Virus record (IMG/VR): IMGVR_UViG_3300024246_000005
Span: 4,398-68,397 of that record
Source: a virus
Taxonomy: Duplodnaviria; Caudoviricetes
Reading direction: 5' to 3' (one strand)
DNA: 64,000 nucleotides
Positions 1 through 64,000 of this stretch are shown in pieces. Position 1 is the first letter of the stretch; each line of letters begins with the position of its first letter. The position numbers were made by a program, and so were the translations under genes. The notes under the pieces were generated by a model that made no database searches, was not told the origin of the DNA, and saw only the letters and a list, made by a program, of their open reading frames with translations.

Positions 1-1533
1 TTTCTGTATCACTGGCACCTTGCCGTCAAATTCTCGTCCAGCCAGCATCTTGAATCCGACTAGGTTCCAAAAGTCTCCGTTTTGCGTTACCAGAAACTCC
101 CCGCTCTTGCCTTTTGCCTTACTGACGTATTCAAACAGGTCACGGTCAAAAGCAGAGTACCAACGGTCTCCGCTTTCGGTTTTGATGAGCACGTTCATGT
201 ACGGCGCCGACGGCTTGCGTGCGGAGCCTTTCGTCATTTTCTCGGTGAAGTGTTGGATGGTTCCTTTTACAATAGACGGCGCAGTGCTGGCAGAGGGCAC
301 AGATCCAGCACTGGCCGTGGGTTTTGAGTTTGTCTCCTTTCGTGAGGTTGTGGGAGCAGCCGCACTTTGAGCCGCGGACGACGCGGCCTTGTTTTGTGCT
401 ACTCCCTTTCCCTGTGGGGGAACTTGTTTGGGTAGAATCTCGATCACGCGGTAATTCAACTGCTGCGCCATCGCGTGAATGGTCTGCACGTCGCCGGGGA
501 GAATGGTCCACCAGTCTCCGGTCCACTTCGCCGTGCAATACGTCTGGATGAGTTCCAGTAAATCACCAATATCGCCGCGAAGAAAGATTTGATCGCCGGT
601 CAAGTCTATCTCTATGGTGCCACGCGGGTTATTGCTTTCATGCTTGCTAGGGGTTTGGGGCGCGGCGGCGTCTATTGCCGCGTTCTGCGTCTCCGGCTGG
701 TCACTCGCCGTAGGTTTCGCAGCCTTCGCGCCCACAAGCTCTTTGTCGGCCGCTTCCACACGCGCAAGAGCGGCTTCGGCTTGCTTTGCTTTCTCGGAGC
801 CTGGTTCGTGGCCGTGCGGTATGTTCTCGTCAAACTGCTGCACTGGCTGATTGTGGCCGTTGCCAGCGGTAACGATGGCGCGGCCTGACGGTGTGAAGTC
901 TTCGGCAATCTTCTCGCACTCTTCGGGGATATAGAGACCACCCAGGTCCGGGTAGGCTTGCCGTAGCGCGAGAGCGGTAGCGCACTTTCCAATCATCCTA
1001 CGGGGCATTTTGCGCCAGAAGGGTGCCTTCGTCATGTCGCTAGGCGCGTATTCGTCCCAATAGGCTACGCCAACGGTCGGTTCGGTAACGCCACGCTTGA
1101 AAACTTTCACTCGCGCCCACTCGGGATGCCCGTTAACTATAGGACCGTACTCCGGCTCAGACACAGAACCAAAGTCCGCTTTGTGATCGCGTGCGGACAT
1201 AAACAGAAGTCCGTCAATTCCTACTTGGGGAGTCCAGACGTTCGCGCCTGTACCGCCATGCCCGTTGTCAGCGTTGCGGTCCCATCTGGAGACAAACCAG
1301 ATTTGCCGCTTGAACGGGTCCAATTTGTAGCGCCGTGCGGCGGTCAGACAATACTGTAATTCCACGTCAGTCGCGCCCTTGCAAATCGCGTTCTTGAGGA
1401 TCGTGAGCTGCTCGCCCTGAATCTCCCACGGCTTCTCAGTCGGTGCGGAGACGCGGACGACGGCGCTAGAATGGGATGTCGGACGGTTCGTCGGTTTTGA
1501 ACGGCTTACGCGTTTCTTTGTCTTCTTCGGCAT
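1..1533 (-). CDS. bet: Bet/RecT-family single-strand annealing protein with long C-terminal extension; 3' end runs off the window (>511 aa)
   Basis: Translated by hand, absent from the track. ATG at 1533 after GAGGAAG. MPKKTKKR...ICKGATDVELQYCLTAARRYKLDPFKRQIWFV...QVGIDG...FWRKMPRRMIGKCATALALRQAYP matches lambda Bet motifs. Frame is open to base 1. Confidence 0.85.
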   Translation of the reverse strand, partial: MPKKTKKRVSRSKPTNRPTSHSSAVVRVSAPTEKPWEIQGEQLTILKNAICKGATDVELQYCLTAARRYKLDPFKRQIWFVSRWDRNADNGHGGTGANVWTPQVGIDGLLFMSARDHKADFGSVSEPEYGPIVNGHPEWARVKVFKRGVTEPTVGVAYWDEYAPSDMTKAPFWRKMPRRMIGKCATALALRQAYPDLGGLYIPEECEKIAEDFTPSGRAIVTAGNGHNQPVQQFDENIPHGHEPGSEKAKQAEAALARVEAADKELVGAKAAKPTASDQPETQNAAIDAAAPQTPSKHESNNPRGTIEIDLTGDQIFLRGDIGDLLELIQTYCTAKWTGDWWTILPGDVQTIHAMAQQLNYRVIEILPKQVPPQGKGVAQNKAASSAAQSAAAPTTSRKETNSKPTASAGSVPSASTAPSIVKGTIQHFTEKMTKGSARKPSAPYMNVLIKTESGDRWYSAFDRDLFEYVSKAKGKSGEFLVTQNGDFWNLVGFKMLAGREFDGKVPVIQK

Positions 1534-1771
1534 GTTCTTCCTCGATCTTTCTGCATGGAAACTTTGGCTTGATGGTTTTCAAGAAGTGACTGCCCTTTGA
1601 CTCGGCTTGCTGGAACGCTTCCCAATCCGCCGGCGTAAAGTTGCTGTAATGGTAGACCTTCTCCGGCTGGCCTGTGGTCCGGTGCGCGAAAGCCAGTTCA
1701 AGCGTTTGCGTTGCGGGATCGTAGGCGTATCCGCACATTCCGGTTTTACTGGTTACTGGTGTTCGGTTCAT
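1466..1771 (-). CDS. KTSC-domain protein
   Basis: MNRTPVTSKTGMCGYAYDPATQTLELAF...VYHYSNFTPADWEAFQQAESKGSHFLKTIK fits the KTSC pattern. ATG at 1771 has a GAAAGGAAAG RBS; the track starts the ORF at 1882. Confidence 0.75.
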   Translation of the reverse strand: MNRTPVTSKTGMCGYAYDPATQTLELAFAHRTTGQPEKVYHYSNFTPADWEAFQQAESKGSHFLKTIKPKFPCRKIEEEHAEEDKETRKPFKTDEPSDIPF

Positions 1772-1881
1772 TGCACTTTCCTTTCTAAATGGAAACTTAC
1801 GTTCGCGTTGTTCGCGGTCTGGAATCCCTTCCCATGTGCATAAACACTGGCTCCATATACAGCCGCAAATTGCACACTTCA

Positions 1882-2661
1882 TCAGACTTTGCCGCCAAAA
1901 GCATCGCGCGCTTCACAAGTCACGCCAGGAATTTCCTTGTTGAATTGTTCGGGGTCTTTCAGTTTCTTAGCGTAACCGGCCAACTCGCTCTCATTCAGTA
2001 CTACAAATTGTGCAAGAAACTGCACGCGCTTGGTGTCGGTCTTCTTGTACGCCTTGAGCATTGCTCGAATCAATTCCTTTGGGTCTCCGATGGTGATCGG
2101 GTAATTGGTGGTCTGCCGCACGCCGGTAGTCTTTGGCAAGTTGGGCTGTACGCGAACTTCTGGCGTTGGTTCCTTCGCCAGTTCTGCGGCTTTGCGCTTA
2201 TTAATCTCTCCGGCTTTCACCTGGGCCTTTAACTCTGCGTCACGGCGCCGCTGTGCTTCTTCGTTTAGTTTGCGCTGTTCGGCTTCGGCGGCTTCTCTCT
2301 CTTTGCGGGAGTAGTCTCCCATTTTCATGTTCAGGACGCCGCGAGCCTCTTCTGCTCGGTTCTTGTTTCGATTGAATCTCTGCTGAATGAAGTCCAGAAC
2401 CTTCCGCACTTTCAGTTTGTACGGCTCCATGCACGCTTCTGATGCCGACGTGGTGTGCTTGAGTTCGGCGATCAACTTCCCAGCCTCGGCGAAAGAGTCC
2501 GCGTCTTTGACTTCCAGCGCACGCGCTTTGTTGAAAAGCGCAGTGGCTTCCGTCTCGTGCTGGTCCATCTCGGTCAGCGACTCTTGCCAGCGGTCGAGAA
2601 CGATAGGGCTTAGACTGGTCTCCACGCTTGACGGATGTACTACTATTTCCTGCGATTCCAT
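1882..2661 (-). CDS. Coiled-coil phage protein of the recombination block
   Basis: 259-aa charged helical ORF (VKDADSFAEAGKLIAELK...) directly upstream of KTSC and Bet. Confidence 0.7.
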   Translation of the reverse strand: MESQEIVVHPSSVETSLSPIVLDRWQESLTEMDQHETEATALFNKARALEVKDADSFAEAGKLIAELKHTTSASEACMEPYKLKVRKVLDFIQQRFNRNKNRAEEARGVLNMKMGDYSRKEREAAEAEQRKLNEEAQRRRDAELKAQVKAGEINKRKAAELAKEPTPEVRVQPNLPKTTGVRQTTNYPITIGDPKELIRAMLKAYKKTDTKRVQFLAQFVVLNESELAGYAKKLKDPEQFNKEIPGVTCEARDAFGGKV

Positions 2662-2675
2662 GACTGCCTCCCGAT

Positions 2676-2960
2676 TTAGTGAAACAACTTTCGCAAAATT
2701 CGCGTGTGTGATTCTATGGACCTCGTATTGTTAATGATGCTGTCGGTGGTGCTGTCCATAAATTTGACCATTTCCTCTTGAAGTCGCAAATGTGACTCGT
2801 ACAGATCATTTACTCGATGGTCCAAAGCGATGATGCGCAACTGCTGCACGATGAGTAGGAGCAAGCAAAGCAGTAATAAAACTGGCTGTCTCCATTTCAT
2901 AAAAACTCTTCCCGTAACTGGTACGTCTTGCGCTTTCCTCGCGGTCCACGCTTCGCCCAA
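2676..2960 (-). CDS. Hypothetical protein with one TM helix and a coiled coil
   Basis: Hydrophobic VLLLLCLLLLIV segment; packed co-directionally with neighbours. Confidence 0.5.
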   Translation of the reverse strand: MGEAWTARKAQDVPVTGRVFMKWRQPVLLLLCLLLLIVQQLRIIALDHRVNDLYESHLRLQEEMVKFMDSTTDSIINNTRSIESHTRILRKLFH

Positions 2961-3262
2961 CCATGAAGGATTACTTCCCCGCCGGCGGCCTTCCAGACAG
3001 CGAACTCCGGTATGCCAAGAATCTTTTCTTTATGCTTCGCAAAATCTGTGCTGCAACACTGCACCAGGGCGATCATCGGTTTGCAAATCTCGACTCCCTC
3101 GAAAACTGCCCCTCGGCACGCCAGCAAATCACCTATCCCGAAAGCGTCGATCCGTTTCCCGAAAGCCATGTTCGGGTGCTTGATGTACTTCTCTACGATA
3201 CAGACGGTCCAGCCGTTTTTCCGAAGATGCGCCAGACTTCTTTGTACTGGTTTGCTGGCCAT
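2897..3262 (-). CDS. PD-(D/E)XK-like nuclease (resolvase-like)
   Basis: SLAHLRKNGWTVCIVEK...DAFGIGDLLA...ALVQC pattern. Confidence 0.6.
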   Translation of the reverse strand: MASKPVQRSLAHLRKNGWTVCIVEKYIKHPNMAFGKRIDAFGIGDLLACRGAVFEGVEICKPMIALVQCCSTDFAKHKEKILGIPEFAVWKAAGGEVILHGWAKRGPRGKRKTYQLREEFL

Positions 3263-3263
3263 T

Positions 3264-3512
3264 TCAGGTCATCCAAAGAATTGCAGCGACAACAGCGGTA
3301 ATCAGTACAATCTTGATTAAGAAAAACCCAATAGCCTTCGCCAATTTGATATTGGCCGCACGGTTCTGCTTGCGCTCGCGTGCGTAAAACTTCCGCAAGG
3401 CTTCCTTCTCGCGCTCGTCCTCGATCTCCAAACCTTTTATGGCCACTTCCACATCTTGACGGCTGGGTGTCTGGTAGTTCACGTAAAAGCCTCCTAGCGG
3501 ATAGTGTCGCAT
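3264..3512 (-). CDS. Hypothetical protein with C-terminal TM helix
   Basis: AIGFFLIKIVLITAVVAAILWM; operon packing. Confidence 0.55.
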   Translation of the reverse strand: MRHYPLGGFYVNYQTPSRQDVEVAIKGLEIEDEREKEALRKFYARERKQNRAANIKLAKAIGFFLIKIVLITAVVAAILWMT

Positions 3513-3793
3513 TGGTGCGCTGCCTCATAAGCTCTCTGCAAATGGCGCTGCAAGCGGTCGGCAATGACGTGCTCGGTGCAGCCGCATTCGCCGTCGATCT
3601 GAACTTCTTCCACTGTGATACTGCGGTCGTGCTCGCATCCGTTCGGCCCGTGCTCGCTAATGGCGTGGAAACACTCCCCACACTCAACCTCGGGCGGTTC
3701 AAACTGCGGCATGGTCTTGTGCGCCAGTACGTCAACGGGATTCTCTCCGCGTTCTAGGGCGCCTTCCACTATGCGGTCGTATTCTTCGATCAT
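3494..3793 (-). CDS. Hypothetical Cys/His-containing protein
   Basis: CGECFH...CEH...CGC; overlaps its neighbours in the operon. Confidence 0.5.
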   Translation of the reverse strand: MIEEYDRIVEGALERGENPVDVLAHKTMPQFEPPEVECGECFHAISEHGPNGCEHDRSITVEEVQIDGECGCTEHVIADRLQRHLQRAYEAAHQCDTIR

Positions 3794-3984
3794 GACGATG
3801 CCCCCGTTTTCAAAAATTCATCAATGGTGATTTCCTTCACCGCGAACACGCCAGAGTACCCAAACTTCTCGCGCGCTTCCTCTTCGGTCTCGGCGGCAAC
3901 ATACGTTACCCCTACCTTCCCGCTGGTAGCTGTGAATTTCGGGAAGCTCTCGTTAAAAGTGTGAGCTACTGCGAATATCTTCAC
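3790..3984 (-). CDS. Hypothetical protein
   Basis: GTG start at 3984 overlaps the upstream stop (GTGA); MKIFAVAHTFNESF... Confidence 0.5.
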   Translation of the reverse strand: MKIFAVAHTFNESFPKFTATSGKVGVTYVAAETEEEAREKFGYSGVFAVKEITIDEFLKTGASS

Positions 3985-4280
3985 GACGCTATCTCCAATC
4001 GCCGGCGAATGTCTGGCAACGCATACCATTCGCGGCAAATCCGCGCGTAGGTCGTGCAGGCTTCGCAATACGCTTCTTCCTGCAATTTCAACTCAATACA
4101 GTCTGTCCCAACATCTTCTGCGGCGCACTGTTCCGGTACACCTGCTGGCCAATTAGCGGTAAGGAAGTCGGCAAACTGTTCTCCGTTGCGTGGTCGGTGC
4201 GCGCGGAGTTGGGCTATCGTGTCCTCTGCTGGCAGGTTCGTGCTGGTGAGTACTTCCGGTTCGATCTGTTCTTGATTCAT
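3981..4280 (-). CDS. Hypothetical protein
   Basis: 99-aa ORF with ATGA overlap to the upstream gene and a GGAGG RBS. Confidence 0.55.
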   Translation of the reverse strand: MNQEQIEPEVLTSTNLPAEDTIAQLRAHRPRNGEQFADFLTANWPAGVPEQCAAEDVGTDCIELKLQEEAYCEACTTYARICREWYALPDIRRRLEIAS

Positions 4281-4561
4281 ATGCGGACAACCTCCAATCG
4301 GAAACTATCGGGACATACGAGCGTTACCACTCCGGCGTTAAACTCGATCGTGCATCGGCAGTCGGCGGCCAACTCTTTGATCTTGCTGATGATGCGTTCC
4401 AATTTGCGGTCCTCTGCGAAAGTGCGCGGGTACTGGTTCGTTAAACGGTACACCGTCGAGCTGTATCGCATAAACCGCTGCGCTGCACTGTAATCAGTCG
4501 CCGGAGCGCGCCGGATTAGTTCGGCCAAAAACTTCTCTCGGTTGGAATGGGTAGCGGTCAT
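4277..4561 (-). CDS. Hypothetical protein
   Basis: 94-aa ORF near the start of the leftward operon. Confidence 0.55.
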   Translation of the reverse strand: MTATHSNREKFLAELIRRAPATDYSAAQRFMRYSSTVYRLTNQYPRTFAEDRKLERIISKIKELAADCRCTIEFNAGVVTLVCPDSFRLEVVRI

Positions 4562-4566
4562 GGGTT

Positions 4567-4692
4567 TTAACGCGAGTATTTGTTAACCGTGAATCGCACA
4601 GCTACGACAAACCCGACGAAAAACACCATCAAAAAAGCATCGGAAACAAAGGCTTGGTACACCGTTGCGGCTGCGTTGGAAAGTTCATTCAT
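4567..4692 (-). CDS. Small membrane protein (41 aa), first gene of the leftward operon
   Basis: Translated by hand: MNELSNAAATVYQAFVSDAFLMVFFVGFVVAVRFTVNKYSR; GGAG RBS upstream. Confidence 0.5.
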   Translation of the reverse strand: MNELSNAAATVYQAFVSDAFLMVFFVGFVVAVRFTVNKYSR

Positions 4693-4742
4693 TGGTTGGC
4701 TCCGTTTATCGTCTGACCGACGTATTGCTTACTTGCAAAGCG

Positions 4743-4816
4743 AATATCGCATTTCCACAAATACTTGTCAAGAGAAATCTACAGGTCTTGACAAAATAAT
4801 TATGGTGGGGTACAAA
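4743..4816. promoter_or_regulatory. Back-to-back divergent sigma70-type promoters within a 9-bp inverted repeat
   Basis: TTGACA at 4788-4793 (+), 17 nt, then TACAAA. TTGACA at 4771-4766 (-), 17 nt, then GATATT. Inverted repeat TTGTCAAGA (4765-4773) / TCTTGACAA (4786-4794). Sits at the strand switch. Confidence 0.65.
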
Positions 4817-4821
4817 GCCAC

Positions 4822-5007
4822 ATGGCCAAAGCAGGTAGACCACGTAAAGAAAAGACCAAAGTACTATACATTCGGCTCTCGGAAACAATAGCCAAAGCTC
4901 TTCAAAAGAAGGCCCAGAACGAACGGCGCGGCCTCTCCGATACAATCTCCATAATTCTCGAAGGTAAATCCACTCTGTATCCACCGGCCACCGATGCCAG
5001 ACTTTAA
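4822..5007 (+). CDS. Ribbon-helix-helix (Arc/CopG-like) regulator
   Basis: MAKAGRPRKEKTKVLYIRLSETIAKALQKKAQNERRGLSDTISIIL. Confidence 0.65.
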   Translation: MAKAGRPRKEKTKVLYIRLSETIAKALQKKAQNERRGLSDTISIILEGKSTLYPPATDARL

Positions 5008-5443
5008 GAAGAACGCGCGGGTGCGATTAAAATACGCCGTTGATACCGGCAAGCTAAAGCGCCTTCCTTGCGAAGTTTGTGGCGAGGTCAAGTCGGAAGG
5101 GCATCACGAAGATTACACACTTCCTTTGGAAGTCCGCTGGCTCTGTAAAAAGCACCACGTAGCCGAACACCGTAAACATCTAAAGTCTAAGTGCCAACCG
5201 TTGCTTCGCAGGAAAACCTTTACTGAAGCAGAGTTGCCACTATTCATCTTGGCGCTGTCTGAGAAGTGTGGGTCGCAAAAAGACTTCGCTGAAGAAATGC
5301 GGATTTCACCGTCAATGCTGAGCGACATGATCTCGGGACGCCGAAACGCTTCCGACAAATTCTTGGCGAAAATCGGACTAGAGCGCGTGGTGACTTACAG
5401 ATACATAGTCAACTCGCTTCCTTTGCCCGTTTCAGCGGTCTAG
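4994..5443 (+). CDS. HNH-like zinc domain fused to an XRE/Cro HTH
   Basis: CEVCG...GHHEDYTLPLEVRWLCKKHH followed by SQKDFAEEMRISPSMLSDMISGRR. Confidence 0.65.
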   Translation: MPDFKKNARVRLKYAVDTGKLKRLPCEVCGEVKSEGHHEDYTLPLEVRWLCKKHHVAEHRKHLKSKCQPLLRRKTFTEAELPLFILALSEKCGSQKDFAEEMRISPSMLSDMISGRRNASDKFLAKIGLERVVTYRYIVNSLPLPVSAV

Positions 5444-5461
5444 TGGTACGATTCCTTCATC

Positions 5462-6046
5462 ATGGGTCGGAAGTCTCATCACAAAGCGCGTGCCAGAATA
5501 GAATCCTTTGCCCGTCAGTATGTCATTCTTGATTGCAACGGAACTGAGGCTGCCATTGCCTGCGGTCTCTCTCGAAAGACAGCGGCTTTTCAGGCATCAC
5601 GGCTGTTAAAGAATGCTCAAGTAAAGGCGGAAATTACCCGCATTTTGGCCGAGAGTAGAAAAAAGTTGGATTTTACGGTGGAACGCACGCTGAAACAGCT
5701 CACGCGGCACGCTTTTGCAGACCCGCGGCAAGCGTTTGACGCGAACGGGAAGTTAAAGAATATCTCGGAGATGGGCGCCGATATTGCTGCTTGCATCCAT
5801 TCTTATGATGCGAAAACTGGCTCGGTTCGCTTCACGAATCCTCAGCAGGCGTTAGAGATGCTGGCCAGGTATCACAAGTTTTTTGCTGATGACCGCACAC
5901 CAACAGATATGGGAGTCAAGATTATCGTACTCGATTCCCCGCGGCCGCCGCGACTGGTTGGAGCTGGTGCTGCCCAACTGCCGCCGATCCAACATACCAA
6001 TGGCAACGGGCATAAGAACGGCCACAAGACCCCTAAAGACGAATAG
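5462..6046 (+). CDS. terS: Terminase small subunit
   Basis: FARQYVILDCNGTEAAIACGLSRKTAAFQASRLLKNAQVKAEI is the Terminase_2-type HTH; lies upstream of TerL. Confidence 0.85.
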   Translation: MGRKSHHKARARIESFARQYVILDCNGTEAAIACGLSRKTAAFQASRLLKNAQVKAEITRILAESRKKLDFTVERTLKQLTRHAFADPRQAFDANGKLKNISEMGADIAACIHSYDAKTGSVRFTNPQQALEMLARYHKFFADDRTPTDMGVKIIVLDSPRPPRLVGAGAAQLPPIQHTNGNGHKNGHKTPKDE

Positions 6047-6082
6047 TTGCGTATCAGTACGTACTCATGCTACTGTGTGCGC

Positions 6083-6538
6083 GTGCCAAAGATAGCTGTC
6101 ACATTTAGCGAGGATGAGCTGGCGCAGGTACGCCGCGATGCGGGGCTGGTCCCGCTGAGTGCTTGGATTCGGAACTGCACCATAAAAACCCAGCCGGAGA
6201 GTGAGCAGTCAAATGGAAGTACGGCTAATCAAAACGTGTCACGGGTTGCAGGAAGTTCGATTCCTGGACGGCGCGCTTCTGTCTCCGGGAATGACTCCAT
6301 ACGAAGTAAGCGAAGCTCGCTATTGGGCAAGAGGCGAGCGGTGGCTGACGGAATCATTGGCGCAACTACGGAAACTGATAAACCGCCGGACGGATCACTT
6401 GGACCTGAAACACTGGGGACGGTCCACACAGCAACCAGCAACCGATTAACCTGCCTCTGTAATACCTGCTCGACCTGGCGCAAGAACAACGCTATCCCGC
6501 TCGGTGGACTGCCGAAGAAAGAGAAGGCCAAACGGTGA
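6083..6538 (+). CDS. Hypothetical protein with RHH-like N-terminus and C-terminal CxCxxC
   Basis: GTG at 6083, 6 nt after a TACTGT -10 box; MPKIAVTFSEDELAQVRRDAGLVPLSAWIR. Confidence 0.5.
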   Translation: MPKIAVTFSEDELAQVRRDAGLVPLSAWIRNCTIKTQPESEQSNGSTANQNVSRVAGSSIPGRRASVSGNDSIRSKRSSLLGKRRAVADGIIGATTETDKPPDGSLGPETLGTVHTATSNRLTCLCNTCSTWRKNNAIPLGGLPKKEKAKR

Positions 6539-6786
6539 GTTTAAGAATGCGTAAGGTTGGGCTGGATGCGCTAAAAGGCAGGGAAGCCACAAATGCGATT
6601 AAGGCCATCGCAGCGGACACCAGATTCTCCGATTCGCGTGGCGCGGCAATGATGTATTTGACGATGGTCGCCTGCTCAAATAAAAACGGCATGATATTGT
6701 CCAACGAGTACGAACTTTCAGAATTTATGACTGTGCATTGGAAAGAATTGGAAAGAATGCTCGATGAGGTTTTGACGCGTGAGTGA
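6535..6786 (+). CDS. Hypothetical protein
   Basis: GTGA overlap with upstream gene; 83 aa. Confidence 0.5.
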   Translation: MSLRMRKVGLDALKGREATNAIKAIAADTRFSDSRGAAMMYLTMVACSNKNGMILSNEYELSEFMTVHWKELERMLDEVLTRE

Positions 6787-7021
6787 CCTAGACTTCGATC
6801 AACTAATCCACACAGCAGAAGGCAGACTGGTGATAGAAGTCCTGCAACAGCGCCGGCTGCCGCTGATGATCGCAATTCAAGATAAAGGGGAAGTCACGTT
6901 CTGGTATCCACCTACCGCGGTGCTGGCCGAAATGGAAAAGGATTCAGAGCGTTTGCTCGAATGGGTGCGGCTGCTCGAAGAACACGCGCGGCTGTTGCAG
7001 AATATGGCTCCGAAGCAATGA
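6779..7021 (+). CDS. Hypothetical protein
   Basis: 80-aa ORF overlapping its neighbours. Confidence 0.55.
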   Translation: MSDLDFDQLIHTAEGRLVIEVLQQRRLPLMIAIQDKGEVTFWYPPTAVLAEMEKDSERLLEWVRLLEEHARLLQNMAPKQ

Positions 7022-7116
7022 GAGAACGAAAGCGGCGAGACTTCCGTATCGTGCTGCCCGTCGCTTTACTTGCGGCCATTGGGGTTGTGTTGTTCCTGTG
7101 GGCCGCGCTGCCGTGA
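7018..7116 (+). CDS. Small membrane peptide (32 aa)
   Basis: MRERKRRDFRIVLPVALLAAIGVVLFLWAALP; ATGA and GTGA overlaps on both sides. Confidence 0.5.
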   Translation: MRERKRRDFRIVLPVALLAAIGVVLFLWAALP

Positions 7117-7736
7117 GAATCATGCGCTCCAAGTCCGGCGAGAAGCTCTACCGCAATATGACGGTGCGCGTAATCATGCCCGGACAGAAGGACGTAACCT
7201 GGCGCGCTCGGGCTAAACCTGGAACGGGTTACGGTTCAGAACAGTTAGACGAAATGCTTGAGCACGCGGTTAAGCGCGCCGATCAAATGTTCCCGTCTGT
7301 CGAGTTTCGGTTAGTCGAGTTGGCTCCGAATGATTTCAAATTCATTTACGAGGGGAGAAAAGGTATGCCAGAAAAGATTGCGAATCCGTGCGGGTTGTCG
7401 GCACAGAGTGCAGCTATCTCGGAGAAAGTCTGCTCTGTATCCGGCCACACAATCGGTGTGTATCAGGACGGGATTCAAATCACGTCACAGGGAGCCATTC
7501 CGAAGGCGATCAAGTTCTGTTCCAAGTGTGGCTTCGGGCTGAGTGAGATTCGCGGGGATATGGACTTGGTATTTCAGGATGCGGTACGCCAGACAGCCGC
7601 GGCGATGCTGGAAGCGAACAAGCCAAAGAACCCCGGCGACACTGCGCAACCCGGAGTTGGCCCGATTCCCATCAGCAACGCAAAGGATGCCGGCGACCCG
7701 CCACCAGAAAAGGCTAACGCAGCGACCGCTGATTGA
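7113..7736 (+). CDS. Hypothetical protein with two CxxC motifs
   Basis: CSVSGH...CSKCG; GTG at 7113 overlaps the upstream stop. Confidence 0.55.
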   Translation: MRIMRSKSGEKLYRNMTVRVIMPGQKDVTWRARAKPGTGYGSEQLDEMLEHAVKRADQMFPSVEFRLVELAPNDFKFIYEGRKGMPEKIANPCGLSAQSAAISEKVCSVSGHTIGVYQDGIQITSQGAIPKAIKFCSKCGFGLSEIRGDMDLVFQDAVRQTAAAMLEANKPKNPGDTAQPGVGPIPISNAKDAGDPPPEKANAATAD

Positions 7737-7774
7737 CGTACACTACTTTTCGATACGCGGTAAGGCATGGCGTG

Positions 7775-7826
7775 CGGGAGATAGCTTTCCAGGACTGATC
7801 CTCCGAGGGGCTGTCTCCCGTTTTTT
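7775..7826 (+). terminator. Rho-independent terminator-like hairpin with a large loop
   Basis: CGGGAGATAGC (7775-7785) pairs with GCTGTCTCCCG (7810-7820), followed by T6. Confidence 0.6.
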
Positions 7827-7830
7827 ATTG

Positions 7831-7845
7831 TGGTAGCATCCTTCC
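7831..7845 (+). promoter_or_regulatory. Extended -10 promoter giving a leaderless terL mRNA
   Basis: TGG-TAGCAT ends 6 nt before GTG 7846; no SD. Confidence 0.5.
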
Positions 7846-9489
7846 GTGAGTCCAGCCGTTACACCACCTGAGACCGCCAGCGAATCCCGAAATATCTCTT
7901 CGTTTTATGAACCCTGGCCGCACCAGGTCATGTTCCACACTTCGCCGGCAAAGTACCGGCTGCAAGTCGGTGGATTCGGTTCTGGTAAGTCTCGACCGCT
8001 GTTGATGGAAGCAATCTTTCACGCGCTAGAATATCCCGGCTCAAACTCCATCATTCTCCGCAAGACCATTCCTGACCTAAAGCGGACGGTGATTGACAAG
8101 TTTTTGGCGGACGTTCCGCGCTGGGTGTACGAGTTCTACCACCAGGGCGACCATATCGTGTACTTCCACCCGCAACCGGAGATCGGATTAGACGGCAAGC
8201 CGACGGGCAAGATGCTGCAAAGCAAACTGTTCTTTGGTGCCTGCGAACGGGAACAGGACGTTGGAAAGTATCTCTCCACTGAGTACGTCTTTATTGGCTT
8301 TGAGGAATTGGGCGAGTTCTCATTCGCCATTTGGGACGCGCTGGCCGGCCGCAACCGCTGCCCGATACCTGGCGCACGCGCAACGATGGGCGGCGCTACT
8401 AACCCGATGGGTATTGGTTGGTCCTGGATTAAGAAGCTCTGGAAAGACCATAAGCCAGTGCAGGGGATGGACGCGGACAAATACAACCCTGCGGATTATG
8501 AGTTCTTCCACTCGACGGTAGACCAGAATCCAATTTACGCGCAGGACACGGAGTACATCGCTACGCTTGAAAAGTCTCCACTGCGGGACAAGATCCGCTG
8601 GGGCAACATGGATTCCGTCTCCGGGCAATTCTTTGACAATTGGGAACCGAAGCGGCACGTCCGGCCAGCGTCAGACTTCCACTTTGAGGACTGGCAGCCA
8701 GTTTGGATTGGCTACGATTATGGATTCGGCCACTTCGCCTCAATCGTGTTTATGACTAAGGCTTTGCTCAAGCCGCGATGGGACGGTGAGAAGCCCCGCA
8801 TGGTTAACGTTGTAATCCAAGAATTGTGGATGCAGGAAAAGACTCCAGAGTTCCAGACTAACGCACTGGTCTCTTCTATCCCACGCTTTCAAGAACGACG
8901 AGAGATTGCCGCTGGCGAATCGTTTTTTGAGGAAGACCAAGCGAAATTTGAGCGGAGTCAGGAAGGCTATCGGTGGAATATCAGTTCAATCCATTTCTCC
9001 TGGGAGCGGTTCAATCGAACAGTAAGCAATCGTACCGTGGCTGATGAAGTCGGAGATATTCTAGCGGCCGCTGGATTGCCTCGCCCAACCCGTTCAAATA
9101 CTGATCGAATAGCTGGATGGCAGAAAGTCTACAGCCTTCTCGACTCTGATGAATTATTTGTCTTGAATACCTGTACTGCGGTGGCTGAAGCAATTCCAAT
9201 GTTAGTGCGAGACCCGATTCATTTGGAAGACGTTCAGAAACCAAAGGGAGTCAGTCTCAACGATGATTTGGGGGATGCCCTTCGCTATGCGGTGGCGGGG
9301 GCACTACTTGACCCTGAAGATAAACCAGAGCACATTAAAAAGCGAGAGAAATACGCTGCGATTACAGACCCGATGCGCCGCGCCGCTGTAATGTATAAGG
9401 ATTACAATCTAGAACGCGCCAAAGAGCGCAGGCCGCAGAAGCCAATTACAGTGCCGACTTGGTACAGAAGAGTTAAACCAAATGCGTAA
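7846..9489 (+). CDS. terL: Terminase large subunit
   Basis: Walker A GGFGSGKS, Walker B FIGFEE, ATNP coupling motif, C-terminal nuclease DDLGDALRYA. Confidence 0.95.
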   Translation: MSPAVTPPETASESRNISSFYEPWPHQVMFHTSPAKYRLQVGGFGSGKSRPLLMEAIFHALEYPGSNSIILRKTIPDLKRTVIDKFLADVPRWVYEFYHQGDHIVYFHPQPEIGLDGKPTGKMLQSKLFFGACEREQDVGKYLSTEYVFIGFEELGEFSFAIWDALAGRNRCPIPGARATMGGATNPMGIGWSWIKKLWKDHKPVQGMDADKYNPADYEFFHSTVDQNPIYAQDTEYIATLEKSPLRDKIRWGNMDSVSGQFFDNWEPKRHVRPASDFHFEDWQPVWIGYDYGFGHFASIVFMTKALLKPRWDGEKPRMVNVVIQELWMQEKTPEFQTNALVSSIPRFQERREIAAGESFFEEDQAKFERSQEGYRWNISSIHFSWERFNRTVSNRTVADEVGDILAAAGLPRPTRSNTDRIAGWQKVYSLLDSDELFVLNTCTAVAEAIPMLVRDPIHLEDVQKPKGVSLNDDLGDALRYAVAGALLDPEDKPEHIKKREKYAAITDPMRRAAVMYKDYNLERAKERRPQKPITVPTWYRRVKPNA

Positions 9490-9979
9490 AATGTTGGACC
9501 TGAGCGGGAGAACATTCGGGAGATTGAAAGTTCTCTGGCCAGTTGGCAGAGTTCGGCATGTACGCTGGTTGACCGCTTGTGAGTGTGGCGCGATGCGAAT
9601 GGTTGCGAGCCACCATCTCGTAGCCGGTGGAGTACAATCCTGCGGTTGTTTGGTCCGCGATACGAGCCGCGAACTAATGAAACGTCTACCGCAGTTACGC
9701 CACGGCCACGCAATACACGGTAAAATCTCGCGGACCTTCCGAAGCTGGGATGCCATGCGCCAACGATGTTTGAACCCTAACTCAAATAAGTTTTCACGAT
9801 ACGGCGGTCGTGGGATTACAATCTGCAAGCAGTGGGATAGGTTCGAGACGTTCTTGGCCGACATGGGGCCACGTCCGATTAACATGACCATCGACCGAAT
9901 CAACAACGATGGAAATTATGAACCGGGAAATTGCCGGTGGGCTACACCGAAAGAACAAAGAGCGAATCGTTCTAATTGA
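9482..9979 (+). CDS. HNH homing endonuclease
   Basis: DLSGRTFGRLKV...CECG...SCGC...YGGRGITICKQW...TIDRINNDGNYEPGNCRWAT. Confidence 0.9.
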   Translation: MRKMLDLSGRTFGRLKVLWPVGRVRHVRWLTACECGAMRMVASHHLVAGGVQSCGCLVRDTSRELMKRLPQLRHGHAIHGKISRTFRSWDAMRQRCLNPNSNKFSRYGGRGITICKQWDRFETFLADMGPRPINMTIDRINNDGNYEPGNCRWATPKEQRANRSN

Positions 9980-10203
9980 GGTGCCCATTGGAAGACAAGC
10001 GCGAGCAAATCCGTAAAGCCCCCGACGCACGTCAACAACGCCAGTGGGCGCAAGAAGCGGAAAGAGAAAAAGCGGCCGCGTTTAACGCGATGACCATCGA
10101 AGAAAAGGAACAGGAGTACCGCGAGCGAGCCAGACTCTCAGTACTGAACCTGACGGCTCGGGACAAACGATTTCTGCAAGCGTTGAAAGTGAAAGGTGAT
10201 TGA
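9976..10203 (+). CDS. Hypothetical protein
   Basis: 75-aa ORF, operon packing. Confidence 0.5.
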   Translation: MRCPLEDKREQIRKAPDARQQRQWAQEAEREKAAAFNAMTIEEKEQEYRERARLSVLNLTARDKRFLQALKVKGD

Positions 10204-10532
10204 TGGATAGGCGAAATTTCATGCGGTCGATACTTGGCGTTGCTGCCGCTACTGCGCTGCCGTCTGAGGTCTGGCCGTTTAGAAAGATATTCCTGCCAGC
10301 GGTTCCCCCGATTACTAATTTCTGGCTGCAAGCGTCGGGCATGGTGAATAATCCCAACGGCCTGTATCGCGTTACCGGAATATGCGTTCCGGCAATTGAA
10401 ATGCAAAATACAATGAATGAGTTTCTCCGCAATCTTGATGCTGTATTATTCAGCGATGGCTCAGGGCGACTTGAACAACCAGTATCATACAAAGACGGTA
10501 TTTGGCATTCGCAGCGAGGATTATTTACATGA
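10200..10532 (+). CDS. Hypothetical protein with twin-arginine-like N-terminus
   Basis: MMDRRNFMRSILGVAAATAL. Confidence 0.55.
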   Translation: MMDRRNFMRSILGVAAATALPSEVWPFRKIFLPAVPPITNFWLQASGMVNNPNGLYRVTGICVPAIEMQNTMNEFLRNLDAVLFSDGSGRLEQPVSYKDGIWHSQRGLFT

Positions 10533-10927
10533 GTTGGACTGACCTTCTCCGTTCTCGCTACGTCCGCGCTCTGGAAGCTGAACTGGCCACGTTACGCCAG
10601 CGACACATAGACGAATTGGAGCGGCTAAAAACTGTTCACGCCGAAGAACTGAATCGGTGTATTGTAGAGGCGAATCGGGGCTGGGCGGAAGCGGATCGCC
10701 TGCGGCAATACCTGATTCCTGGTCTTCCCGTTGCGAACCGCGTCACAGAACCACCGAACAATAACCCGCCTGAAGCCACGCAAGTTGAAAGTGGCACCCC
10801 GTACCAACGGTTACTCAAGAAGCGATTGAAAGAAATTGCCGAAGCGAACGCCGCAGCCGAAGCCGCACAAAGGGCTGCATTGCAGGCAAAGACAGAAACG
10901 CCGGTCACTCCGGCACAGGAGAACTAA
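10529..10927 (+). CDS. Coiled-coil hypothetical protein
   Basis: ATG at 10529 overlaps the upstream stop. Confidence 0.6.
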   Translation: MSWTDLLRSRYVRALEAELATLRQRHIDELERLKTVHAEELNRCIVEANRGWAEADRLRQYLIPGLPVANRVTEPPNNNPPEATQVESGTPYQRLLKKRLKEIAEANAAAEAAQRAALQAKTETPVTPAQEN

Positions 10928-10928
10928 C

Positions 10929-11354
10929 ATGGCCGTAGCAGACAAGACCGGAAAGATGCACCACAGCGGAGGGCGCGCACGCCTTGCTGACTCGATGGCC
11001 GGAGACAAGCCCAAACCGAAACCGATGGAGAAGAAGCCCGAAGCCGCGGCCGACGACGACGGCAATTCCGAAGACATTGAATCCGTTGTGAAGAAGCACG
11101 GGCCAGCTCACCACGTCGAGTACGACAAAGACAAAGAGACCGGGAAGCACAAGGTCAAATCTGTCCACGGCGAACAGAACGTGGAGCATGAATCGGAGTT
11201 TGACTCCGAACCGGAAGCCCACGTACACGTTGGCAAAGCGATGGGCGGCAGTCCTGCCGAAGAAGACCCGGACGAAGAGATGGGCGACGAAGCTGGCGAG
11301 ATCATGCCGGAGATGGAACACAAGTCGCACGGCCACATCCCTGGACTTGGATAA
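10929..11354 (+). CDS. Acidic/His-rich hypothetical protein
   Basis: ATG at 10929 after AGGAG; MAVADKTGKMHHSGG... Confidence 0.6.
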   Translation: MAVADKTGKMHHSGGRARLADSMAGDKPKPKPMEKKPEAAADDDGNSEDIESVVKKHGPAHHVEYDKDKETGKHKVKSVHGEQNVEHESEFDSEPEAHVHVGKAMGGSPAEEDPDEEMGDEAGEIMPEMEHKSHGHIPGLG

Positions 11355-11360
11355 AACCCT

Positions 11361-11549
11361 GTGCCATCTAAAGACATCATGCCGTTGTTTCGGCGGGGAG
11401 AATTGCACTCAGGCGGTAGCGGGAAGATCGTGAGCAACCCGCGCCAAGCCAAAGCAATTCTCCTGTCTTATTTGCGGAAGGAAGGCCACGACATACCGGA
11501 GAAGCGCGATGGCCCGATGGTGACTGCGTTCAAGAAAGCAAAACGATGA
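11361..11549 (+). CDS. Small basic protein (DUF6496-like)
   Basis: FRRGELHSGGSGKIVSNPRQAKAILLS. Confidence 0.55.
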   Translation: MPSKDIMPLFRRGELHSGGSGKIVSNPRQAKAILLSYLRKEGHDIPEKRDGPMVTAFKKAKR

Positions 11550-11758
11550 AACCCTGCGAATATCGGATTGACGCTAACACCCGCTGCGGCCAACCTGCCA
11601 CGTGTGTAATCAAAATAAGCGAAGGCAAATTATCCATTAAAAACGAAGACGGTGATGACATTGGCCGTGGCGTCGGGAGTTTTTACGCTCCTATCTGTGA
11701 CCTGCACAAGTCCTGCTATCCTGACCACGACGGATTTGAGTTGGAGCCTGCACGATGA
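11546..11758 (+). CDS. Small Cys-containing hypothetical protein
   Basis: CEY...CG..C...CDLH; ATGA overlap. Confidence 0.45.
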   Translation: MKPCEYRIDANTRCGQPATCVIKISEGKLSIKNEDGDDIGRGVGSFYAPICDLHKSCYPDHDGFELEPAR

Positions 11759-11950
11759 GGATTCCGTCCGCTGGAAGAACTGGCAGCGCACGCCCTGACA
11801 GCGCAACCGGGGATCGATACCCGGATGGGACTAGAGCATCCCTTCTTCCTAAGCCCCTAGCTCGGGGTGCAGAAGCGCACAGCGGAACGGATGGCGTGCA
11901 GTTTTAGTGTAGACTTTTCTCGCAGCACAATCGGGTGATTGCGGGGAGTA

Positions 11951-14395
11951 GTGGCAACAGCCGTTCTTGAACAAGAGAAGACTGAAGCGCTTGCGCCAGT
12001 TGAATATAATCCTGGTGTCCTTGCCGGTATTGAGTTTGACGGCACCACGTTTGGCAAGATCGACCTAACCGACGCCGAGAAGAGAGAATTAAAAGCCCTC
12101 ATCACCAAAGCCTGCAAACGGGATTATCCGGCTCGCCTAATCGAAGTAATCCAAGCATGGGAAGCGGCACTCTTCTATCGTGGTTTCCAGTTCCTCATCC
12201 CGCGTGTTGGTGGCGGATGGGAAATTCCTGGCGAGTCTACCGGATACGGCCCGTCGATGCAGATGGACTTGGCACTTCTGCCGACGAACATTTATTCCGC
12301 CTACGCTCAAATTATTATTTCCTCGCTTACCCGCGCGGTCCCTAATGTACGGTTTGAACCGCAAGATGCTGACAACGATGCGCAGATTACCGCGACGGAA
12401 GCAGCGGATAAATTCGTCAAGGTAGTCTCCCGCAACAATGACCTAACGATGGTGCAGACAGATGCGGCGCGCTACTTCTGGACTGACGGCCGCGCACTGT
12501 ACTACACCCGTTTTGTCAAAGATGGCCAGCGCTTCGGATGGGAAGAAGAAGACCAGAACGATGACATCGTGCCGGAGAACGAGCCGGGAACCGAAGAGAC
12601 TCAGCAAGCGGTAGAAGTGGCGAACCAAGCCGAAGATAACCAGCCAGTAGCGAACCGCAAGCCCCGCGGTCAAGAGGTGCGCACCTGCCACGGCAAACTG
12701 GAAGTGAAGCTCTCGCCGATGATGGCGAACGATCTGGAAGACGTAGATGTGTTGCAGTACGAAATGGAAGTAGATACCACGCGCGCCAAAGGAATGTTCC
12801 CCTGGGTAGCGAAAGACATTAAGGCCGGAGCCAACGGAGTTTCTGAAGGGGAGATTGCGAAGCTGGCGCGGCTGAACGTGAAATTAGGGATGCAGTCCAC
12901 CTACATCACGTCGGACTCAATCGCGGAAGATGTGACCATTCAGCGGAGTTGGTTGCGTCCGTCGTACCTGATGGGGATTGACGACGTAACGGTTCGGGAT
13001 TCGATCATTCAGAAATGCCCGGATGGGGTGCTGGTAGTCTACGCTGGCGAAACATTCTGCTTTGCGCGTAATGAGTCGATGGATGACTGCTGGGCGCTCG
13101 GGCAGGCGTACTCCGGCGACGGCCAGAACCGCAACGCGATGGGCACGTCCATGATGCCATTGCAGAAGCGGCTGAATAACTGGCTGGACCTGATGAACGA
13201 TGGATTTGTCCGTGCCATTCCGAAAAAGTGGATGCACAACAAAGCGTTCAACGTTGAGGCGCTACGCCAGCAGACCAACGTACCGGGAGACATCGGCGCG
13301 TTCATGCCGCAAGCCGGTCTGACGCCAGACCAGTTGATTTTCGTTGAGCCAGCAGTACAGATGCCGGCGTCCCTGCCGGAGTTCATTAATTCGTACAAAG
13401 GCGACTTCGCGGAGTTGGTAACTGGCGGGTATCCTGCGCTCGCCGGCGGCGACACTGGTGCGAACGACACAAAGGGCGGCATCGCTATTCAGCGCGACCA
13501 GGCGCTCGGGCGCATCGGCCCGACCTGGCACACGATTCAGAACATGGAAGCCACGGCCATGCGGCAAGCGGTACGGTGGGGAGCCAAGTGCCGCGACAAG
13601 AGTATCAATGAGCGGATTCCCGGAGCCGACGCAATCCGTCTGGAAATTAACGATCTGAAAGCCAACATCCTATGCTTCCCGGAAGCCAACGAGAACTTCC
13701 CGGAGACCTACACGCAGAAACAGAATCGGCTTATGGGATTGCTGGACGGCTCCGCGAAGAACCCAGCATTGCAGGAAGTATTCTTTAACCCTGCGAACCT
13801 TGTTTTCCTAAAGCGCATGGTGGCGCTCGATGACCTTTACATCCCGCAAGCGGCATCCTATGAAAAGCAATTGGGAGAAATTGAAATTCTACTTAAAACG
13901 TCCCCGCCGCCAAATCCAGAGGTTGTGGAACTTGAGCAGAAGATTCAAGCGATAAAAGATAATCCTGGTGTCGATCCGGCCATGCTGCAACAGGCGGAAG
14001 CGGAGTTGGCCGCACTGCCGAAACAGTTGGTCAGTTCAATCCCAATCTCCGACTACGAAGACCACGCGACCGAAGCGTTTTGCTGCTGGCAGTACATGAA
14101 CTCGCCCGATGGCCGCAAAGAGAAGAAACTGCACCCCGACGAATTTCATAACGTGGAATTGCATTTCGAGGAACACGAAAAGGCCGCCGCAGACAAGGCT
14201 GCAAAGAACGCTCCGCCTCCGCCACAAAAGCCTGTTAGTGTTTCTCTAAACTACAAAGATGTCGCTGATGCGGCTGAAGCCGACGCCATTCTCAGCAAGG
14301 CAGGTATCCCGGTAACACCAAAGCCACCAAACGCCCTGACGCCAGCCGCGCACGCCATGTTGCCGGAGCCGCAACCGCCTGTACCAGTTCAGTAA
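11951..14395 (+). CDS. Portal protein (P22-like)
   Basis: ~815 aa after TerL; VPNVRFEPQDADNDAQITATEAADKF and a Gln/Pro-rich tail; GTG 11951 after GGGGAG. Confidence 0.8.
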   Translation: MATAVLEQEKTEALAPVEYNPGVLAGIEFDGTTFGKIDLTDAEKRELKALITKACKRDYPARLIEVIQAWEAALFYRGFQFLIPRVGGGWEIPGESTGYGPSMQMDLALLPTNIYSAYAQIIISSLTRAVPNVRFEPQDADNDAQITATEAADKFVKVVSRNNDLTMVQTDAARYFWTDGRALYYTRFVKDGQRFGWEEEDQNDDIVPENEPGTEETQQAVEVANQAEDNQPVANRKPRGQEVRTCHGKLEVKLSPMMANDLEDVDVLQYEMEVDTTRAKGMFPWVAKDIKAGANGVSEGEIAKLARLNVKLGMQSTYITSDSIAEDVTIQRSWLRPSYLMGIDDVTVRDSIIQKCPDGVLVVYAGETFCFARNESMDDCWALGQAYSGDGQNRNAMGTSMMPLQKRLNNWLDLMNDGFVRAIPKKWMHNKAFNVEALRQQTNVPGDIGAFMPQAGLTPDQLIFVEPAVQMPASLPEFINSYKGDFAELVTGGYPALAGGDTGANDTKGGIAIQRDQALGRIGPTWHTIQNMEATAMRQAVRWGAKCRDKSINERIPGADAIRLEINDLKANILCFPEANENFPETYTQKQNRLMGLLDGSAKNPALQEVFFNPANLVFLKRMVALDDLYIPQAASYEKQLGEIEILLKTSPPPNPEVVELEQKIQAIKDNPGVDPAMLQQAEAELAALPKQLVSSIPISDYEDHATEAFCCWQYMNSPDGRKEKKLHPDEFHNVELHFEEHEKAAADKAAKNAPPPPQKPVSVSLNYKDVADAAEADAILSKAGIPVTPKPPNALTPAAHAMLPEPQPPVPVQ

Positions 14396-14437
14396 GTTTT
14401 GATGTAGACTTTGCCAGTCGGTAAATCGGGAGGAACG

Positions 14438-15766
14438 ATGCTTGAAGGAATCGAAGCGGTAGCACCAGCCCTTGACTCCACGCCTGCAATAGAAACCACG
14501 CCAGTTGAAACGACAGAAACCACGGATGCGCCAGCGCCCGAAGGTACGGAAGCGCCTGCCGGTGGTGAAGGTGGAGATGCTCCCGTCGAGGGGGCGGAAG
14601 AAACTGAGTTACCTGGCGAACCGGAAGACGAAGGCATCGAGACCGACGCGCGCACGATGGACAAGGCCACGCGCAATACCATTGCCGCGCTGAAGAAGAC
14701 CAATCCTGCCGCAGCGAAGTTGCTGGCCAAGCAGTACTACGGCCGCCAAGCCTACGAAAAAGAATTTCCTACGGTGCAGGACGCTCGCCGCGCCAAAGCC
14801 ACAATCGAATCTCTCGGTGGCGAAGATGGCATCACCGAACTGCAAAACAAGGTGCAGGACTATACGACCGAAATGGAGCAGTTCGCCAATGGCGACCGCT
14901 CACTGGTCGAGACTCTCTACAAATCCAATGCTGAATCGACTGTGAAGATGGTCGAGGCTGCATTGGATATTTTTGCAGAGAACAAGAACATGGAAGCGTT
15001 GGACTCAGTACTTATGCGTCCGATGGTCCAACGATTGAATGATGCCGGACTCAGCAAGAGTTTGGTAGCTATGGCTGACTTCCTGAAAGTCGGGAAGGGC
15101 CAAGAAGCCTACGATCTGTTGCAGAACATCGGCGAGTGGTTGGCCAAACTGACTGGCGACGCGGAGAAGATGAAGGCCACGAGGACTCAGGTCGATCCGC
15201 GCGAGAAAAGTTTTCAGGAACGCGAGCAGAAGTTGCAACAACAGGAAAAAGAGAACAAGGAACGCGCCATTGGCGACGAAGTAAAAAGGCTTAACAGCGA
15301 GAAACTGGCCACAACCCTTGCTCCGTTTTTCAAGGAACTAAAATTGTCCGGCGAAGGGCAACGCGAGTTTTCACAAAACCTGAAACAGAAAGTTTGGGCG
15401 GCAATGAACGCCGACAAGGTATTCCGGCGACAAGTCCAAGCCAACATCGCCAAAGGTGACCAAGCCTACGTCGCGAAGTTCATTAACGCGAAGTTCAATG
15501 AATTGCTGCCGGGGATATTCCGCAACTACAAAAACACGCTATACCCGAATCTCTCCCGGAGCGCGACTCCAACGCCAAAGCCGAATGGCCAAACTCCGGT
15601 CAACGGAAGGACTCCGGCGAAGCCAGCCGCAGCAGTGGAAGGGCAGGCAATCCAGGTTAAGGATGCTCCCGCGTTTGAGGAAGTGGATTGGTCAAAGACC
15701 AACGACACTACTTGGGCGAAAGGCTTCGCGCACCTGAAAAACGGGAAGTACGTCTACTTCCACTGA
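14438..15766 (+). CDS. Capsid scaffolding protein (putative)
   Basis: Acidic disordered N-terminus then coiled coil; between portal and capsid; ATG 14438 after GGAGG. Confidence 0.65.
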   Translation: MLEGIEAVAPALDSTPAIETTPVETTETTDAPAPEGTEAPAGGEGGDAPVEGAEETELPGEPEDEGIETDARTMDKATRNTIAALKKTNPAAAKLLAKQYYGRQAYEKEFPTVQDARRAKATIESLGGEDGITELQNKVQDYTTEMEQFANGDRSLVETLYKSNAESTVKMVEAALDIFAENKNMEALDSVLMRPMVQRLNDAGLSKSLVAMADFLKVGKGQEAYDLLQNIGEWLAKLTGDAEKMKATRTQVDPREKSFQEREQKLQQQEKENKERAIGDEVKRLNSEKLATTLAPFFKELKLSGEGQREFSQNLKQKVWAAMNADKVFRRQVQANIAKGDQAYVAKFINAKFNELLPGIFRNYKNTLYPNLSRSATPTPKPNGQTPVNGRTPAKPAAAVEGQAIQVKDAPAFEEVDWSKTNDTTWAKGFAHLKNGKYVYFH

Positions 15767-15838
15767 TACAGGTAGTCCGGTATTGCACAGACAGGTTTAA
15801 TCTCCCACAGTGACAATGCCTTAGAAGGGGGAATCCTC

Positions 15839-16003
15839 ATGATTATCTACCTCAGTCTTTTGGTCGCACTCGTTGGTGTCCTCATGTACGCACTCAGCGC
15901 GAATCCAAAGCTGGTTGAAATCGGGCGACTGGCTTTCTTCGCCGGACTGCTGGCATTCTTGATGCTCGCGGCTGGCGGTCATTCACTTGTTATTGCACAC
16001 TGA
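15839..16003 (+). CDS. Small two-TM membrane protein (54 aa)
   Basis: Translated by hand: MIIYLSLLVALVGVLMYALSANPKLVEIGRLAFFAGLLAFLMLAAGGHSLVIAH; GGGGG RBS. Confidence 0.6.
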   Translation: MIIYLSLLVALVGVLMYALSANPKLVEIGRLAFFAGLLAFLMLAAGGHSLVIAH

Positions 16004-16034
16004 CGGCTTTTCAAGTTAGGATGTCCAACGTAAC

Positions 16035-16541
16035 ATGCGAAAAAAGAAGAAGCGCAAGCCGATTCGGAAAGTACTGGCCCGGATCGAGAAAAAAGAAGAC
16101 ATTGAACTCAAGAAGCTAGGCAAACTTGAGAAAGAAGTAAAAGAGATTGAGCGGGTTGTGAAACGCAAGAAACCGCTCAGGAAAATCGGGTTCATTCAAA
16201 CCGGAGGATGTATGGCAACTGACTTCTCTATCGTGGCAGGACAAAGCGGATTCTTTTCAGCGGTTCTCACTCCATCGAACGGCGCGCAGGCTCCCGGCAC
16301 CGTCCCGCAGTGGAGCGCGAGCGATCCCAGCGTTGTGCTGGTTCCTTCTCCTGACGGTTTGAATTGCGAAGCACAAGTACCGGCTGGCTTCACGGCTGCA
16401 TCGTTTGACTTGCAGAACTCCGCGCAGTCTTCGGACTCGTCCATCGGCACCGTGACCGGAAAGCACACCATCTCCGTGTCGCAGCCGCCGCCTCCACCGC
16501 CGCCGCCGTTGACCGGCATCGACTTCGTACAGACGAGCTAA
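16035..16541 (+). CDS. Lys-rich leader plus Ig-like (Big_2-like) domain; internal start at 16212
   Basis: VPQWSASDPSVVLV Ig-like motif; GGAGG-ATG-T-ATG just before 16212. Confidence 0.55.
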   Translation: MRKKKKRKPIRKVLARIEKKEDIELKKLGKLEKEVKEIERVVKRKKPLRKIGFIQTGGCMATDFSIVAGQSGFFSAVLTPSNGAQAPGTVPQWSASDPSVVLVPSPDGLNCEAQVPAGFTAASFDLQNSAQSSDSSIGTVTGKHTISVSQPPPPPPPPLTGIDFVQTS

Positions 16542-16560
16542 ACGGTAACCCAATAAAGAG

Positions 16561-16609
16561 AGGGCTGGTGTCGCGGATAGTCACTCTGCGAGGCCAGCCC
16601 TAATTTTTT
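16561..16609 (+). terminator. Rho-independent terminator
   Basis: AGGGCTGG/CCAGCCCT stem enclosing TCGCGGA/TCTGCGA, followed by AATTTTTT. Confidence 0.7.
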
Positions 16610-16612
16610 CCC

Positions 16613-16833
16613 TTGCATCATTCCCACGTTTAGCAGTAGCCTTGCTTCCGTTGAGCGATGCGGGGCGCGCGTTCCCCAAAATGCAGCAGTACGATACCGT
16701 CGCTAAACAAATCCAAACGTATATCGGGTGTTGTAAGAGTCTGTGCGATTGAGTTCGTGCAGATTGCCGACGCTTAAATCCACCGGCGAGGTGTAAAAAC
16801 GCAGGCGTCGAGCTGAGTCTGAGGTATACGTGT
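16613..16833 (+). promoter_or_regulatory. Promoter and structured ~185-nt 5' leader of the capsid gene
   Basis: TTGCAT (16613), 18 nt, TAGCCT (16637); several stems read by eye in the leader; GAGGT SD before ATG 16834. Confidence 0.5.
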
Positions 16834-18168
16834 ATGGCTCCTCTATTAGAGGCCGCAGTACAAGGCGTTGAAATCGAAGCATTTGCGAAGGGCATCCCGA
16901 ATTACGTTTTCAAAGGTCGGACGCTTTACAACTTCTTCAAGAAGGGTGCAAAGACCTACCCGACCGCAGTTACCACGGCCGCCGGCGGCACCAGCCGTCC
17001 CGCGTTCCGTATTCCGATCCGCATCCAGTCTGGCGCGGCAATCTTCCAGGCAACCGGCGACGGCGATTCCCTGAATCGCGGCACTGGTTCTCTGTGGGTT
17101 TCCGGCGATCAGACCGTAGTCGGAACCTTTGCCGGGAACGAAATCACCTATCTGGCCCGAATTGCGACACAAGGTCCGAAGCGTGGTCTCATCTCGCTCA
17201 AAGCGGAAGAACTGAAAAACTCCTTCGATTCGTACATGCAGGGGTTGGATTCTCAGTTCCTCTCCGACGGCAGCGGCGCGGTCCTGCAAATCCCATCCAC
17301 AGCCACGGTCAACAACACCACTGGCACCGGCAACTCCACGTCCTCGATCGTTGGTCTTGGCGGACAGGCCAACCAGCTTCAGGAACAGCAAGTCGTGCAG
17401 TTCTTCGCGGCTGAAGGCGGCTCGGCCCGTTCCGGCACTGCAACGGTCTCCTACGTTGACGGCGCCGCGGACACCGTGTACTTCTCGACCGCGTTGCCAG
17501 CAGGCACGGCAGCCGGCGACTTCATCATGATTCAGGGGTCTTCGGGCGCTCTGAACTCCGGCATCACTGGTATCTACACGTACCAGGTGGCCGCGACGAC
17601 CGGAACCGTGCTGAACCTGTCCCGCGCAACCTATCCGGGGCAGTTGTCCACTCCGACCATCAACAAGGGCGGCTTCGCAATCAACACTACCGATCCCTAC
17701 AAGGTGCAGATTCTCATCCGCCGCGGTTTGGGTGATGACAACGAGCACGCCAAGAACTTCCAGTTCGTCTGCAATGCCGACCAGGAACTTGCGGTTGCGC
17801 AGCTCTACACCAACGTTCTTTCCCAAAACCAGAAACCGTCCGGTGACAAGGCTCTCGACATGACGATGGAATACATGCCGACGACCTACGGCGGCCGGCC
17901 GCTGCACGTCAGTTACAAGGCGAAGCAGGGACGGCTGGACGCGGTTTGCCCGGAAACCTGGGGAATCTGCGAAACCGTCGAGCCAAGCCTGTACGACTTC
18001 GGCGACGGCGTTACCACCATGCCAGTTCCGGCCAACGATGGAACCGGGAACACCACCTACAAGACCAGTTCCATTTTTTACTACCACTCATTTTTGAATT
18101 TATTTAATACAAATATGAAAGCCGGTGCAGTGCTCAGCAGCTGCGCGGTTCCAAGCGTAACTTCGTAG
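16834..18168 (+). CDS. Major capsid protein (P22 coat-like, HK97 fold)
   Basis: 444 aa after portal and scaffold; strong C/G-ending codon bias typical of a highly expressed gene; own promoter. Confidence 0.8.
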   Translation: MAPLLEAAVQGVEIEAFAKGIPNYVFKGRTLYNFFKKGAKTYPTAVTTAAGGTSRPAFRIPIRIQSGAAIFQATGDGDSLNRGTGSLWVSGDQTVVGTFAGNEITYLARIATQGPKRGLISLKAEELKNSFDSYMQGLDSQFLSDGSGAVLQIPSTATVNNTTGTGNSTSSIVGLGGQANQLQEQQVVQFFAAEGGSARSGTATVSYVDGAADTVYFSTALPAGTAAGDFIMIQGSSGALNSGITGIYTYQVAATTGTVLNLSRATYPGQLSTPTINKGGFAINTTDPYKVQILIRRGLGDDNEHAKNFQFVCNADQELAVAQLYTNVLSQNQKPSGDKALDMTMEYMPTTYGGRPLHVSYKAKQGRLDAVCPETWGICETVEPSLYDFGDGVTTMPVPANDGTGNTTYKTSSIFYYHSFLNLFNTNMKAGAVLSSCAVPSVTS

Positions 18169-18207
18169 TACAATAACTTCGCCGTCGCCTAATTAACGAC
18201 GGAAACG

Positions 18208-18885
18208 GTGGGGGAGAGATGCCTTGAACATTTCTCCCTTGCCACTCTTTCAAGGGGAGTGAAAATGGGAACTCGGGAATACCATCGCGCTTATTACCAA
18301 AAGAACAAAGAGAAATTGCAAGAACGGAGTCGAGCGTATTACAGAGAAAACTCTGAGGCTGCATTAGAGTTAGGCAGGCTACGGAGCGCAAAGCGCAGTC
18401 CAGATCAAATTGAAAAAGACAAACAGAAGTACCGCATCTGGTATGAGAAAAACAAAGAAAAACTTGCTGCTCGATCAAAGGAACGATATGCAAATGACCC
18501 CGAGCCAATCAAGAGAAGGGTTAAGTTTTACAAAAGAAATGTGCCGTCCGACAAAGCTGCGAAAATCGGACGTGCTAACGTCTTGCGGCAGTTCCACACC
18601 ACAGAAGAGTGGTATCTGGCAAAACTCGAATCTCAAGAGAACCACTGCGCACTTTGCGAACGTGTCCGCGAAGAAAACGGAAACCGTCTCGGGATCGACC
18701 ACGACCATTCCTGCTGCAAGAAATATGGTTCGTGCGGGAAATGCTTGCGCGGAGTTCTTTGCCGCCGATGCAACGTTCTTGTGGGCAACTTAGAAGTTTT
18801 GATTTCTCTTGGGTTGGTATTGGGCGAGTGTTCGGGTTGGGTTAAAAAGGCACTTGAGTATCTCGGGAAATATCGGGGGAATTAA
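18208..18885 (+). CDS. Endonuclease VII-like HNH endonuclease
   Basis: CALCE...LGIDHDHSCC...CGKCLRGVLCRRCNVLVG, with basic YxKNKEKL repeats. Confidence 0.85.
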   Translation: MGERCLEHFSLATLSRGVKMGTREYHRAYYQKNKEKLQERSRAYYRENSEAALELGRLRSAKRSPDQIEKDKQKYRIWYEKNKEKLAARSKERYANDPEPIKRRVKFYKRNVPSDKAAKIGRANVLRQFHTTEEWYLAKLESQENHCALCERVREENGNRLGIDHDHSCCKKYGSCGKCLRGVLCRRCNVLVGNLEVLISLGLVLGECSGWVKKALEYLGKYRGN

Positions 18886-18886
18886 A

Positions 18887-19222
18887 ATGGCCACGCCAGC
18901 ACTTGCAAGAAAGATGGTTATTCGTCCGCGCGACAAGTGGGTAATTATCCGAAAGTTCATCCGCGGCGAAGAAATTCGGGACGGCATCATCATCCCGGAA
19001 ACGAAAGACGACCGTTCCCAGCGCGGCGAAGTGGTAGCACTCTCACGGTGCGCGGGACGCACGGCAGACGGAATCGAAATTCCCTGGGACATCAAAGTGG
19101 GTGATGAAGTGATCTTCACCAACTACCCGATGGACATCCCAGCAGTAGAAGAGTTGACCGGAGAACCAAACCTGGTGCTGGTACAGGCCGATGAAGGCTT
19201 CGGAGTTGCAGAAGCAGCATGA
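18887..19222 (+). CDS. groES: Co-chaperonin GroES (Cpn10) homolog
   Basis: IRPRDKWVIIRK...DGIIIPET...QRGEVVALS...DIKVGDEVIF; ATG at 18887. Confidence 0.85.
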   Translation: MATPALARKMVIRPRDKWVIIRKFIRGEEIRDGIIIPETKDDRSQRGEVVALSRCAGRTADGIEIPWDIKVGDEVIFTNYPMDIPAVEELTGEPNLVLVQADEGFGVAEAA

Positions 19223-20025
19223 AGGCCGAACGCCACGAAAGGCGCCAATGTCCGCCAGAGTTTCAAGACCGCTTGACTCGGATGTTTGGCCGCAACCAGT
19301 TTGGCGAACCCAATTTCAAAATCGTTTGGGGGCAGTCCGAATTTCTCCGCATGGGGGACATCTGGCGGGATCGATTCGGAAACGAGCGACGTGCCTATCG
19401 GGATATTTACCAGTGCCACGGCACCCCTTGCTGGGTAATCATGCGTTGGAAGCAGCCAGAGCACTACGGCTCTCCCGCCACGTACTACGAAACCACTTGG
19501 GACGCGTTCAGCAAAATGCACTTTTTGGGCGAGTATCCGTGGCGCGGCCGCTACGAAATTGTCCAACCGCTGTACCACCAGGAAATTACGCCGGGGCGCA
19601 AGGTTCGGGAATGGGTTCCAATGCTGAACCCGCATACCGGGATTATCGAGAAAGTGGACTGCTGGAAGACCGTAGACCAAAAAATCATCATTCACCACAT
19701 GCCGCTGTCCCATGTTTTGATCGACACCATTATTCCGCTGATTGCCAAAGTGCAGGCGCTTTCGCAGGACGAACTGAAAGCGATTCACCAGGCGAACAAA
19801 CTGGCGCAGCACAAAAAGGATGTCGCAGAAATGGCGGAAGTGATGGCCGAGAACATGCCGAGTTACTTCGGTCCGGTCTCATATTCGCGGCAGGGTGTTC
19901 GTACATCGTTACTTGACCGCAAGATGGAACAGATTGAAAAGGTTTGGAAACGGGAACTGAAGAACGGAAGGCGTTTCACAAAGGGATTCCAGACGGGCAA
20001 TCGGGTACTTTCGGTAGCTCGCTGA
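19219..20025 (+). CDS. Hypothetical protein of the head region
   Basis: 268-aa ORF with ATGA overlap. Confidence 0.7.
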   Translation: MKAERHERRQCPPEFQDRLTRMFGRNQFGEPNFKIVWGQSEFLRMGDIWRDRFGNERRAYRDIYQCHGTPCWVIMRWKQPEHYGSPATYYETTWDAFSKMHFLGEYPWRGRYEIVQPLYHQEITPGRKVREWVPMLNPHTGIIEKVDCWKTVDQKIIIHHMPLSHVLIDTIIPLIAKVQALSQDELKAIHQANKLAQHKKDVAEMAEVMAENMPSYFGPVSYSRQGVRTSLLDRKMEQIEKVWKRELKNGRRFTKGFQTGNRVLSVAR

Positions 20026-20054
20026 GAAAATTAAAAATCGGGAGGAAGTAGATT

Positions 20055-20912
20055 ATGGGTACGTCTGCATTTCCAGTAACCGGAGCACCGCCAACCGCGC
20101 GACTCGATAAGGCGCGGCAGATTGAGAACGGCGGCCCTGGTGGTGAAGGGCTAGGAGAAACCAAACTTCAGACCCAAGACAACACGCAACTCAAGCCGCC
20201 GATCTATATCTACAATATTTGCGCGCTGCCTCACGTCCGCAATCAACCGCCAGAGTTTCCGATGTTCACGATCGAGCCGTGCGAAAAAGGAAAGAAGTTT
20301 TCCGTCAAACCGTTTCCGGGACTGGTCAACGAGCGCTACGTCAAGCCGGGAACGTCGGAGTATCACTACAAACAGGTGGACGGCCGGAAGTACGCCACCA
20401 GCCTGTTGAACCCGAGTCACTTTCCCGGAACCGATTGGCGCACGCAGCTTAACGACCGCATCACCGGCCAGGAAGACATGAGCGGTATGGACATGAACGC
20501 TTTCGGCGTGTTCTGGTCCGAACTTACGCCGGATGATCCCGCACTCAATGAGCAGATCGCACTGTTCAGGAAACGCGCAGACCGCACGATGGAAGCTCTG
20601 GTGGCCGAAGGAAACAAGTACCACGCGGAAGGGCGTCCGGGCGTAATCAGCGGACTAATGCACTTTGCGATGGACTACTTCGGACTTTCCGCACCGTGGC
20701 ACATGAGCCACCGTCACAAGACCGAGTGCCTCAACTGCGGCGACTTGGTTCTGGAAGGAATCGCGTACCACCGCAATTCCAGCGGAGACATTTGCATTAT
20801 CGACCGCGAACGGTATGAGGCATCCGTCATCACTGCGAAGCAGCAGAAAGAGACAGGCGCCGAGCCGAAGCAAGCTGCGGAGAGAAAGCCGCGCACAAAG
20901 GCCGCCGGCTAA
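20055..20912 (+). CDS. Hypothetical protein of the head region
   Basis: 285 aa; GGAGG RBS; CxxC near the C-terminus. Confidence 0.7.
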   Translation: MGTSAFPVTGAPPTARLDKARQIENGGPGGEGLGETKLQTQDNTQLKPPIYIYNICALPHVRNQPPEFPMFTIEPCEKGKKFSVKPFPGLVNERYVKPGTSEYHYKQVDGRKYATSLLNPSHFPGTDWRTQLNDRITGQEDMSGMDMNAFGVFWSELTPDDPALNEQIALFRKRADRTMEALVAEGNKYHAEGRPGVISGLMHFAMDYFGLSAPWHMSHRHKTECLNCGDLVLEGIAYHRNSSGDICIIDRERYEASVITAKQQKETGAEPKQAAERKPRTKAAG

Positions 20913-21009
20913 ACGATCTTTCTTGGGGGGCACTCTCTACACCCGCGGTCAACCCGATTCCGTGGCTGACGGTGCCCCTCAAGTAAGTTTTTGAAAGTGA
21001 AAGGCATGG

Positions 21010-21831
21010 ATGTCGCCAAGTTTCCAACAGAACGGATTCCCAACGATGGGTTCGATTGCGAACCTGGCGCGGTCGGTCGTGAACGACACGTTTACTGGCG
21101 TCAACGGCCAGCAAGGGCGAATCTTCACCAACGATGCTCCGTTCATGCTGCCGTATTTCAATTCCGCATTTCGCACGCTGCAACGCAAGCTCCGCAATGA
21201 AGGCGTCACGTTTCCGATCAAGGACAATGTAATCCTGACGAACATGACGCCAGTGGTGGAAGTCAACAACGCCGTGCAGGTGTACGTGGGGTACGACGGA
21301 TATTTTGACGGCACCACAATGCACGCAACTCCGAAACTGCCAAGCGACCTTCTACAGCCGTACTTGGTGCAAGAGCAGACTATCGGTAGTGGATTCCCAT
21401 TTACACCAATGGCCCAGCCAGAAGAAGGACTCCCCTCGGCGATTCAGGGGCCGATGCTGAAAATGTGGGAGTGGCGCAACTACAAAATCTACATGATTGG
21501 ATCGACGCAGGCGAAGAACTTGCGGTTGCGGTATCAGTCTGGCCAGCCTCCGCTTGACGTTCCGGCCGCCGACTTCGATACCACAGCGGTAGGGATTATC
21601 GACTGCGAAGACGCGATGGCGTTTTTGATGGTTGGATTGTACGGCGCATCCCGCGGCGCGAATCCACAAGTGCTCTTGGGGCTAGAACAGAAAGCCGACG
21701 CAGCAATTTCGGACATGGCTTTGGAATACGTTCGCCGCTCTCAAACGGTCACGTATCGCCGTACAGCCTACGGTGAAGGCGGTTCCAATGACGGTGGCAA
21801 CACCAATTTGGGACAGGCAGGGCAGGGATAA
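21010..21831 (+). CDS. Head-tail adaptor / tail tubular protein A-like
   Basis: 273 aa; MGSIANLARSVVND start and position before the tail genes. Confidence 0.55.
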   Translation: MSPSFQQNGFPTMGSIANLARSVVNDTFTGVNGQQGRIFTNDAPFMLPYFNSAFRTLQRKLRNEGVTFPIKDNVILTNMTPVVEVNNAVQVYVGYDGYFDGTTMHATPKLPSDLLQPYLVQEQTIGSGFPFTPMAQPEEGLPSAIQGPMLKMWEWRNYKIYMIGSTQAKNLRLRYQSGQPPLDVPAADFDTTAVGIIDCEDAMAFLMVGLYGASRGANPQVLLGLEQKADAAISDMALEYVRRSQTVTYRRTAYGEGGSNDGGNTNLGQAGQG

Positions 21832-22826
21832 TGTCCTTCTTCCGCTATGACGGGGTAGTGCGCAACGCGCCAGGGGAAGCGATTCCGGGCGCTTACGTGT
21901 ACGTCTGCAACCAGCCGGCGACCACCAGTGCCATTCCGCCAAGTCCGCTTGCCAACATCTATTCCGATTCAAGCGGAACAGTGCTGGCGAATCCCGTCAT
22001 TGTTGATGGCAACGGTAACTTTTCGTTCTACGCATCGCCCGGACTTTTTACACTTGTCTTCTTCGATCCATTCGATCGTATCCCGACCACGGTATTTCTT
22101 GACCAAACTGTTGCGAGTCCGGGAGCTGGAACAGTAAGCAGTGTCGCGGAGACGGTTCCGACGGAGTTTGCCATCGCCGGTTCGCCGATTACGACTTCGG
22201 GAACGCTGGCGATTACCAAAGTCAATCAGAACGCGAACTCGGTATGGGCTGGACCTGTTTCAGGACCGGCCGCGCAGCCAACGTTTCGTGCATTGGTCTC
22301 TGCTGACCTTCCCGCCGGCGTGGGGAGTGTTACCAGCGTCGCGCTGACTTTCACGCCATCGGCACTGTTCACGTCGAGCGTTGGCGGAAGTCCAATCACC
22401 AGTTCCGGGACTCTTGCGGTAACTCTTGGGCTGGCGAACCAGGCCGCAAATAAATTCCTTGCCGGTCCTGCATCGGGCGGCACTGGCGCGGTCACTGCGC
22501 GCCTAATGGTTCCCGCTGACTTGCCGGGACAGGTTACTACGACATTCTCAGCGACACCGACATTCGATGCCAGCGCGGGAAATGGTTTCAAAATGACGCT
22601 AACTGGAAACGTGACTTCCAGCAGTGTCACCAACCCAACGGCGGCGCAGACCATCACGTTTGTTATCACGCAAGATTCGACAGGTGGCCGCACGTTTGTA
22701 TGGCCAACGAATTTCAAGGGAGCAAGCGCAATCGCCCCTGACGCTAATTTGGTGAGTGTTCAGTCGTTTTATTATGACGGAAGTTTTTGGCGCGCCACTG
22801 GTCCAGGAATGACTATGGTGTCGTAA
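21831..22826 (+). CDS. Tail fibre/spike-like protein
   Basis: LANPVIVDGNGNFSF attachment-type motif; two G(T/S)V(S/T)SV...GSPIT(T/S)SGTL repeats. Confidence 0.6.
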   Translation: MSFFRYDGVVRNAPGEAIPGAYVYVCNQPATTSAIPPSPLANIYSDSSGTVLANPVIVDGNGNFSFYASPGLFTLVFFDPFDRIPTTVFLDQTVASPGAGTVSSVAETVPTEFAIAGSPITTSGTLAITKVNQNANSVWAGPVSGPAAQPTFRALVSADLPAGVGSVTSVALTFTPSALFTSSVGGSPITSSGTLAVTLGLANQAANKFLAGPASGGTGAVTARLMVPADLPGQVTTTFSATPTFDASAGNGFKMTLTGNVTSSSVTNPTAAQTITFVITQDSTGGRTFVWPTNFKGASAIAPDANLVSVQSFYYDGSFWRATGPGMTMVS

Positions 22827-22827
22827 A

Positions 22828-23388
22828 ATGATGCCCATGAATATCTACTTGGTGGTGAATAAAATCAACGGTAAGAAGTACGTCGGACAAACAATCCAGA
22901 CCTATCGCCATCGGTGGACAGACCATTTGGCAGAATCCAAAAGAGGAAAGGGCTACCTGTTAGGAAGTGCAATTAGGAAATATGGAGCATCAAATTTTGA
23001 CGTTACAGTTATCGGAAAAGCCGAAAGCAAGGAACAACTGGATGCTCTGGAAATTTCTTTGATACAAGAACACAACGCTTTGTATCCACAAGGCTACAAC
23101 TTGGAGCTTGGTGGCTCCGCGCCCATGCACTCTGCTGAGACGCGGGCCAAAATGAGTAGAGCCCTCAAAGGAAAGAAAAGGACTGACCAGCACAAACGAA
23201 ATTACTCGTTAGCATCGACTGGACGTATCTTTTCAGAAGAGGCGAAAGCGAACATGCGGAAAGCATGGATTCACAGGAAATCGCGGCCTCTTCCGGAGCT
23301 AACAAGACTGAGATTGCGGCGCGCTTATGACTGGAAGAAAGAAGTTTTTAGGCGATGGAAAACTTCCGGTCAATTAGTTCCCGCATAG
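22828..23388 (+). CDS. GIY-YIG homing endonuclease with NUMOD3 motifs
   Basis: NIYLVVNKINGKKYVGQT...GYN...HSAETRAKMS. Confidence 0.9.
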   Translation: MMPMNIYLVVNKINGKKYVGQTIQTYRHRWTDHLAESKRGKGYLLGSAIRKYGASNFDVTVIGKAESKEQLDALEISLIQEHNALYPQGYNLELGGSAPMHSAETRAKMSRALKGKKRTDQHKRNYSLASTGRIFSEEAKANMRKAWIHRKSRPLPELTRLRLRRAYDWKKEVFRRWKTSGQLVPA

Positions 23389-23463
23389 CAGGCCACGTGA
23401 GCCTTAACACGGTTGCAAACAAAGAAAAGGCCAGCGTTCGGGGGCTGAGTTGGAGAAAATAAA

Positions 23464-23847
23464 ATGGCACTAGCAACGCTTTCAGTAGCAGGTGGCGCAG
23501 TACAGACCAACGACCAGCGTATTCAGCGTTTCTATGGAACGTTGACGTTGAGCGCTCGGACTGACACTTATCCGGCAGGCGGATTGACTCTCGATTCCGT
23601 ACTGGCTGCGGCACTCCCGGTCACTTCCAATTCCGCAATGGTTTCCTTTCGGGCGACTGGCGCCGGTGCTGGCTACATCTATCAGCGCATCCCGTCCAAC
23701 GGGAAACTGATGATCTTGCAGGTTCCACCGTCCGGCTCTCTCACCACGGCGGCGCCGTTGCAAGAATTGTCCTCGGCTGCGAACTCGCTATCCGGTGTTT
23801 TCGCCGACACGATTTCGTTCGTCGCGGAATATCTGCGGAACGCATAG
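23464..23847 (+). CDS. Small virion protein (putative)
   Basis: 127 aa; GTLTLSARTDTYPAGG. Confidence 0.55.
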   Translation: MALATLSVAGGAVQTNDQRIQRFYGTLTLSARTDTYPAGGLTLDSVLAAALPVTSNSAMVSFRATGAGAGYIYQRIPSNGKLMILQVPPSGSLTTAAPLQELSSAANSLSGVFADTISFVAEYLRNA

Positions 23848-23865
23848 TAAATCCAAAGAAGGAGG

Positions 23866-23904
23866 ACGGAACTAGGCGAGTGATGCCGCTTAGTTCCGTT
23901 TTTT
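23866..23904 (+). terminator. Hairpin plus T6, preceded directly by AGGAGG
   Basis: ACGGAACTAGGCG (23866-23878) pairs with CGCTTAGTTCCGT (23887-23899). Confidence 0.6.
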
Positions 23905-23908
23905 CTAT

Positions 23909-26900
23909 ACGCAGAACGCGCAAGATCCTCTCGTTCAAGTCCCACTGAATCTCTTTGGCGGTCTCTATACAGAGGCGGACCCTACCAGTCTGCCCGACGG
24001 CGCGAGTCCGCTTTCGATCAACTGCGACTATGACTTGGGTTCAGTGTTCGGCCGTCCCGGGAAAGAGAGTGTGTTCAGTTACGCCGGTTCGTCCTACATT
24101 CTCAATCCAGCTTTCACTCAATCAGTAGGAAGTGGCCAAGCCTGGTCGGGTGGCAGCGTTACTTTGAACCAGGGCGGCGGCGGTTCAGGGGCAAGACTTC
24201 TCCAAAGTGTATTTAAGCTGGGAGAAAATGTTGATACCGATTCAGTCACTATAAACCTGAGTGCAGACAGCCTCGTCGTTATCAGTTTGTGGCATTACAA
24301 CTTGGGCGTCGTGAGCATCATCGACAGCTTCGGACTGGATTGGCACGCGATCCACCAAAGCCAGTATTTTTACCAAGCAGGTCCGGCAAACGAAGCGCTG
24401 GAAATGTTTTGCGCTTTTACCGGAAGCAATTCAGGCGAGAACCTGATCAGAATTTCAACCCTGAACAACGGGCGAGCGTTCAACGTTGCTGAATTTGCTG
24501 GCATCATTCCAGTTAGCACAGTGCCTGGTTCGGCTGGGGCGTCGAGCACCAGCACACCCACTGAAGCGCCTAGCGACATTGGCAGCGGTCCGGTAGAGAC
24601 CAACAACGACCCAAGTTTCGTCGTATCGGCGGGATATTCGGCGGCTATTTCTACACTGACTCCCGGCTTTGGTTTCACTTCATCCGGTGGTGGTCTCGTC
24701 GCCGATGTCGGAATTTTGCAGACGCAATTCTTCGTTCCGTCCTCTATCGGAAGTTATTCGCCTACATTTGGATTGGACGCCAAGAACGTATGGGCCGCAG
24801 TAACTCTAGCGTTTGGTTCCACACCTGGCGGGGGTGGTGGCAGCCCTAATTCGCAAACTCTGCAATCGCTTAATTTCGGTCCGCCGATTCCTGTAAACGT
24901 GAATCCTCTTCCGGTTCCTTCATGTGGCTGCGGATGCACGGAAGCCGACGAACTTCCGGTGTTTGGCGTGGAAGTGTTGATTACCGGAAGCCAGGACAAC
25001 AACGCCCCAGACGCGATTCTTTCGGTGCAACTGCAATTGCCGGATGGCAGTCTCTCTCCAACGATTCACACGACACAACTTCCGGCAAGCCCCGGAACCG
25101 TGGTTGTCGGGAGTCCTACCGATAATTGGGGATTGACGCTCAGTGCTTCGATTCTCAGCGACCCGAATTTCACGGTGAATATCGTTGCGACGACAACTGG
25201 CGGCGAGGTTGTAACTTTCACCGCAACGGTACAGATTCAGGTCTTCACAACGCCGAATCCGCCGCCAGACATCAATTACCTCAAGACCTTCGCGCAGACT
25301 GGCGGCGAAGTCTATTCGCTGGTGCTTGGCAGCAATGGAACGATGTACCGCGAAGATGCCATCAACAATCCGAATGTGCTCTCCGCGGTCTATTCGGCGA
25401 TCGAGCCAGACACTTTCGCGGAATCGGCCACGATTGACGATCGAGAATTTATTGCGCTGTCCAATCTTCTGAATGGGACGGACATCCCGTACACCTACGA
25501 CGGCACGAACTTTGACCGACTCTCGCAGGTTGGTCCTGGCGCGCCGCCGACGGCTTCCACGTCCACCGCGACTATCGATATCCTGAGCATCACCCAGCCG
25601 ACTGCCAAAGGCGACCCGGAAGCCCCTGGGCGGCTATCAGGGATTCTCTGGTCCAATGGTCCGGGTTCCACCGCACCCGGAAACGTGTTGACGGTCTATT
25701 ACGCTCGCGTCAGTGCGCAACCAGTGGCAGACCCCGACTTACAGCCCGGAGTTGGCGTTGAGATTGCCGGCGTGGACGTGCCAGGTCCGAATCAGGATTT
25801 CAACGGCCAGACGGTAGACGGCGATTACATTGTGGTGAGCGTCGGGCAAGGTGTTCCGCCCGGAGGGGAGTTTGAACGCTGGTTCTTTACCGTGGTCATG
25901 CCGTCCACGCAAAGTGTTAATCAGGCCGACCACGAAGAAGGCCACGGGCCTTTTGGCAGCTATCAGGTCACAACCGCCACGCTGACCGCTTCGGCTCAGG
26001 TTCCCAATTTGGAAGTGGGGAACTCTATGGCCATCTCCGGCACTGGTGGCTCCCCGCCGGCAGGATATGACGGCACATGGGTAGTACAGAAGACGCCAAA
26101 CGCGGCACAGTTGCAGATTACCAGCACGTCACTGACTGGAAACGTCGCCACTTACGGTTTCAACCTGATAAGCGGAACCAATCCGACGGTTGGACAGGCC
26201 GTGACCGTAACCGGGACGCTGAACGGTAACGGCATTTTCAACGTGACCAACGGAGTCATTTCCTCGACCTCGGCAGGCGTTTTCTCAATCAATCTGGCGG
26301 GCGCGGACGTGTCCAGCGTGGCGGAAGACGGCATCGGCGTAATCTTCGGAACGATCTTCGTCTTCGATCCGCTGAAAGTGGTAGGAAACAAAACTGGTGG
26401 CACTCTGGTCACGGTGGGAATCATCTCCGCTGGAATCCGCAAGGTCTGCTATTCGTTTCTAACCCGCAACGGGTACATGACTGCGCCATCTCCGATCCTG
26501 ACGTTTGACGTTCCGGTGGGAGCCTCGACGCTGACCATCGGGAACCTGGCATCCGGGCCGGACGATGTGATTGCGCGTGTGGTGCATTTGACGGCCGCCA
26601 ACGGTGGGAACTTCTACAACATCCCGATTCCAGTGGACGTGTTGAGCAACGGAATCACTGTCATCAATACCTCGACCTACCTGAACGACAACACTTCGCG
26701 GAGCATCAATCTGAGTTTCTCGGATGGGGTATTGCTCGCGGCCAGCGGAATCGACATTCAAGGAAACAACCTTTTCGCCACAATCGAATTGGGAAGCATC
26801 CTCGGGGTTATCGGTTATGCGTCGCGCTGCTTCGCTCTCGGCGAGCAGAATAAAGTCCCGAATCTTCTGAACTGGTCTTTTGACGGCGGGTATCTGGAAG

Positions 26901-28525
26901 TGGCTCCGGCGCCGCCGAAACAACCGCTCGGCTGGACGTTTGACGCAACTTCTGGCGCTGGCGGTACGCTGGTGGATTCTCCGATCTTCGGATTCGCCTA
27001 CGAGATTTCAAACGCTACCGGAAGCACTCAAGCCAAGTACGGCATGATTACTCAACCTGCCTTCCAGGATGAGTTCAAGGTTCCGATTTTCCGGGCGTCC
27101 ACAAAGTACAGCACGCGCATTACGGCGCTGAAGACCGCCGGAGGCGCAAGTGGCAATCTCGTTGTCGATCTTTACAGCCCGTCCACGGCGACATCGCTTG
27201 GAACGTTTTCGGTTCCTCTGGCTTCGCTGACGGACACCATGCAGATATTCACCGGCGCGATGCTGACATCCGTTTTGGCTCCCGTGCCAAACGATTTGCT
27301 TCTGCGAATCTACGCGCAGAACATTCCAGACGGAACGACGATTCAAATTGACCGCAACGAACCGTTCCCGACAGAACAGCCGAATCTGGACACCCAAGTT
27401 ACCGGAAGCTACGTCAACAATTTTGAGGCGTTCGATGAAAGCGGAGAAGGCGGCATCGTTGACACCGCGGGAGAGAACCAACAACCCGTGCGCAGCGCGT
27501 TTACGCTCTACGACACGCTGTATTTGGTGAAGACAGGATCGTTTGTCTCCACACAGGACAACGGAAGCACGGAGCCGTCTGGTTGGAGCCTAAGAATCGT
27601 ATCGAACTCCGTCGGTACTCCGTCAATCTATGGCGTGACGACCGGAATTGACGAACCAAACACCGGAGAAGCGTGGGCGATCGTTGCGGGACAGGCCGGC
27701 GGGTACATTTTCAACGGTGGCGAACCGATCAAAATCACTGAAGAAATTCAGCGGCTATGGAACCTGATTAACTGGCGCTACGGCCACACCCTTTGGGTGA
27801 AGAACGACGTAAAGAATCGCCGCGTGATGTTTGGCGTGCCTCTGAAAACTCCTAACCAGTGGTTGCCGACCGGAATTATTGCCGACGACAGCAACCCGAC
27901 GACGCCAAACGTCATTCTGATGTGCAACTACCGCCAGTTGAACACTGGATCTGCACTGGCAGAGAAGGTCGGAGTCCATGTTTCGTATTCCGGGCGCCTG
28001 ATTGCTTCGGAACTGACGCGGAAGTGGTCGATCTGGACAATCAAAGCGCCGTGCGCCGCGTTCCTGCGCCGTGATGACACCACGGAGCCGCTTTTCTTCG
28101 GAAACTCCGATGGAAACGGAAAAGTCTTTGAACTGGTGGACGATTTTGGCCAAGATGACTGCTCGGCCATCCAGCAAATTTACGATACCTACGGATTTGT
28201 GACCGATGAGCAAGGGCAAGGTATGCGAATCGGCTCATTGCGCAAGGTCTACACGTATATGTCGATGCTAGTGGACGGAACCGGGAATTTGAACGTCCGG
28301 GTGTTCCCGAATACACTCGATTCTCAGTATGCGCATGATTTGCTGCCACGAATCACTCTGCCGCAGATGACCGACGGAGATATTGAGCTGCCACTGAACG
28401 AAACAGCGAATCGGTTGTTCTTCCAGTTCAAGACTGACGCTATTGGAGCGTCTTTCAACCTGAGCAGAATGATGGTGGCTTTGCAGCAAGACCCGTGGTC
28501 GCCGATACGTGGGAAAAATTACTAA
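23909..28525 (+). CDS. Large tail protein (tail tubular B / P22 gp10-like with inserted domains); start uncertain
   Basis: Track ORF 24035-28525 extends upstream in frame as TQNAQDPLVQVPLNLFGGLYTEADPTSLPDGASPLSINCDYDLG with no ATG/GTG/TTG. Propeller-like motifs and a C-terminus (FQFKTDAIGASFNLSRM) resemble tube-B proteins. Confidence 0.7.
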   Translation, partial: TQNAQDPLVQVPLNLFGGLYTEADPTSLPDGASPLSINCDYDLGSVFGRPGKESVFSYAGSSYILNPAFTQSVGSGQAWSGGSVTLNQGGGGSGARLLQSVFKLGENVDTDSVTINLSADSLVVISLWHYNLGVVSIIDSFGLDWHAIHQSQYFYQAGPANEALEMFCAFTGSNSGENLIRISTLNNGRAFNVAEFAGIIPVSTVPGSAGASSTSTPTEAPSDIGSGPVETNNDPSFVVSAGYSAAISTLTPGFGFTSSGGGLVADVGILQTQFFVPSSIGSYSPTFGLDAKNVWAAVTLAFGSTPGGGGGSPNSQTLQSLNFGPPIPVNVNPLPVPSCGCGCTEADELPVFGVEVLITGSQDNNAPDAILSVQLQLPDGSLSPTIHTTQLPASPGTVVVGSPTDNWGLTLSASILSDPNFTVNIVATTTGGEVVTFTATVQIQVFTTPNPPPDINYLKTFAQTGGEVYSLVLGSNGTMYREDAINNPNVLSAVYSAIEPDTFAESATIDDREFIALSNLLNGTDIPYTYDGTNFDRLSQVGPGAPPTASTSTATIDILSITQPTAKGDPEAPGRLSGILWSNGPGSTAPGNVLTVYYARVSAQPVADPDLQPGVGVEIAGVDVPGPNQDFNGQTVDGDYIVVSVGQGVPPGGEFERWFFTVVMPSTQSVNQADHEEGHGPFGSYQVTTATLTASAQVPNLEVGNSMAISGTGGSPPAGYDGTWVVQKTPNAAQLQITSTSLTGNVATYGFNLISGTNPTVGQAVTVTGTLNGNGIFNVTNGVISSTSAGVFSINLAGADVSSVAEDGIGVIFGTIFVFDPLKVVGNKTGGTLVTVGIISAGIRKVCYSFLTRNGYMTAPSPILTFDVPVGASTLTIGNLASGPDDVIARVVHLTAANGGNFYNIPIPVDVLSNGITVINTSTYLNDNTSRSINLSFSDGVLLAASGIDIQGNNLFATIELGSILGVIGYASRCFALGEQNKVPNLLNWSFDGGYLEVAPAPPKQPLGWTFDATSGAGGTLVDSPIFGFAYEISNATGSTQAKYGMITQPAFQDEFKVPIFRASTKYSTRITALKTAGGASGNLVVDLYSPSTATSLGTFSVPLASLTDTMQIFTGAMLTSVLAPVPNDLLLRIYAQNIPDGTTIQIDRNEPFPTEQPNLDTQVTGSYVNNFEAFDESGEGGIVDTAGENQQPVRSAFTLYDTLYLVKTGSFVSTQDNGSTEPSGWSLRIVSNSVGTPSIYGVTTGIDEPNTGEAWAIVAGQAGGYIFNGGEPIKITEEIQRLWNLINWRYGHTLWVKNDVKNRRVMFGVPLKTPNQWLPTGIIADDSNPTTPNVILMCNYRQLNTGSALAEKVGVHVSYSGRLIASELTRKWSIWTIKAPCAAFLRRDDTTEPLFFGNSDGNGKVFELVDDFGQDDCSAIQQIYDTYGFVTDEQGQGMRIGSLRKVYTYMSMLVDGTGNLNVRVFPNTLDSQYAHDLLPRITLPQMTDGDIELPLNETANRLFFQFKTDAIGASFNLSRMMVALQQDPWSPIRGKNY

Positions 28526-28527
28526 TC

Positions 28528-29115
28528 TTATATATGCTTCCATCTTCCACGACGAGCTATTCTAGATACGGAATCAGGAGTTATTCCATACTTTTTGCAG
28601 ATTGCATCGATAATGTCCTTTTCCTCCTTTGGTCTTGGGCCAGTACGATACGCTTTAGGATATTTAAGACGTATCTCTTCCACTTGCTTTTGTGTAAGAA
28701 CACACTGACCGTTCCTTTCTCCGACGCAGGAGCGTCCACGAGAAACCATGTCCCTGTGGTTATCCGCGTCCGTGCCAACTCTAAGATGTTCTGGATTTAC
28801 ACAAGCCGGGTTGTCGCAGCTATGAAGGATACCTTTGTCTTTTGGTATTTTTCCATTTGTCAGAATCCACGACACTCGATGTGCGCGCTCTATCTTATTA
28901 TGGCGGTCGTTCCAGATAAGCCCATATTGGTATTTCCCACGTATTTTAGCTCCCATCCAAAGCCAGCAACGCCCGAGAGAGTTGTCTGTAGGATGCGGCG
29001 GTCCGTTTTTGTTGACCTTGTCCCAAAATCTATGTTTCATTGGGACTCGGACAAAGCGGCCTTTGGCATCTATTTTCATGCGGAGAAGTTTACGTCCATA
29101 GTATCCAAAACGCAA
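28528..29115 (-). CDS. HNH homing endonuclease (antisense insertion)
   Basis: FWDKVNK...CWLWMGA...AHRVSWIL...ILHSCDNPACVNPEHLRVGT. Confidence 0.9.
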   Translation of the reverse strand: MRFGYYGRKLLRMKIDAKGRFVRVPMKHRFWDKVNKNGPPHPTDNSLGRCWLWMGAKIRGKYQYGLIWNDRHNKIERAHRVSWILTNGKIPKDKGILHSCDNPACVNPEHLRVGTDADNHRDMVSRGRSCVGERNGQCVLTQKQVEEIRLKYPKAYRTGPRPKEEKDIIDAICKKYGITPDSVSRIARRGRWKHI

Positions 29116-29129
29116 GAAGTGAGGGCGTA

Positions 29130-29744
29130 ATGGCGAAGAGTGCTTCTCCGGCGGCGTTGGATATTCAAAAAGAAATTTCTCGCCTGCGCAAAGTCGATGA
29201 AGGACAGTGGTTACAGTCTGCTTTGCAACGCATTGAGGATGCCGTCAACAATCTAGGGAAAAACGGAGCTATTCCGCCCAAAGGTGTTCTGCCGCCACCG
29301 CCTACCATTCAAGAACTAACGGTTAAAACCAACGGGACTGGTATGGTCCATGCGGTAATCAACGACTCCAACCCCATCGACAAGGGACTCAGGTATTTTA
29401 TTGAATACGACACAGACCCAAATTTTACGCGCCCTCATCCGGTTCATCTTGGCGCTTCTCGTTCAATGACTCCAATTACTTTACCTGCGCAGGACGACGA
29501 CGGAAACCCGCAGCAGTTTTATTTTCGCGCCTATTCGCAGTATCCCGGTGGAAAGCCTGGGCAAGTAGTGCATTATGGTGGCACCACGCCGACCGCAGTG
29601 GACCCTGGCGGCACGCAGCAAATGACGCTTATTCCCAGCACTGGAAGTGGGACAGCTCAGGTTTCAGGACAGCAAGGCGGTTCAGGCTTCGGAAAAGTTC
29701 TCACTCGGCCATCGGCGGGACCGAAGAGGGCGATTGTATCGTGA
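29130..29744 (+). CDS. Virion protein (putative)
   Basis: ATG at 29130; Gly/Pro-rich beta domain. Confidence 0.6.
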   Translation: MAKSASPAALDIQKEISRLRKVDEGQWLQSALQRIEDAVNNLGKNGAIPPKGVLPPPPTIQELTVKTNGTGMVHAVINDSNPIDKGLRYFIEYDTDPNFTRPHPVHLGASRSMTPITLPAQDDDGNPQQFYFRAYSQYPGGKPGQVVHYGGTTPTAVDPGGTQQMTLIPSTGSGTAQVSGQQGGSGFGKVLTRPSAGPKRAIVS

Positions 29745-30043
29745 GCAAATCGGTCGGTTCAGTTATTCAGGAGTACTACTTAAAGACTACGGACTGGACA
29801 CCGATTGTCGCTCCAATTGAGTGCGGCTATTGGATGTTTCTGCGAACCAACAACCGCACAAAGATTGGGCGCTGCTCCGACGACCAAAACATGGAAACCT
29901 GCTATTGGCTGGACGGGTATGACTGGGTGACGTTTAGTTGTCCGGCTCTCTACAAAAAGTTTCGGTTTGCAAAGGGTGACACCGTAACATTCCTAAAGGC
30001 CACGGCAGAGAATACGATTGCATATTTTGAATTTTACAACTGA
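29741..30043 (+). CDS. Hypothetical protein
   Basis: GTGA overlap; 100 aa. Confidence 0.55.
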   Translation: MSKSVGSVIQEYYLKTTDWTPIVAPIECGYWMFLRTNNRTKIGRCSDDQNMETCYWLDGYDWVTFSCPALYKKFRFAKGDTVTFLKATAENTIAYFEFYN

Positions 30044-30052
30044 GGTGACGGA

Positions 30053-30766
30053 ATGAAATATCTGGACAAGATGGGAACGTGGAGGCGGGTGTTGTATTTT
30101 GCACTCTTGCTGGCGTTCATCGGTGCCGTCAATATGTCGGGACAGCAACAGAACTCTGGCGGCCAAGCGGTCACGATCAGCGGTTCTCTGCCGGCTGGTG
30201 CTGCCATCGTTGGAAAAGTAGGGATTGACCAAACGACTCCCGGTACAACGAACCTTGTTTCCATCGGGACGGGCGGCCACGTAATTATTGACTCGGGATC
30301 GACGACAGCGGTAACAGGAAACGTTACCGTCGCGCAGGCCACGGGAAGCAATCTCCACGTCGCAGTGGATTCGGCTCCGACTACCACAGTGAGTGGAACA
30401 GTGGCGAACGGAACGGGAGTTGCGAATATCGGTATCGTGCGCTCCGTCCCTTCGGCGTGTACGCAGTCAACAAATTTCACCAATAGCACGGTCGGAGTCG
30501 CCACGGCCGCCGGAACGTCCGTCACTAGCACCACCACTTGCGTTACGGATGTGTACGTCAACAACATCACCAATTCCGCGGTCACATTTCGCCTCGCGGA
30601 CAAAACCGGGACTCCGATCATTTGGATTGGTGGCAACGCAGATTTCACCATCCCGGCGAACTCCAATGTGAGGTTTCCGTTAGGCGGGGTGACATTCGCT
30701 AACGGGATAACCGCCATCGCTGGAACTGGCAGCGCGTTGAACCTACAGGTCAACGGGTTACAGTAA
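30053..30766 (+). CDS. Thr/Val-rich beta protein with Sec signal peptide
   Basis: WRRVLYFALLLAFIGAVNMSG|QQ. Confidence 0.65.
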   Translation: MKYLDKMGTWRRVLYFALLLAFIGAVNMSGQQQNSGGQAVTISGSLPAGAAIVGKVGIDQTTPGTTNLVSIGTGGHVIIDSGSTTAVTGNVTVAQATGSNLHVAVDSAPTTTVSGTVANGTGVANIGIVRSVPSACTQSTNFTNSTVGVATAAGTSVTSTTTCVTDVYVNNITNSAVTFRLADKTGTPIIWIGGNADFTIPANSNVRFPLGGVTFANGITAIAGTGSALNLQVNGLQ

Positions 30767-31191
30767 TGCGGCGAATCGGGTGGCTGTTCCTTCTTCTTCT
30801 GGTTCCTACGTTTCTTGATGGGCAGCAGCAAACTTCGCTGCCCATAACCCGATTCAGTTGCTTTGTTCAAGCGGTAACAGCTATAACGCAGTGCCAAGCC
30901 GCGCCAGCAGCCGGACTGCGCGCCTACGTCACTGATTTTTCTTTTTCCAACCAGGCGGCGACAGTTCAAACTCTCGACATCGTTTTCGGAACAGGAACAA
31001 ACTGCGCAACAGGAACCACTGCGCTGACTCACAAATTTCAAATGGGTACGAACGCGACTACAACAAGTCCACAGGTAGTTGGCGCGGATTTAGTTTCTCC
31101 ATTGGTGCCGACGGCCGCCAACGCCATTTGCGTGCGTCCTTCTGCCGCTACCGCGTTTGGGGCAACCTTAACGGGTTATACCGGACCATGA
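30766..31191 (+). CDS. Thr/Ala-rich protein with Sec signal peptide
   Basis: MRRIGWLFLLLLVPTFLDG|QQQ. Confidence 0.65.
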   Translation: MRRIGWLFLLLLVPTFLDGQQQTSLPITRFSCFVQAVTAITQCQAAPAAGLRAYVTDFSFSNQAATVQTLDIVFGTGTNCATGTTALTHKFQMGTNATTTSPQVVGADLVSPLVPTAANAICVRPSAATAFGATLTGYTGP

Positions 31192-31580
31192 TCCGCCAGT
31201 TCGTGGAAGAGGATTTACCCGTGCTGACTGAGATCCATGCGGCGAACGAACTGCCGCCGAACTGTATGCCGGACCCTTCCGACCCGCTGATGTTGGTGAA
31301 AGCGGTAGTGGAAAAAGATGGTCGCGCAATCATGGCGACTTTCCTGCGCGGAGCCTCGGAAATATATCTACTGGTCGATCACCAGTATGGAACGCCAGAA
31401 GAACGTTGGGAGTGGATGAAAGAACTAAAAACGTACTTGGCGCACGAAGCATGGAAACTCGGGCTGGACCAGATGACTTGCTGGGTGCCGCCGGAAGTGG
31501 ACAAGAGTTTTGGTAAGCGATTGGAAGAGTTAGGCTTTCAGCGCTCTACCTGGCAGTCCTATACCCTAAACATCACATAG
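31188..31580 (+). CDS. GNAT-fold protein preceding the internal virion genes
   Basis: MIRQFVEEDLPVL...KRLEELGFQ; position typical of podoviruses. Confidence 0.55.
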   Translation: MIRQFVEEDLPVLTEIHAANELPPNCMPDPSDPLMLVKAVVEKDGRAIMATFLRGASEIYLLVDHQYGTPEERWEWMKELKTYLAHEAWKLGLDQMTCWVPPEVDKSFGKRLEELGFQRSTWQSYTLNIT

Positions 31581-31625
31581 TTGTGGTACGATTTCTGCAC
31601 ATCGGGTGAATCGTGAGGCGTTGCA

Positions 31626-32291
31626 ATGTTTCGAGTACGCGACAACCCGACTTTTGACATCGCCACAGGTAAGTTCCTCCATTCAGATGGCGAATCGTTC
31701 ATCGAAGAATTTCCCATCCGACTTGACCGCGACGTGCAGGGCAAAGCGAAGAAAGATCGCCAAACTGCGCAAGATACCGCGTCCGGCTACGGCTCCGGTG
31801 CCGCGCAAATTGGTTCTTCCATCATCCCTGGTCTTGAGCGTGACGCCAACAATCCCACCGGCTACGACCCGACCGACCTAAATAACATGCTGGTGTCGAG
31901 CCAAGAAGCGGTAGGCGGCTCAAACGCTGGCGTGACTGGCGAAGCGAACCTCGCCGCAGCACGCACGCGCAATGCCGGTGGATTTGGCCGTGTTCTCGAT
32001 GAAGCTGCACGAATCAAAGGCCGTCAACTCTCCACCAATGCGCTGAACGTGCAGAATGAAAACGCTCGGCTGAAACAGCAGAAGCAGCAAGAAGCCCGTA
32101 CTGGATTGGAACATCTGTACGGCGTAGATACTTCCGCCCAACTTGGGGAAGGGAAACTGGCCAACGAAGATTTGAATACCGCGCTGGAAGCCGGGAAGTC
32201 TGGCTGGCAGCAGAACGCAATGGGATGGATGAACACAGCGGCGAACGTGGCAAAGGCGTTCAAGCCGGAAAGTGGCGGGGGCGGCGGCTAA
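31626..32291 (+). CDS. Internal virion / DNA ejection protein
   Basis: Ala/Gly/Gln-rich helical protein after the tail genes. Confidence 0.55.
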   Translation: MFRVRDNPTFDIATGKFLHSDGESFIEEFPIRLDRDVQGKAKKDRQTAQDTASGYGSGAAQIGSSIIPGLERDANNPTGYDPTDLNNMLVSSQEAVGGSNAGVTGEANLAAARTRNAGGFGRVLDEAARIKGRQLSTNALNVQNENARLKQQKQQEARTGLEHLYGVDTSAQLGEGKLANEDLNTALEAGKSGWQQNAMGWMNTAANVAKAFKPESGGGGG

Positions 32292-32294
32292 TCC

Positions 32295-34076
32295 ATGCTG
32301 ACTTTGGACGACATTCGGGCACTCCCCAACGATCCCAGCGAAGAACATCTCATCGCTGCTGGTCTGTTGCCGAAGCCTGCTCCACCACCGTCCATTATTC
32401 CGGCGGCCAGTGGGCCGATTCCTACGCCTTCTGCGGTTACTCCGCGCGCTGAACCTTCTGCGGATTGGAAAGCAAAACTGGCGGCTACGGCTCCGCACGC
32501 TGCGACGGTGATACCGCCGATGCAGCCGGTTGCTCCCGACCTCGGCAGTCCTGTTACTCCCGGAAACGCAGGAGCACATCCTACGGACGAACTTTCGAGT
32601 CCAACGATCCCTGCATTGCCAAACCTGAATTTCAAGGAACGGCAAGCACTTCCGATTACTTCTCCGGGTGCTCCGGCGAACAGTTCCGCATCGTTCCGCG
32701 CGCAGATCGAGCGGTTGCAGGACCAGAAAGCACACCCCTGGGGAACTGAAGAGAACCATCCTGGCCTGCTAGGTAAAATCGCCCACTACGCGGCGAAGGT
32801 TGGGAACATAGCAGGTGACATCTTTGCGCCAGCGACAATGGCGAATATCCCCGGCACCGAATTGAACAAGACGGAGCAACTCCGCGAGGCCGAAAGCAAA
32901 GAAGCTAAAGCGGAAGGCCGCGAGACTGCGGAGAAGACCGCTGAATCAGAAAACGAATTGCGCGCAGCGGAAACCAAGAAAAATTTGGCGATGGCTGACC
33001 GTGAACCAGGCACGACCGCTGAACGGGAAGTGTTTAAGGATTTGACCACTGGCGAGAACGGTGGTCCGCGCGTCAATCCCGATACCGGGAAACCATATAC
33101 CGCGCTAGAGGCTTTTGAGGCTGTAAGGCAAGCCGAACAGAAGTCCACGACAAAGCCAGAGAGCATTGACCAGGCCGCAGTAGACGCAAAGATGAAGGAA
33201 ACCAATCCGCAGACTGGCAAACCTTTTACGGCGTATGAGGCACGCGTGGAATTGGCGAATGACATTGCCGGCGGTAAGAGCAAGGGACCGTCCAGCGCGG
33301 AAGAGGATCAACGATACGAAAAAATAATGACCGACGTGCGGATGGGAAAGCCGGTGTCGGCAGAAGATAGGGCGTGGGCTGGCGTTTACGAAAAGCGTAA
33401 AACGCTTGGTCCTTTTGCCGCGGCTGTTGCGCAAGCTCCGCAAAAATCCACCGAACGGTCTGACAAGAGCTACCAGTACAATGCAACCGCTCTTGAAAAA
33501 GTAGCTACTCCTGTCGAGCAGACAATGGCTCGCATGGGGCGTTTGATGGAAGCCCTGAATCAACATACCCCGGCCGCCGATGCTCTGGTCGGTCCTGAAT
33601 TACTGACCATTATGGCTGGTGGACAAGGTTCCGGTCTTCGTATGACTGAGGCGGAAATTTCACGCATCGTCGGTGGACGTTCGCATTGGCAGGATTTGCA
33701 GGCAGCAGTACAGAAATGGAGTCTCGACCCATCCACAGCCAACTCCATCACAGCAGATCAGCGGAAACAGATGCGCGATTTGGCCAGCGCTGTTCAGCGG
33801 AAACTTGTAGCAAAACAGGTTGTGTTGGACAAAGCTCACGAAGAACTTCTGGATAGCGAAGATCCAAAAGACCACCGTCGAGCAGTAACCGACGCGCGGC
33901 GAGAACTGGACAAGATTGACGCCGGCGCGGAAGCCGCGAAGATTCGCGGAGAAGGCGGGGAGAAGATCGCCACGAAAGAATTACTGGACGCTTACGCCAA
34001 AGCGCACAACGTCTCCGTCGATGAAGCCAAAGCCGCAGCCAAGAAATCTGGATATAAGATTCAAGGCGAAAAGTAA
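32295..34076 (+). CDS. Internal virion / DNA ejection protein
   Basis: 593 aa; Pro-rich N-terminus then charged helices. Confidence 0.55.
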   Translation: MLTLDDIRALPNDPSEEHLIAAGLLPKPAPPPSIIPAASGPIPTPSAVTPRAEPSADWKAKLAATAPHAATVIPPMQPVAPDLGSPVTPGNAGAHPTDELSSPTIPALPNLNFKERQALPITSPGAPANSSASFRAQIERLQDQKAHPWGTEENHPGLLGKIAHYAAKVGNIAGDIFAPATMANIPGTELNKTEQLREAESKEAKAEGRETAEKTAESENELRAAETKKNLAMADREPGTTAEREVFKDLTTGENGGPRVNPDTGKPYTALEAFEAVRQAEQKSTTKPESIDQAAVDAKMKETNPQTGKPFTAYEARVELANDIAGGKSKGPSSAEEDQRYEKIMTDVRMGKPVSAEDRAWAGVYEKRKTLGPFAAAVAQAPQKSTERSDKSYQYNATALEKVATPVEQTMARMGRLMEALNQHTPAADALVGPELLTIMAGGQGSGLRMTEAEISRIVGGRSHWQDLQAAVQKWSLDPSTANSITADQRKQMRDLASAVQRKLVAKQVVLDKAHEELLDSEDPKDHRRAVTDARRELDKIDAGAEAAKIRGEGGEKIATKELLDAYAKAHNVSVDEAKAAAKKSGYKIQGEK

Positions 34077-37060
34077 TGTTCCAGAGTCCTCAGGTAGATT
34101 TTGATGAATTTGCGAAGTCTCGCGCGCCGAAAGCGGCCCCTCCGTCCGATTTTGGAGAGTTCGCCGAATCCCAACAGCCAGAAGAGGAAACTGGCGGTGA
34201 GCAAACCCGCGAAGAACTTCCAGGAGCAACCCCGCGGCTGAAAGCCAGCGTAGAGGCTGGAAAATCTCCAAAGATACCGCTTACTCCGCTTGAGAAACGC
34301 ACGCCGGGAGAAGGAATCTCCACCAAAGGTGCTGGCTCGGAATGGTGGAATAAACTAAAGCAACTCGCGCCATCGGACCCAACTGAGGGACGGTCTGTTT
34401 TTGACCCTAAGTTTTGGTACAACCCGAATAAGGCTGGTGTCGATCCTGCTCATGGCGGCTTGGCTCAGGCTGGCGATGAAGCCTCTCACGAATACGACCG
34501 CGCGCGGAAAGCAGGTAGCGGGATTATTCCTTCCATCGCTACGGCGGGAGTCGTTGGCGCTGGCTCTTTGCTTGGAGTAAGCAACAAAGAAGAGGAAGAA
34601 CAAGCAGAGCGCGGCGAGGGCGGAAAGATCATCGGCGGTGCCGCTGCACCCGCAACCGTGGCCGCACTCGCTCCTTTGGTTGGTCCGGCAGTTGAAACCG
34701 GAGCCAAAGGCTTGCGAGCTGGTGTGATCCGACCGATTGCCGACACGATGGCAGATAGGTTCGCCACACCTGCGGTTGCTCCCGGCCTATCGGATGTCGC
34801 TAAAGCGAATCTTGAGCAACCTCTCGCACGGCGCGGGGTTGAGAAAGTCCTACGTTCCAGCGGTATGCCATCGGGACAAGCGGGATTACGAGACGCGTTC
34901 TCTATTGCTGCACCTGACCTTGCTGAAATTGAACGTAGTCAACCAATCGGGAAATCTGGCACACAGGGCGGAATAATCCGTCCTGACATGCGGCTGCGGC
35001 AAACAGTCGAGAATATCGACAATCGGCTGGACGATATTTGGAAGAAAGAACGCCAGCCACAAATTGAGCGAAATGCAGAATTGCCAACCCTGTCCCGCGA
35101 GCAGTTGCTTGGCGATGCCACAATAGACCAACTCAAACGAATCGAAAAAACGTTCAAGATGGACATCCCTGACCAGATCAATCTTGGCGATGCCGACAAG
35201 ATGCTGGTCAAGGTAAATGCCCGTCTTCGTCGCGCTGAAGGCATGACGCCAGAAGCAAGGGCGCTTGCTCTTGAATTAAGTCCAGACTTGCAGAAATTCA
35301 ACGAAATGAAGGGAGAACTCCACCGGAGCATTGGCGACTTGCTTGAGCGCGTCAATGAGCCGGGAATCAAAGAATTTAATCGGCGGTACGGTGCGTTGTC
35401 GGAAGTACGCGATGCTCTACGAAATAAAATGAATCCCGTGGAAGCGGAGCGGGTTCTGGACAGTGTTCGCGCCACTGGCGGCTTAGGCCGCAACGTAAAC
35501 CTTTTTGAACGGTTGCATCTAAAAGCCTCGCCGGGACGTTTGGCGCAAAAAGGATTGGAAGACCTCTCGCGGTCTAACTTGCAAATCGTTCCACCTATAG
35601 AACGTCCACCAGTTGCAGGGCTACTGCCAGGGATTCCTGAACCTCTCAGCGGTCCCGGCGATACCAGTGGACCAGTCCGCGGCGGCCGCTGGACGACTCC
35701 CGCCGGATTGATTGAAGGTATCCCCCCGGTAGAGGGCGAGTACATCCCGCCGGCGGAAACGGCTAACGGTCTGCCATCGGCTACCGTAATAGAACCACAC
35801 CCGAAAGTTCCAACACCTTTCCGCGTGGAAGCTCCACGTATGCGCGCTGGCACGATACCGCCGATTGAACCAGTCACCAGCACAACGATGCTCCCGGGTG
35901 GGGCTGGCGTTCGCAATATCAAACTTTTGTCCGGGCCGACTGCCGAAGCGCCTGCCGCAGTAAAGCCGATTGAGCCGGTTGCTCCGAAACCTGCTCCGAT
36001 TGAAACAAAGCCTGTCATTCCTGAGACGAAGCCGGTTATCCCTGAAACGCCGGAAGAAGAGGCCATACCAGCCGAAATTAAGGGCATCACTGAGCCTGTA
36101 AAACCAAAAATCGCAAAGGTGAAAACGAAGCCGATCGAGAAGCGGTTCACCAGCGAAGAGATTGCCGACGCAGAAGGCATGTTGCGCGCCGAAGCGGAAG
36201 CGTCACAGTCTGGCGAAAAACCTGCGCGGTATTTCGATGAAGTTGGCCAGACAGATCAACCGCTAAAGGAACGTCCGAAAGAAGGAACCCGAATTGGTGG
36301 CCAGTGGCGCAGTGTTTCCAGCGGCCGCAATATGTTCCCATTCCTGAGAGAGAATCCAAAGGTCAACGCAGGCGAAATTCTCAAAGCTCTCCGCAACAAA
36401 GACAGCGCAGCATATAGCAGGCTGATGGAGCGCGCCGTGGACTTTAACAAGCGCCACGCGCCCCCACCGGATGAGGCTTATGACTTCATTCGTGGACTTG
36501 GCGGGAATCCTGATGCCGAAACAGAAGGAATCCAAGAGGACATTGGTGGGGCTGAACCAACTTTCAACCCGGAAGAGATCGAGCAGGCACCGGAAGTAAA
36601 AGAGCATCCGTCGATTGGTCTCATTAAGGCGATAGCCGAAAAGAAGGGTGGCATCCTTCCTGGCATGGAGGAACACGTCGCCAACCAGCAGAACGGCGCC
36701 GCAAAGGTGGCCGGGGAGAATCTGACCGCCGAAGCCAACACGCCGAAAGACATCTCGCAGGCCGCCGGCCGCATGGAGACACACTCGCCGCTATTCCGCG
36801 GCACAGAGGCAAGTCCGCAACGGGAGATATTCGGCAACGCACCGGCAAAGGCAGAACTCCCGGCGACCGTTGCTCCGGTAGTCCAAGAGGCAGGCTGGAA
36901 GTTTGAGGGAAAGAACAATCTCGGCCAGTACATCATCCGTATGCCCGGTACGGAAGTACGGCTCCATCTGTTTGAAAGGGAATTGCAGCCGGACTTCATC
37001 CGCCGTCAGATCATCGCCAAAGAGAAGCAGTACGGCACTCCCGGACCAGAAAAGAAGTAA
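34076..37060 (+). CDS. Large internal virion / DNA ejection protein
   Basis: 994 aa; low-complexity and helical; last of three in tandem. Confidence 0.55.
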   Translation: MFQSPQVDFDEFAKSRAPKAAPPSDFGEFAESQQPEEETGGEQTREELPGATPRLKASVEAGKSPKIPLTPLEKRTPGEGISTKGAGSEWWNKLKQLAPSDPTEGRSVFDPKFWYNPNKAGVDPAHGGLAQAGDEASHEYDRARKAGSGIIPSIATAGVVGAGSLLGVSNKEEEEQAERGEGGKIIGGAAAPATVAALAPLVGPAVETGAKGLRAGVIRPIADTMADRFATPAVAPGLSDVAKANLEQPLARRGVEKVLRSSGMPSGQAGLRDAFSIAAPDLAEIERSQPIGKSGTQGGIIRPDMRLRQTVENIDNRLDDIWKKERQPQIERNAELPTLSREQLLGDATIDQLKRIEKTFKMDIPDQINLGDADKMLVKVNARLRRAEGMTPEARALALELSPDLQKFNEMKGELHRSIGDLLERVNEPGIKEFNRRYGALSEVRDALRNKMNPVEAERVLDSVRATGGLGRNVNLFERLHLKASPGRLAQKGLEDLSRSNLQIVPPIERPPVAGLLPGIPEPLSGPGDTSGPVRGGRWTTPAGLIEGIPPVEGEYIPPAETANGLPSATVIEPHPKVPTPFRVEAPRMRAGTIPPIEPVTSTTMLPGGAGVRNIKLLSGPTAEAPAAVKPIEPVAPKPAPIETKPVIPETKPVIPETPEEEAIPAEIKGITEPVKPKIAKVKTKPIEKRFTSEEIADAEGMLRAEAEASQSGEKPARYFDEVGQTDQPLKERPKEGTRIGGQWRSVSSGRNMFPFLRENPKVNAGEILKALRNKDSAAYSRLMERAVDFNKRHAPPPDEAYDFIRGLGGNPDAETEGIQEDIGGAEPTFNPEEIEQAPEVKEHPSIGLIKAIAEKKGGILPGMEEHVANQQNGAAKVAGENLTAEANTPKDISQAAGRMETHSPLFRGTEASPQREIFGNAPAKAELPATVAPVVQEAGWKFEGKNNLGQYIIRMPGTEVRLHLFERELQPDFIRRQIIAKEKQYGTPGPEKK

Positions 37061-37063
37061 CCC

Positions 37064-37098
37064 TTGCGCCAGAACGCAAATTTGCGTATAAATCTTGC
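37064..37098 (+). promoter_or_regulatory. Promoter giving a leaderless mRNA for the glycosyltransferase cluster
   Basis: TTGCGC, 17 nt, TATAAA, then 6 nt to GTG 37099; no SD. Confidence 0.55.
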
Positions 37099-38964
37099 GT
37101 GCCAAAAATCGGGATAGTTACAAACTTAGGTTCTCGCGGACTGCTCCGCGATGCCACTCTCATTAAGCCAATAATCGAAGCGTTGGGATACGAAGTGCAG
37201 TTTCTTCAGTATGAGGAACCATGCGAAGAAACGTTCGCGCTTTGTATTTTTTTAGAGGTAACTCCACGCAGTTTGATTAAGTGCTCCGAAGCGCCGCCGT
37301 GGGTATTCGTCAATCCTGAGTTTCTCCGACCGGAGAACGTGAAGATTATCCAGCGGCATTTTTCCCGCGTGCTCTGCAAGACCCATGAAGCTCACCGTGT
37401 CTGCTCAGAAGTGTTTGGCGAGAAGGCGCGGTACGTCGGTTTCATTTCAGAAGACAAGCACGATCCGTCAGTACAGCGGATACACACGTTTCTCCACGTC
37501 GCCGGGAACAGTAAGGTCAAAGGCACTCAGGCAGTCATGGACGCTTGGAAGTGGCGCAGGAACGGAGAAGGATTGAACGCCAGCCTAGTCGTTGTGTCGG
37601 ACTGGCTGGAACAGAAAGACGCTCCGAACGGCGTAACTGTGTTCAGCAAGATTGACGACGCTGAATTGACGCGGCTACAAAACGCCTGCATGTTCCACTT
37701 GCAACCATCGGAGACAGAAGGATTCAGTCACGTAATCCACGAAGCGATGTCGGTGAACGCCACGATCTTAACGGTGGACGCGCCGCCAATGAACGAGATT
37801 CACTCGGTCTACAAGATTCCTTCCACTGGTCAGACCAAGCTGCACCTGGCCACGATGAACGAAGTTTCCGCACTGGACATCTATACCGCTGTGCGCGAGA
37901 TGTTGAAATACAAAGGACAGGGATTCGCCAAGCAGGGGATGCCGCGGGAAGAGTTCCTTGCTGGCAACGAAGCGTTCAAAGAAGCATTTACGGAGCAACT
38001 GAAAGACATGGAGCCAAAACAATTCAAGCCGGTCAATCGTCCAAAGTCTAAATCACCGTCCATCGCCTTCATCGGTAACTTCGCCGCAGAACACTCAACC
38101 GAAAATCAAATTTTGTGGGCATTGGAACAAGGTCTCGGCTACGAAGTCGAAAAGCTCCAAGAGAACGAGACCAACTTGGACGCCATTATGGAAGCAGCAC
38201 TCTACAACGGGCTATTGCTGTGGGTGCGCACTCCGGGTTGGTTAAAGGTTCCAGATGAGCATATGTTCGATGCGTTGGAGCACCTGAAAACAAATTACGT
38301 TAAGACATTCGCGGTTCACTTGGACAAGTTTTGGGATATTCCAGAACGGGAATCGCTAATCGGGAAGTCTCCGTTTTGGAATGTGGAATATGTATTTACC
38401 GCCGACGGCTCCCGCCAGAAAGATTTTGCCGCGCGTGGGGTAAATCATTTCTGGATGCGGCCAGCGGTCTCAGAAGTCTACTGCCATTCGGGAACGGTGC
38501 GGGAAGAGTACCGATGCGACGTTGGCTTTGTCGGAGCCAAGAACTACCACGAACAGTACCCGTTCCGCCGGCAGATGATTGAGTTTCTGGAACAGACCTA
38601 CGGAGAGCGGTTCAAACACGTTGAGGGAGTCCGCGGCCATCTTCTCAATGATGTATACGCTTCGATGAAGGTGGTTGTCGGGGATTGCTTCGGTGCCGGG
38701 ATTCCTTTCTACTGGTCCGATAGACTTCCAGAGACTTGCGGTCGCGGCGGTCTATTGCTGCATCCATTTGTAGAAGGCATGGAAGTTCCTTGCCCAAACT
38801 ACGCCCCGCAAGACTTGGACAACCTGAAATATCAAATAGATTGGTGGCTGGATGTGGACGAGTCAGAACGCAGGGTGGTGCGGCAGAATTGCATGGAGCA
38901 CGTCCGGCATCACGATACCTGGACGGACAGGATGGAGTGGATTCTTGAAACCGTTATGCGTTGA
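37099..38964 (+). CDS. Two-domain glycosyltransferase (GT4-like plus CgeB-like GT-B)
   Basis: FLHVAGNSKVKG...EGFSHVIHEAM (EX7E); second domain DVGFVG...LNDVYASMKVVV...SDRLPETCGRGGLLL. Confidence 0.85.
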   Translation: MPKIGIVTNLGSRGLLRDATLIKPIIEALGYEVQFLQYEEPCEETFALCIFLEVTPRSLIKCSEAPPWVFVNPEFLRPENVKIIQRHFSRVLCKTHEAHRVCSEVFGEKARYVGFISEDKHDPSVQRIHTFLHVAGNSKVKGTQAVMDAWKWRRNGEGLNASLVVVSDWLEQKDAPNGVTVFSKIDDAELTRLQNACMFHLQPSETEGFSHVIHEAMSVNATILTVDAPPMNEIHSVYKIPSTGQTKLHLATMNEVSALDIYTAVREMLKYKGQGFAKQGMPREEFLAGNEAFKEAFTEQLKDMEPKQFKPVNRPKSKSPSIAFIGNFAAEHSTENQILWALEQGLGYEVEKLQENETNLDAIMEAALYNGLLLWVRTPGWLKVPDEHMFDALEHLKTNYVKTFAVHLDKFWDIPERESLIGKSPFWNVEYVFTADGSRQKDFAARGVNHFWMRPAVSEVYCHSGTVREEYRCDVGFVGAKNYHEQYPFRRQMIEFLEQTYGERFKHVEGVRGHLLNDVYASMKVVVGDCFGAGIPFYWSDRLPETCGRGGLLLHPFVEGMEVPCPNYAPQDLDNLKYQIDWWLDVDESERRVVRQNCMEHVRHHDTWTDRMEWILETVMR

Positions 38965-39760
38965 TTTGTACTGCGGACTTGGTGGTTGGGCGGAAGGTTT
39001 TCTTTCAGAGGGTTACGACGTGATTGGATTTGACATCGAAAAACACGACTACGGAACCGGAGCGTATCCGGGCCAACTGGTTTTACAGGACGTGCTCTCG
39101 CTGCATGGTTCACAATTGAAACGGGCTAGGGTAATCGTTGCTTCGCCGCCGTGCCAAGAGCCGAGCTATCGCGCAATGCCGTGGAAGCGAGCCAAAGCAT
39201 TGAACGAAATCGGTCCACCGCACAAGTTCATTGAACTGTTCAACGCCTGTTTTAGGATTCAGCAGGAAGCATCGGAAGCGGCTGGACGGCATATTCCGCT
39301 CATCGTAGAAAATGTGATGGGCGCTCAACGATGGGTTGGCAGTGCAGCATGGCATTTTGGTTCGTACTATTTGTGGGGCGACCTGCCAGCATTAATGCCG
39401 ATTCCATCGAAATTGCGGAAGAGTTCGCACGTTCCTTTGGTCGAAACACCGCCTGGTACGGGCAAGACTTCATGGTTCTTTGGTAACTCAAAACACGAAG
39501 GCCAGAATTGGAGCAAGTTTGCAAAGACTGGTGAAGTCTTACCCCATTGGCGCATGGAAGCGCATCGAGATGATGTTGCGGGAGTAAAACAAAGAAACGG
39601 TGGTACTCAAGGATGGTTCGGAGAATACAAGCCTACCGGACAAGGTTCTAGGAATTTTTCTTCAAACTCAAAGGCACGCAAAGCCGCCAGTGCTCAAATT
39701 GCCAAAATTCCATTTCCTCTTGCTCGCCATATCGCGCAATGTTTCAAGGTGAACCAATGA
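38945..39760 (+). CDS. C5-cytosine DNA methyltransferase
   Basis: VDLYCGLGG (motif I), SPPCQ (IV), ENV (VI); TTG at 38945 after GGAG. Confidence 0.8.
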   Translation: MKPLCVDLYCGLGGWAEGFLSEGYDVIGFDIEKHDYGTGAYPGQLVLQDVLSLHGSQLKRARVIVASPPCQEPSYRAMPWKRAKALNEIGPPHKFIELFNACFRIQQEASEAAGRHIPLIVENVMGAQRWVGSAAWHFGSYYLWGDLPALMPIPSKLRKSSHVPLVETPPGTGKTSWFFGNSKHEGQNWSKFAKTGEVLPHWRMEAHRDDVAGVKQRNGGTQGWFGEYKPTGQGSRNFSSNSKARKAASAQIAKIPFPLARHIAQCFKVNQ

Positions 39761-40563
39761 TCCCCTGCTTCTGGCATTACGGCGGCCGCGGGGCGTGGTG
39801 CCAAACAATCGTGGAATTTCTCACGCGTGGCTGTGAGCACCAAATGGGCATAGGGCCAGCCGTTACCGCCGTGGTAGTGGTGAAAGCTGACGCAGTGCCG
39901 TCAGAGCAGCAGTTAAACGCTGACCTAGCGCAGATCGAGCGCGGCGTGCTGATAGTGACCGCTAACGAGGAAGGAACCTTCCGGCCAGAGCTGATTACTC
40001 ACCCACGGTTCAAAGTGTGGTTGCAGACTCCGGCGAAACATCAGTTTGCTCACCGATACTTGCCGTGGGGCTGGACGCCACTTCAGCACATGGACCTCGC
40101 GCGCCAATATGATTGGAGTTTTGCGGGACAGGTAACACACCAACGACGGGAACAGTGCGTGGAAGTGCTGCGAACTCTGCCACACGGCAAACTCGTTGTC
40201 ACTTCGGGGTTTTCGGAAGGGCTGGACCGTGAAACATACGCAGACCTGTTGCAATCGAGTAAAGTAATTCCGTGTCCGTCCGGTCCAATTACGGTCGATT
40301 CGTTTCGTTTCTGTGAGGCTTTAGAGTCGGGAGCAGTGCCGATTCCTGACGGTATCTCTCCGCGTGGTCCGTATTTCGATTATTGGAAGCGTGTGTTTGG
40401 TAGGCATTTTCCATTTGCAGTGGCATTCTCTTGGAATCACGCGCCGGGGATTCTTAGACAGATATTGGTAAATTGGGACGAGTTCTCCCGTGGCTCTACG
40501 GCATGGTGGAAAGATAAAAAACAGGAATGGATTCACCAGTTGCTTGAGGACATCCACGCATGA
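39757..40563 (+). CDS. Exostosin-like (GT47-like) glycosyltransferase
   Basis: WSFAGQ...YADLLQSSKVIPCPSG...SFRFCEALESGAVPI. Confidence 0.75.
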   Translation: MIPCFWHYGGRGAWCQTIVEFLTRGCEHQMGIGPAVTAVVVVKADAVPSEQQLNADLAQIERGVLIVTANEEGTFRPELITHPRFKVWLQTPAKHQFAHRYLPWGWTPLQHMDLARQYDWSFAGQVTHQRREQCVEVLRTLPHGKLVVTSGFSEGLDRETYADLLQSSKVIPCPSGPITVDSFRFCEALESGAVPIPDGISPRGPYFDYWKRVFGRHFPFAVAFSWNHAPGILRQILVNWDEFSRGSTAWWKDKKQEWIHQLLEDIHA

Positions 40564-41315
40564 ACGACATCACCGTACTCGTTCCAACGTCACCGATAAA
40601 AAGCCATCCGTCAACCGCCATCATACAAAAGGCCATTGCCTCAGTTCAGAAACACCTACCAGACGCAGAAATTCGGATAATGATCGACGGCATCCGCGAC
40701 GAGCAGAAAGAGTACTTGGAACGGTACGTGGACTACATCGGCAGGCTGGCGACCGAGGACTTCTTCTGCCAGGACAATATCCGGCTGTTTCCGTTCGTCA
40801 GTCACCAGCACCAAGTTGCCATGACGCGCCACGTCCTGAAAAGCGTCACGACTCCGCTGATAATGCTGCTCGAACATGACACCTTTTTCCTTGACGGTTT
40901 GCCAATAGACTTCGCGGGGATCGCCAGAGTAATTAAAGCAGGCCATGCGAATATGGTTCAGTTTCACTGCCAGTGGGAGCCGTGGATTATTCCAGAACAC
41001 GAACACCTAATGCTGGACAAGGAACGGAACTACATTGACGGTGTGCCGATGGTGCGGACGTGGCAATTCAGCGCGAGACCACACGTTGCGAGTACAGACT
41101 TCTACCGTGGGATGCTTTCCAGTTGGTTCACCATGAACGCCAGAACCTTCATTGAGGATAGGATGGTGGACGTACTGGCTGGTGCGCGCATGGCTATCGG
41201 GAACGATGCGTGGGAAGACTGGAAGTTGTTCTACTATGCGCCAGAAGGAACGATTAGAAGGACATGGACCGACGACGGCAGAGCTTCCGATCCTAAGTTC
41301 CCTATCACATACTGA
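40560..41315 (+). CDS. GT-A fold glycosyltransferase
   Basis: ITVLVPT...AIASVQKHLPDAEIRIMIDG...LIMLLEHD. Confidence 0.65.
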   Translation: MNDITVLVPTSPIKSHPSTAIIQKAIASVQKHLPDAEIRIMIDGIRDEQKEYLERYVDYIGRLATEDFFCQDNIRLFPFVSHQHQVAMTRHVLKSVTTPLIMLLEHDTFFLDGLPIDFAGIARVIKAGHANMVQFHCQWEPWIIPEHEHLMLDKERNYIDGVPMVRTWQFSARPHVASTDFYRGMLSSWFTMNARTFIEDRMVDVLAGARMAIGNDAWEDWKLFYYAPEGTIRRTWTDDGRASDPKFPITY

Positions 41316-41325
41316 AGAGGTCATT

Positions 41326-41748
41326 GTGGCCAAATCTAAAGAGGAAAGATACCAACAACAGCGAGAGTGGGGCAGGAGAAATAGAGAAAAACTTTTAGCT
41401 TACGGCAGAACATCTGCAAAATTATGGAGAGAACGACACCCCGAAAAGGTTAGATTCCACAGGAATGAATATCGCCGGAGACTTAAAGAATCTGCATACG
41501 ACAAACTCGGGAATAGATGCAACAACCCAGCGTGCCAGTGGTTAAATCCAGATGGGAGTCGAGGGTGCATAGACCGGAGATGTCTTCAAATTGACCATGT
41601 ATTTGGCGGTGGTTGCAAAGAAAGAGCTATATTCCGAGGAAGCTCACCACTATACATCGCAGTGATTCGGGACAATCACGGTAGATACCAATTGCTTTGC
41701 GCAAACTGTAATTGGATAAAGAGGTCCATGATGAAGGAACATAAATGA
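41326..41748 (+). CDS. HNH endonuclease
   Basis: CLQIDHVFGGG...YQLLCANCNWIK; GTG at 41326 after GAGG. Confidence 0.8.
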   Translation: MAKSKEERYQQQREWGRRNREKLLAYGRTSAKLWRERHPEKVRFHRNEYRRRLKESAYDKLGNRCNNPACQWLNPDGSRGCIDRRCLQIDHVFGGGCKERAIFRGSSPLYIAVIRDNHGRYQLLCANCNWIKRSMMKEHK

Positions 41749-41749
41749 C

Positions 41750-42493
41750 ATGCCAGACATCTTCATTCCAACCAGTGAAGTGACATTCTCCGAGAAGCTA
41801 GTCTGCGGCCGCTATCCGGTCAAAGTTCCGTCTTTCATGGACGTTCACAACTGGTGGGGAGAGTGGGAGACAGAGCGTTTCAGGTCAATGGAGACTCTGC
41901 TTGAACCGGGGATGCTCTTTTATGAAATAGGCGCTTTCGATGGTTGGCAGTCTGCAATTATCTCGCGCTTTGTTGGCGGCGGTAAAAACATGGTGCTGGT
42001 CGAGCCGGTAGCGGAGAATTGGGCGAACATCAAAGCCACTTGGGAAGCAAACGGAATCGGAAAGCCAGCGGTAGCGTTCAAAGGCTTCGTAGGAGTTGAG
42101 CAAGGACGGTCTGGCGCCGTGGTGAGTTTTAACGGAAACTGGCCGCAAGGCGTGGACTACTCCAAACTGATCGCGGTAACGAAATTCCAGCATATCAATG
42201 AGAACGCTGAGACCCCGGGAGTTCCACTAGACGTTCTGGCGTTTGTCGCCGGTTCACCGAAAGCCATCAATATCGACGTGGAAGGCGCTGAACTGATTGT
42301 TCTCAAAAGCGCGGAGATGGTCCTGCGAATCTGCTCCCCGATAGTCTGGATCTCCATTCACCCGGAATTTATGCGCGACCGCTACCAGCACGAACCGGAT
42401 GAAGTTCACGATTTCATGCGGCGACTCGGCTACGAAATGTACCTGCTCGGGATAGACCACGAAATGCACTATCTTTGCCGAAAGAAAATATGA
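41750..42493 (+). CDS. FkbM-family SAM methyltransferase
   Basis: FYEIGAFDG...VLVEP...INIDVEGAELIVLKSA. Confidence 0.8.
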   Translation: MPDIFIPTSEVTFSEKLVCGRYPVKVPSFMDVHNWWGEWETERFRSMETLLEPGMLFYEIGAFDGWQSAIISRFVGGGKNMVLVEPVAENWANIKATWEANGIGKPAVAFKGFVGVEQGRSGAVVSFNGNWPQGVDYSKLIAVTKFQHINENAETPGVPLDVLAFVAGSPKAINIDVEGAELIVLKSAEMVLRICSPIVWISIHPEFMRDRYQHEPDEVHDFMRRLGYEMYLLGIDHEMHYLCRKKI

Positions 42494-43230
42494 ACTTGAA
42501 AGACGTCATCACCCTAATCGTACCGACCTCCCCGGTGCCATCACACCCGTCCACGTGCCTAATAGAGAACGCAATCACCAGCATCCGCTACCACTTGCCC
42601 GACTGCCCAATGATTATTCAAGCCGACGGTGTGCGGCCAGAGCAGGAACAGTTCAAGACTCAGTATCAGATGTACCTCTTGCGGCTGGATGAGCACATCA
42701 ATGCCGGGAAGTTCGGGCCATGCAAGATGATTCGCTTCCCTGAATTTCGCCACCAAGCCGCAATGATGAAAGAAACGATGGCGAAGATCGAGACCCCACT
42801 GCTCGGATATTTCGAGCATGACTTTATCTTGCTTCCTGAATACGTGGACTGGAAGGGAATCGCAGACGCTATTCTCTCAAAGGAAGTCAACCAGGTCCGG
42901 CTGTACTATTGGTCCTCAATCATCCCGGAGCACTGGCACCTTATGGTTGACCGGGAACCCATCTTCGTTTGCGGAGTCCCTTTGCTTCGCACGGTGCAGT
43001 GGTCACAGCATCCACAAATCGCGTCCAAAGCTTTGTACGAGCAATTACTGGCCACGCTCTCAGATGATTGCAGAACCATGATCGAGAACGGAGTCTACGG
43101 TACAGTGCAGGCGCAACCGTGGGAACAGAATCGGTGCTCGATTTACGCGCCAATGCCATACTTGAAACGCGAAGCCCACCTGCACGCCAGGGAAGAACAA
43201 CCGAAGTGGGAAGAGACCTTCACGTTTTGA
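42490..43230 (+). CDS. GT-A fold glycosyltransferase, paralog of 40560-41315
   Basis: VPTSPVPSHPST...QADGVRPEQ...YFEHD. Confidence 0.65.
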   Translation: MNLKDVITLIVPTSPVPSHPSTCLIENAITSIRYHLPDCPMIIQADGVRPEQEQFKTQYQMYLLRLDEHINAGKFGPCKMIRFPEFRHQAAMMKETMAKIETPLLGYFEHDFILLPEYVDWKGIADAILSKEVNQVRLYYWSSIIPEHWHLMVDREPIFVCGVPLLRTVQWSQHPQIASKALYEQLLATLSDDCRTMIENGVYGTVQAQPWEQNRCSIYAPMPYLKREAHLHAREEQPKWEETFTF

Positions 43231-43973
43231 CACCAGAGCAAAAAGCCGACCGCGATAGCGTTTGGGAGCGCATAGCCCAAGAGCGCCCGGAGTTTACGCG
43301 TTCGATGGATTTGACCAACAACTACCACACGGTACGCGAGATCGTTTTAGGCGGTTCGCTGACGTGGCAGGAATCCAACAAGCGGTTCAAGCCATACCTG
43401 GGCGCGCGCATCATGGACATTGGAGCCAACGTGGGAATCTTTACCGCCTGGTGTGCCGCGAACGGTGCGCGAGTGGTGGCCTATGAACCGCATCCCCAAG
43501 TCTTCTCAGTGCTGACCGAAATGCTCAGTAGGAGCCAACTGCAAGCGCAGGTGGTTGCGGTGAACGCGGCAATCTCAGACCATAACGGAAAGATTCCGTT
43601 TCTGGCGCACGTCAATCCCGACCCTATGTGCATCTGGTACAACGGAGCGGTGGAAGCCGTAGCAGGGCCGTGGGTGCCAGACGACTACAAAAACTCCGTG
43701 CCGGTCCCTTGCGTGCGGTTCGCAGATGCCATTGGAGATACGGATTGGGACATGGTGAAAATGGACATTGAGGGCGCGGAGTTCCAGGTACTGCTGGCCG
43801 CTTCCCCGGAAGCCTTGCGCCGAATCAAATACTTGTATGTAGAATTTCACCCGTGGGGAACCGAAGATGCGTACAACCGGACCATTGAGAAACTGACAGA
43901 CATCTTCCACTTCACAGGATTCTTCCAAAACAACATTGGACGCTGGGAAGTCGGGTATTGCCACAGCCGCTAA
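43227..43973 (+). CDS. FkbM-family SAM methyltransferase
   Basis: IMDIGANVGIFT...VAYEP...MVKMDIEGAEFQVL. Confidence 0.85.
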   Translation: MTPEQKADRDSVWERIAQERPEFTRSMDLTNNYHTVREIVLGGSLTWQESNKRFKPYLGARIMDIGANVGIFTAWCAANGARVVAYEPHPQVFSVLTEMLSRSQLQAQVVAVNAAISDHNGKIPFLAHVNPDPMCIWYNGAVEAVAGPWVPDDYKNSVPVPCVRFADAIGDTDWDMVKMDIEGAEFQVLLAASPEALRRIKYLYVEFHPWGTEDAYNRTIEKLTDIFHFTGFFQNNIGRWEVGYCHSR

Positions 43974-43982
43974 ACTTTCCTC

Positions 43983-44018
43983 TTGACCGATTCGCAGTTT
44001 TGCGTACTATAGAACCCC
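43983..44018 (+). promoter_or_regulatory. Promoter giving a near-leaderless mRNA for the helicase-methylase
   Basis: TTGACC, 16 nt, TACTAT, then 8 nt to ATG 44019; no SD. Confidence 0.5.
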
Positions 44019-46259
44019 ATGACTAAATTCGCGTATTCGCAATTCCTGAAACAGAAACAAATTGTTCTGGAAGAGTCTGGAATGACTGTTGACAAAAAGA
44101 CTCTCAACCCAAAGCTATTTGAGTTTCAGGCCGACATAGTGGCATGGGCGCTTCGCAAAGGCCGCTCTGCAATCTTCTGCGACTGTGGTATGGGCAAGAC
44201 GGTTATGCAATTAGAGTTTGCTCTAAAGGTTCCTGGGAAGGTCTTAATCCTGGCACCTCTAGCGGTTGCGCAACAGACTGAGCGTGAAGGTGCCAAGTTT
44301 GGAATTGACGTGCTGTACTCTCGCCAGGCAGTAGACCGCAAAATTACCATCACCAACTACGAGATGTTGGAGCACTTCAATCCGTCCGATTACAACGGCA
44401 TAGTCCTAGACGAATCCAGCATCCTTAAATCTTTCGATGGCAAGTTCCGTACAGAGATTACCGAAGCGTTTTCAAAAACACCCTATCGGCTGGCATGTAC
44501 TGCGACCCCTGCACCGAACGATTACATGGAGCTTGGAAACCATTCGGAGTTTCTTGGGGCGCTGACGCGCACCGAGATGCTCTCGACGTTCTTCGTGCAT
44601 GACGGCGGGGATACCGCCAAATGGAGACTGAAACGCCACGCCGAACGGGATTTCTGGAAGTGGATATGCTCTTGGGCGGTAATGATGCGGAAGCCGTCCG
44701 ACTTGGGCTATTCCGACGAAGGTTTCATTCTTCCTCCGCTGCACTTTCATGATGTGACACTGGACGCGATTAAACCGACAGAAGGGATGCTGTTTGCCAT
44801 GCCAGCATCCACGTTGCAGGAACGGCGCAGCGCTAGGTCATCGAGTATCGAAGAACGGGCCGCAGAAGTGGCTCGCATTGTGGCGTCTAAGCCGAAAGAG
44901 CCGTGGCTGATCTGGTGCAACCTAAACTCCGAAAGCGATGCGGCTGTTTCTCTAATACCAGGAGCGGTCGAGATTCGCGGTAGTGATGAACGATCAGACA
45001 AAGAGGCGCGGATGCTGGCATTTTCTGCCGGCGAGATTCGGGTTCTGGTTACAAAACCAAGTATCTGCGGATGGGGAATGAATTGGCAGCATTGCCCCAA
45101 CGTGGCATTTTTTGGCCTGAGCGATTCCTATGAGCAATTTTACCAAGCAGTGCGACGTTGCTGGCGGTTCGGGCAAGAGAAACCCGTCCACTGCTACATC
45201 GTAACGAGTTCCAATGAAGGCGCTGTGACCGAGAATATCAAACGCAAAGAGAAAGACGCCGCGAGGATGGCCGAGGAAATGGTAAATAACATGCACGAAC
45301 TAAACCAGAAAGAAATCAAAGGGAACGACATCCGAAAGAACGGAGAATACAAAACCAAGACCGAAAAAGGGATCGGATGGGAAATGCGGCTTGGGGATTG
45401 CGTCGAGCAGATGCGCGGGATTAAATCCAACAGTCTGCATTACTCGATCTTCTCTCCACCGTTCGCTAGTCTCTACACGTACTCTGCCAGCGAGCGCGAC
45501 ATGGGGAATTGCCGCACGCACTCTGAGTTCTTTCACCACTTCAATTTTCTAGTGCTTGAGTTGCATCGGGCATTGATGCCAGGGCGACTGGTTAGCTTCC
45601 ATTGCATGAACCTTCCCACATCCAAAGAGCGGGACGGCGTGATCGGGATTACAGACTTTCGCGGCGAACTGATTCGCATGTTCCAGTCGGCGGGTTTTAT
45701 CTACCACTCCGAAGTGTGCATTTGGAAAGACCCTGTGACCGCAATGCAGCGCACGAAGGCGCTCGGGTTATTGCACAAGCAAATCAAGAAAGATTCCTGT
45801 ATGAGCCGGCAAGGGATACCGGATTACCTTGTGACCATGCGGAAGCGCGGCGACAACCCTGAGCGCGTAACCCACACCAATGAGACTTTCCCGGTATCGG
45901 TTTGGCAGCGGTATGCCTCGCCGGTCTGGATGGACATAAATCCAAGCGATACCCTACAGAAAGAATCGGCCCGCGAGAACGAAGATGAGCGCCACATCTG
46001 CCCATTGCAATTGCAGGTCATTCGTCGGGCGATGGAACTGTGGAGCAACCCCAAAGACCTCGTTCTTTCTCCATTCGCTGGAATCGGCAGTGAGGGATAC
46101 GTCGCGCTAGAAATGGGGCGCCGGTTCCTCGGGATGGAACTGAAAGAGAGTTACTTTAAGCAGGCGGTGGCAAATCTACGTGCTGCAAAGTCGCACGCTA
46201 CAGGACTGTTCGCGGGAGACATTGAGGAAGTATCCACGGTTCAGGTTGGCGATGACTGA
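44019..46259 (+). CDS. SF2 (SNF2-like) helicase fused to an N4/N6 DNA methyltransferase
   Basis: DCGMGKT, LDESS, QAVRRCWRFGQ; then FSPPF and VLSPFAGIGSEG (motif IV before motif I). Confidence 0.9.
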   Translation: MTKFAYSQFLKQKQIVLEESGMTVDKKTLNPKLFEFQADIVAWALRKGRSAIFCDCGMGKTVMQLEFALKVPGKVLILAPLAVAQQTEREGAKFGIDVLYSRQAVDRKITITNYEMLEHFNPSDYNGIVLDESSILKSFDGKFRTEITEAFSKTPYRLACTATPAPNDYMELGNHSEFLGALTRTEMLSTFFVHDGGDTAKWRLKRHAERDFWKWICSWAVMMRKPSDLGYSDEGFILPPLHFHDVTLDAIKPTEGMLFAMPASTLQERRSARSSSIEERAAEVARIVASKPKEPWLIWCNLNSESDAAVSLIPGAVEIRGSDERSDKEARMLAFSAGEIRVLVTKPSICGWGMNWQHCPNVAFFGLSDSYEQFYQAVRRCWRFGQEKPVHCYIVTSSNEGAVTENIKRKEKDAARMAEEMVNNMHELNQKEIKGNDIRKNGEYKTKTEKGIGWEMRLGDCVEQMRGIKSNSLHYSIFSPPFASLYTYSASERDMGNCRTHSEFFHHFNFLVLELHRALMPGRLVSFHCMNLPTSKERDGVIGITDFRGELIRMFQSAGFIYHSEVCIWKDPVTAMQRTKALGLLHKQIKKDSCMSRQGIPDYLVTMRKRGDNPERVTHTNETFPVSVWQRYASPVWMDINPSDTLQKESARENEDERHICPLQLQVIRRAMELWSNPKDLVLSPFAGIGSEGYVALEMGRRFLGMELKESYFKQAVANLRAAKSHATGLFAGDIEEVSTVQVGDD

Positions 46260-46878
46260 CCAAGACCGCGAATCTCTTTGGGAAATCTGCGTTAACGAGC
46301 ATCGCTACACGCCCAAAGTTGGCGACTCCGTTCTGGACATCGGCGCGCATCACGGCTGGTTTTCTCTCTACTGCGCGACGCGCGGCGCAACGGTGTCGGC
46401 TTACGAGCCGGATCCAGTAGCGTTTGAATACTTGGAGAGCCAGGTCCATGTTTCCCTAAAATGCGGAGGAACAATCATTACGCCACACAAAGCGGCCGTT
46501 TGGAGCGAAGAGGGGCAGAAGCTACTTTGGCAGCGACCAAACCACATCGCCAACTCCATGCTGCGACCTTCTGAATACTCGGTCTTGGTCAAGACAATAT
46601 CTCTCAAGCAAGCGCTGGCCGGAACAAAATGGGATTGCGTGAAATGCGATGCAGAGGGCGCGGAAGCGCAGATATTCCTAACGGCGAAACATGAAGAATT
46701 TGCGCTCATCGGCTTCCTCACAATAGAGCTGCACAGCGACGTTCTGACACTCGACCAAGACAATGCTTTGGTGCGGACATTCCGCGAGCATTTCGGCAAG
46801 GTAGATGCGGTGCCAGAATTGAAAGAAGGCTTTCCAACCGGACGGACGGCTAAGATGTTTTGCTGGGGGCGCGTATGA
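46252..46878 (+). CDS. FkbM-family SAM methyltransferase
   Basis: VLDIGAHHGWFS...SAYEP...VKCDAEGAE. Confidence 0.8.
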   Translation: MTDQDRESLWEICVNEHRYTPKVGDSVLDIGAHHGWFSLYCATRGATVSAYEPDPVAFEYLESQVHVSLKCGGTIITPHKAAVWSEEGQKLLWQRPNHIANSMLRPSEYSVLVKTISLKQALAGTKWDCVKCDAEGAEAQIFLTAKHEEFALIGFLTIELHSDVLTLDQDNALVRTFREHFGKVDAVPELKEGFPTGRTAKMFCWGRV

Positions 46879-47840
46879 AAGATGTCGTCGTTATCTGCAC
46901 ATACAAACGCAACGAGCTACTGTATTGCTGCCTCAAGAGAGTACGAGAAGCCGACGCGCAGGTTCCAATCCTTCTTTTCCCTGACCGTGGAACATGGAAA
47001 GACCGAGAGTTACAGTCCATTTCTACGAAGTTTTCAGCAGAGATCGTCCACGTTCCCGATCACGACCATTACGGCAATTCTTGGAACGCCGGAGAAGCAC
47101 TGCGCTACGTCTACCACGCCGGATTTGAGTTGGTTCACTATCTGGAAGACGATGCTTTTGTAAAACCGGATTTTTTCACATGGACGCGCCAGGGGCATGA
47201 GAATTTCAATGACATATTCTGTTCGGCGGGATGGGTGTTCAACCTCCATTCCCCGTTGGATTCAGGAGACTACTTCGTTCCGTGGCTCTATATCCCACAG
47301 TTTTCGATCAAGAGAGATAAACTGGCACTCATCTATGAGCATCTCGGGCCGAAGTATTACACCGAAATGCAGGGCTACATCGAAAAGCATTTCAAGGGGA
47401 ACGTCCTGAACAAGATGTATACGGACATCCTGCACTTTGAGATCGACGGCCTTATTCAGAGGATTATCTTTGAGGACAGGTCTCAGGTGTTATGGCCGTC
47501 AATCGCCAAAGTCGAGCATATGGGGTTCGGTGGGTACAATCGCGGCGGATACGAGCGGTACGAAGAGTTTTTCTCTGACTTTTCGGCAAACACACTGACC
47601 GCGCGCGTCGAGGCCATCGAGTCAGTTTTCGAGGATGTCCACTGGCGAGCGAATGTGTTTGGAAAATCCATCATTGAAAGAGAAATTGGCGCGGAGATAG
47701 TGAAGCGGGAGTTTGTCTACCGGATAGAGCTTCCTGGCGGCTGGACCTCTGAATACAAGTCGGACCTTAGAAGGGCTTTACTGCCGCGGCGTATAAATTC
47801 CGTAAATGTGCCTCACAATGCGGAGATTGTGTTAGCATAA
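46875..47840 (+). CDS. GT-A fold (GT2-like) glycosyltransferase
   Basis: VVICTYKRNELL...LVHYLEDDAFV. Confidence 0.7.
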   Translation: MKDVVVICTYKRNELLYCCLKRVREADAQVPILLFPDRGTWKDRELQSISTKFSAEIVHVPDHDHYGNSWNAGEALRYVYHAGFELVHYLEDDAFVKPDFFTWTRQGHENFNDIFCSAGWVFNLHSPLDSGDYFVPWLYIPQFSIKRDKLALIYEHLGPKYYTEMQGYIEKHFKGNVLNKMYTDILHFEIDGLIQRIIFEDRSQVLWPSIAKVEHMGFGGYNRGGYERYEEFFSDFSANTLTARVEAIESVFEDVHWRANVFGKSIIEREIGAEIVKREFVYRIELPGGWTSEYKSDLRRALLPRRINSVNVPHNAEIVLA

Positions 47841-47895
47841 CCCCAATCTCGGAAATCGGGCTGAGAGTGATTCTCCATTTAGGAGACAGTCCGAT

Positions 47896-48573
47896 ATGCC
47901 GCCATACAGTTCCAATCAAGGCAATAACACGCCTGTCGCTTTGCTCCAACCTGGGGTAAACGGCTATGCCTTTGGTTCTTTTCCTGCCAGTTCACCAGTT
48001 CTGCGCGGCTCCATTACTCGCGCTGGTGTCTCTTCAAACGTTGGCGTGATCGAGTTCCAACTCCTTGAGGGGAATGTCCCGTCGGTTGGAGATTTAATCA
48101 GTGTAAGCGGTGCGTCACCTTCATATCTGAACGTCACAAGCGTTCCCCTCGCCGTGGTTCTCGTTTCCGATCCATTGACCGGACTCTTCTTGGTTGACTT
48201 CGCGCTTGTCCATGCCGATGTTACGTTTGCGGCCGCTTCAGGGATGATCTCCATTGTTCCAGGTGAGGCAGGAGAGACTTTGGCGGCCGGTTCAAGCCAA
48301 GCCTTTGCTATCCCGGACGAAGCTGGATACAACGAAAACGGAAAGACAATTACCTGGAGCACGCGCTATCCATCGGCTCCGTCTGGCGTGACCATGACGC
48401 TGCAAGCTGCGATGGTGAACGAGGATAGCCAGTACGTCACCCTCGACACCAGCACCAATACCTCTGGTGAAATTCGTTCGCTGACACTGCGGCTTTATCG
48501 GTTCTTGCGTGTCACAGCATCCGGCATCTCTGGCGGAACGCTTCCAACGGCGGTTGTGCGACTCTCGATCTGA
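47896..48573 (+). CDS. Beta-rich virion-associated protein (putative)
   Basis: 225 aa; AGGAG RBS; C-terminal YRFLRV beta motif. Confidence 0.55.
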   Translation: MPPYSSNQGNNTPVALLQPGVNGYAFGSFPASSPVLRGSITRAGVSSNVGVIEFQLLEGNVPSVGDLISVSGASPSYLNVTSVPLAVVLVSDPLTGLFLVDFALVHADVTFAAASGMISIVPGEAGETLAAGSSQAFAIPDEAGYNENGKTITWSTRYPSAPSGVTMTLQAAMVNEDSQYVTLDTSTNTSGEIRSLTLRLYRFLRVTASGISGGTLPTAVVRLSI

Positions 48574-48575
48574 GG

Positions 48576-51182
48576 ATGACGATGAAACGAAAAATTCTGT
48601 TTTTGCTCCTGCTCTTGTGCGGGGCCATTCCTGCGTTTGGCCAGCATCGGATGCCCGTTGGAACGATGATGAGCGCCAGCGGGAAGACCATCTATTCGGA
48701 TTACTCAGCGCGAGAACTTTCCAAGCCGGAACCGCAAGCCATCTCCATCACGCAAGAAGTCGTCGTGGATTATCAGTGCGTGCCGAATCCCGGAAACCCG
48801 TCTTCTGGCAACGTGCGGCTTTACTGCGACTCTGGAACCGGCCAACTGACGTGCCTCACTTCTACAGGAGCATCTTGTCTTTCAGGCGGTAGCGGCGGAG
48901 CAAGTGTTTCAAGTGTTGGTCTTGCGGCTCCAACAGGGATTCAAGTTTCAGGGAGTCCGGTCACAACGTCCGGCACACTGAGTTGGGCCATGCCTTCGGG
49001 CTGGATTCTTGGAGACCTTTTAGCAGGGAATGGAAGTAATTCGGTGGCGCGAGTGGCTGCGCCTACGACGCCAGATGACGTAGGCCAAGTGTTCGTATCG
49101 ACGCCGCTTTCTGGTGTTGGACAGATAGGCGCATTTGCGCTTCCGGGCCTCCCCGGACGCGCAACTTCTTCGTGTCCCGATACCATTCTTTCAACCGACC
49201 GCAAACCGGCAACGATCGAATATCAAAATACGGCCGCGTGCGCCGTTACGGTTCCAGATCCCGCCAGCGCAGGGTTTACCTCCAATCCGGCTTTCATCAC
49301 GATTGCGGAAGGAACTGCGGCGGTCACGTTTACCGTGCAGACTTCGGCGGTCATGGAAGTTTGCAACGGTTCACTCTGTGATCCAGGACAATCTTCTCTT
49401 ACCCTTCTGCCAGGACAATCTGCTTCATGGTCATCGCCGACAACATCAAATTGGCTGGTGCGCGTCAGTGCCGTTGGAACGGCCGCGCTTCCCATTTTCA
49501 ATAACCAGTTAATTTCTGGCGGCGGCGTGGTCTGGACGGGTGGCCTAAATTTCACGGTCGGCGCCGCGGTCTACAGCATCGCCAGCACGCAATATTCTTC
49601 GCCGCAGACCAACGTCACTCTTGCCGCGGCCGACCCGACCAATCCTCGGATCGACGTGATCGCCGTGAACACTTCCGGTGCAGCGGTCGTCATTACCGGG
49701 ACGCCGGCTGGAAGCCCTTCGGCTCCTACGGTGGACCCGACCAGCCAACTCGCGCTGACTTTCGTGACGGTGGCTGCGAACGCTACGACTCCGACTCTCA
49801 GCAGCATTTTGGTGTACGACGAAAATTCCACGCCTCCGACCGAATGGACTTGCACGCCTTCCTCGAACTTTAACTGCAACTCGACCAACAATCCGTATCA
49901 CTCGACGCACGACATTGAGGCGACCACGGCAGTAGCGGGAAACAACGTGGTGTTGGTCAACAACGCGACGATCAACCCGTCCTCGTACACCACTTTCTCT
50001 TTCAATATTCGGAACAAGGCTTCGTGGCCGAACCAGAAATCCCTTTCGATTTGTTTCAAGAACGGCTCCACGACGGTAGGGGTCTGCCTCGGTTTCAAGA
50101 ATGGCGTGTTTGGATACAACCAGGCCAACATCACCGGATACCAGCAGATTGTCGTTCCGCTTTCGCAATTCCAGCTTGGCTCGACTTCCGTTGACCGTGT
50201 GAGTTTCACGGTCACAGGTGGCGGCGGCTCCATCGGCTTCTATCTGGACTACATGCAGATCCAGAGCGCGCTGAGTGGGGCGGGTTCGTCAGTTTTCCAA
50301 CTCCAAGTCAACGGAGCCAACACGCAGCCGACCGCAACGCTTACCGATAGCGCCAGCGTGACATTTTCTCAGTCAGTACAAAACGGAGTGAGTTCAATCA
50401 CGGCGACCGCTCTCGGCGCTCCACCGTCCGGTGCGGCTGGCGGCGATTTGCAGGGGTCCTATCCCAACCCGACCACAAAAAACATCTCGACCGCTACAAC
50501 GATGGCGGGAACCATCGTTTCGACCAACACGGCGGCACCAAGTTCGCCAGCATCAGGCAAAGATTCTATTTTCACGGACAGCACGGATCTGAGGCTGCAC
50601 GACAAAAACGCCAGCGGAATAATCGGAACAACGGTTGTGTCCGATACCGGCGCTTCCAATAATTTTCTGACCGCCATTGCATCCAATGGGGCCATCAGTA
50701 AAGCGCGGCCAACGTGCGCGAATCTTTCGGACTCCACCGCAAGCTGCTCTACCGACGCTACCAATGCTTCCAACATCAGCACCGGGTCACTGCCGGATGC
50801 GCGCATCTCCGCTAACGTCAGAACTCGCGGCTTGGCGTTCTCGATCGGCTCGCCCGGTGGCACGGCACTGACGGTTTCGGCGAACACCACCGACTATCTG
50901 ACCGTTCCGTTTGCCTGCACGATCAATGCCTACAACTTGACCATCGATAGCGGGACCATCACGGTGAAGTTTTGGAAGGTTGCGACGGGCACCGCAATTC
51001 CGACCAGCGGCAACTCGATCTCGACGAGCGGTGTCGGGATCGCCACCGGCACGGCGATTCACTCCACGACCACTTCCGATTTCACGACTACGACCGTCAC
51101 GGCCAACGACATCATGGCCATGAATGTGACCGCCGTATCGGGGGCAGCGTTTGTCAACGGGGTGCTCTCTTGCCAAGAGTGA
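48576..51182 (+). CDS. Tail-fibre-like mosaic protein with signal peptide and CBM-like module
   Basis: MKRKILFLLLLLCGAIPAFG|Q; AADPTNPRIDVIAV; GYQQIVVPLSQF...FYLDYMQI. Confidence 0.65.
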   Translation: MTMKRKILFLLLLLCGAIPAFGQHRMPVGTMMSASGKTIYSDYSARELSKPEPQAISITQEVVVDYQCVPNPGNPSSGNVRLYCDSGTGQLTCLTSTGASCLSGGSGGASVSSVGLAAPTGIQVSGSPVTTSGTLSWAMPSGWILGDLLAGNGSNSVARVAAPTTPDDVGQVFVSTPLSGVGQIGAFALPGLPGRATSSCPDTILSTDRKPATIEYQNTAACAVTVPDPASAGFTSNPAFITIAEGTAAVTFTVQTSAVMEVCNGSLCDPGQSSLTLLPGQSASWSSPTTSNWLVRVSAVGTAALPIFNNQLISGGGVVWTGGLNFTVGAAVYSIASTQYSSPQTNVTLAAADPTNPRIDVIAVNTSGAAVVITGTPAGSPSAPTVDPTSQLALTFVTVAANATTPTLSSILVYDENSTPPTEWTCTPSSNFNCNSTNNPYHSTHDIEATTAVAGNNVVLVNNATINPSSYTTFSFNIRNKASWPNQKSLSICFKNGSTTVGVCLGFKNGVFGYNQANITGYQQIVVPLSQFQLGSTSVDRVSFTVTGGGGSIGFYLDYMQIQSALSGAGSSVFQLQVNGANTQPTATLTDSASVTFSQSVQNGVSSITATALGAPPSGAAGGDLQGSYPNPTTKNISTATTMAGTIVSTNTAAPSSPASGKDSIFTDSTDLRLHDKNASGIIGTTVVSDTGASNNFLTAIASNGAISKARPTCANLSDSTASCSTDATNASNISTGSLPDARISANVRTRGLAFSIGSPGGTALTVSANTTDYLTVPFACTINAYNLTIDSGTITVKFWKVATGTAIPTSGNSISTSGVGIATGTAIHSTTTSDFTTTTVTANDIMAMNVTAVSGAAFVNGVLSCQE

Positions 51183-52756
51183 TCCGCGCTCTGCTTCTTT
51201 TTCTGGTGCTGCCATTTTCGGCGGCGGCTCAGTACTACTACGTTCCGGTCACGCAATCCACCGGGACTTCGGTAAACGCCTCCAGTGTAAGTTGCGTCTT
51301 CAGCCGGAACGTGACCAGTGGAAATATCCTGATCGTCAGCATGAATTGGTACAACACCACCAATACTCCAACGGTTTCGGATACGCTCGGCAACACCTGG
51401 ACGCAGAAGTACATCAATACAGTCCCGACCCAGCCCGTCGCGCTCTATACGGCCACGTCCTCCTCTTCCGGGGCCGATACAATCACGGTGGCTATCACGG
51501 GAGGCGGGTATATCAACTTGGCTTGTTCGGAGCACCCGCCGATTTTTTCACTCACGGTTGACGCATCGGCTTCCAGCGCATTTTCTGGCTCCCCTGGAAC
51601 CGTCACCACCAGCAGCATCACCACCACGAAAAAGAGCGATTTTATTTATTCGTGGATTGGCGGATTTCAGAACGGCGGCCGATTCGTAAACCAGACCAAC
51701 TCGACGCTGCTCTACTATTCCAGCGGGAATGACTGTGGCGCGGCTCAGTATCGGTTTTCCGGGGCGACCGGAAGCTACTCCGATAGTTTCACGAACAACA
51801 ATACCCAGGGCACCAGCGCCATCGTTGCTTTTCAGCCGCTCGGATTGACGATCGACAGCGCCACCGCGTTGCCGGACGCCGCACTTTCAAACTCTTACAG
51901 CTACACCGTTCCGGCCAATGGTGGCATTGCCTCGTACACTTGGAGCGTTAGCGCCGGCACGTTGCCAACTGGACTTTCGCTGAACTCAAGCACTGGAGCG
52001 ATCACCGGCACGCCCACGGTCAGCAACAACTACAGTTTTACGTTGCAAGTCACGGACGGCACTAGCACTACCACCAAAGCCGTGACGATCAAGGTTTGTA
52101 CCGGTTTCAACACGCCTGCGTTTGTTCAGTTTAAGGCGTTTACATCCGGCACTGCGGTAATGACCTCAAGCCCGACCGCGGGGAACCTTCTCGTAGTCTT
52201 TGGCGGCTACAACCTGCAACGTGGCGAGCATCAATACTGCACCGACACGCGGAACACGGTTTTTACGCCGCTCGTGGAGTACGGTTGGTACCAATCAGCG
52301 TTCGCAGGGAACCACATTTTTGCGGGCCTCGTCCCATCGACAGGTGCGGACACCGTAACCTGCACAGACGGCCAATATGTAGCGGAATTTTCCAATCTTC
52401 AACTCGCAGGAAACGATAACCTTTCTCAACTGTTGGCCAGCAGTGCGAGTCCGATCTCTTCGACCCTGACAACTTTGGTGCCCAACGAAGCCATTGTGTC
52501 ATGGGGAGAGACCTATACCGGGGCAGGGCAATTGACGGTCACCGGAGCCTTCACAGGAATTGCGAGCGCAGGCGCTCTTAGCTCGGACAACCCTTCTTAC
52601 GATCTTGCAACAACAGTTACCAGTTACACATCGAGCTACACGATGACCGCAAACACCGATGGCCATTGGTACATCAGCATGGCGGGATTCAGGCCAGCGG
52701 CAAATGGAACGGTGACGCCGCCACCAAGCGGTGCTAACCGCGGGAGAATTTTATGA
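51179..52756 (+). CDS. Exported Ser/Thr-rich protein with putative Ig (He_PIG-like) domain
   Basis: GTG at 51179: MIRALLLFLVLPFSAAA|Q; YTWSVSAGTLPTGLSLNSSTGAITGTPT. Confidence 0.75.
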   Translation: MIRALLLFLVLPFSAAAQYYYVPVTQSTGTSVNASSVSCVFSRNVTSGNILIVSMNWYNTTNTPTVSDTLGNTWTQKYINTVPTQPVALYTATSSSSGADTITVAITGGGYINLACSEHPPIFSLTVDASASSAFSGSPGTVTTSSITTTKKSDFIYSWIGGFQNGGRFVNQTNSTLLYYSSGNDCGAAQYRFSGATGSYSDSFTNNNTQGTSAIVAFQPLGLTIDSATALPDAALSNSYSYTVPANGGIASYTWSVSAGTLPTGLSLNSSTGAITGTPTVSNNYSFTLQVTDGTSTTTKAVTIKVCTGFNTPAFVQFKAFTSGTAVMTSSPTAGNLLVVFGGYNLQRGEHQYCTDTRNTVFTPLVEYGWYQSAFAGNHIFAGLVPSTGADTVTCTDGQYVAEFSNLQLAGNDNLSQLLASSASPISSTLTTLVPNEAIVSWGETYTGAGQLTVTGAFTGIASAGALSSDNPSYDLATTVTSYTSSYTMTANTDGHWYISMAGFRPAANGTVTPPPSGANRGRIL

Positions 52757-55700
52757 GAGCAGGCCGGATTCTCTTTCCTTTTCTGGTGCTCTTGATCTTG
52801 GCCATGATCGTTGCTCCGTCCGCTTGGAGCGCCACCTACTACGTTTCTTCGGCTGGCAGCGACAGCAACGCCGGAACTTCCACCGGGACCGCATGGGCGC
52901 ACGCTCCGTACATGACGGGCGCGACTGGGAACCCTCTCGCCTATGTCTGCCACGCCGGAGACACTTTTATCCTTCGCGGCGGCGAGACCTGGACGACCGC
53001 CAGCCTGCCGTGGACGTGGAACTGCTCTGGCACGGTCGGGAATGTGAACCTGATCGGCGGCGACGGAAGCTGGTACAACGCGACGAACTGCTCCAACGCG
53101 GGCTACAGCGGCTATTGCCGGCCGATTCTTAACGCTGGAGGAAAGTCCACCACTTGCGTTTTCAACGCTGGCGGAACCTTCGGCGCGATTCTCTCAAACG
53201 GCTATCCGAACTATGTCGAGTTCCGCTACCTAGAGTTCACCGGAGGCTGCACGGCATCGAGCGGGAACACGTCCGCTTACTATCTGTTCGCCGGCAACTC
53301 CGCGAATCACATCTCGATCCACGACAGCTATTTTCACGGCTGGGATTCGGTAGGCACGAGGTCTGCTTTCAATTGCTTTGCTGGCCCGACCGGATCAGGC
53401 TCCGACGCGGTTGCCTACAATAACGTGGTCGATGGGACGGTGGACGGCGAGACTGACGGCGCAATGAACTGCTCGATGAACGGCGCCTGGTCGGAGTTCC
53501 ACCACAACTACGCCTCAAATCAGGCCGATTTCATCAACACGAATTACATCAAGTCGTTCCATCACAACACCTTCAAGCTGTTCACCTCGGCTCACGATAC
53601 CAGTGAGCACGGGAATATGTTTGAGAACAATTCCAGCTCCCCGACCGGAAGCCTCGTCTATAACAACGTTTTCATCCCGCACAATCCGGTCATCGCCACC
53701 AACGCCATCGTGATGTGGAACGCTCCGCAACTCGGCCAGACCGACTACGTTTTCAACAACGTCATTTACGACGTTCCCCAGGCCGGCGACAACACCCTGA
53801 TGTGCGAGAAGTCTCTGGTTAATCCGGGCGGCTCTTGCGTGTTTTTCAATAACACAATTCAGTGCGGCACTGACGCTTCGGCGACCAAAATATGCGGCTC
53901 ACAGGATTTGCAGGTAAGCGGGACGACCAAAGCGGAAAACAATCACTTTATTACGTCGGTAGCAAGTTGCGCGACCGCGGCAATCTCCGTCCACAGCGGC
54001 AACGCTATCAACTACGTCACAAATACCTGCATGACTCCGGCGACGGCGACATCGCAAGGATACACCAGCGCAGAGACCTACGCTTTTTCTCCAACCCTGA
54101 TTACCAACTCGACGGTGGGCGCTGGAACGAATTTCAATTGCTCCACGATTCCCGATGCCTCGGCTGCTACGGCTTGCCAGTCAGATACGAGTTATGGTGT
54201 CGGCTACGACGCGACAAACCACGTGGTCACGAATCCCAAGACTCCATCCGCGCGCCCGACGAGTGGCGCATGGGATACCGGAGCGTATGAATTTACTGGC
54301 GCGGCCGCTCCGCTGCTTTCGTTCAGTCCAAGTCCTGCGGCCTTCGGCAATCAACTGGTGGCAAGCACTAGCGGTCCGCTGACCATTACTGTTTCAAATA
54401 TCGGCACTGCTTCACAGATTCTATCGACTCCGTTTTTCACCATCGGCGGAACCAACCCGACCAACTTTGCGAACGCTGGCACAGGTACTTGCGTAAACGG
54501 CGGGACAATTCCGGCGAGTGCCTCTTGCACGATCAAGCTGACTTTCACGCCGTCAACTACTGGTGCGCGGTCGGCAACTCTCACAATCAACGGAACGGTG
54601 TTTGGCACCGACGCTTTGACTGGCACCGGCACACAGCCGGCGCTTTCGTTCTCGCCTAGCCCAGGCGCGTTCGGCAATCAGAACGTGAGCACTACCAGTT
54701 CACCGCTGACCATCACCGTATCCAATACCGGGACCGCCTCTCAGGTGCTCTCTACCCCGTATTTCACGATCACCGGGACGAACGCCTCAAACTTCGCGAA
54801 TGCCGGCACCGGGAGCTGCGCGAATGGTGGAACCATTGCGGCCAGTTCATCTTGCACGGTGAATTTGACCTTTACCCCTTCGGCGCTTGGGGCGCGCGCT
54901 GCCACGCTGACGATCAATGGGACGGTAAGCGGTACGGATTCCTTGACGGGTACGGGCTTGCAGGCTCAGGTTTCACTCAGCCCGACCAGCATCGCATTTG
55001 GCAACCAAGCTACCGGAACTTCCAGCGGCAACCGCCTAGTGACGCTGACCAATCCCGGAAACGCCACTTTGACGATCGCCAGCATTACGCTCACCGGAGC
55101 CAATGCCGCGGAGTTCTCGACCAATGGAAGCACTTGCAGTTCAACCCTGGCAGCCCTGGCGTCCTGCTCGATCAACGTGGTGTTTTCGCCCACGACTGCG
55201 ACGGCCAAAAATGCAAATCTAACCTTCGCCACCAGTGCCTCGACCAGCCCGGACAACGTAGCTTTGACTGGTACAGGTGTCACGCCAGCAACCCCGGCTT
55301 TGAGCTTCTCACCATCGCCGGCGGCCTTCGGAAACCAGCGGACGGCCACCACCAGCGCGCCATTGACCATTACGGTGACAAACACCGGGAACGCCTCGGA
55401 AATCCTCTCCACGCCCTATTTCACGCTGTCCGGGCCTAACTCCACGTCCTTCGCCAACCCAGGGACGGGAACGTGCGCCAACGGCGGCACAATTGCGGCC
55501 AGTGGCACCTGTACGATCAACCTGACGTTTACCCCGTCCACCACTGGCGCTCTAAATGCCATTTTGACCGTGAACGGGACGGTGAGTGCGCAGGATCTTC
55601 TAACCGGAACCGGAGTCACGCCGGTTATCAGCATGTCACCGTCGCCGGCGGCGTTCGGGAACCAAAGCGTAAGCACCACCAGTTCGCCGTTGACGGTGAC

Positions 55701-57255
55701 AGTCTCCAATACTGGAACCTCAAGCGAGACACTCTCGACGCCTTACTTCACCATCACCGGGACCAACTCATCGAATTACGCCAACGCGGGTACTGGAACC
55801 TGCACCAACGGCGGCACGATCGCGGCGAGCGGGTCCTGCACCATCAACCTAACCTTCACGCCTTCGGCTTCCGGGAGCCGTACAGCGACGTTGACGCTGC
55901 AAGGCACGGTAAATGCCACGGATTCACTGACAGGCACCGGAGTCGCGGCCGTGGTAGGGCTGGCGCCTACCTCCATCGCGTTTGGGAACCAAAATACCGG
56001 AACATCGAGCAGCAACAGCGCGGTGACGCTGACCAACACCGGAAACACGACGCTGAACATTTCGAGCATCGCCTTGAGCGGAGCGGATTCCGGGCAGTTC
56101 AGCACCAACGGAAGCACCTGCGGATCGACGTTGGCGGCTTCGGCGGCCTGTTCTATCAATGTCGTTTTCGCACCGACCACGACGGGAGCCAAGAGCGCCA
56201 ATTTGACGTTCACGACGGACGCGGCCAGCAGCCCGAATAACGTCGCGTTGACCGGAACCGGAGTTTCCAGCGGTACGCCGTCGCTTTCCTTTTCCCCAAG
56301 TCCGCTGGCTTTCGGGAATCAGCCGACTGGGACAACTAGCTCGCCCTTGACGCTTACGGTCACGAATAACGGGACCGCGACACAGGTTCTCTCGACGCCT
56401 TATTTCACTTTGGGCGGAAGCAACCCGACCGTCTTCGCCAACACCGGCGGCGGTACTTGCGTGGACGGAGCATCTATCACCGTCAGTGGCTCTTGCACAA
56501 TTCTTCTGACGTTCACGCCAAGTAGCGTGGCGGCCTTCAGCGCAACCATCACGATAAATGGCACCGTGAGCGCTTCCAACGCGCTGACAGGCACCGGCGG
56601 GACACTGCCGACCATCACACTGACTCCAATCAACATCGCTTTCGGGAATCAGGACAATGGCACGTCCAGTAATCCAACGTCGGTAACGCTGACCAACTCC
56701 GGCGGCGCAACCTTGACCATTACCAGCATCGCGGTCACAGGAGCCGATTCCAGTCAGTTCTCGATCAACACCAATACCTGCGGTTCAAGTCTGGCGAGTC
56801 TGGCTTCCTGCTCATGGAACGTGGTTTTCTCTCCGACTACGACCGGAGCAAAATCAGCCGCCGTTACTGTGACCACCAACGCTGGAACAAGCCCCGACGC
56901 GGTTACGCTGAGTGGAACGGGGCGCGTGCCAACTCCCCCAAGTCCTACGGCGCCGGCGATTACCGTAGTCTCCGTACTTCCCCCTGGTAGCGTGTTGATT
57001 GCAGGGAATAGCGGTATCTCGCCGCGGAACGTGCTCGTTTCGGCCACCGGATGCAGTACAGACGGAACGAACTATTCCACGCCATGCCGATTCTCGATCG
57101 CTTGCGGGAATTGCAGCCAGAAAACAAAAGTTTGGTTCAATGGCACTCAGGTCACAACTTCTTACTCAAAGGGAATAATCACGGCTTCGGTTCCGGTATC
57201 CTTAATCCCAATGCCGAATGTCTCGACGGATTACTCGTTCTCGCTTCTAAACTGA
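52753..57255 (+). CDS. Exported beta-helix plus eight choice-of-anchor-D (ASH-like Ig) repeats
   Basis: Signal peptide APSAWS|ATYYVSSAGSDSNAG; WDTGAYEF; eight AFGNQ...LT...C...C...F(T/S/A)P...L(T/S)GTG repeats. Confidence 0.85.
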   Translation: MRAGRILFPFLVLLILAMIVAPSAWSATYYVSSAGSDSNAGTSTGTAWAHAPYMTGATGNPLAYVCHAGDTFILRGGETWTTASLPWTWNCSGTVGNVNLIGGDGSWYNATNCSNAGYSGYCRPILNAGGKSTTCVFNAGGTFGAILSNGYPNYVEFRYLEFTGGCTASSGNTSAYYLFAGNSANHISIHDSYFHGWDSVGTRSAFNCFAGPTGSGSDAVAYNNVVDGTVDGETDGAMNCSMNGAWSEFHHNYASNQADFINTNYIKSFHHNTFKLFTSAHDTSEHGNMFENNSSSPTGSLVYNNVFIPHNPVIATNAIVMWNAPQLGQTDYVFNNVIYDVPQAGDNTLMCEKSLVNPGGSCVFFNNTIQCGTDASATKICGSQDLQVSGTTKAENNHFITSVASCATAAISVHSGNAINYVTNTCMTPATATSQGYTSAETYAFSPTLITNSTVGAGTNFNCSTIPDASAATACQSDTSYGVGYDATNHVVTNPKTPSARPTSGAWDTGAYEFTGAAAPLLSFSPSPAAFGNQLVASTSGPLTITVSNIGTASQILSTPFFTIGGTNPTNFANAGTGTCVNGGTIPASASCTIKLTFTPSTTGARSATLTINGTVFGTDALTGTGTQPALSFSPSPGAFGNQNVSTTSSPLTITVSNTGTASQVLSTPYFTITGTNASNFANAGTGSCANGGTIAASSSCTVNLTFTPSALGARAATLTINGTVSGTDSLTGTGLQAQVSLSPTSIAFGNQATGTSSGNRLVTLTNPGNATLTIASITLTGANAAEFSTNGSTCSSTLAALASCSINVVFSPTTATAKNANLTFATSASTSPDNVALTGTGVTPATPALSFSPSPAAFGNQRTATTSAPLTITVTNTGNASEILSTPYFTLSGPNSTSFANPGTGTCANGGTIAASGTCTINLTFTPSTTGALNAILTVNGTVSAQDLLTGTGVTPVISMSPSPAAFGNQSVSTTSSPLTVTVSNTGTSSETLSTPYFTITGTNSSNYANAGTGTCTNGGTIAASGSCTINLTFTPSASGSRTATLTLQGTVNATDSLTGTGVAAVVGLAPTSIAFGNQNTGTSSSNSAVTLTNTGNTTLNISSIALSGADSGQFSTNGSTCGSTLAASAACSINVVFAPTTTGAKSANLTFTTDAASSPNNVALTGTGVSSGTPSLSFSPSPLAFGNQPTGTTSSPLTLTVTNNGTATQVLSTPYFTLGGSNPTVFANTGGGTCVDGASITVSGSCTILLTFTPSSVAAFSATITINGTVSASNALTGTGGTLPTITLTPINIAFGNQDNGTSSNPTSVTLTNSGGATLTITSIAVTGADSSQFSINTNTCGSSLASLASCSWNVVFSPTTTGAKSAAVTVTTNAGTSPDAVTLSGTGRVPTPPSPTAPAITVVSVLPPGSVLIAGNSGISPRNVLVSATGCSTDGTNYSTPCRFSIACGNCSQKTKVWFNGTQVTTSYSKGIITASVPVSLIPMPNVSTDYSFSLLN
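54301..56925 (+). repeat. Eight tandem ~110-aa Ig-like repeats in the order A-A-B-A-A-B-A-B
   Basis: Type A carries STP(F/Y)FT...GTC..G; type B carries I(A/T)(L/V)(T/S)GA...F...(S/N)TC. Confidence 0.85.
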
Positions 57256-57268
57256 ACGGAGGAAACAG

Positions 57269-57637
57269 ATGGACAGTAATATCGTAATGACTCAGATCAC
57301 CCTCAGCACTCTGGTGGCTGGCGTACTCGCGTTCCTCAAAGCAAAAGCATGGGTACCGTGGTTCAGCAAGCACTCTGCGACGATCAATCATGCGTTTCTT
57401 TTGGTCTCTTCGGCTTTCACTGCGATTGGTGTCCATGCTGTCTGGAATCATGACGCTGGCTCTTTGACCATTACCGGACTCAATTTGATGGTGATTTTGA
57501 ACGGCATTTGGGAATGGGCGAAGTCATGGAGTATGCAATATCTCGTACAGCGCGGCGCCTTTGGTCCGGTGGCGACTCCTGGTGATGCTCCACCAGTGAC
57601 GACAATACCTGTAAAAAGTGCCGACGTTAAACCCTAA
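57269..57637 (+). CDS. Holin-like membrane protein
   Basis: 122 aa with 2-3 hydrophobic segments, after the last structural gene. Confidence 0.5.
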   Translation: MDSNIVMTQITLSTLVAGVLAFLKAKAWVPWFSKHSATINHAFLLVSSAFTAIGVHAVWNHDAGSLTITGLNLMVILNGIWEWAKSWSMQYLVQRGAFGPVATPGDAPPVTTIPVKSADVKP

Positions 57638-57670
57638 CTCAATCTACAATAGGCACAAGAGGCCATCGGG

Positions 57671-57973
57671 ATGAACGGCAGCCGTATAAAATACGACGAT
57701 TCTCCCGAGGGCCGGATTGCTGCGGTCGCCAAATATCTCTGCGTCCACTTTGAGGAAAATCACATTCGTACTGGCGTAGGACCGAAAGAGCCAGACTACG
57801 CCGATTTCAAAGTAGCCCTGCGGCCATTTATCCAAAGAGAATTGCTTAAAGCGCGGATCGATGAAGCGCGCACAACTCAATCGCGCATCCTCACTGACCG
57901 CGTTATGGAATTGGCAAAAGAACTCGCTATAGTCGAGGCGCAGATTCCGAAGGAACTCCGTCCACATGAATGA
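57671..57973 (+). CDS. Hypothetical protein
   Basis: 100-aa ORF in the lysis region. Confidence 0.5.
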   Translation: MNGSRIKYDDSPEGRIAAVAKYLCVHFEENHIRTGVGPKEPDYADFKVALRPFIQRELLKARIDEARTTQSRILTDRVMELAKELAIVEAQIPKELRPHE

Positions 57974-58214
57974 GTGGGTAGTCGCGGTCGCTATAGCCGT
58001 CTTCGGAGCAATCTATGCTGCTGGCCGGATTGTGGCAGGAACCCGCAAAGAAGTAGAGCACGCCAAAGCTGACATAAACCGCATGGGCGCAAAAAACAGA
58101 GACGAGCAAAGAGATGCTGCGCGCCGTCACCACAATATGTGCTTAGTGATGATAGCGGCCGAGAACAATCGGAAAACCAGATTCAAAATGGCTGCGATGC
58201 TGCGAGAGGATTAG
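57966..58214 (+). CDS. Single-TM coiled-coil protein (holin- or spanin-like)
   Basis: MNEWVVAVAIAVFGAIYAAG followed by a charged helix. Confidence 0.5.
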   Translation: MNEWVVAVAIAVFGAIYAAGRIVAGTRKEVEHAKADINRMGAKNRDEQRDAARRHHNMCLVMIAAENNRKTRFKMAAMLRED

Positions 58215-58635
58215 GAATCGGCTTGTAGAATTTTAGCCGTCCGACGTTCAGGGTGTTCACGTATTCCGTTTCACTTCCCCATGCTTTCGGCCAGCCCATG
58301 CTGGTGTCGTGGTAGAAAGTAGCTCCCCCGGTAAGATCATCATCCACCCCGGTATAGACTCCGCTCGCGGCAGAGAGGCAATCCGTCCAACTTGGACTAT
58401 CATCTGGTGGCCACAGAGAATTATTGGGGTCGTTTACATTGAAACTGGAAAACTGCCACGGTTTAAGAATTACCGATGTCCAGTCACCGCCCCACCAACT
58501 CGGCTGGTTTACGCGATTCCTGATTACGTGACAGACTCCGCGCTTGCCGTCCAGCGGCTCGCCACGCGCTTCGCGGTAACAACACAAGGCAATCAATTTC
58601 AGTTCTGACAGTTGGCCGTACGGAATGGCTTCCAT
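58183..58635 (-). CDS. Endolysin, SleB/Hydrolase_2 family cell-wall hydrolase
   Basis: LIALCCYREARGEP...VCHVIRNRV...VILKPWQFSSFN...GGATFYH. Confidence 0.9.
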   Translation of the reverse strand: MEAIPYGQLSELKLIALCCYREARGEPLDGKRGVCHVIRNRVNQPSWWGGDWTSVILKPWQFSSFNVNDPNNSLWPPDDSPSWTDCLSAASGVYTGVDDDLTGGATFYHDTSMGWPKAWGSETEYVNTLNVGRLKFYKPIPNPLAASQPF

Positions 58636-58646
58636 AGGTTCCTTTC

Positions 58647-58688
58647 AAGAAAAAGGGCACATGCCGGTTTGGGGTAAGCACATGCCCT
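58647..58688 (-). terminator. Rho-independent terminator just upstream of the endolysin
   Basis: On the minus strand AGGGCATGTGC pairs with GCATGTGCCCT (two G.U pairs), followed by TTTTCTT. Confidence 0.6.
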
Positions 58689-58724
58689 AGAAGGGGTACT
58701 GCGTTTGTTGGAGTCTACTACGGA

Positions 58725-58937
58725 TTACTTGGACTGCTCGGCGTGCGCTGTGGTCACGATGTTTGATAACTCACTAGCGTCGCCGGCGAGAATGTCCGCA
58801 TCCGACTTGCCTTTCAATCCCCGCACCAACGATGCGACGAGATTGAACGCAATCGGTTCCAGCATCGCAATTTCTTGGATGATGGCCACGGCTCCGCTCG
58901 CTGACGGAGGTGTTAAAGGTGTTGCTGGTGTTCCCAT
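58725..58937 (-). CDS. Small amphipathic protein
   Basis: 70 aa; AGGAAG RBS. Confidence 0.55.
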   Translation of the reverse strand: MGTPATPLTPPSASGAVAIIQEIAMLEPIAFNLVASLVRGLKGKSDADILAGDASELSNIVTTAHAEQSK

Positions 58938-58949
58938 GTTCTTCCTTTC

Positions 58950-59402
58950 TTACGGCTTGGCAGCGACCGGAGTCGCTGTATTAAGTTCGGTTTGGACATT
59001 GGACAGGACCGCTTGCGCAGTCTGTAAAGAGGCTTTCAGAATGGCTTGGGAATTGGGATTCTTCACTCCCAGGACGCCATCGTTCATCAATGCGGTGGTC
59101 GAGTCGATCAGTAGTTGCAGGTCCGCACTGATTGTCGGGTTTGCGGCGCCGCTCTGCATCGCGTTGACCAGAATAATGCCAGACGTTCCAATCTTCTCGA
59201 TGCCAGCTTCGATCTTGTGGTGTTCCTCGACGGAGATGCGGCCGTTCTGGTATTCCGCAATTTCGGCTTTCTGGAAGGCACCGAGTCCAGACGTGAAAGC
59301 GTGTTCCGCGACAACTGCTCCGTGGTATGCGCCCTTCGGACAGCCAGACGAAAACACTGCGACCACCAAAAGCACTGCAACTACGGCGAATCTATGTCCC
59401 AT
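58950..59402 (-). CDS. Lipoprotein (o-spanin-like candidate)
   Basis: MGHRFAVVAVLLVVAVFSSG|C lipobox. Confidence 0.65.
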   Translation of the reverse strand: MGHRFAVVAVLLVVAVFSSGCPKGAYHGAVVAEHAFTSGLGAFQKAEIAEYQNGRISVEEHHKIEAGIEKIGTSGIILVNAMQSGAANPTISADLQLLIDSTTALMNDGVLGVKNPNSQAILKASLQTAQAVLSNVQTELNTATPVAAKP

Positions 59403-59413
59403 CGTTTTCTCCT

Positions 59414-59827
59414 TTAAGGCGTGATGCTATCAGAATCGCTGCGCCGCCATACCGCTTTTGGCGAGGCATATTGGTCAATCTTGTACCCCACCCGCGAAAT
59501 GATACCACTCATCGCTGCTCGATGAATGACCGCTCCCCATGCACGCTTGTCCGGGGGTTGCGCAATAGCGCGATTAAGTGTCCATCGCACAAAATCTTCG
59601 GCTAAAAATTCCGTTGACGTTTCTATAAATAAACGAAGCTCTGCGTCGGCTTCATTGTTCCAGTTTGAGTTCACGCTTTCTGCGTGTCCCGAAGCGCGCG
59701 CCATTCCCTTATCGCGTCGGGCTATCACTTCACGTTGTTTTCTCCGTGTTTTGGCTCGCGCAATAGCATCGTCCAAATTGACCTTGACCGGATTCTTGTT
59801 TTCTGGAAACAGAGTGCTCTGAACCAT
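59414..59827 (-). CDS. Hypothetical, probable winged-helix DNA-binding protein
   Basis: PPDKRAWGAVIHRAAMSGIISRVGY. Confidence 0.55.
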   Translation of the reverse strand: MVQSTLFPENKNPVKVNLDDAIARAKTRRKQREVIARRDKGMARASGHAESVNSNWNNEADAELRLFIETSTEFLAEDFVRWTLNRAIAQPPDKRAWGAVIHRAAMSGIISRVGYKIDQYASPKAVWRRSDSDSITP

Positions 59828-60049
59828 TTATTTTCTCCTGAAAATATAGGAGTTCCTTACGCCACACTTGCGCTCGAACCATTGGAACCAATCCGTTACA
59901 TCGCGGCAATGAGGGTTTTCCCCATCCTGCGTAAATTCGCAGATGAAGTCTGCCAACTCTTCGAGTGAGAAGCGGAACTTGAGATACCGTCCACGTCTTT
60001 TTTGTGGCTTGCTCACTTCTTGCTCCGAAACTGATCTCGCTTCGGACAA
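59828..60049 (-). CDS. Hypothetical protein
   Basis: 73 aa; abuts the next gene. Confidence 0.45.
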   Translation of the reverse strand: MSEARSVSEQEVSKPQKRRGRYLKFRFSLEELADFICEFTQDGENPHCRDVTDWFQWFERKCGVRNSYIFRRK

Positions 60050-60237
60050 ACCGTCCAGTGTGGTTCCAGTTTTTGTGGGTCGTCGTCTTCGGTTCCAGAT
60101 ACCACACTCATCGGCATCTTCTTGCCGCGTGGGGTGTCAAACCAGAGCATGTTCTCTCCACAACCCCGGCAGCGGGAGTCTCCGCTGTATTTGTAACCGA
60201 CACTTTCAAGAGTGTCGCGAGTGTCTGGTAAAGCCAT
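60013..60237 (-). CDS. Small zinc-finger-like protein
   Basis: CRGCG..MLW..T..GKKMP...HW..C; likely ATG at 60237 (track starts at 60333). Confidence 0.55.
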   Translation of the reverse strand: MALPDTRDTLESVGYKYSGDSRCRGCGENMLWFDTPRGKKMPMSVVSGTEDDDPQKLEPHWTVCPKRDQFRSKK

Positions 60238-60238
60238 T

Positions 60239-60730
60239 TTAGCCCCTAGCTTTGTGGCGATATTCTCCACGCCATTTTGATTCTGATAATTGGTGTTTAC
60301 GGCGGTAATCTTCCCTTTGCCGTTTACGCTCACAAATTAAACAACCGCGGCGCGGAGTCCCATCGCGAACATAGCTGCGGGTGTTTTCCGGTATGAACTC
60401 ATGCCCGTTGACGCAATGAGTTTGTATTCTCCTATTGTGAACTTGTTCACTCCACGTTGCCCAATGGCAATTTCCAGGTTCATAATTGCCGTCGTTGTCG
60501 ATTCGGTCGAGCGTCGTGCCAACCGGCTTCGGCCCCATGTCCGCGAAGAAATTAGCCATTCCGTTTTTACCATTCCAACGGTCACAGACAGTTATTCCCC
60601 GGCCTCCATAGTGCCGAAAATCTTTATTTGCAGGGTTGTAGCATCTCCCAAGCATGGCGTGATAAATCCAATACTCAAGAGTTTTGGACAATCCGTGGAA
60701 AGAATAGTGAGCCTTAGTCTTCGTCGCCAT
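60239..60730 (-). CDS. HNH homing endonuclease
   Basis: RCYNP...YGGRGITVCDRW...TLDRIDNDGNYEPGNCHWAT; C-terminal THCVNGH...CLIC. Confidence 0.9.
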   Translation of the reverse strand: MATKTKAHYSFHGLSKTLEYWIYHAMLGRCYNPANKDFRHYGGRGITVCDRWNGKNGMANFFADMGPKPVGTTLDRIDNDGNYEPGNCHWATWSEQVHNRRIQTHCVNGHEFIPENTRSYVRDGTPRRGCLICERKRQREDYRRKHQLSESKWRGEYRHKARG

Positions 60731-61097
60731 CGAGTATCTTTACTTTTACGGTCTCATCTTTGGCGACGACCTTGATCTCCATCTCTTCAACCCTGTAAAT
60801 CGTTTTCTGGTGGCGCTTCATCAAGGTCAGGAGAATGTCTTTTAGGTCGGTCTCTTTGCGAGTCAGAGCCATCCGCTTATCGCGGACCTCTGCGTATTCG
60901 GTGGCGGCCGTTTCCAAATCTTCCAAGTGCTTGTCTTCCATGCCGGGAAGTTCTTTCTGCCGTTTGCCTTTGTTGGCTTCGGAGAGTAGTTCAGGTTTGC
61001 GTTTCACTTCCTCGGGATCAGGCTTTGGGCCTATTCCTTTTTTGCCGGTGCGCTTCGGTGCTTTTGCAGGTAGATGTTCCTCAGGTCGCTTAGTCAA
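60714..61097 (-). CDS. Hypothetical charged protein
   Basis: TTG start after AGGAGG; 127 aa. Confidence 0.65.
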   Translation of the reverse strand: MTKRPEEHLPAKAPKRTGKKGIGPKPDPEEVKRKPELLSEANKGKRQKELPGMEDKHLEDLETAATEYAEVRDKRMALTRKETDLKDILLTLMKRHQKTIYRVEEMEIKVVAKDETVKVKILDGDED

Positions 61098-61148
61098 CTA
61101 GATTCCTCCTGTTCGGGTACTACTGGAATGGATTCGCAAAGTAGCGTA

Positions 61149-61511
61149 CTAAACTGGCGTCGTCAAGGTTTTTTTGTCACGCGCTCCAACTAAGTGCATT
61201 ATCGAGGTATGGTGCATCTTCAAAAGTCCGGCGATCTGTGGGTAGGAATATCCTTGCTCTCTGGCTTTTATGGCAATCTTACGCCGAATCTCTACCATCG
61301 TCCGGTGCTGCCCTCCGGTCAGGATGTCGTCGGGAGTGATGTCGTACTCCCTGGCCGTTTCGTTTAGAAGGGCGTTTAGCCGCTGGGCTGCCGTAGGTTT
61401 GCCGTTTATTTGCGTCTGCGTGATCTTCTGGCGCACTTTTTCTTGGCAGTTAGAGCAGAGACCGCCGACCATTGCCAAAACGTCTGAAAGTGGAATAAAC
61501 AAGTGGTCCAT
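61149..61511 (-). CDS. DnaA C-terminal-like HTH protein
   Basis: YDITPDDIL...RRKIAIKAREQGYSYPQIAGLLKMHHTSIMH; GGAGGT RBS. Confidence 0.7.
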   Translation of the reverse strand: MDHLFIPLSDVLAMVGGLCSNCQEKVRQKITQTQINGKPTAAQRLNALLNETAREYDITPDDILTGGQHRTMVEIRRKIAIKAREQGYSYPQIAGLLKMHHTSIMHLVGARDKKTLTTPV

Positions 61512-61729
61512 TGACCACCTCCCGATTTGAAATTCCTGTCAAGAAATCCATGTAGGAAATATCACAGAGATATTCACAGGCACTCTATGGAAACAAAGGA
61601 CTTATTATTTTTATCCTCACGCAATCAACAGAAGTTGCACACTTCCACAAAAGGTTCCACGGATTCCGAGTTAGCTTGTATCTAGAACTCCGAGTCAAAA
61701 GCATCCTCCAAAAGAAATTCAAATACTTA

Positions 61730-61921
61730 TCACCTTCGCGAACTGTTCAATTCCAAATTTCTAGAATCCGCATAATCGCCAAGTGGGTCCCAAGTCCATT
61801 CGCAGACCTGTACGCGGCCGGTGCGGTCACAGATTAGGGTATGCACCCAATTCCCTGCGCGCACGATCCTGCCGGCGTCAGGGTCGTCCAGAAGTACCTG
61901 AAATTCAAGCACTGCGGCCAT
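61730..61921 (-). CDS. Hypothetical protein
   Basis: 63 aa; co-directional packing. Confidence 0.4.
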   Translation of the reverse strand: MAAVLEFQVLLDDPDAGRIVRAGNWVHTLICDRTGRVQVCEWTWDPLGDYADSRNLELNSSRR

Positions 61922-62104
61922 TCAGTACTCTCCCGCTGCTGCATCGCGCACGGCCTGGATGTTGCTGGGGCGCGGGGCTTCGAGCATGTAGCCGCCGCAG
62001 TCTGGCTCAGGGCAGCCAAATCCAGTTCCCTCACTGCCATCTGGCGCTATGCACGGCTCGCATTCCAGAAGCGTGCAGACTTTTCCGCATTTGGTGCAGC
62101 GCAT
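61922..62104 (-). CDS. Small Cys-rich zinc-ribbon protein
   Basis: MRCTKCG...CPEPDCGG; ATG at 62104. Confidence 0.45.
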   Translation of the reverse strand: MRCTKCGKVCTLLECEPCIAPDGSEGTGFGCPEPDCGGYMLEAPRPSNIQAVRDAAAGEY

Positions 62105-62139
62105 TGGTGTAGTTAGGATTCTAGCCAGCGTCTTGCCGC

Positions 62140-62445
62140 TCATTCCGGCCACTCTGGAATCTCTATGGTTTGCCCAGCCATTTTGTGCGTGCAGTCTCCT
62201 AGAAATTGAATCTTTCCATCGGTCACGAACGAATGGCAAATTGGGGCTGTTGGATTGCCGCCACCAACATTGACTAGTAGACTCGGTGTGAAAGTTGGGC
62301 TATCTATGTTGCCATTCCAGTTCCAAGCGCGAGGATTGCCGCGTACCGGGATGTTATGTGCGCTCTCGCAGCCAGGGCAGTGAAACGCTACCCAAGTTTC
62401 CTCGCTATCAGCCATCTTGCCAATTGTGACGTGTAATTTGCTCAC
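62140..62445 (-). CDS. DUF6527-like protein
   Basis: FHCPGC...WNWNGNIDSPTFTPSLLV...CHSFVTDGKIQFLGDCTH. Confidence 0.7.
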   Translation of the reverse strand: MSKLHVTIGKMADSEETWVAFHCPGCESAHNIPVRGNPRAWNWNGNIDSPTFTPSLLVNVGGGNPTAPICHSFVTDGKIQFLGDCTHKMAGQTIEIPEWPE

Positions 62446-62708
62446 GGCTCCCCCTGACAGCTCTTTAGAATGGCGTCCAGCGTGGCCATATACTCGCCAG
62501 GCAAGTCGTTAATACACTCATCGCCAAATTCTTTGACTATAGCCGCTATCGCCGCTTCCCGCCGCGCTGCACGAATCCCTTCGTTCGATTCCCGGCCAAG
62601 AAAGCTGTTTACCTCGAAGGCGATGGATTGCACCAGTTCTCGCGCCGCCCCACAGCCATAAACGTTGAATCCCTGCTGAATCGCATCCTCTAGTGTGTTG
62701 TTGCTCAT
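62442..62708 (-). CDS. Hypothetical protein
   Basis: GTGA/ATGA overlaps with neighbours. Confidence 0.5.
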   Translation of the reverse strand: MSNNTLEDAIQQGFNVYGCGAARELVQSIAFEVNSFLGRESNEGIRAARREAAIAAIVKEFGDECINDLPGEYMATLDAILKSCQGEP

Positions 62709-62929
62709 GGGCGTGGCTCCGGTGGAAATATCTCCGGGTTAGGAATCCAATCGCTGCCAGTTAAATCTAGTCTGAGATTGTACGGATAGTAAGGACTTGC
62801 GATAAAACACTCATCGCACAGGAAATAGCCCTCCGAATTGGGGTGTACTATCGGCACTGATTGATTGCATCTCTCGCAAAGCAACTCGACTTCACACAGC
62901 ATTGATATAGTTCCTGTCTGTTCACTCAT
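62705..62929 (-). CDS. Small CxxC...CxxC zinc-finger protein
   Basis: LCERCN...LCDEC. Confidence 0.5.
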   Translation of the reverse strand: MSEQTGTISMLCEVELLCERCNQSVPIVHPNSEGYFLCDECFIASPYYPYNLRLDLTGSDWIPNPEIFPPEPRP

Positions 62930-63972
62930 AGCTTCCCTTCCTTCTCGCTCGCGGGGGTGGAGAGAGCGGCTTTAAGTAGATCGTTCAGCTTGGTGCATTT
63001 CAATTCCTCAATCACCTTCCGCTGTTCGTCTACCATCCGATGCGCCAGCCGAAGCTGCTCTAAAAGTTCCGCCGTGTTATGGACATTGAACTCTGCTCCA
63101 TCGACTGGAACCACCAGTGCCTCTAATTTAGAAGTTAATTCACGTAACCTATCCATATTTGGCGGCGTGTTATCTCCACTTACATTTCGCATCTTTGGTA
63201 TCGCTTCAACCTCCTCTAACGGCGGCGTCTTAGGTTGCGGGGCAGCGTCCGGCTGGCGAGCGGCGAGGTCGGCATATAGTTCCGTCAATTCCTTACTGGG
63301 AGTATCGTCACAGGTTCCTTCACCGTTCAGCGCGTTCCACGTATCCTGTACGCATTCTTCTATCGTCGCTTCGTCCATCGCAGGGAAACTGTCACCGTCG
63401 TCCATACGCAGATCACCGCGCAGGATTACAAGCTGCACAGCGGCACGAACTAATTTGCCCACGAGTATCTCCAGGCTGCCACCCTCCGGCATCCTCTCCC
63501 CTTTCTGCAAGGCTACGGGCGCCTGGATACGAATAGCGTTATCCATTTCTTCGGCACAAGAGCGCAAAGTTAATTGCGTAGCTCGATCAACTCCGTTTGT
63601 AATCTTATCTAGTAGCCGCATGGCTCGTTTGTGCCAGCCATGCGTAACCTGCGCTGCCTTCTCAGCCATATCCCGCTGACCGCGCTGGTAGGCTTCGTCA
63701 CGATCATCTGTAACAGAAGCGACGCTCTCACGAGCCATCCGGATTGAGTCGCATAGAAAAGCTATCAATGTGTTGTCTGGAAGCGGTTTTGCCTGTTCCT
63801 CGTGTATAAGAACTCCTGCGCGGCGAGTGAATTGCGCGAATGTCCCTTCGTATCTGCCAGCGACCAGCCGCTCCCCGCCAGCTTGCTCTGGTGTCTCGCG
63901 GTTCCTAAGCCAGTTATCGAACTTCTCATCACCAGCTTCTAGTCGTCGCTGCTCTGGTGTCTCGGCCTCCAC
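62926..63972 (-). CDS. Hypothetical mosaic coiled-coil protein
   Basis: 348-aa ORF. Confidence 0.6.
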   Translation of the reverse strand: MEAETPEQRRLEAGDEKFDNWLRNRETPEQAGGERLVAGRYEGTFAQFTRRAGVLIHEEQAKPLPDNTLIAFLCDSIRMARESVASVTDDRDEAYQRGQRDMAEKAAQVTHGWHKRAMRLLDKITNGVDRATQLTLRSCAEEMDNAIRIQAPVALQKGERMPEGGSLEILVGKLVRAAVQLVILRGDLRMDDGDSFPAMDEATIEECVQDTWNALNGEGTCDDTPSKELTELYADLAARQPDAAPQPKTPPLEEVEAIPKMRNVSGDNTPPNMDRLRELTSKLEALVVPVDGAEFNVHNTAELLEQLRLAHRMVDEQRKVIEELKCTKLNDLLKAALSTPASEKEGKL

Positions 63973-64000
63973 GTTGCACCAGCATTCAGGATGACTACAG

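Follow-up and report, generated by a model that had tools for sequence, protein, structure and literature searches.

Positions 37099-47840 of the window (the whole 64,000-nucleotide stretch of DNA analysed) hold six glycosyltransferase (GT) domains and three FkbM methyltransferases, as an earlier note on the sequence had read them, and this inventory is borne out by Pfam and PHROG matches, predicted folds and family alignments. About one-tenth of this uncultured 68-kb phage genome is given to glycan-building and methylating enzymes. A cytoplasmic pathway that uses host NDP-sugars to build a multi-residue, methylated glycan is well supported by folds and family matches, by conserved synteny, by domain fusions and by the sugar-nucleotide enzymes that the cassettes of relatives contain. 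With about even confidence, we propose that this membrane-free phage cassette glycosylates and methylates a phage-encoded late protein, most likely at the virion surface. The acceptor is the least certain part, and gene position and analogy suggest that it would be among the late or virion proteins that the phage itself encodes. Of the earlier interpretation, the methylated-glycan pathway stands through folds, synteny and fusions, and a Ser/Thr-rich virion acceptor is what we still infer.

Organization of the block and its enzymes

The block comprises 11 ORFs (O1 to O11), all on the + strand, most of which are joined by overlaps of 4-8 nt. Only two intergenic gaps occur inside it, and the 45-nt one, which precedes O9, carries a TTGACC-16-TACTAT site. 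No membrane segments were found in the block proteins (hydrophobic 19-residue windows all <=1.55), in agreement with the earlier statement that TM anchors are lacking. Neither an SDR epimerase nor a nucleotidyltransferase was found in the phage genome, in line with the earlier note, which saw no nucleotide-sugar synthesis gene in the block, and an initiating phosphoglycosyltransferase, flippase, polymerase and ligase are absent. The cassette genes are translationally coupled, encode soluble products and lie within a long late (morphogenesis) operon. The description of the block as promoter-led found no support in a consensus scan, in which promoter-like sites were no commoner than in shuffles and none preceded O1; in one relative (L001), only 3 nt separate the GT gene from the preceding gene. 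The block is a segment of one long co-directional late operon. For the upstream ORFs, labelled ejection genes in the earlier note, the sole lead is a weak language-model match to P22 gp16.

The six GT domains are of four types, namely GT4, CgeB-like, GT-A (from two families) and a compact GT-B resembling exostosin and A075L. O1 (37099..38964) is a two-domain protein with a GT4-type GT-B N-terminal half and a CgeB-like (Glyco_trans_1_2) C-terminal half. Its residues 134-234 matched Glycos_transf_1 (PF00534) at 27.8 bits (cut-off 26.4). The C-terminal half matched phrog_28745 (E 2.9e-42) and scored 22.1 bits with PF13524 (Glyco_trans_1_2), short of the cut-off of 25; most homologues carry a precomputed PF13524 assignment. 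O1 has 183 homologues, the best 120 of which are 45-64% identical, many being encoded on 62-68 kb contigs. E207 and E215 are invariant in the family, with E-x7-E spacing. O3 (39757..40563) was modelled as a compact, exostosin-like GT-B fold resembling GT47/GT114 (pLDDT 88.7). The closest solved structure is A075L, which leads other GT-B folds by only about 1.2 Z units and is marginal by sequence (profile E 0.36).

O4 (40560..41315), whose ATG overlaps the O3 stop (ATGA), is predicted to be a GT-A glycosyltransferase of an unnamed family. It had no match in Pfam or PHROG searches; its model (pLDDT 88.5) adopts a GT-A fold, with Foldseek probabilities of 1.0 to RmlT, TarS, SpsA, TarP and GalNAc-T2, and both O3 and O4, which the earlier note had called GTs, are modelled as GT folds. 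Where a DxD motif is expected, the family has invariant E105 and D107 flanking a nearly invariant H106. O7 (42490..43230) is a paralogue of O4, a second GT-A enzyme with 36% identity to it and the invariant columns in common; two related loci (L009 and L015) likewise carry two O4/O7-type copies. O11 (46875..47840) is a GT2-like GT-A glycosyltransferase with a DxD-type motif (E96 and D98 invariant, D97 nearly so). Six of its 12 orthologues matched the GT2 Pfam models PF13641/PF00535, and a profile search retrieved a weak match to GnT-I.

All three FkbM-family SAM methyltransferases passed the PF05050 (FkbM) cut-off of 22.7 bits: O6 (41750..42493; 48.6 bits; phrog_8156, E 2e-14), O8 (43227..43973; 59.2 bits) and O10 (46252..46878; 25.9 bits; phrog_8156, E 3.5e-16). 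Orthologues of O6 were found in most relatives, and those of O10 in three (L001, L007 and L012) at 50-56% identity.

The remaining three of the 11 ORFs are not glycan enzymes. O2 (38945..39760) is a probable C5-cytosine DNA methyltransferase, starting within the 3' end of O1 at a TTG (38945) preceded by GGAG. Its translation shows the motifs DLYCGLGG, SPPCQ and ENV, and it matched phrog_363 DNA methyltransferase (E 2e-9) and scored 18 bits with Pfam DNA_methylase, under the cut-off of 22. It is missing from all five complete relatives, and an SDR epimerase/dehydratase occupies its slot in the closest ones. O5 (41326..41748) is a small Cys-rich ORF that, judging by its motifs (CNNPAC ... IDH ... 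LCANCN), may be a homing nuclease of the HNH/endonuclease VII type. It had no profile match in Pfam or PHROG searches and no counterpart in any related locus searched, and is weakly similar to an endonuclease VII-like ORF at 18208-18885 (E 0.003). Profile matches identify O9 (44019..46259) as a fusion of an SNF2-type helicase and an N6/N4 DNA methyltransferase (PF01555, 57.5 bits; Helicase_C, 27.7 bits; phrog_16, E 8.6e-76); it was found in one of the five complete relatives, elsewhere in that genome. Since O2, O5 and O9 are absent from relatives or located elsewhere in them, they are accessory insertions of this genome, unrelated to the glycan module.

Conservation, domain fusions and origin

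Sixteen related IMG/VR phage loci carry the core module as well, with GT identities of 42-64%. In the 14 informative loci the order O1 - O3 - O4/O7 - FkbM - O11 - dn1 is kept (dn1 being the gene that follows the block here), O11 is conserved in all 14, and the cassette comes after the same large upstream genes. A reduced module, consisting of a CgeB-like GT followed by FkbM, was detected in nine unrelated phage loci; in two of them (L017 and L018) it lies directly 5' of the genes for the large terminase and the portal, a synteny of the kind that the earlier note had suggested looking for. The family of O4 numbers 1953 clusters when grouped at 50% identity, and in most of its members the O4 domain forms the C-terminal part of an O3-O4 fusion. 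This fusion is the commonest architecture in the family, most top matches are fusions of 500-600 aa, and it is also present in six of the nine unrelated loci. Other natural fusions join CgeB and FkbM (L022), CgeB, exostosin and O4 (P0251), and exostosin, O4 and GT4 (P0287 and P0342), which places all four GT types and FkbM in one pathway. The cassettes of relatives also hold GMD-like SDR (NDP-sugar) epimerase/dehydratases, Methyltransf_11/24 enzymes and additional GT2s. Across relatives, the major capsid protein stays 69-91% conserved, whereas the accessory content of the cassette varies; a stable capsid with changing accessory genes fits a fast-evolving surface trait.

Recent passive capture of a host LPS/EPS locus, an origin raised in the earlier note, left no sign in these comparisons. 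No near-identical host locus was retrieved: the best non-self homologue of O8, the closest for any FkbM, is 57% identical, its homologues sit on phage-sized contigs, and those on cell-sized contigs reach only 31-36%. Among 185,579 species genomes, only two short MAG contigs matched, at 37-38% identity.

Candidate acceptors and competing explanations

Immediately downstream, dn1 (47896..48573, +) encodes a conserved 225-aa Ser/Thr-rich protein (S+T fraction 0.21), a candidate acceptor or partner that follows O11, directly or past one to a few ORFs, in 13 of the 14 relatives. Its leads are all weak (Gp53-like_C, E 0.06; viral hypothetical clusters in Atlas), and it may be tail-fibre related. The next genes (48576..57255, +) encode three large Ser/Thr-rich proteins, putative acceptors with S+T fractions of 0.26, 0.25 and 0.30 and Ig-like repeat domains (He_PIG, Cep192_D4, ASH, DUF1573). 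Relatives carry equally Ser/Thr-rich, non-homologous proteins at the same place, several with signal-like leaders. As a point against a virion acceptor, the major capsid protein has no obvious Ser/Thr-rich tail. According to the proposed mechanism, the GTs would draw on host NDP-sugars and transfer sugars stepwise to the acceptor in the cytoplasm, and the FkbM enzymes would use SAM to O-methylate some of them. Accessory enzymes differing among related phages would diversify the glycan. The likeliest acceptors are the Ser/Thr-rich products of the genes just downstream (fibre or Ig-repeat proteins) or the capsid, and the virion would then be coated with glycan much as mycobacteriophage and chlorovirus particles are.

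Two of the three Ig-repeat proteins have hydrophobic, signal-peptide-like N-termini, which fit poorly with cytoplasmic virion assembly. The cassette could instead modify these signal-bearing proteins in the cytoplasm before Sec export, as bacteria do with serine-rich-repeat adhesins (GtfA/B/C), TibA/AIDA-I (TibC/Aah) and HMW1 (HMW1C). The exported products would then be cell-surface or released adhesin-like proteins and not classically assembled virion parts, which we consider unlikely. It is also doubtful that the soluble GTs and FkbM enzymes remodel the host envelope by acting on lipid-linked O-antigen, capsule or LPS-core intermediates, thereby, for example, blocking superinfection or keeping progeny from sticking to debris. 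O-antigen and capsule loci normally consist of GT2, GT4 and FkbM enzymes free of membrane segments that work on lipid-linked intermediates, so the soluble cassette is still compatible with a host-glycan target; the GMD-like sugar-nucleotide enzymes of relatives are typical of such loci, and a PF05050 control search yielded matches in cellular genomes. However, no initiating phosphoglycosyltransferase, flippase, polymerase or ligase goes with them, the block proteins lack membrane segments, and no closely similar cellular locus was found. Nor was a tyrosine or serine integrase found in the genome, and therefore there would be no long-lived lysogen to convert, and the cassette lies within late operons beside head or tail genes even in unrelated phages.

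DNA hypermodification, in which the GTs would glycosylate modified bases and the methyltransferases tailor the sugars to evade restriction, is very improbable, and the earlier note had already ranked DNA as the less likely acceptor. Neither a thymidylate-synthase-like hydroxymethylase nor ThyX was found in the genome, the DNA methylases are outside the module and absent or elsewhere in relatives, a C5 cytosine methylase indicates that the DNA contains ordinary cytosine, and the T4 match was no better than the GT-B background. Six GT domains with sugar O-methylation are, to our knowledge, more than DNA glycosylation systems contain. We give just as little credence to a free cytoplasmic methylated polysaccharide or glycosylated small molecule that alters host metabolism during infection. 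Mycobacterial polymethylated polysaccharides are a precedent, but the match was within the GT-B background, neither a hydrolase nor an acyltransferase of the kind used in such pathways was seen, and the late-operon position by structural genes in several phage lineages would be left unexplained.

Comparison with known systems

The capsid-glycan machinery of PBCV-1 comprises A064R, A075L, A111/114R and A061L (PMC9614988, PMC11571054), of which A075L builds the capsid-protein glycan (PMC11571054). The comparison covered O3, which resembles A075L. PBCV-1, a giant virus, infects a eukaryotic alga and carries N-linked glycans on Vp54, whereas the present cassette belongs to a tailed phage whose acceptor we infer. 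Bacillus subtilis CgeB, involved in spore-crust glycosylation, belongs to the same Pfam family as the C-terminal half of O1, relatives of which score up to 70 bits against Glyco_trans_1_2, but its cellular context is entirely unlike a phage cassette.

The earlier note knew of no characterised podovirus-type phage with this enzyme combination. The claim holds within the records searched, since O3 and O4 had zero tblastn matches in 50,697 GenBank phage records. The O1 halves and O11, however, have true homologues, by HMM comparison, in the GTs of the cultured Streptomyces phages Kela and Dryad. The N-terminal half of O1 was matched by Kela gp48 (E 6e-58) and the C-terminal half by Dryad gp34 (E 2.2e-55), while O11 was matched by Kela gp49 (E 3.6e-45), whose annotation is glycosyltransferase. 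These genes sit within structural gene arrays or at their end: Kela gp48-gp49 lie two genes 5' of the major tail protein, and Dryad gp34-gp36 follow tail and lysis genes, with a methyltransferase two genes downstream. These sets number only two or three genes, have the O1 halves in separate phages and lack an O3-O4 enzyme.

Virion O-glycosylation has been assigned to gp108-110 of mycobacteriophage Che8, and also occurs in Corndog and Myrna (work of Freeman et al. 2023, as cited in PMC12619734 and PMC13445384). The Che8 proteins did not match the O1, O3, O4 or O11 family HMMs at E <= 10, which weighs against the proposed function. Their genes sit apart from the structural operon, at the right end of the genome and with no methyltransferase annotated there, and mycobacteriophage hosts are actinobacteria. 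The likeness is that soluble GTs are encoded by a tailed phage, as in the present cassette. In Che8, capsid and tail-tube subunits are glycosylated, which shields virions from antibodies (PMC12619734, PMC13445384), and no other phage is known to us in which the function we propose has been proven by experiment.

Gene content of the block

The eleven ORFs at 37099-47840 are all on the + strand and belong to one long stretch of + strand genes running co-directionally from about 4.5 to 57.6 kb. The window covers most of a 68,397-bp IMG/VR record with a CheckV completeness estimate of 100%, and the genome carries genes for the small terminase, the large terminase and RecT. Most genes of the block overlap by 4-8 nt; only two internal gaps (1 and 45 nt) occur, and the flanking gaps measure 38 and 55 nt. 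The earlier note had called the block promoter-led. A consensus scan scored at or below shuffle expectation, leaving a distinct promoter 5' of the first ORF, O1, unsupported. In the 38-nt gap before O1, a short inverted repeat (37063-37094; TTGCGCCAGAACGCAA) overlaps a promoter-like TTGCGC-17-TATAAA, and the scan reported this repeat only as a terminator-like site on the minus strand. The 994-aa protein encoded upstream gave no match in PDB and Pfam searches; its only lead, a weak one from the Atlas, was to P22 gp16.

Six glycosyltransferase (GT) domains and three FkbM methyltransferases had been counted from the sequence, and profile searches, family alignments and two structure predictions gave the same number. 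O1 (37099-38964, 621 aa) is a fusion protein in which a GT4-type and a CgeB-like (Glyco_trans_1_2) domain are combined. Its residues 134-234 align to PF00534 with 27.8 bits, above the gathering cut-off of 26.4, and most homologues carry a precomputed PF00534 match. E207 and E215 are invariant over 27 sequences and form the E-x7-E motif of the C-terminal Rossmann domain, by which the GT4 family is defined. Against the CgeB-like profile PF13524 (gathering cut-off 25) O1 reaches 22.1 bits; relatives exceed the cut-off (70.4 bits for the fusion protein P0251 and 48.1 for locus L022), and the domain is precomputed on most homologues. The predicted structure of O3 (39757-40563; pLDDT 88.7) is a compact GT-B of the exostosin-like kind (GT47/GT114, A075L type) and shows the exostosin donor-site motif. 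In sequence-profile searches O3 stayed below the cut-offs of both PF03016 (17.1 bits, cut-off 33.4) and PF24785 (19.8 bits, cut-off 27); fused relatives score 28-32 bits.

O4 (40560-41315) is predicted to adopt a GT-A fold (pLDDT 88.5), in keeping with the expectation that these ORFs would model as GTs. Foldseek aligned it with probability 1.0 to RmlT, TarS, SpsA, TarP and GalNAc-T2 (E 1e-8 and TM 0.5-0.6 for RmlT, TarS, SpsA and GalNAc-T2), and a BFVD search matched viral GT2s. O7 (42490-43230) is a paralogue of O4. At the expected strand end this family has E105-H106-D107, which is non-canonical with respect to DxD; the E and D are invariant and the H is at least 90% conserved. The GT2-like O11 (46875-47840) lacks a Pfam match itself, but six of its 12 orthologues match PF13641/PF00535 (best E 2e-8), and E96-D97-D98 is conserved in the family. 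The FkbM profile PF05050 (cut-off 22.7) was exceeded by O6 (41750-42493; 48.6 bits), O8 (43227-43973; 59.2 bits) and O10 (46252-46878; 25.9 bits). Run against PDB sequences, the O1 and O4 family profiles retrieved nothing, and O8 produced chance-level matches only.

The absence of membrane anchors and of nucleotide-sugar synthesis, both read from the sequence in the earlier note, was borne out. No enzyme of the block has a 19-residue Kyte-Doolittle window above 1.55, and by this measure none is a Gtr-type integral-membrane flippase or glucosyltransferase (GtrA/B/C). A search of the genome found neither an SDR epimerase/dehydratase nor a sugar nucleotidyltransferase, so the phage must use host NDP-sugars.

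The description of the whole block as a glycan system holds for these eight ORFs and fails for O2, O5 and O9, which are non-glycan insertions. O2 (38945-39760, + strand) encodes a probable C5 cytosine methylase with the motifs DLYCGLGG, SPPCQ and ENV; it matches DNA methyltransferase PHROGs and remains below the Pfam cut-off. O5 (41326-41748, + strand), small and rich in Cys, shows an HNH/endonuclease VII-like pattern of motifs only and has no profile match; in O9 (44019-46259, + strand) an SNF2 helicase and an N6/N4 DNA methylase are fused. None of the three had a match in 25 related loci. Of five complete relatives, none has O2 and one has O9, located elsewhere in its genome. Judged from these sequence comparisons, all three are accessory insertions. 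A DNA-modification cluster, as the two DNA methylases and the SNF2 domain might suggest, was rejected on the grounds that they are absent or located elsewhere in relatives.

Several further observations concern gene traffic. The slot between O1 and O3, occupied here by the probable C5 DNA methylase, holds an SDR NDP-sugar epimerase/dehydratase in the closest relatives (L001:11860-12711 and L005:12194-13174), which looks like gene replacement within an otherwise conserved cassette. The only SNF2-DNA methylase homologue among the five complete relatives (G005:C1:59880-62224) aligns in three pieces, one with an internal TGA, and may be split or decaying. Three scattered nuclease-like ORFs lie in the late operon, at 18208-18885 (endonuclease VII-like), 22828-23388 (GIY-YIG homing endonuclease) and 41326-41748 (HNH-like), suggesting active traffic of homing elements in this phage clade. 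The major capsid protein gene (16834-18168 in the window) is in two pieces in two relative genomes (G003:C1:60864-62851 and G005:C1:34638-36604), with several hundred bases between the pieces and, in G003, stop codons; an intron or a homing-endonuclease insertion could account for the split.

Conservation, reduced forms and origin

O1 has 183 homologues, of which the best 120 are mostly full-length, with 45-64% identity and many on contigs of 62-68 kb. A single-sequence pattern scan of IMG/VR retrieved nothing. An alignment-based scan retrieved 25, 16 from the same phage clade and nine from unrelated phages, and it answered the call for a search for GT and FkbM synteny: gene order is kept in the clade, and a reduced form occurs in the nine unrelated loci. 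Synteny was counted in the 14 of the 16 clade loci that had enough downstream sequence. O3, an O4-type gene and O11 follow in the same order in all 14; FkbM genes are present in 12, one of them as an upstream fragment only; and the gene for a 225-aa Ser/Thr-rich protein (47896-48573 in the window) follows O11 in 13. The clade loci also share the same large genes upstream of the cassette. Between these fixed points accessory genes vary, comprising one or two GMD-like SDR enzymes, extra GT2s, Methyltransf_11 and Methyltransf_24. The major capsid proteins of five relatives are 69-91% identical to that of the window, so cassette content changes faster than the capsid. Such fast turnover of accessory sugar enzymes among close relatives suggests that the glycan is under diversifying selection.

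The module is mobile. In the nine unrelated loci only the CgeB-like half of O1 is present, with an FkbM gene after it in every case, and in six of them O3 and O4 form a single protein of 515-625 aa. In L017 and L018, the large terminase and portal genes come directly after this reduced cassette. The O4 family profile, searched exhaustively, retrieved 1,953 clusters at 50% identity (513 at E <= 1e-30), and the best matches were mostly proteins of 500-600 aa in which the O4 domain is C-terminal. The N-terminal half of one such protein is 35% identical to O3 (E 6e-43). Given these fusions and the ATGA overlap of the O3 stop with the O4 start, O3 and O4 of the window are the split form of a two-domain enzyme. 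Other fusions join CgeB-like and FkbM domains (L022), CgeB-like, exostosin-like and O4 domains (P0251), and exostosin-like, O4 and GT4 domains (P0287 and P0342). Each core GT type and FkbM is thus joined to another by at least one fusion, which is strong evidence for a single pathway, and the cassette very probably operates as one system that builds and methylates a glycan.

Recent capture from a host LPS/EPS locus was rejected. No near-identical host locus, which the earlier note had named as the sign of passive capture, was found. A scan of prokaryote genomes, one for each of 185,579 species, retrieved only two MAG contigs (Micrococcales and Actinomycetes), both short and 37-38% identical. 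For the FkbM protein O8, the nearest non-self homologue is 57% identical, and cell-sized contigs matched at 31-36% only. Among 50,697 GenBank phage records, tblastn with O3 and O4 and megablast with the whole block found no match. Atlas structural neighbours of the 225-aa protein encoded after O11 are small hypothetical proteins, mostly from Acidobacteriota, a weak hint as to the host phylum.

Candidate acceptors of the glycan

We give virion proteins about an even chance of being the acceptor; they would then receive a methylated glycan from the cassette. Several unrelated lineages of phages carry the cassette within a late or morphogenesis operon, which favours a phage late protein as the acceptor; by analogy, viral precedents do so too. 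Homologues in structural regions of Streptomyces phages favour it as well. In cultured phages of this group, homologues exist for O11 and for each half of O1: gp48-gp49 of Kela are encoded two genes ahead of the major tail protein, and Dryad gp34 follows tail and lysis genes, with a methyltransferase two genes further on. A search of the genome for tyrosine and serine integrases found none, which also favours a late protein and led us to reject lysogenic seroconversion. Remodelling of the host envelope is improbable in our view. The GTs and FkbM enzymes of O-antigen and capsule synthesis are likewise soluble, which speaks for it; the missing lipid-carrier, flippase and ligase genes favour a phage late protein. 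DNA is an unlikely acceptor, in agreement with the earlier note. PF00303 and PF02511 (hydroxymethyl-pyrimidine synthesis/ThyX) had no match at E <= 0.1 in the complete 68,397-bp record, so the genome is without a thymidylate-synthase-type hydroxymethylase, the synthesis gene expected for DNA glycosylation of the T4 and related types, or ThyX; the DNA methylases are not members of the module, and a C5 methylase implies ordinary cytosine in the phage DNA.

The three large proteins encoded downstream (48576-57255) consist of 25-30% Ser+Thr and contain Ig-like repeats, and relatives encode equally Ser/Thr-rich, non-homologous proteins there. Two of the three, and several of those in relatives, start with signal-peptide-like leaders. 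The cassette might be the phage counterpart of bacterial adhesin glycosylation, with cytoplasmic O-glycosylation and methylation of leader-bearing Ig-repeat proteins followed by Sec export. If the leaders are real, glycosylation must come before export, as it does in the bacterial serine-rich-repeat, TibA/AIDA-I and HMW1 adhesins. We consider this improbable; if true, part of the host-recognition or surface apparatus would mature outside the cytoplasm as a glycoprotein. Late proteins that are rich in Ser/Thr and have a signal-peptide-like or lipoprotein-like N-terminus are encoded in the window at 48576-51182, 52753-57255, 30053-30766 and 30766-31191, with non-homologous counterparts at the same place in relatives (L007:15543-18215, L008:20196-21416, L016:18663-19322 and L004:21082-21528).

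Significance and known glycosylation systems

Should virion proteins prove to be what the cassette coats, uncultured environmental phages would commonly glycosylate themselves with methylated sugars. The O3-O4 family supports this possibility by its scale: it alone comprises about 1,950 clusters at 50% identity, none in sequenced phage isolates. A glycan under diversifying selection would bear on host range, on how phages escape lectin-like or antibody-like recognition and on the stability of particles in soil or water. As predicted from its genes, the cassette would also offer enzymology a compact, soluble, multi-step glyco-methylation pathway.

To our knowledge, glycosylation of phage particles is proven in a few mycobacteriophages only, and Che8 is the sole proven case in a tailed phage. 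GTs of mycobacteriophage Che8 glycosylate its capsid, according to passages in PMC12619734 and PMC13445384 that cite Freeman et al. 2023. Che8 gp108-110 had no match to the four family profiles (hmmsearch, E <= 10) or in blastp (E <= 0.01), and are thus unrelated in sequence to the GT families of this cassette. The O3 model is structurally closest to A075L, a beta-xylosyltransferase that builds the N-glycan core on the chlorovirus major capsid protein and is the founder of CAZy family GT114 (PMC11571054). A profile alignment revealed a donor-site motif common to both, but other GT-B enzymes follow closely, so that this is a resemblance rather than proof of membership. In the chlorovirus system, soluble, multi-domain, virus-encoded GTs together with a methyltransferase domain act in the cytoplasm on the capsid protein (PMC9614988). 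Taken as a whole, this system is the best analogue for the probable mode of action of the cassette.
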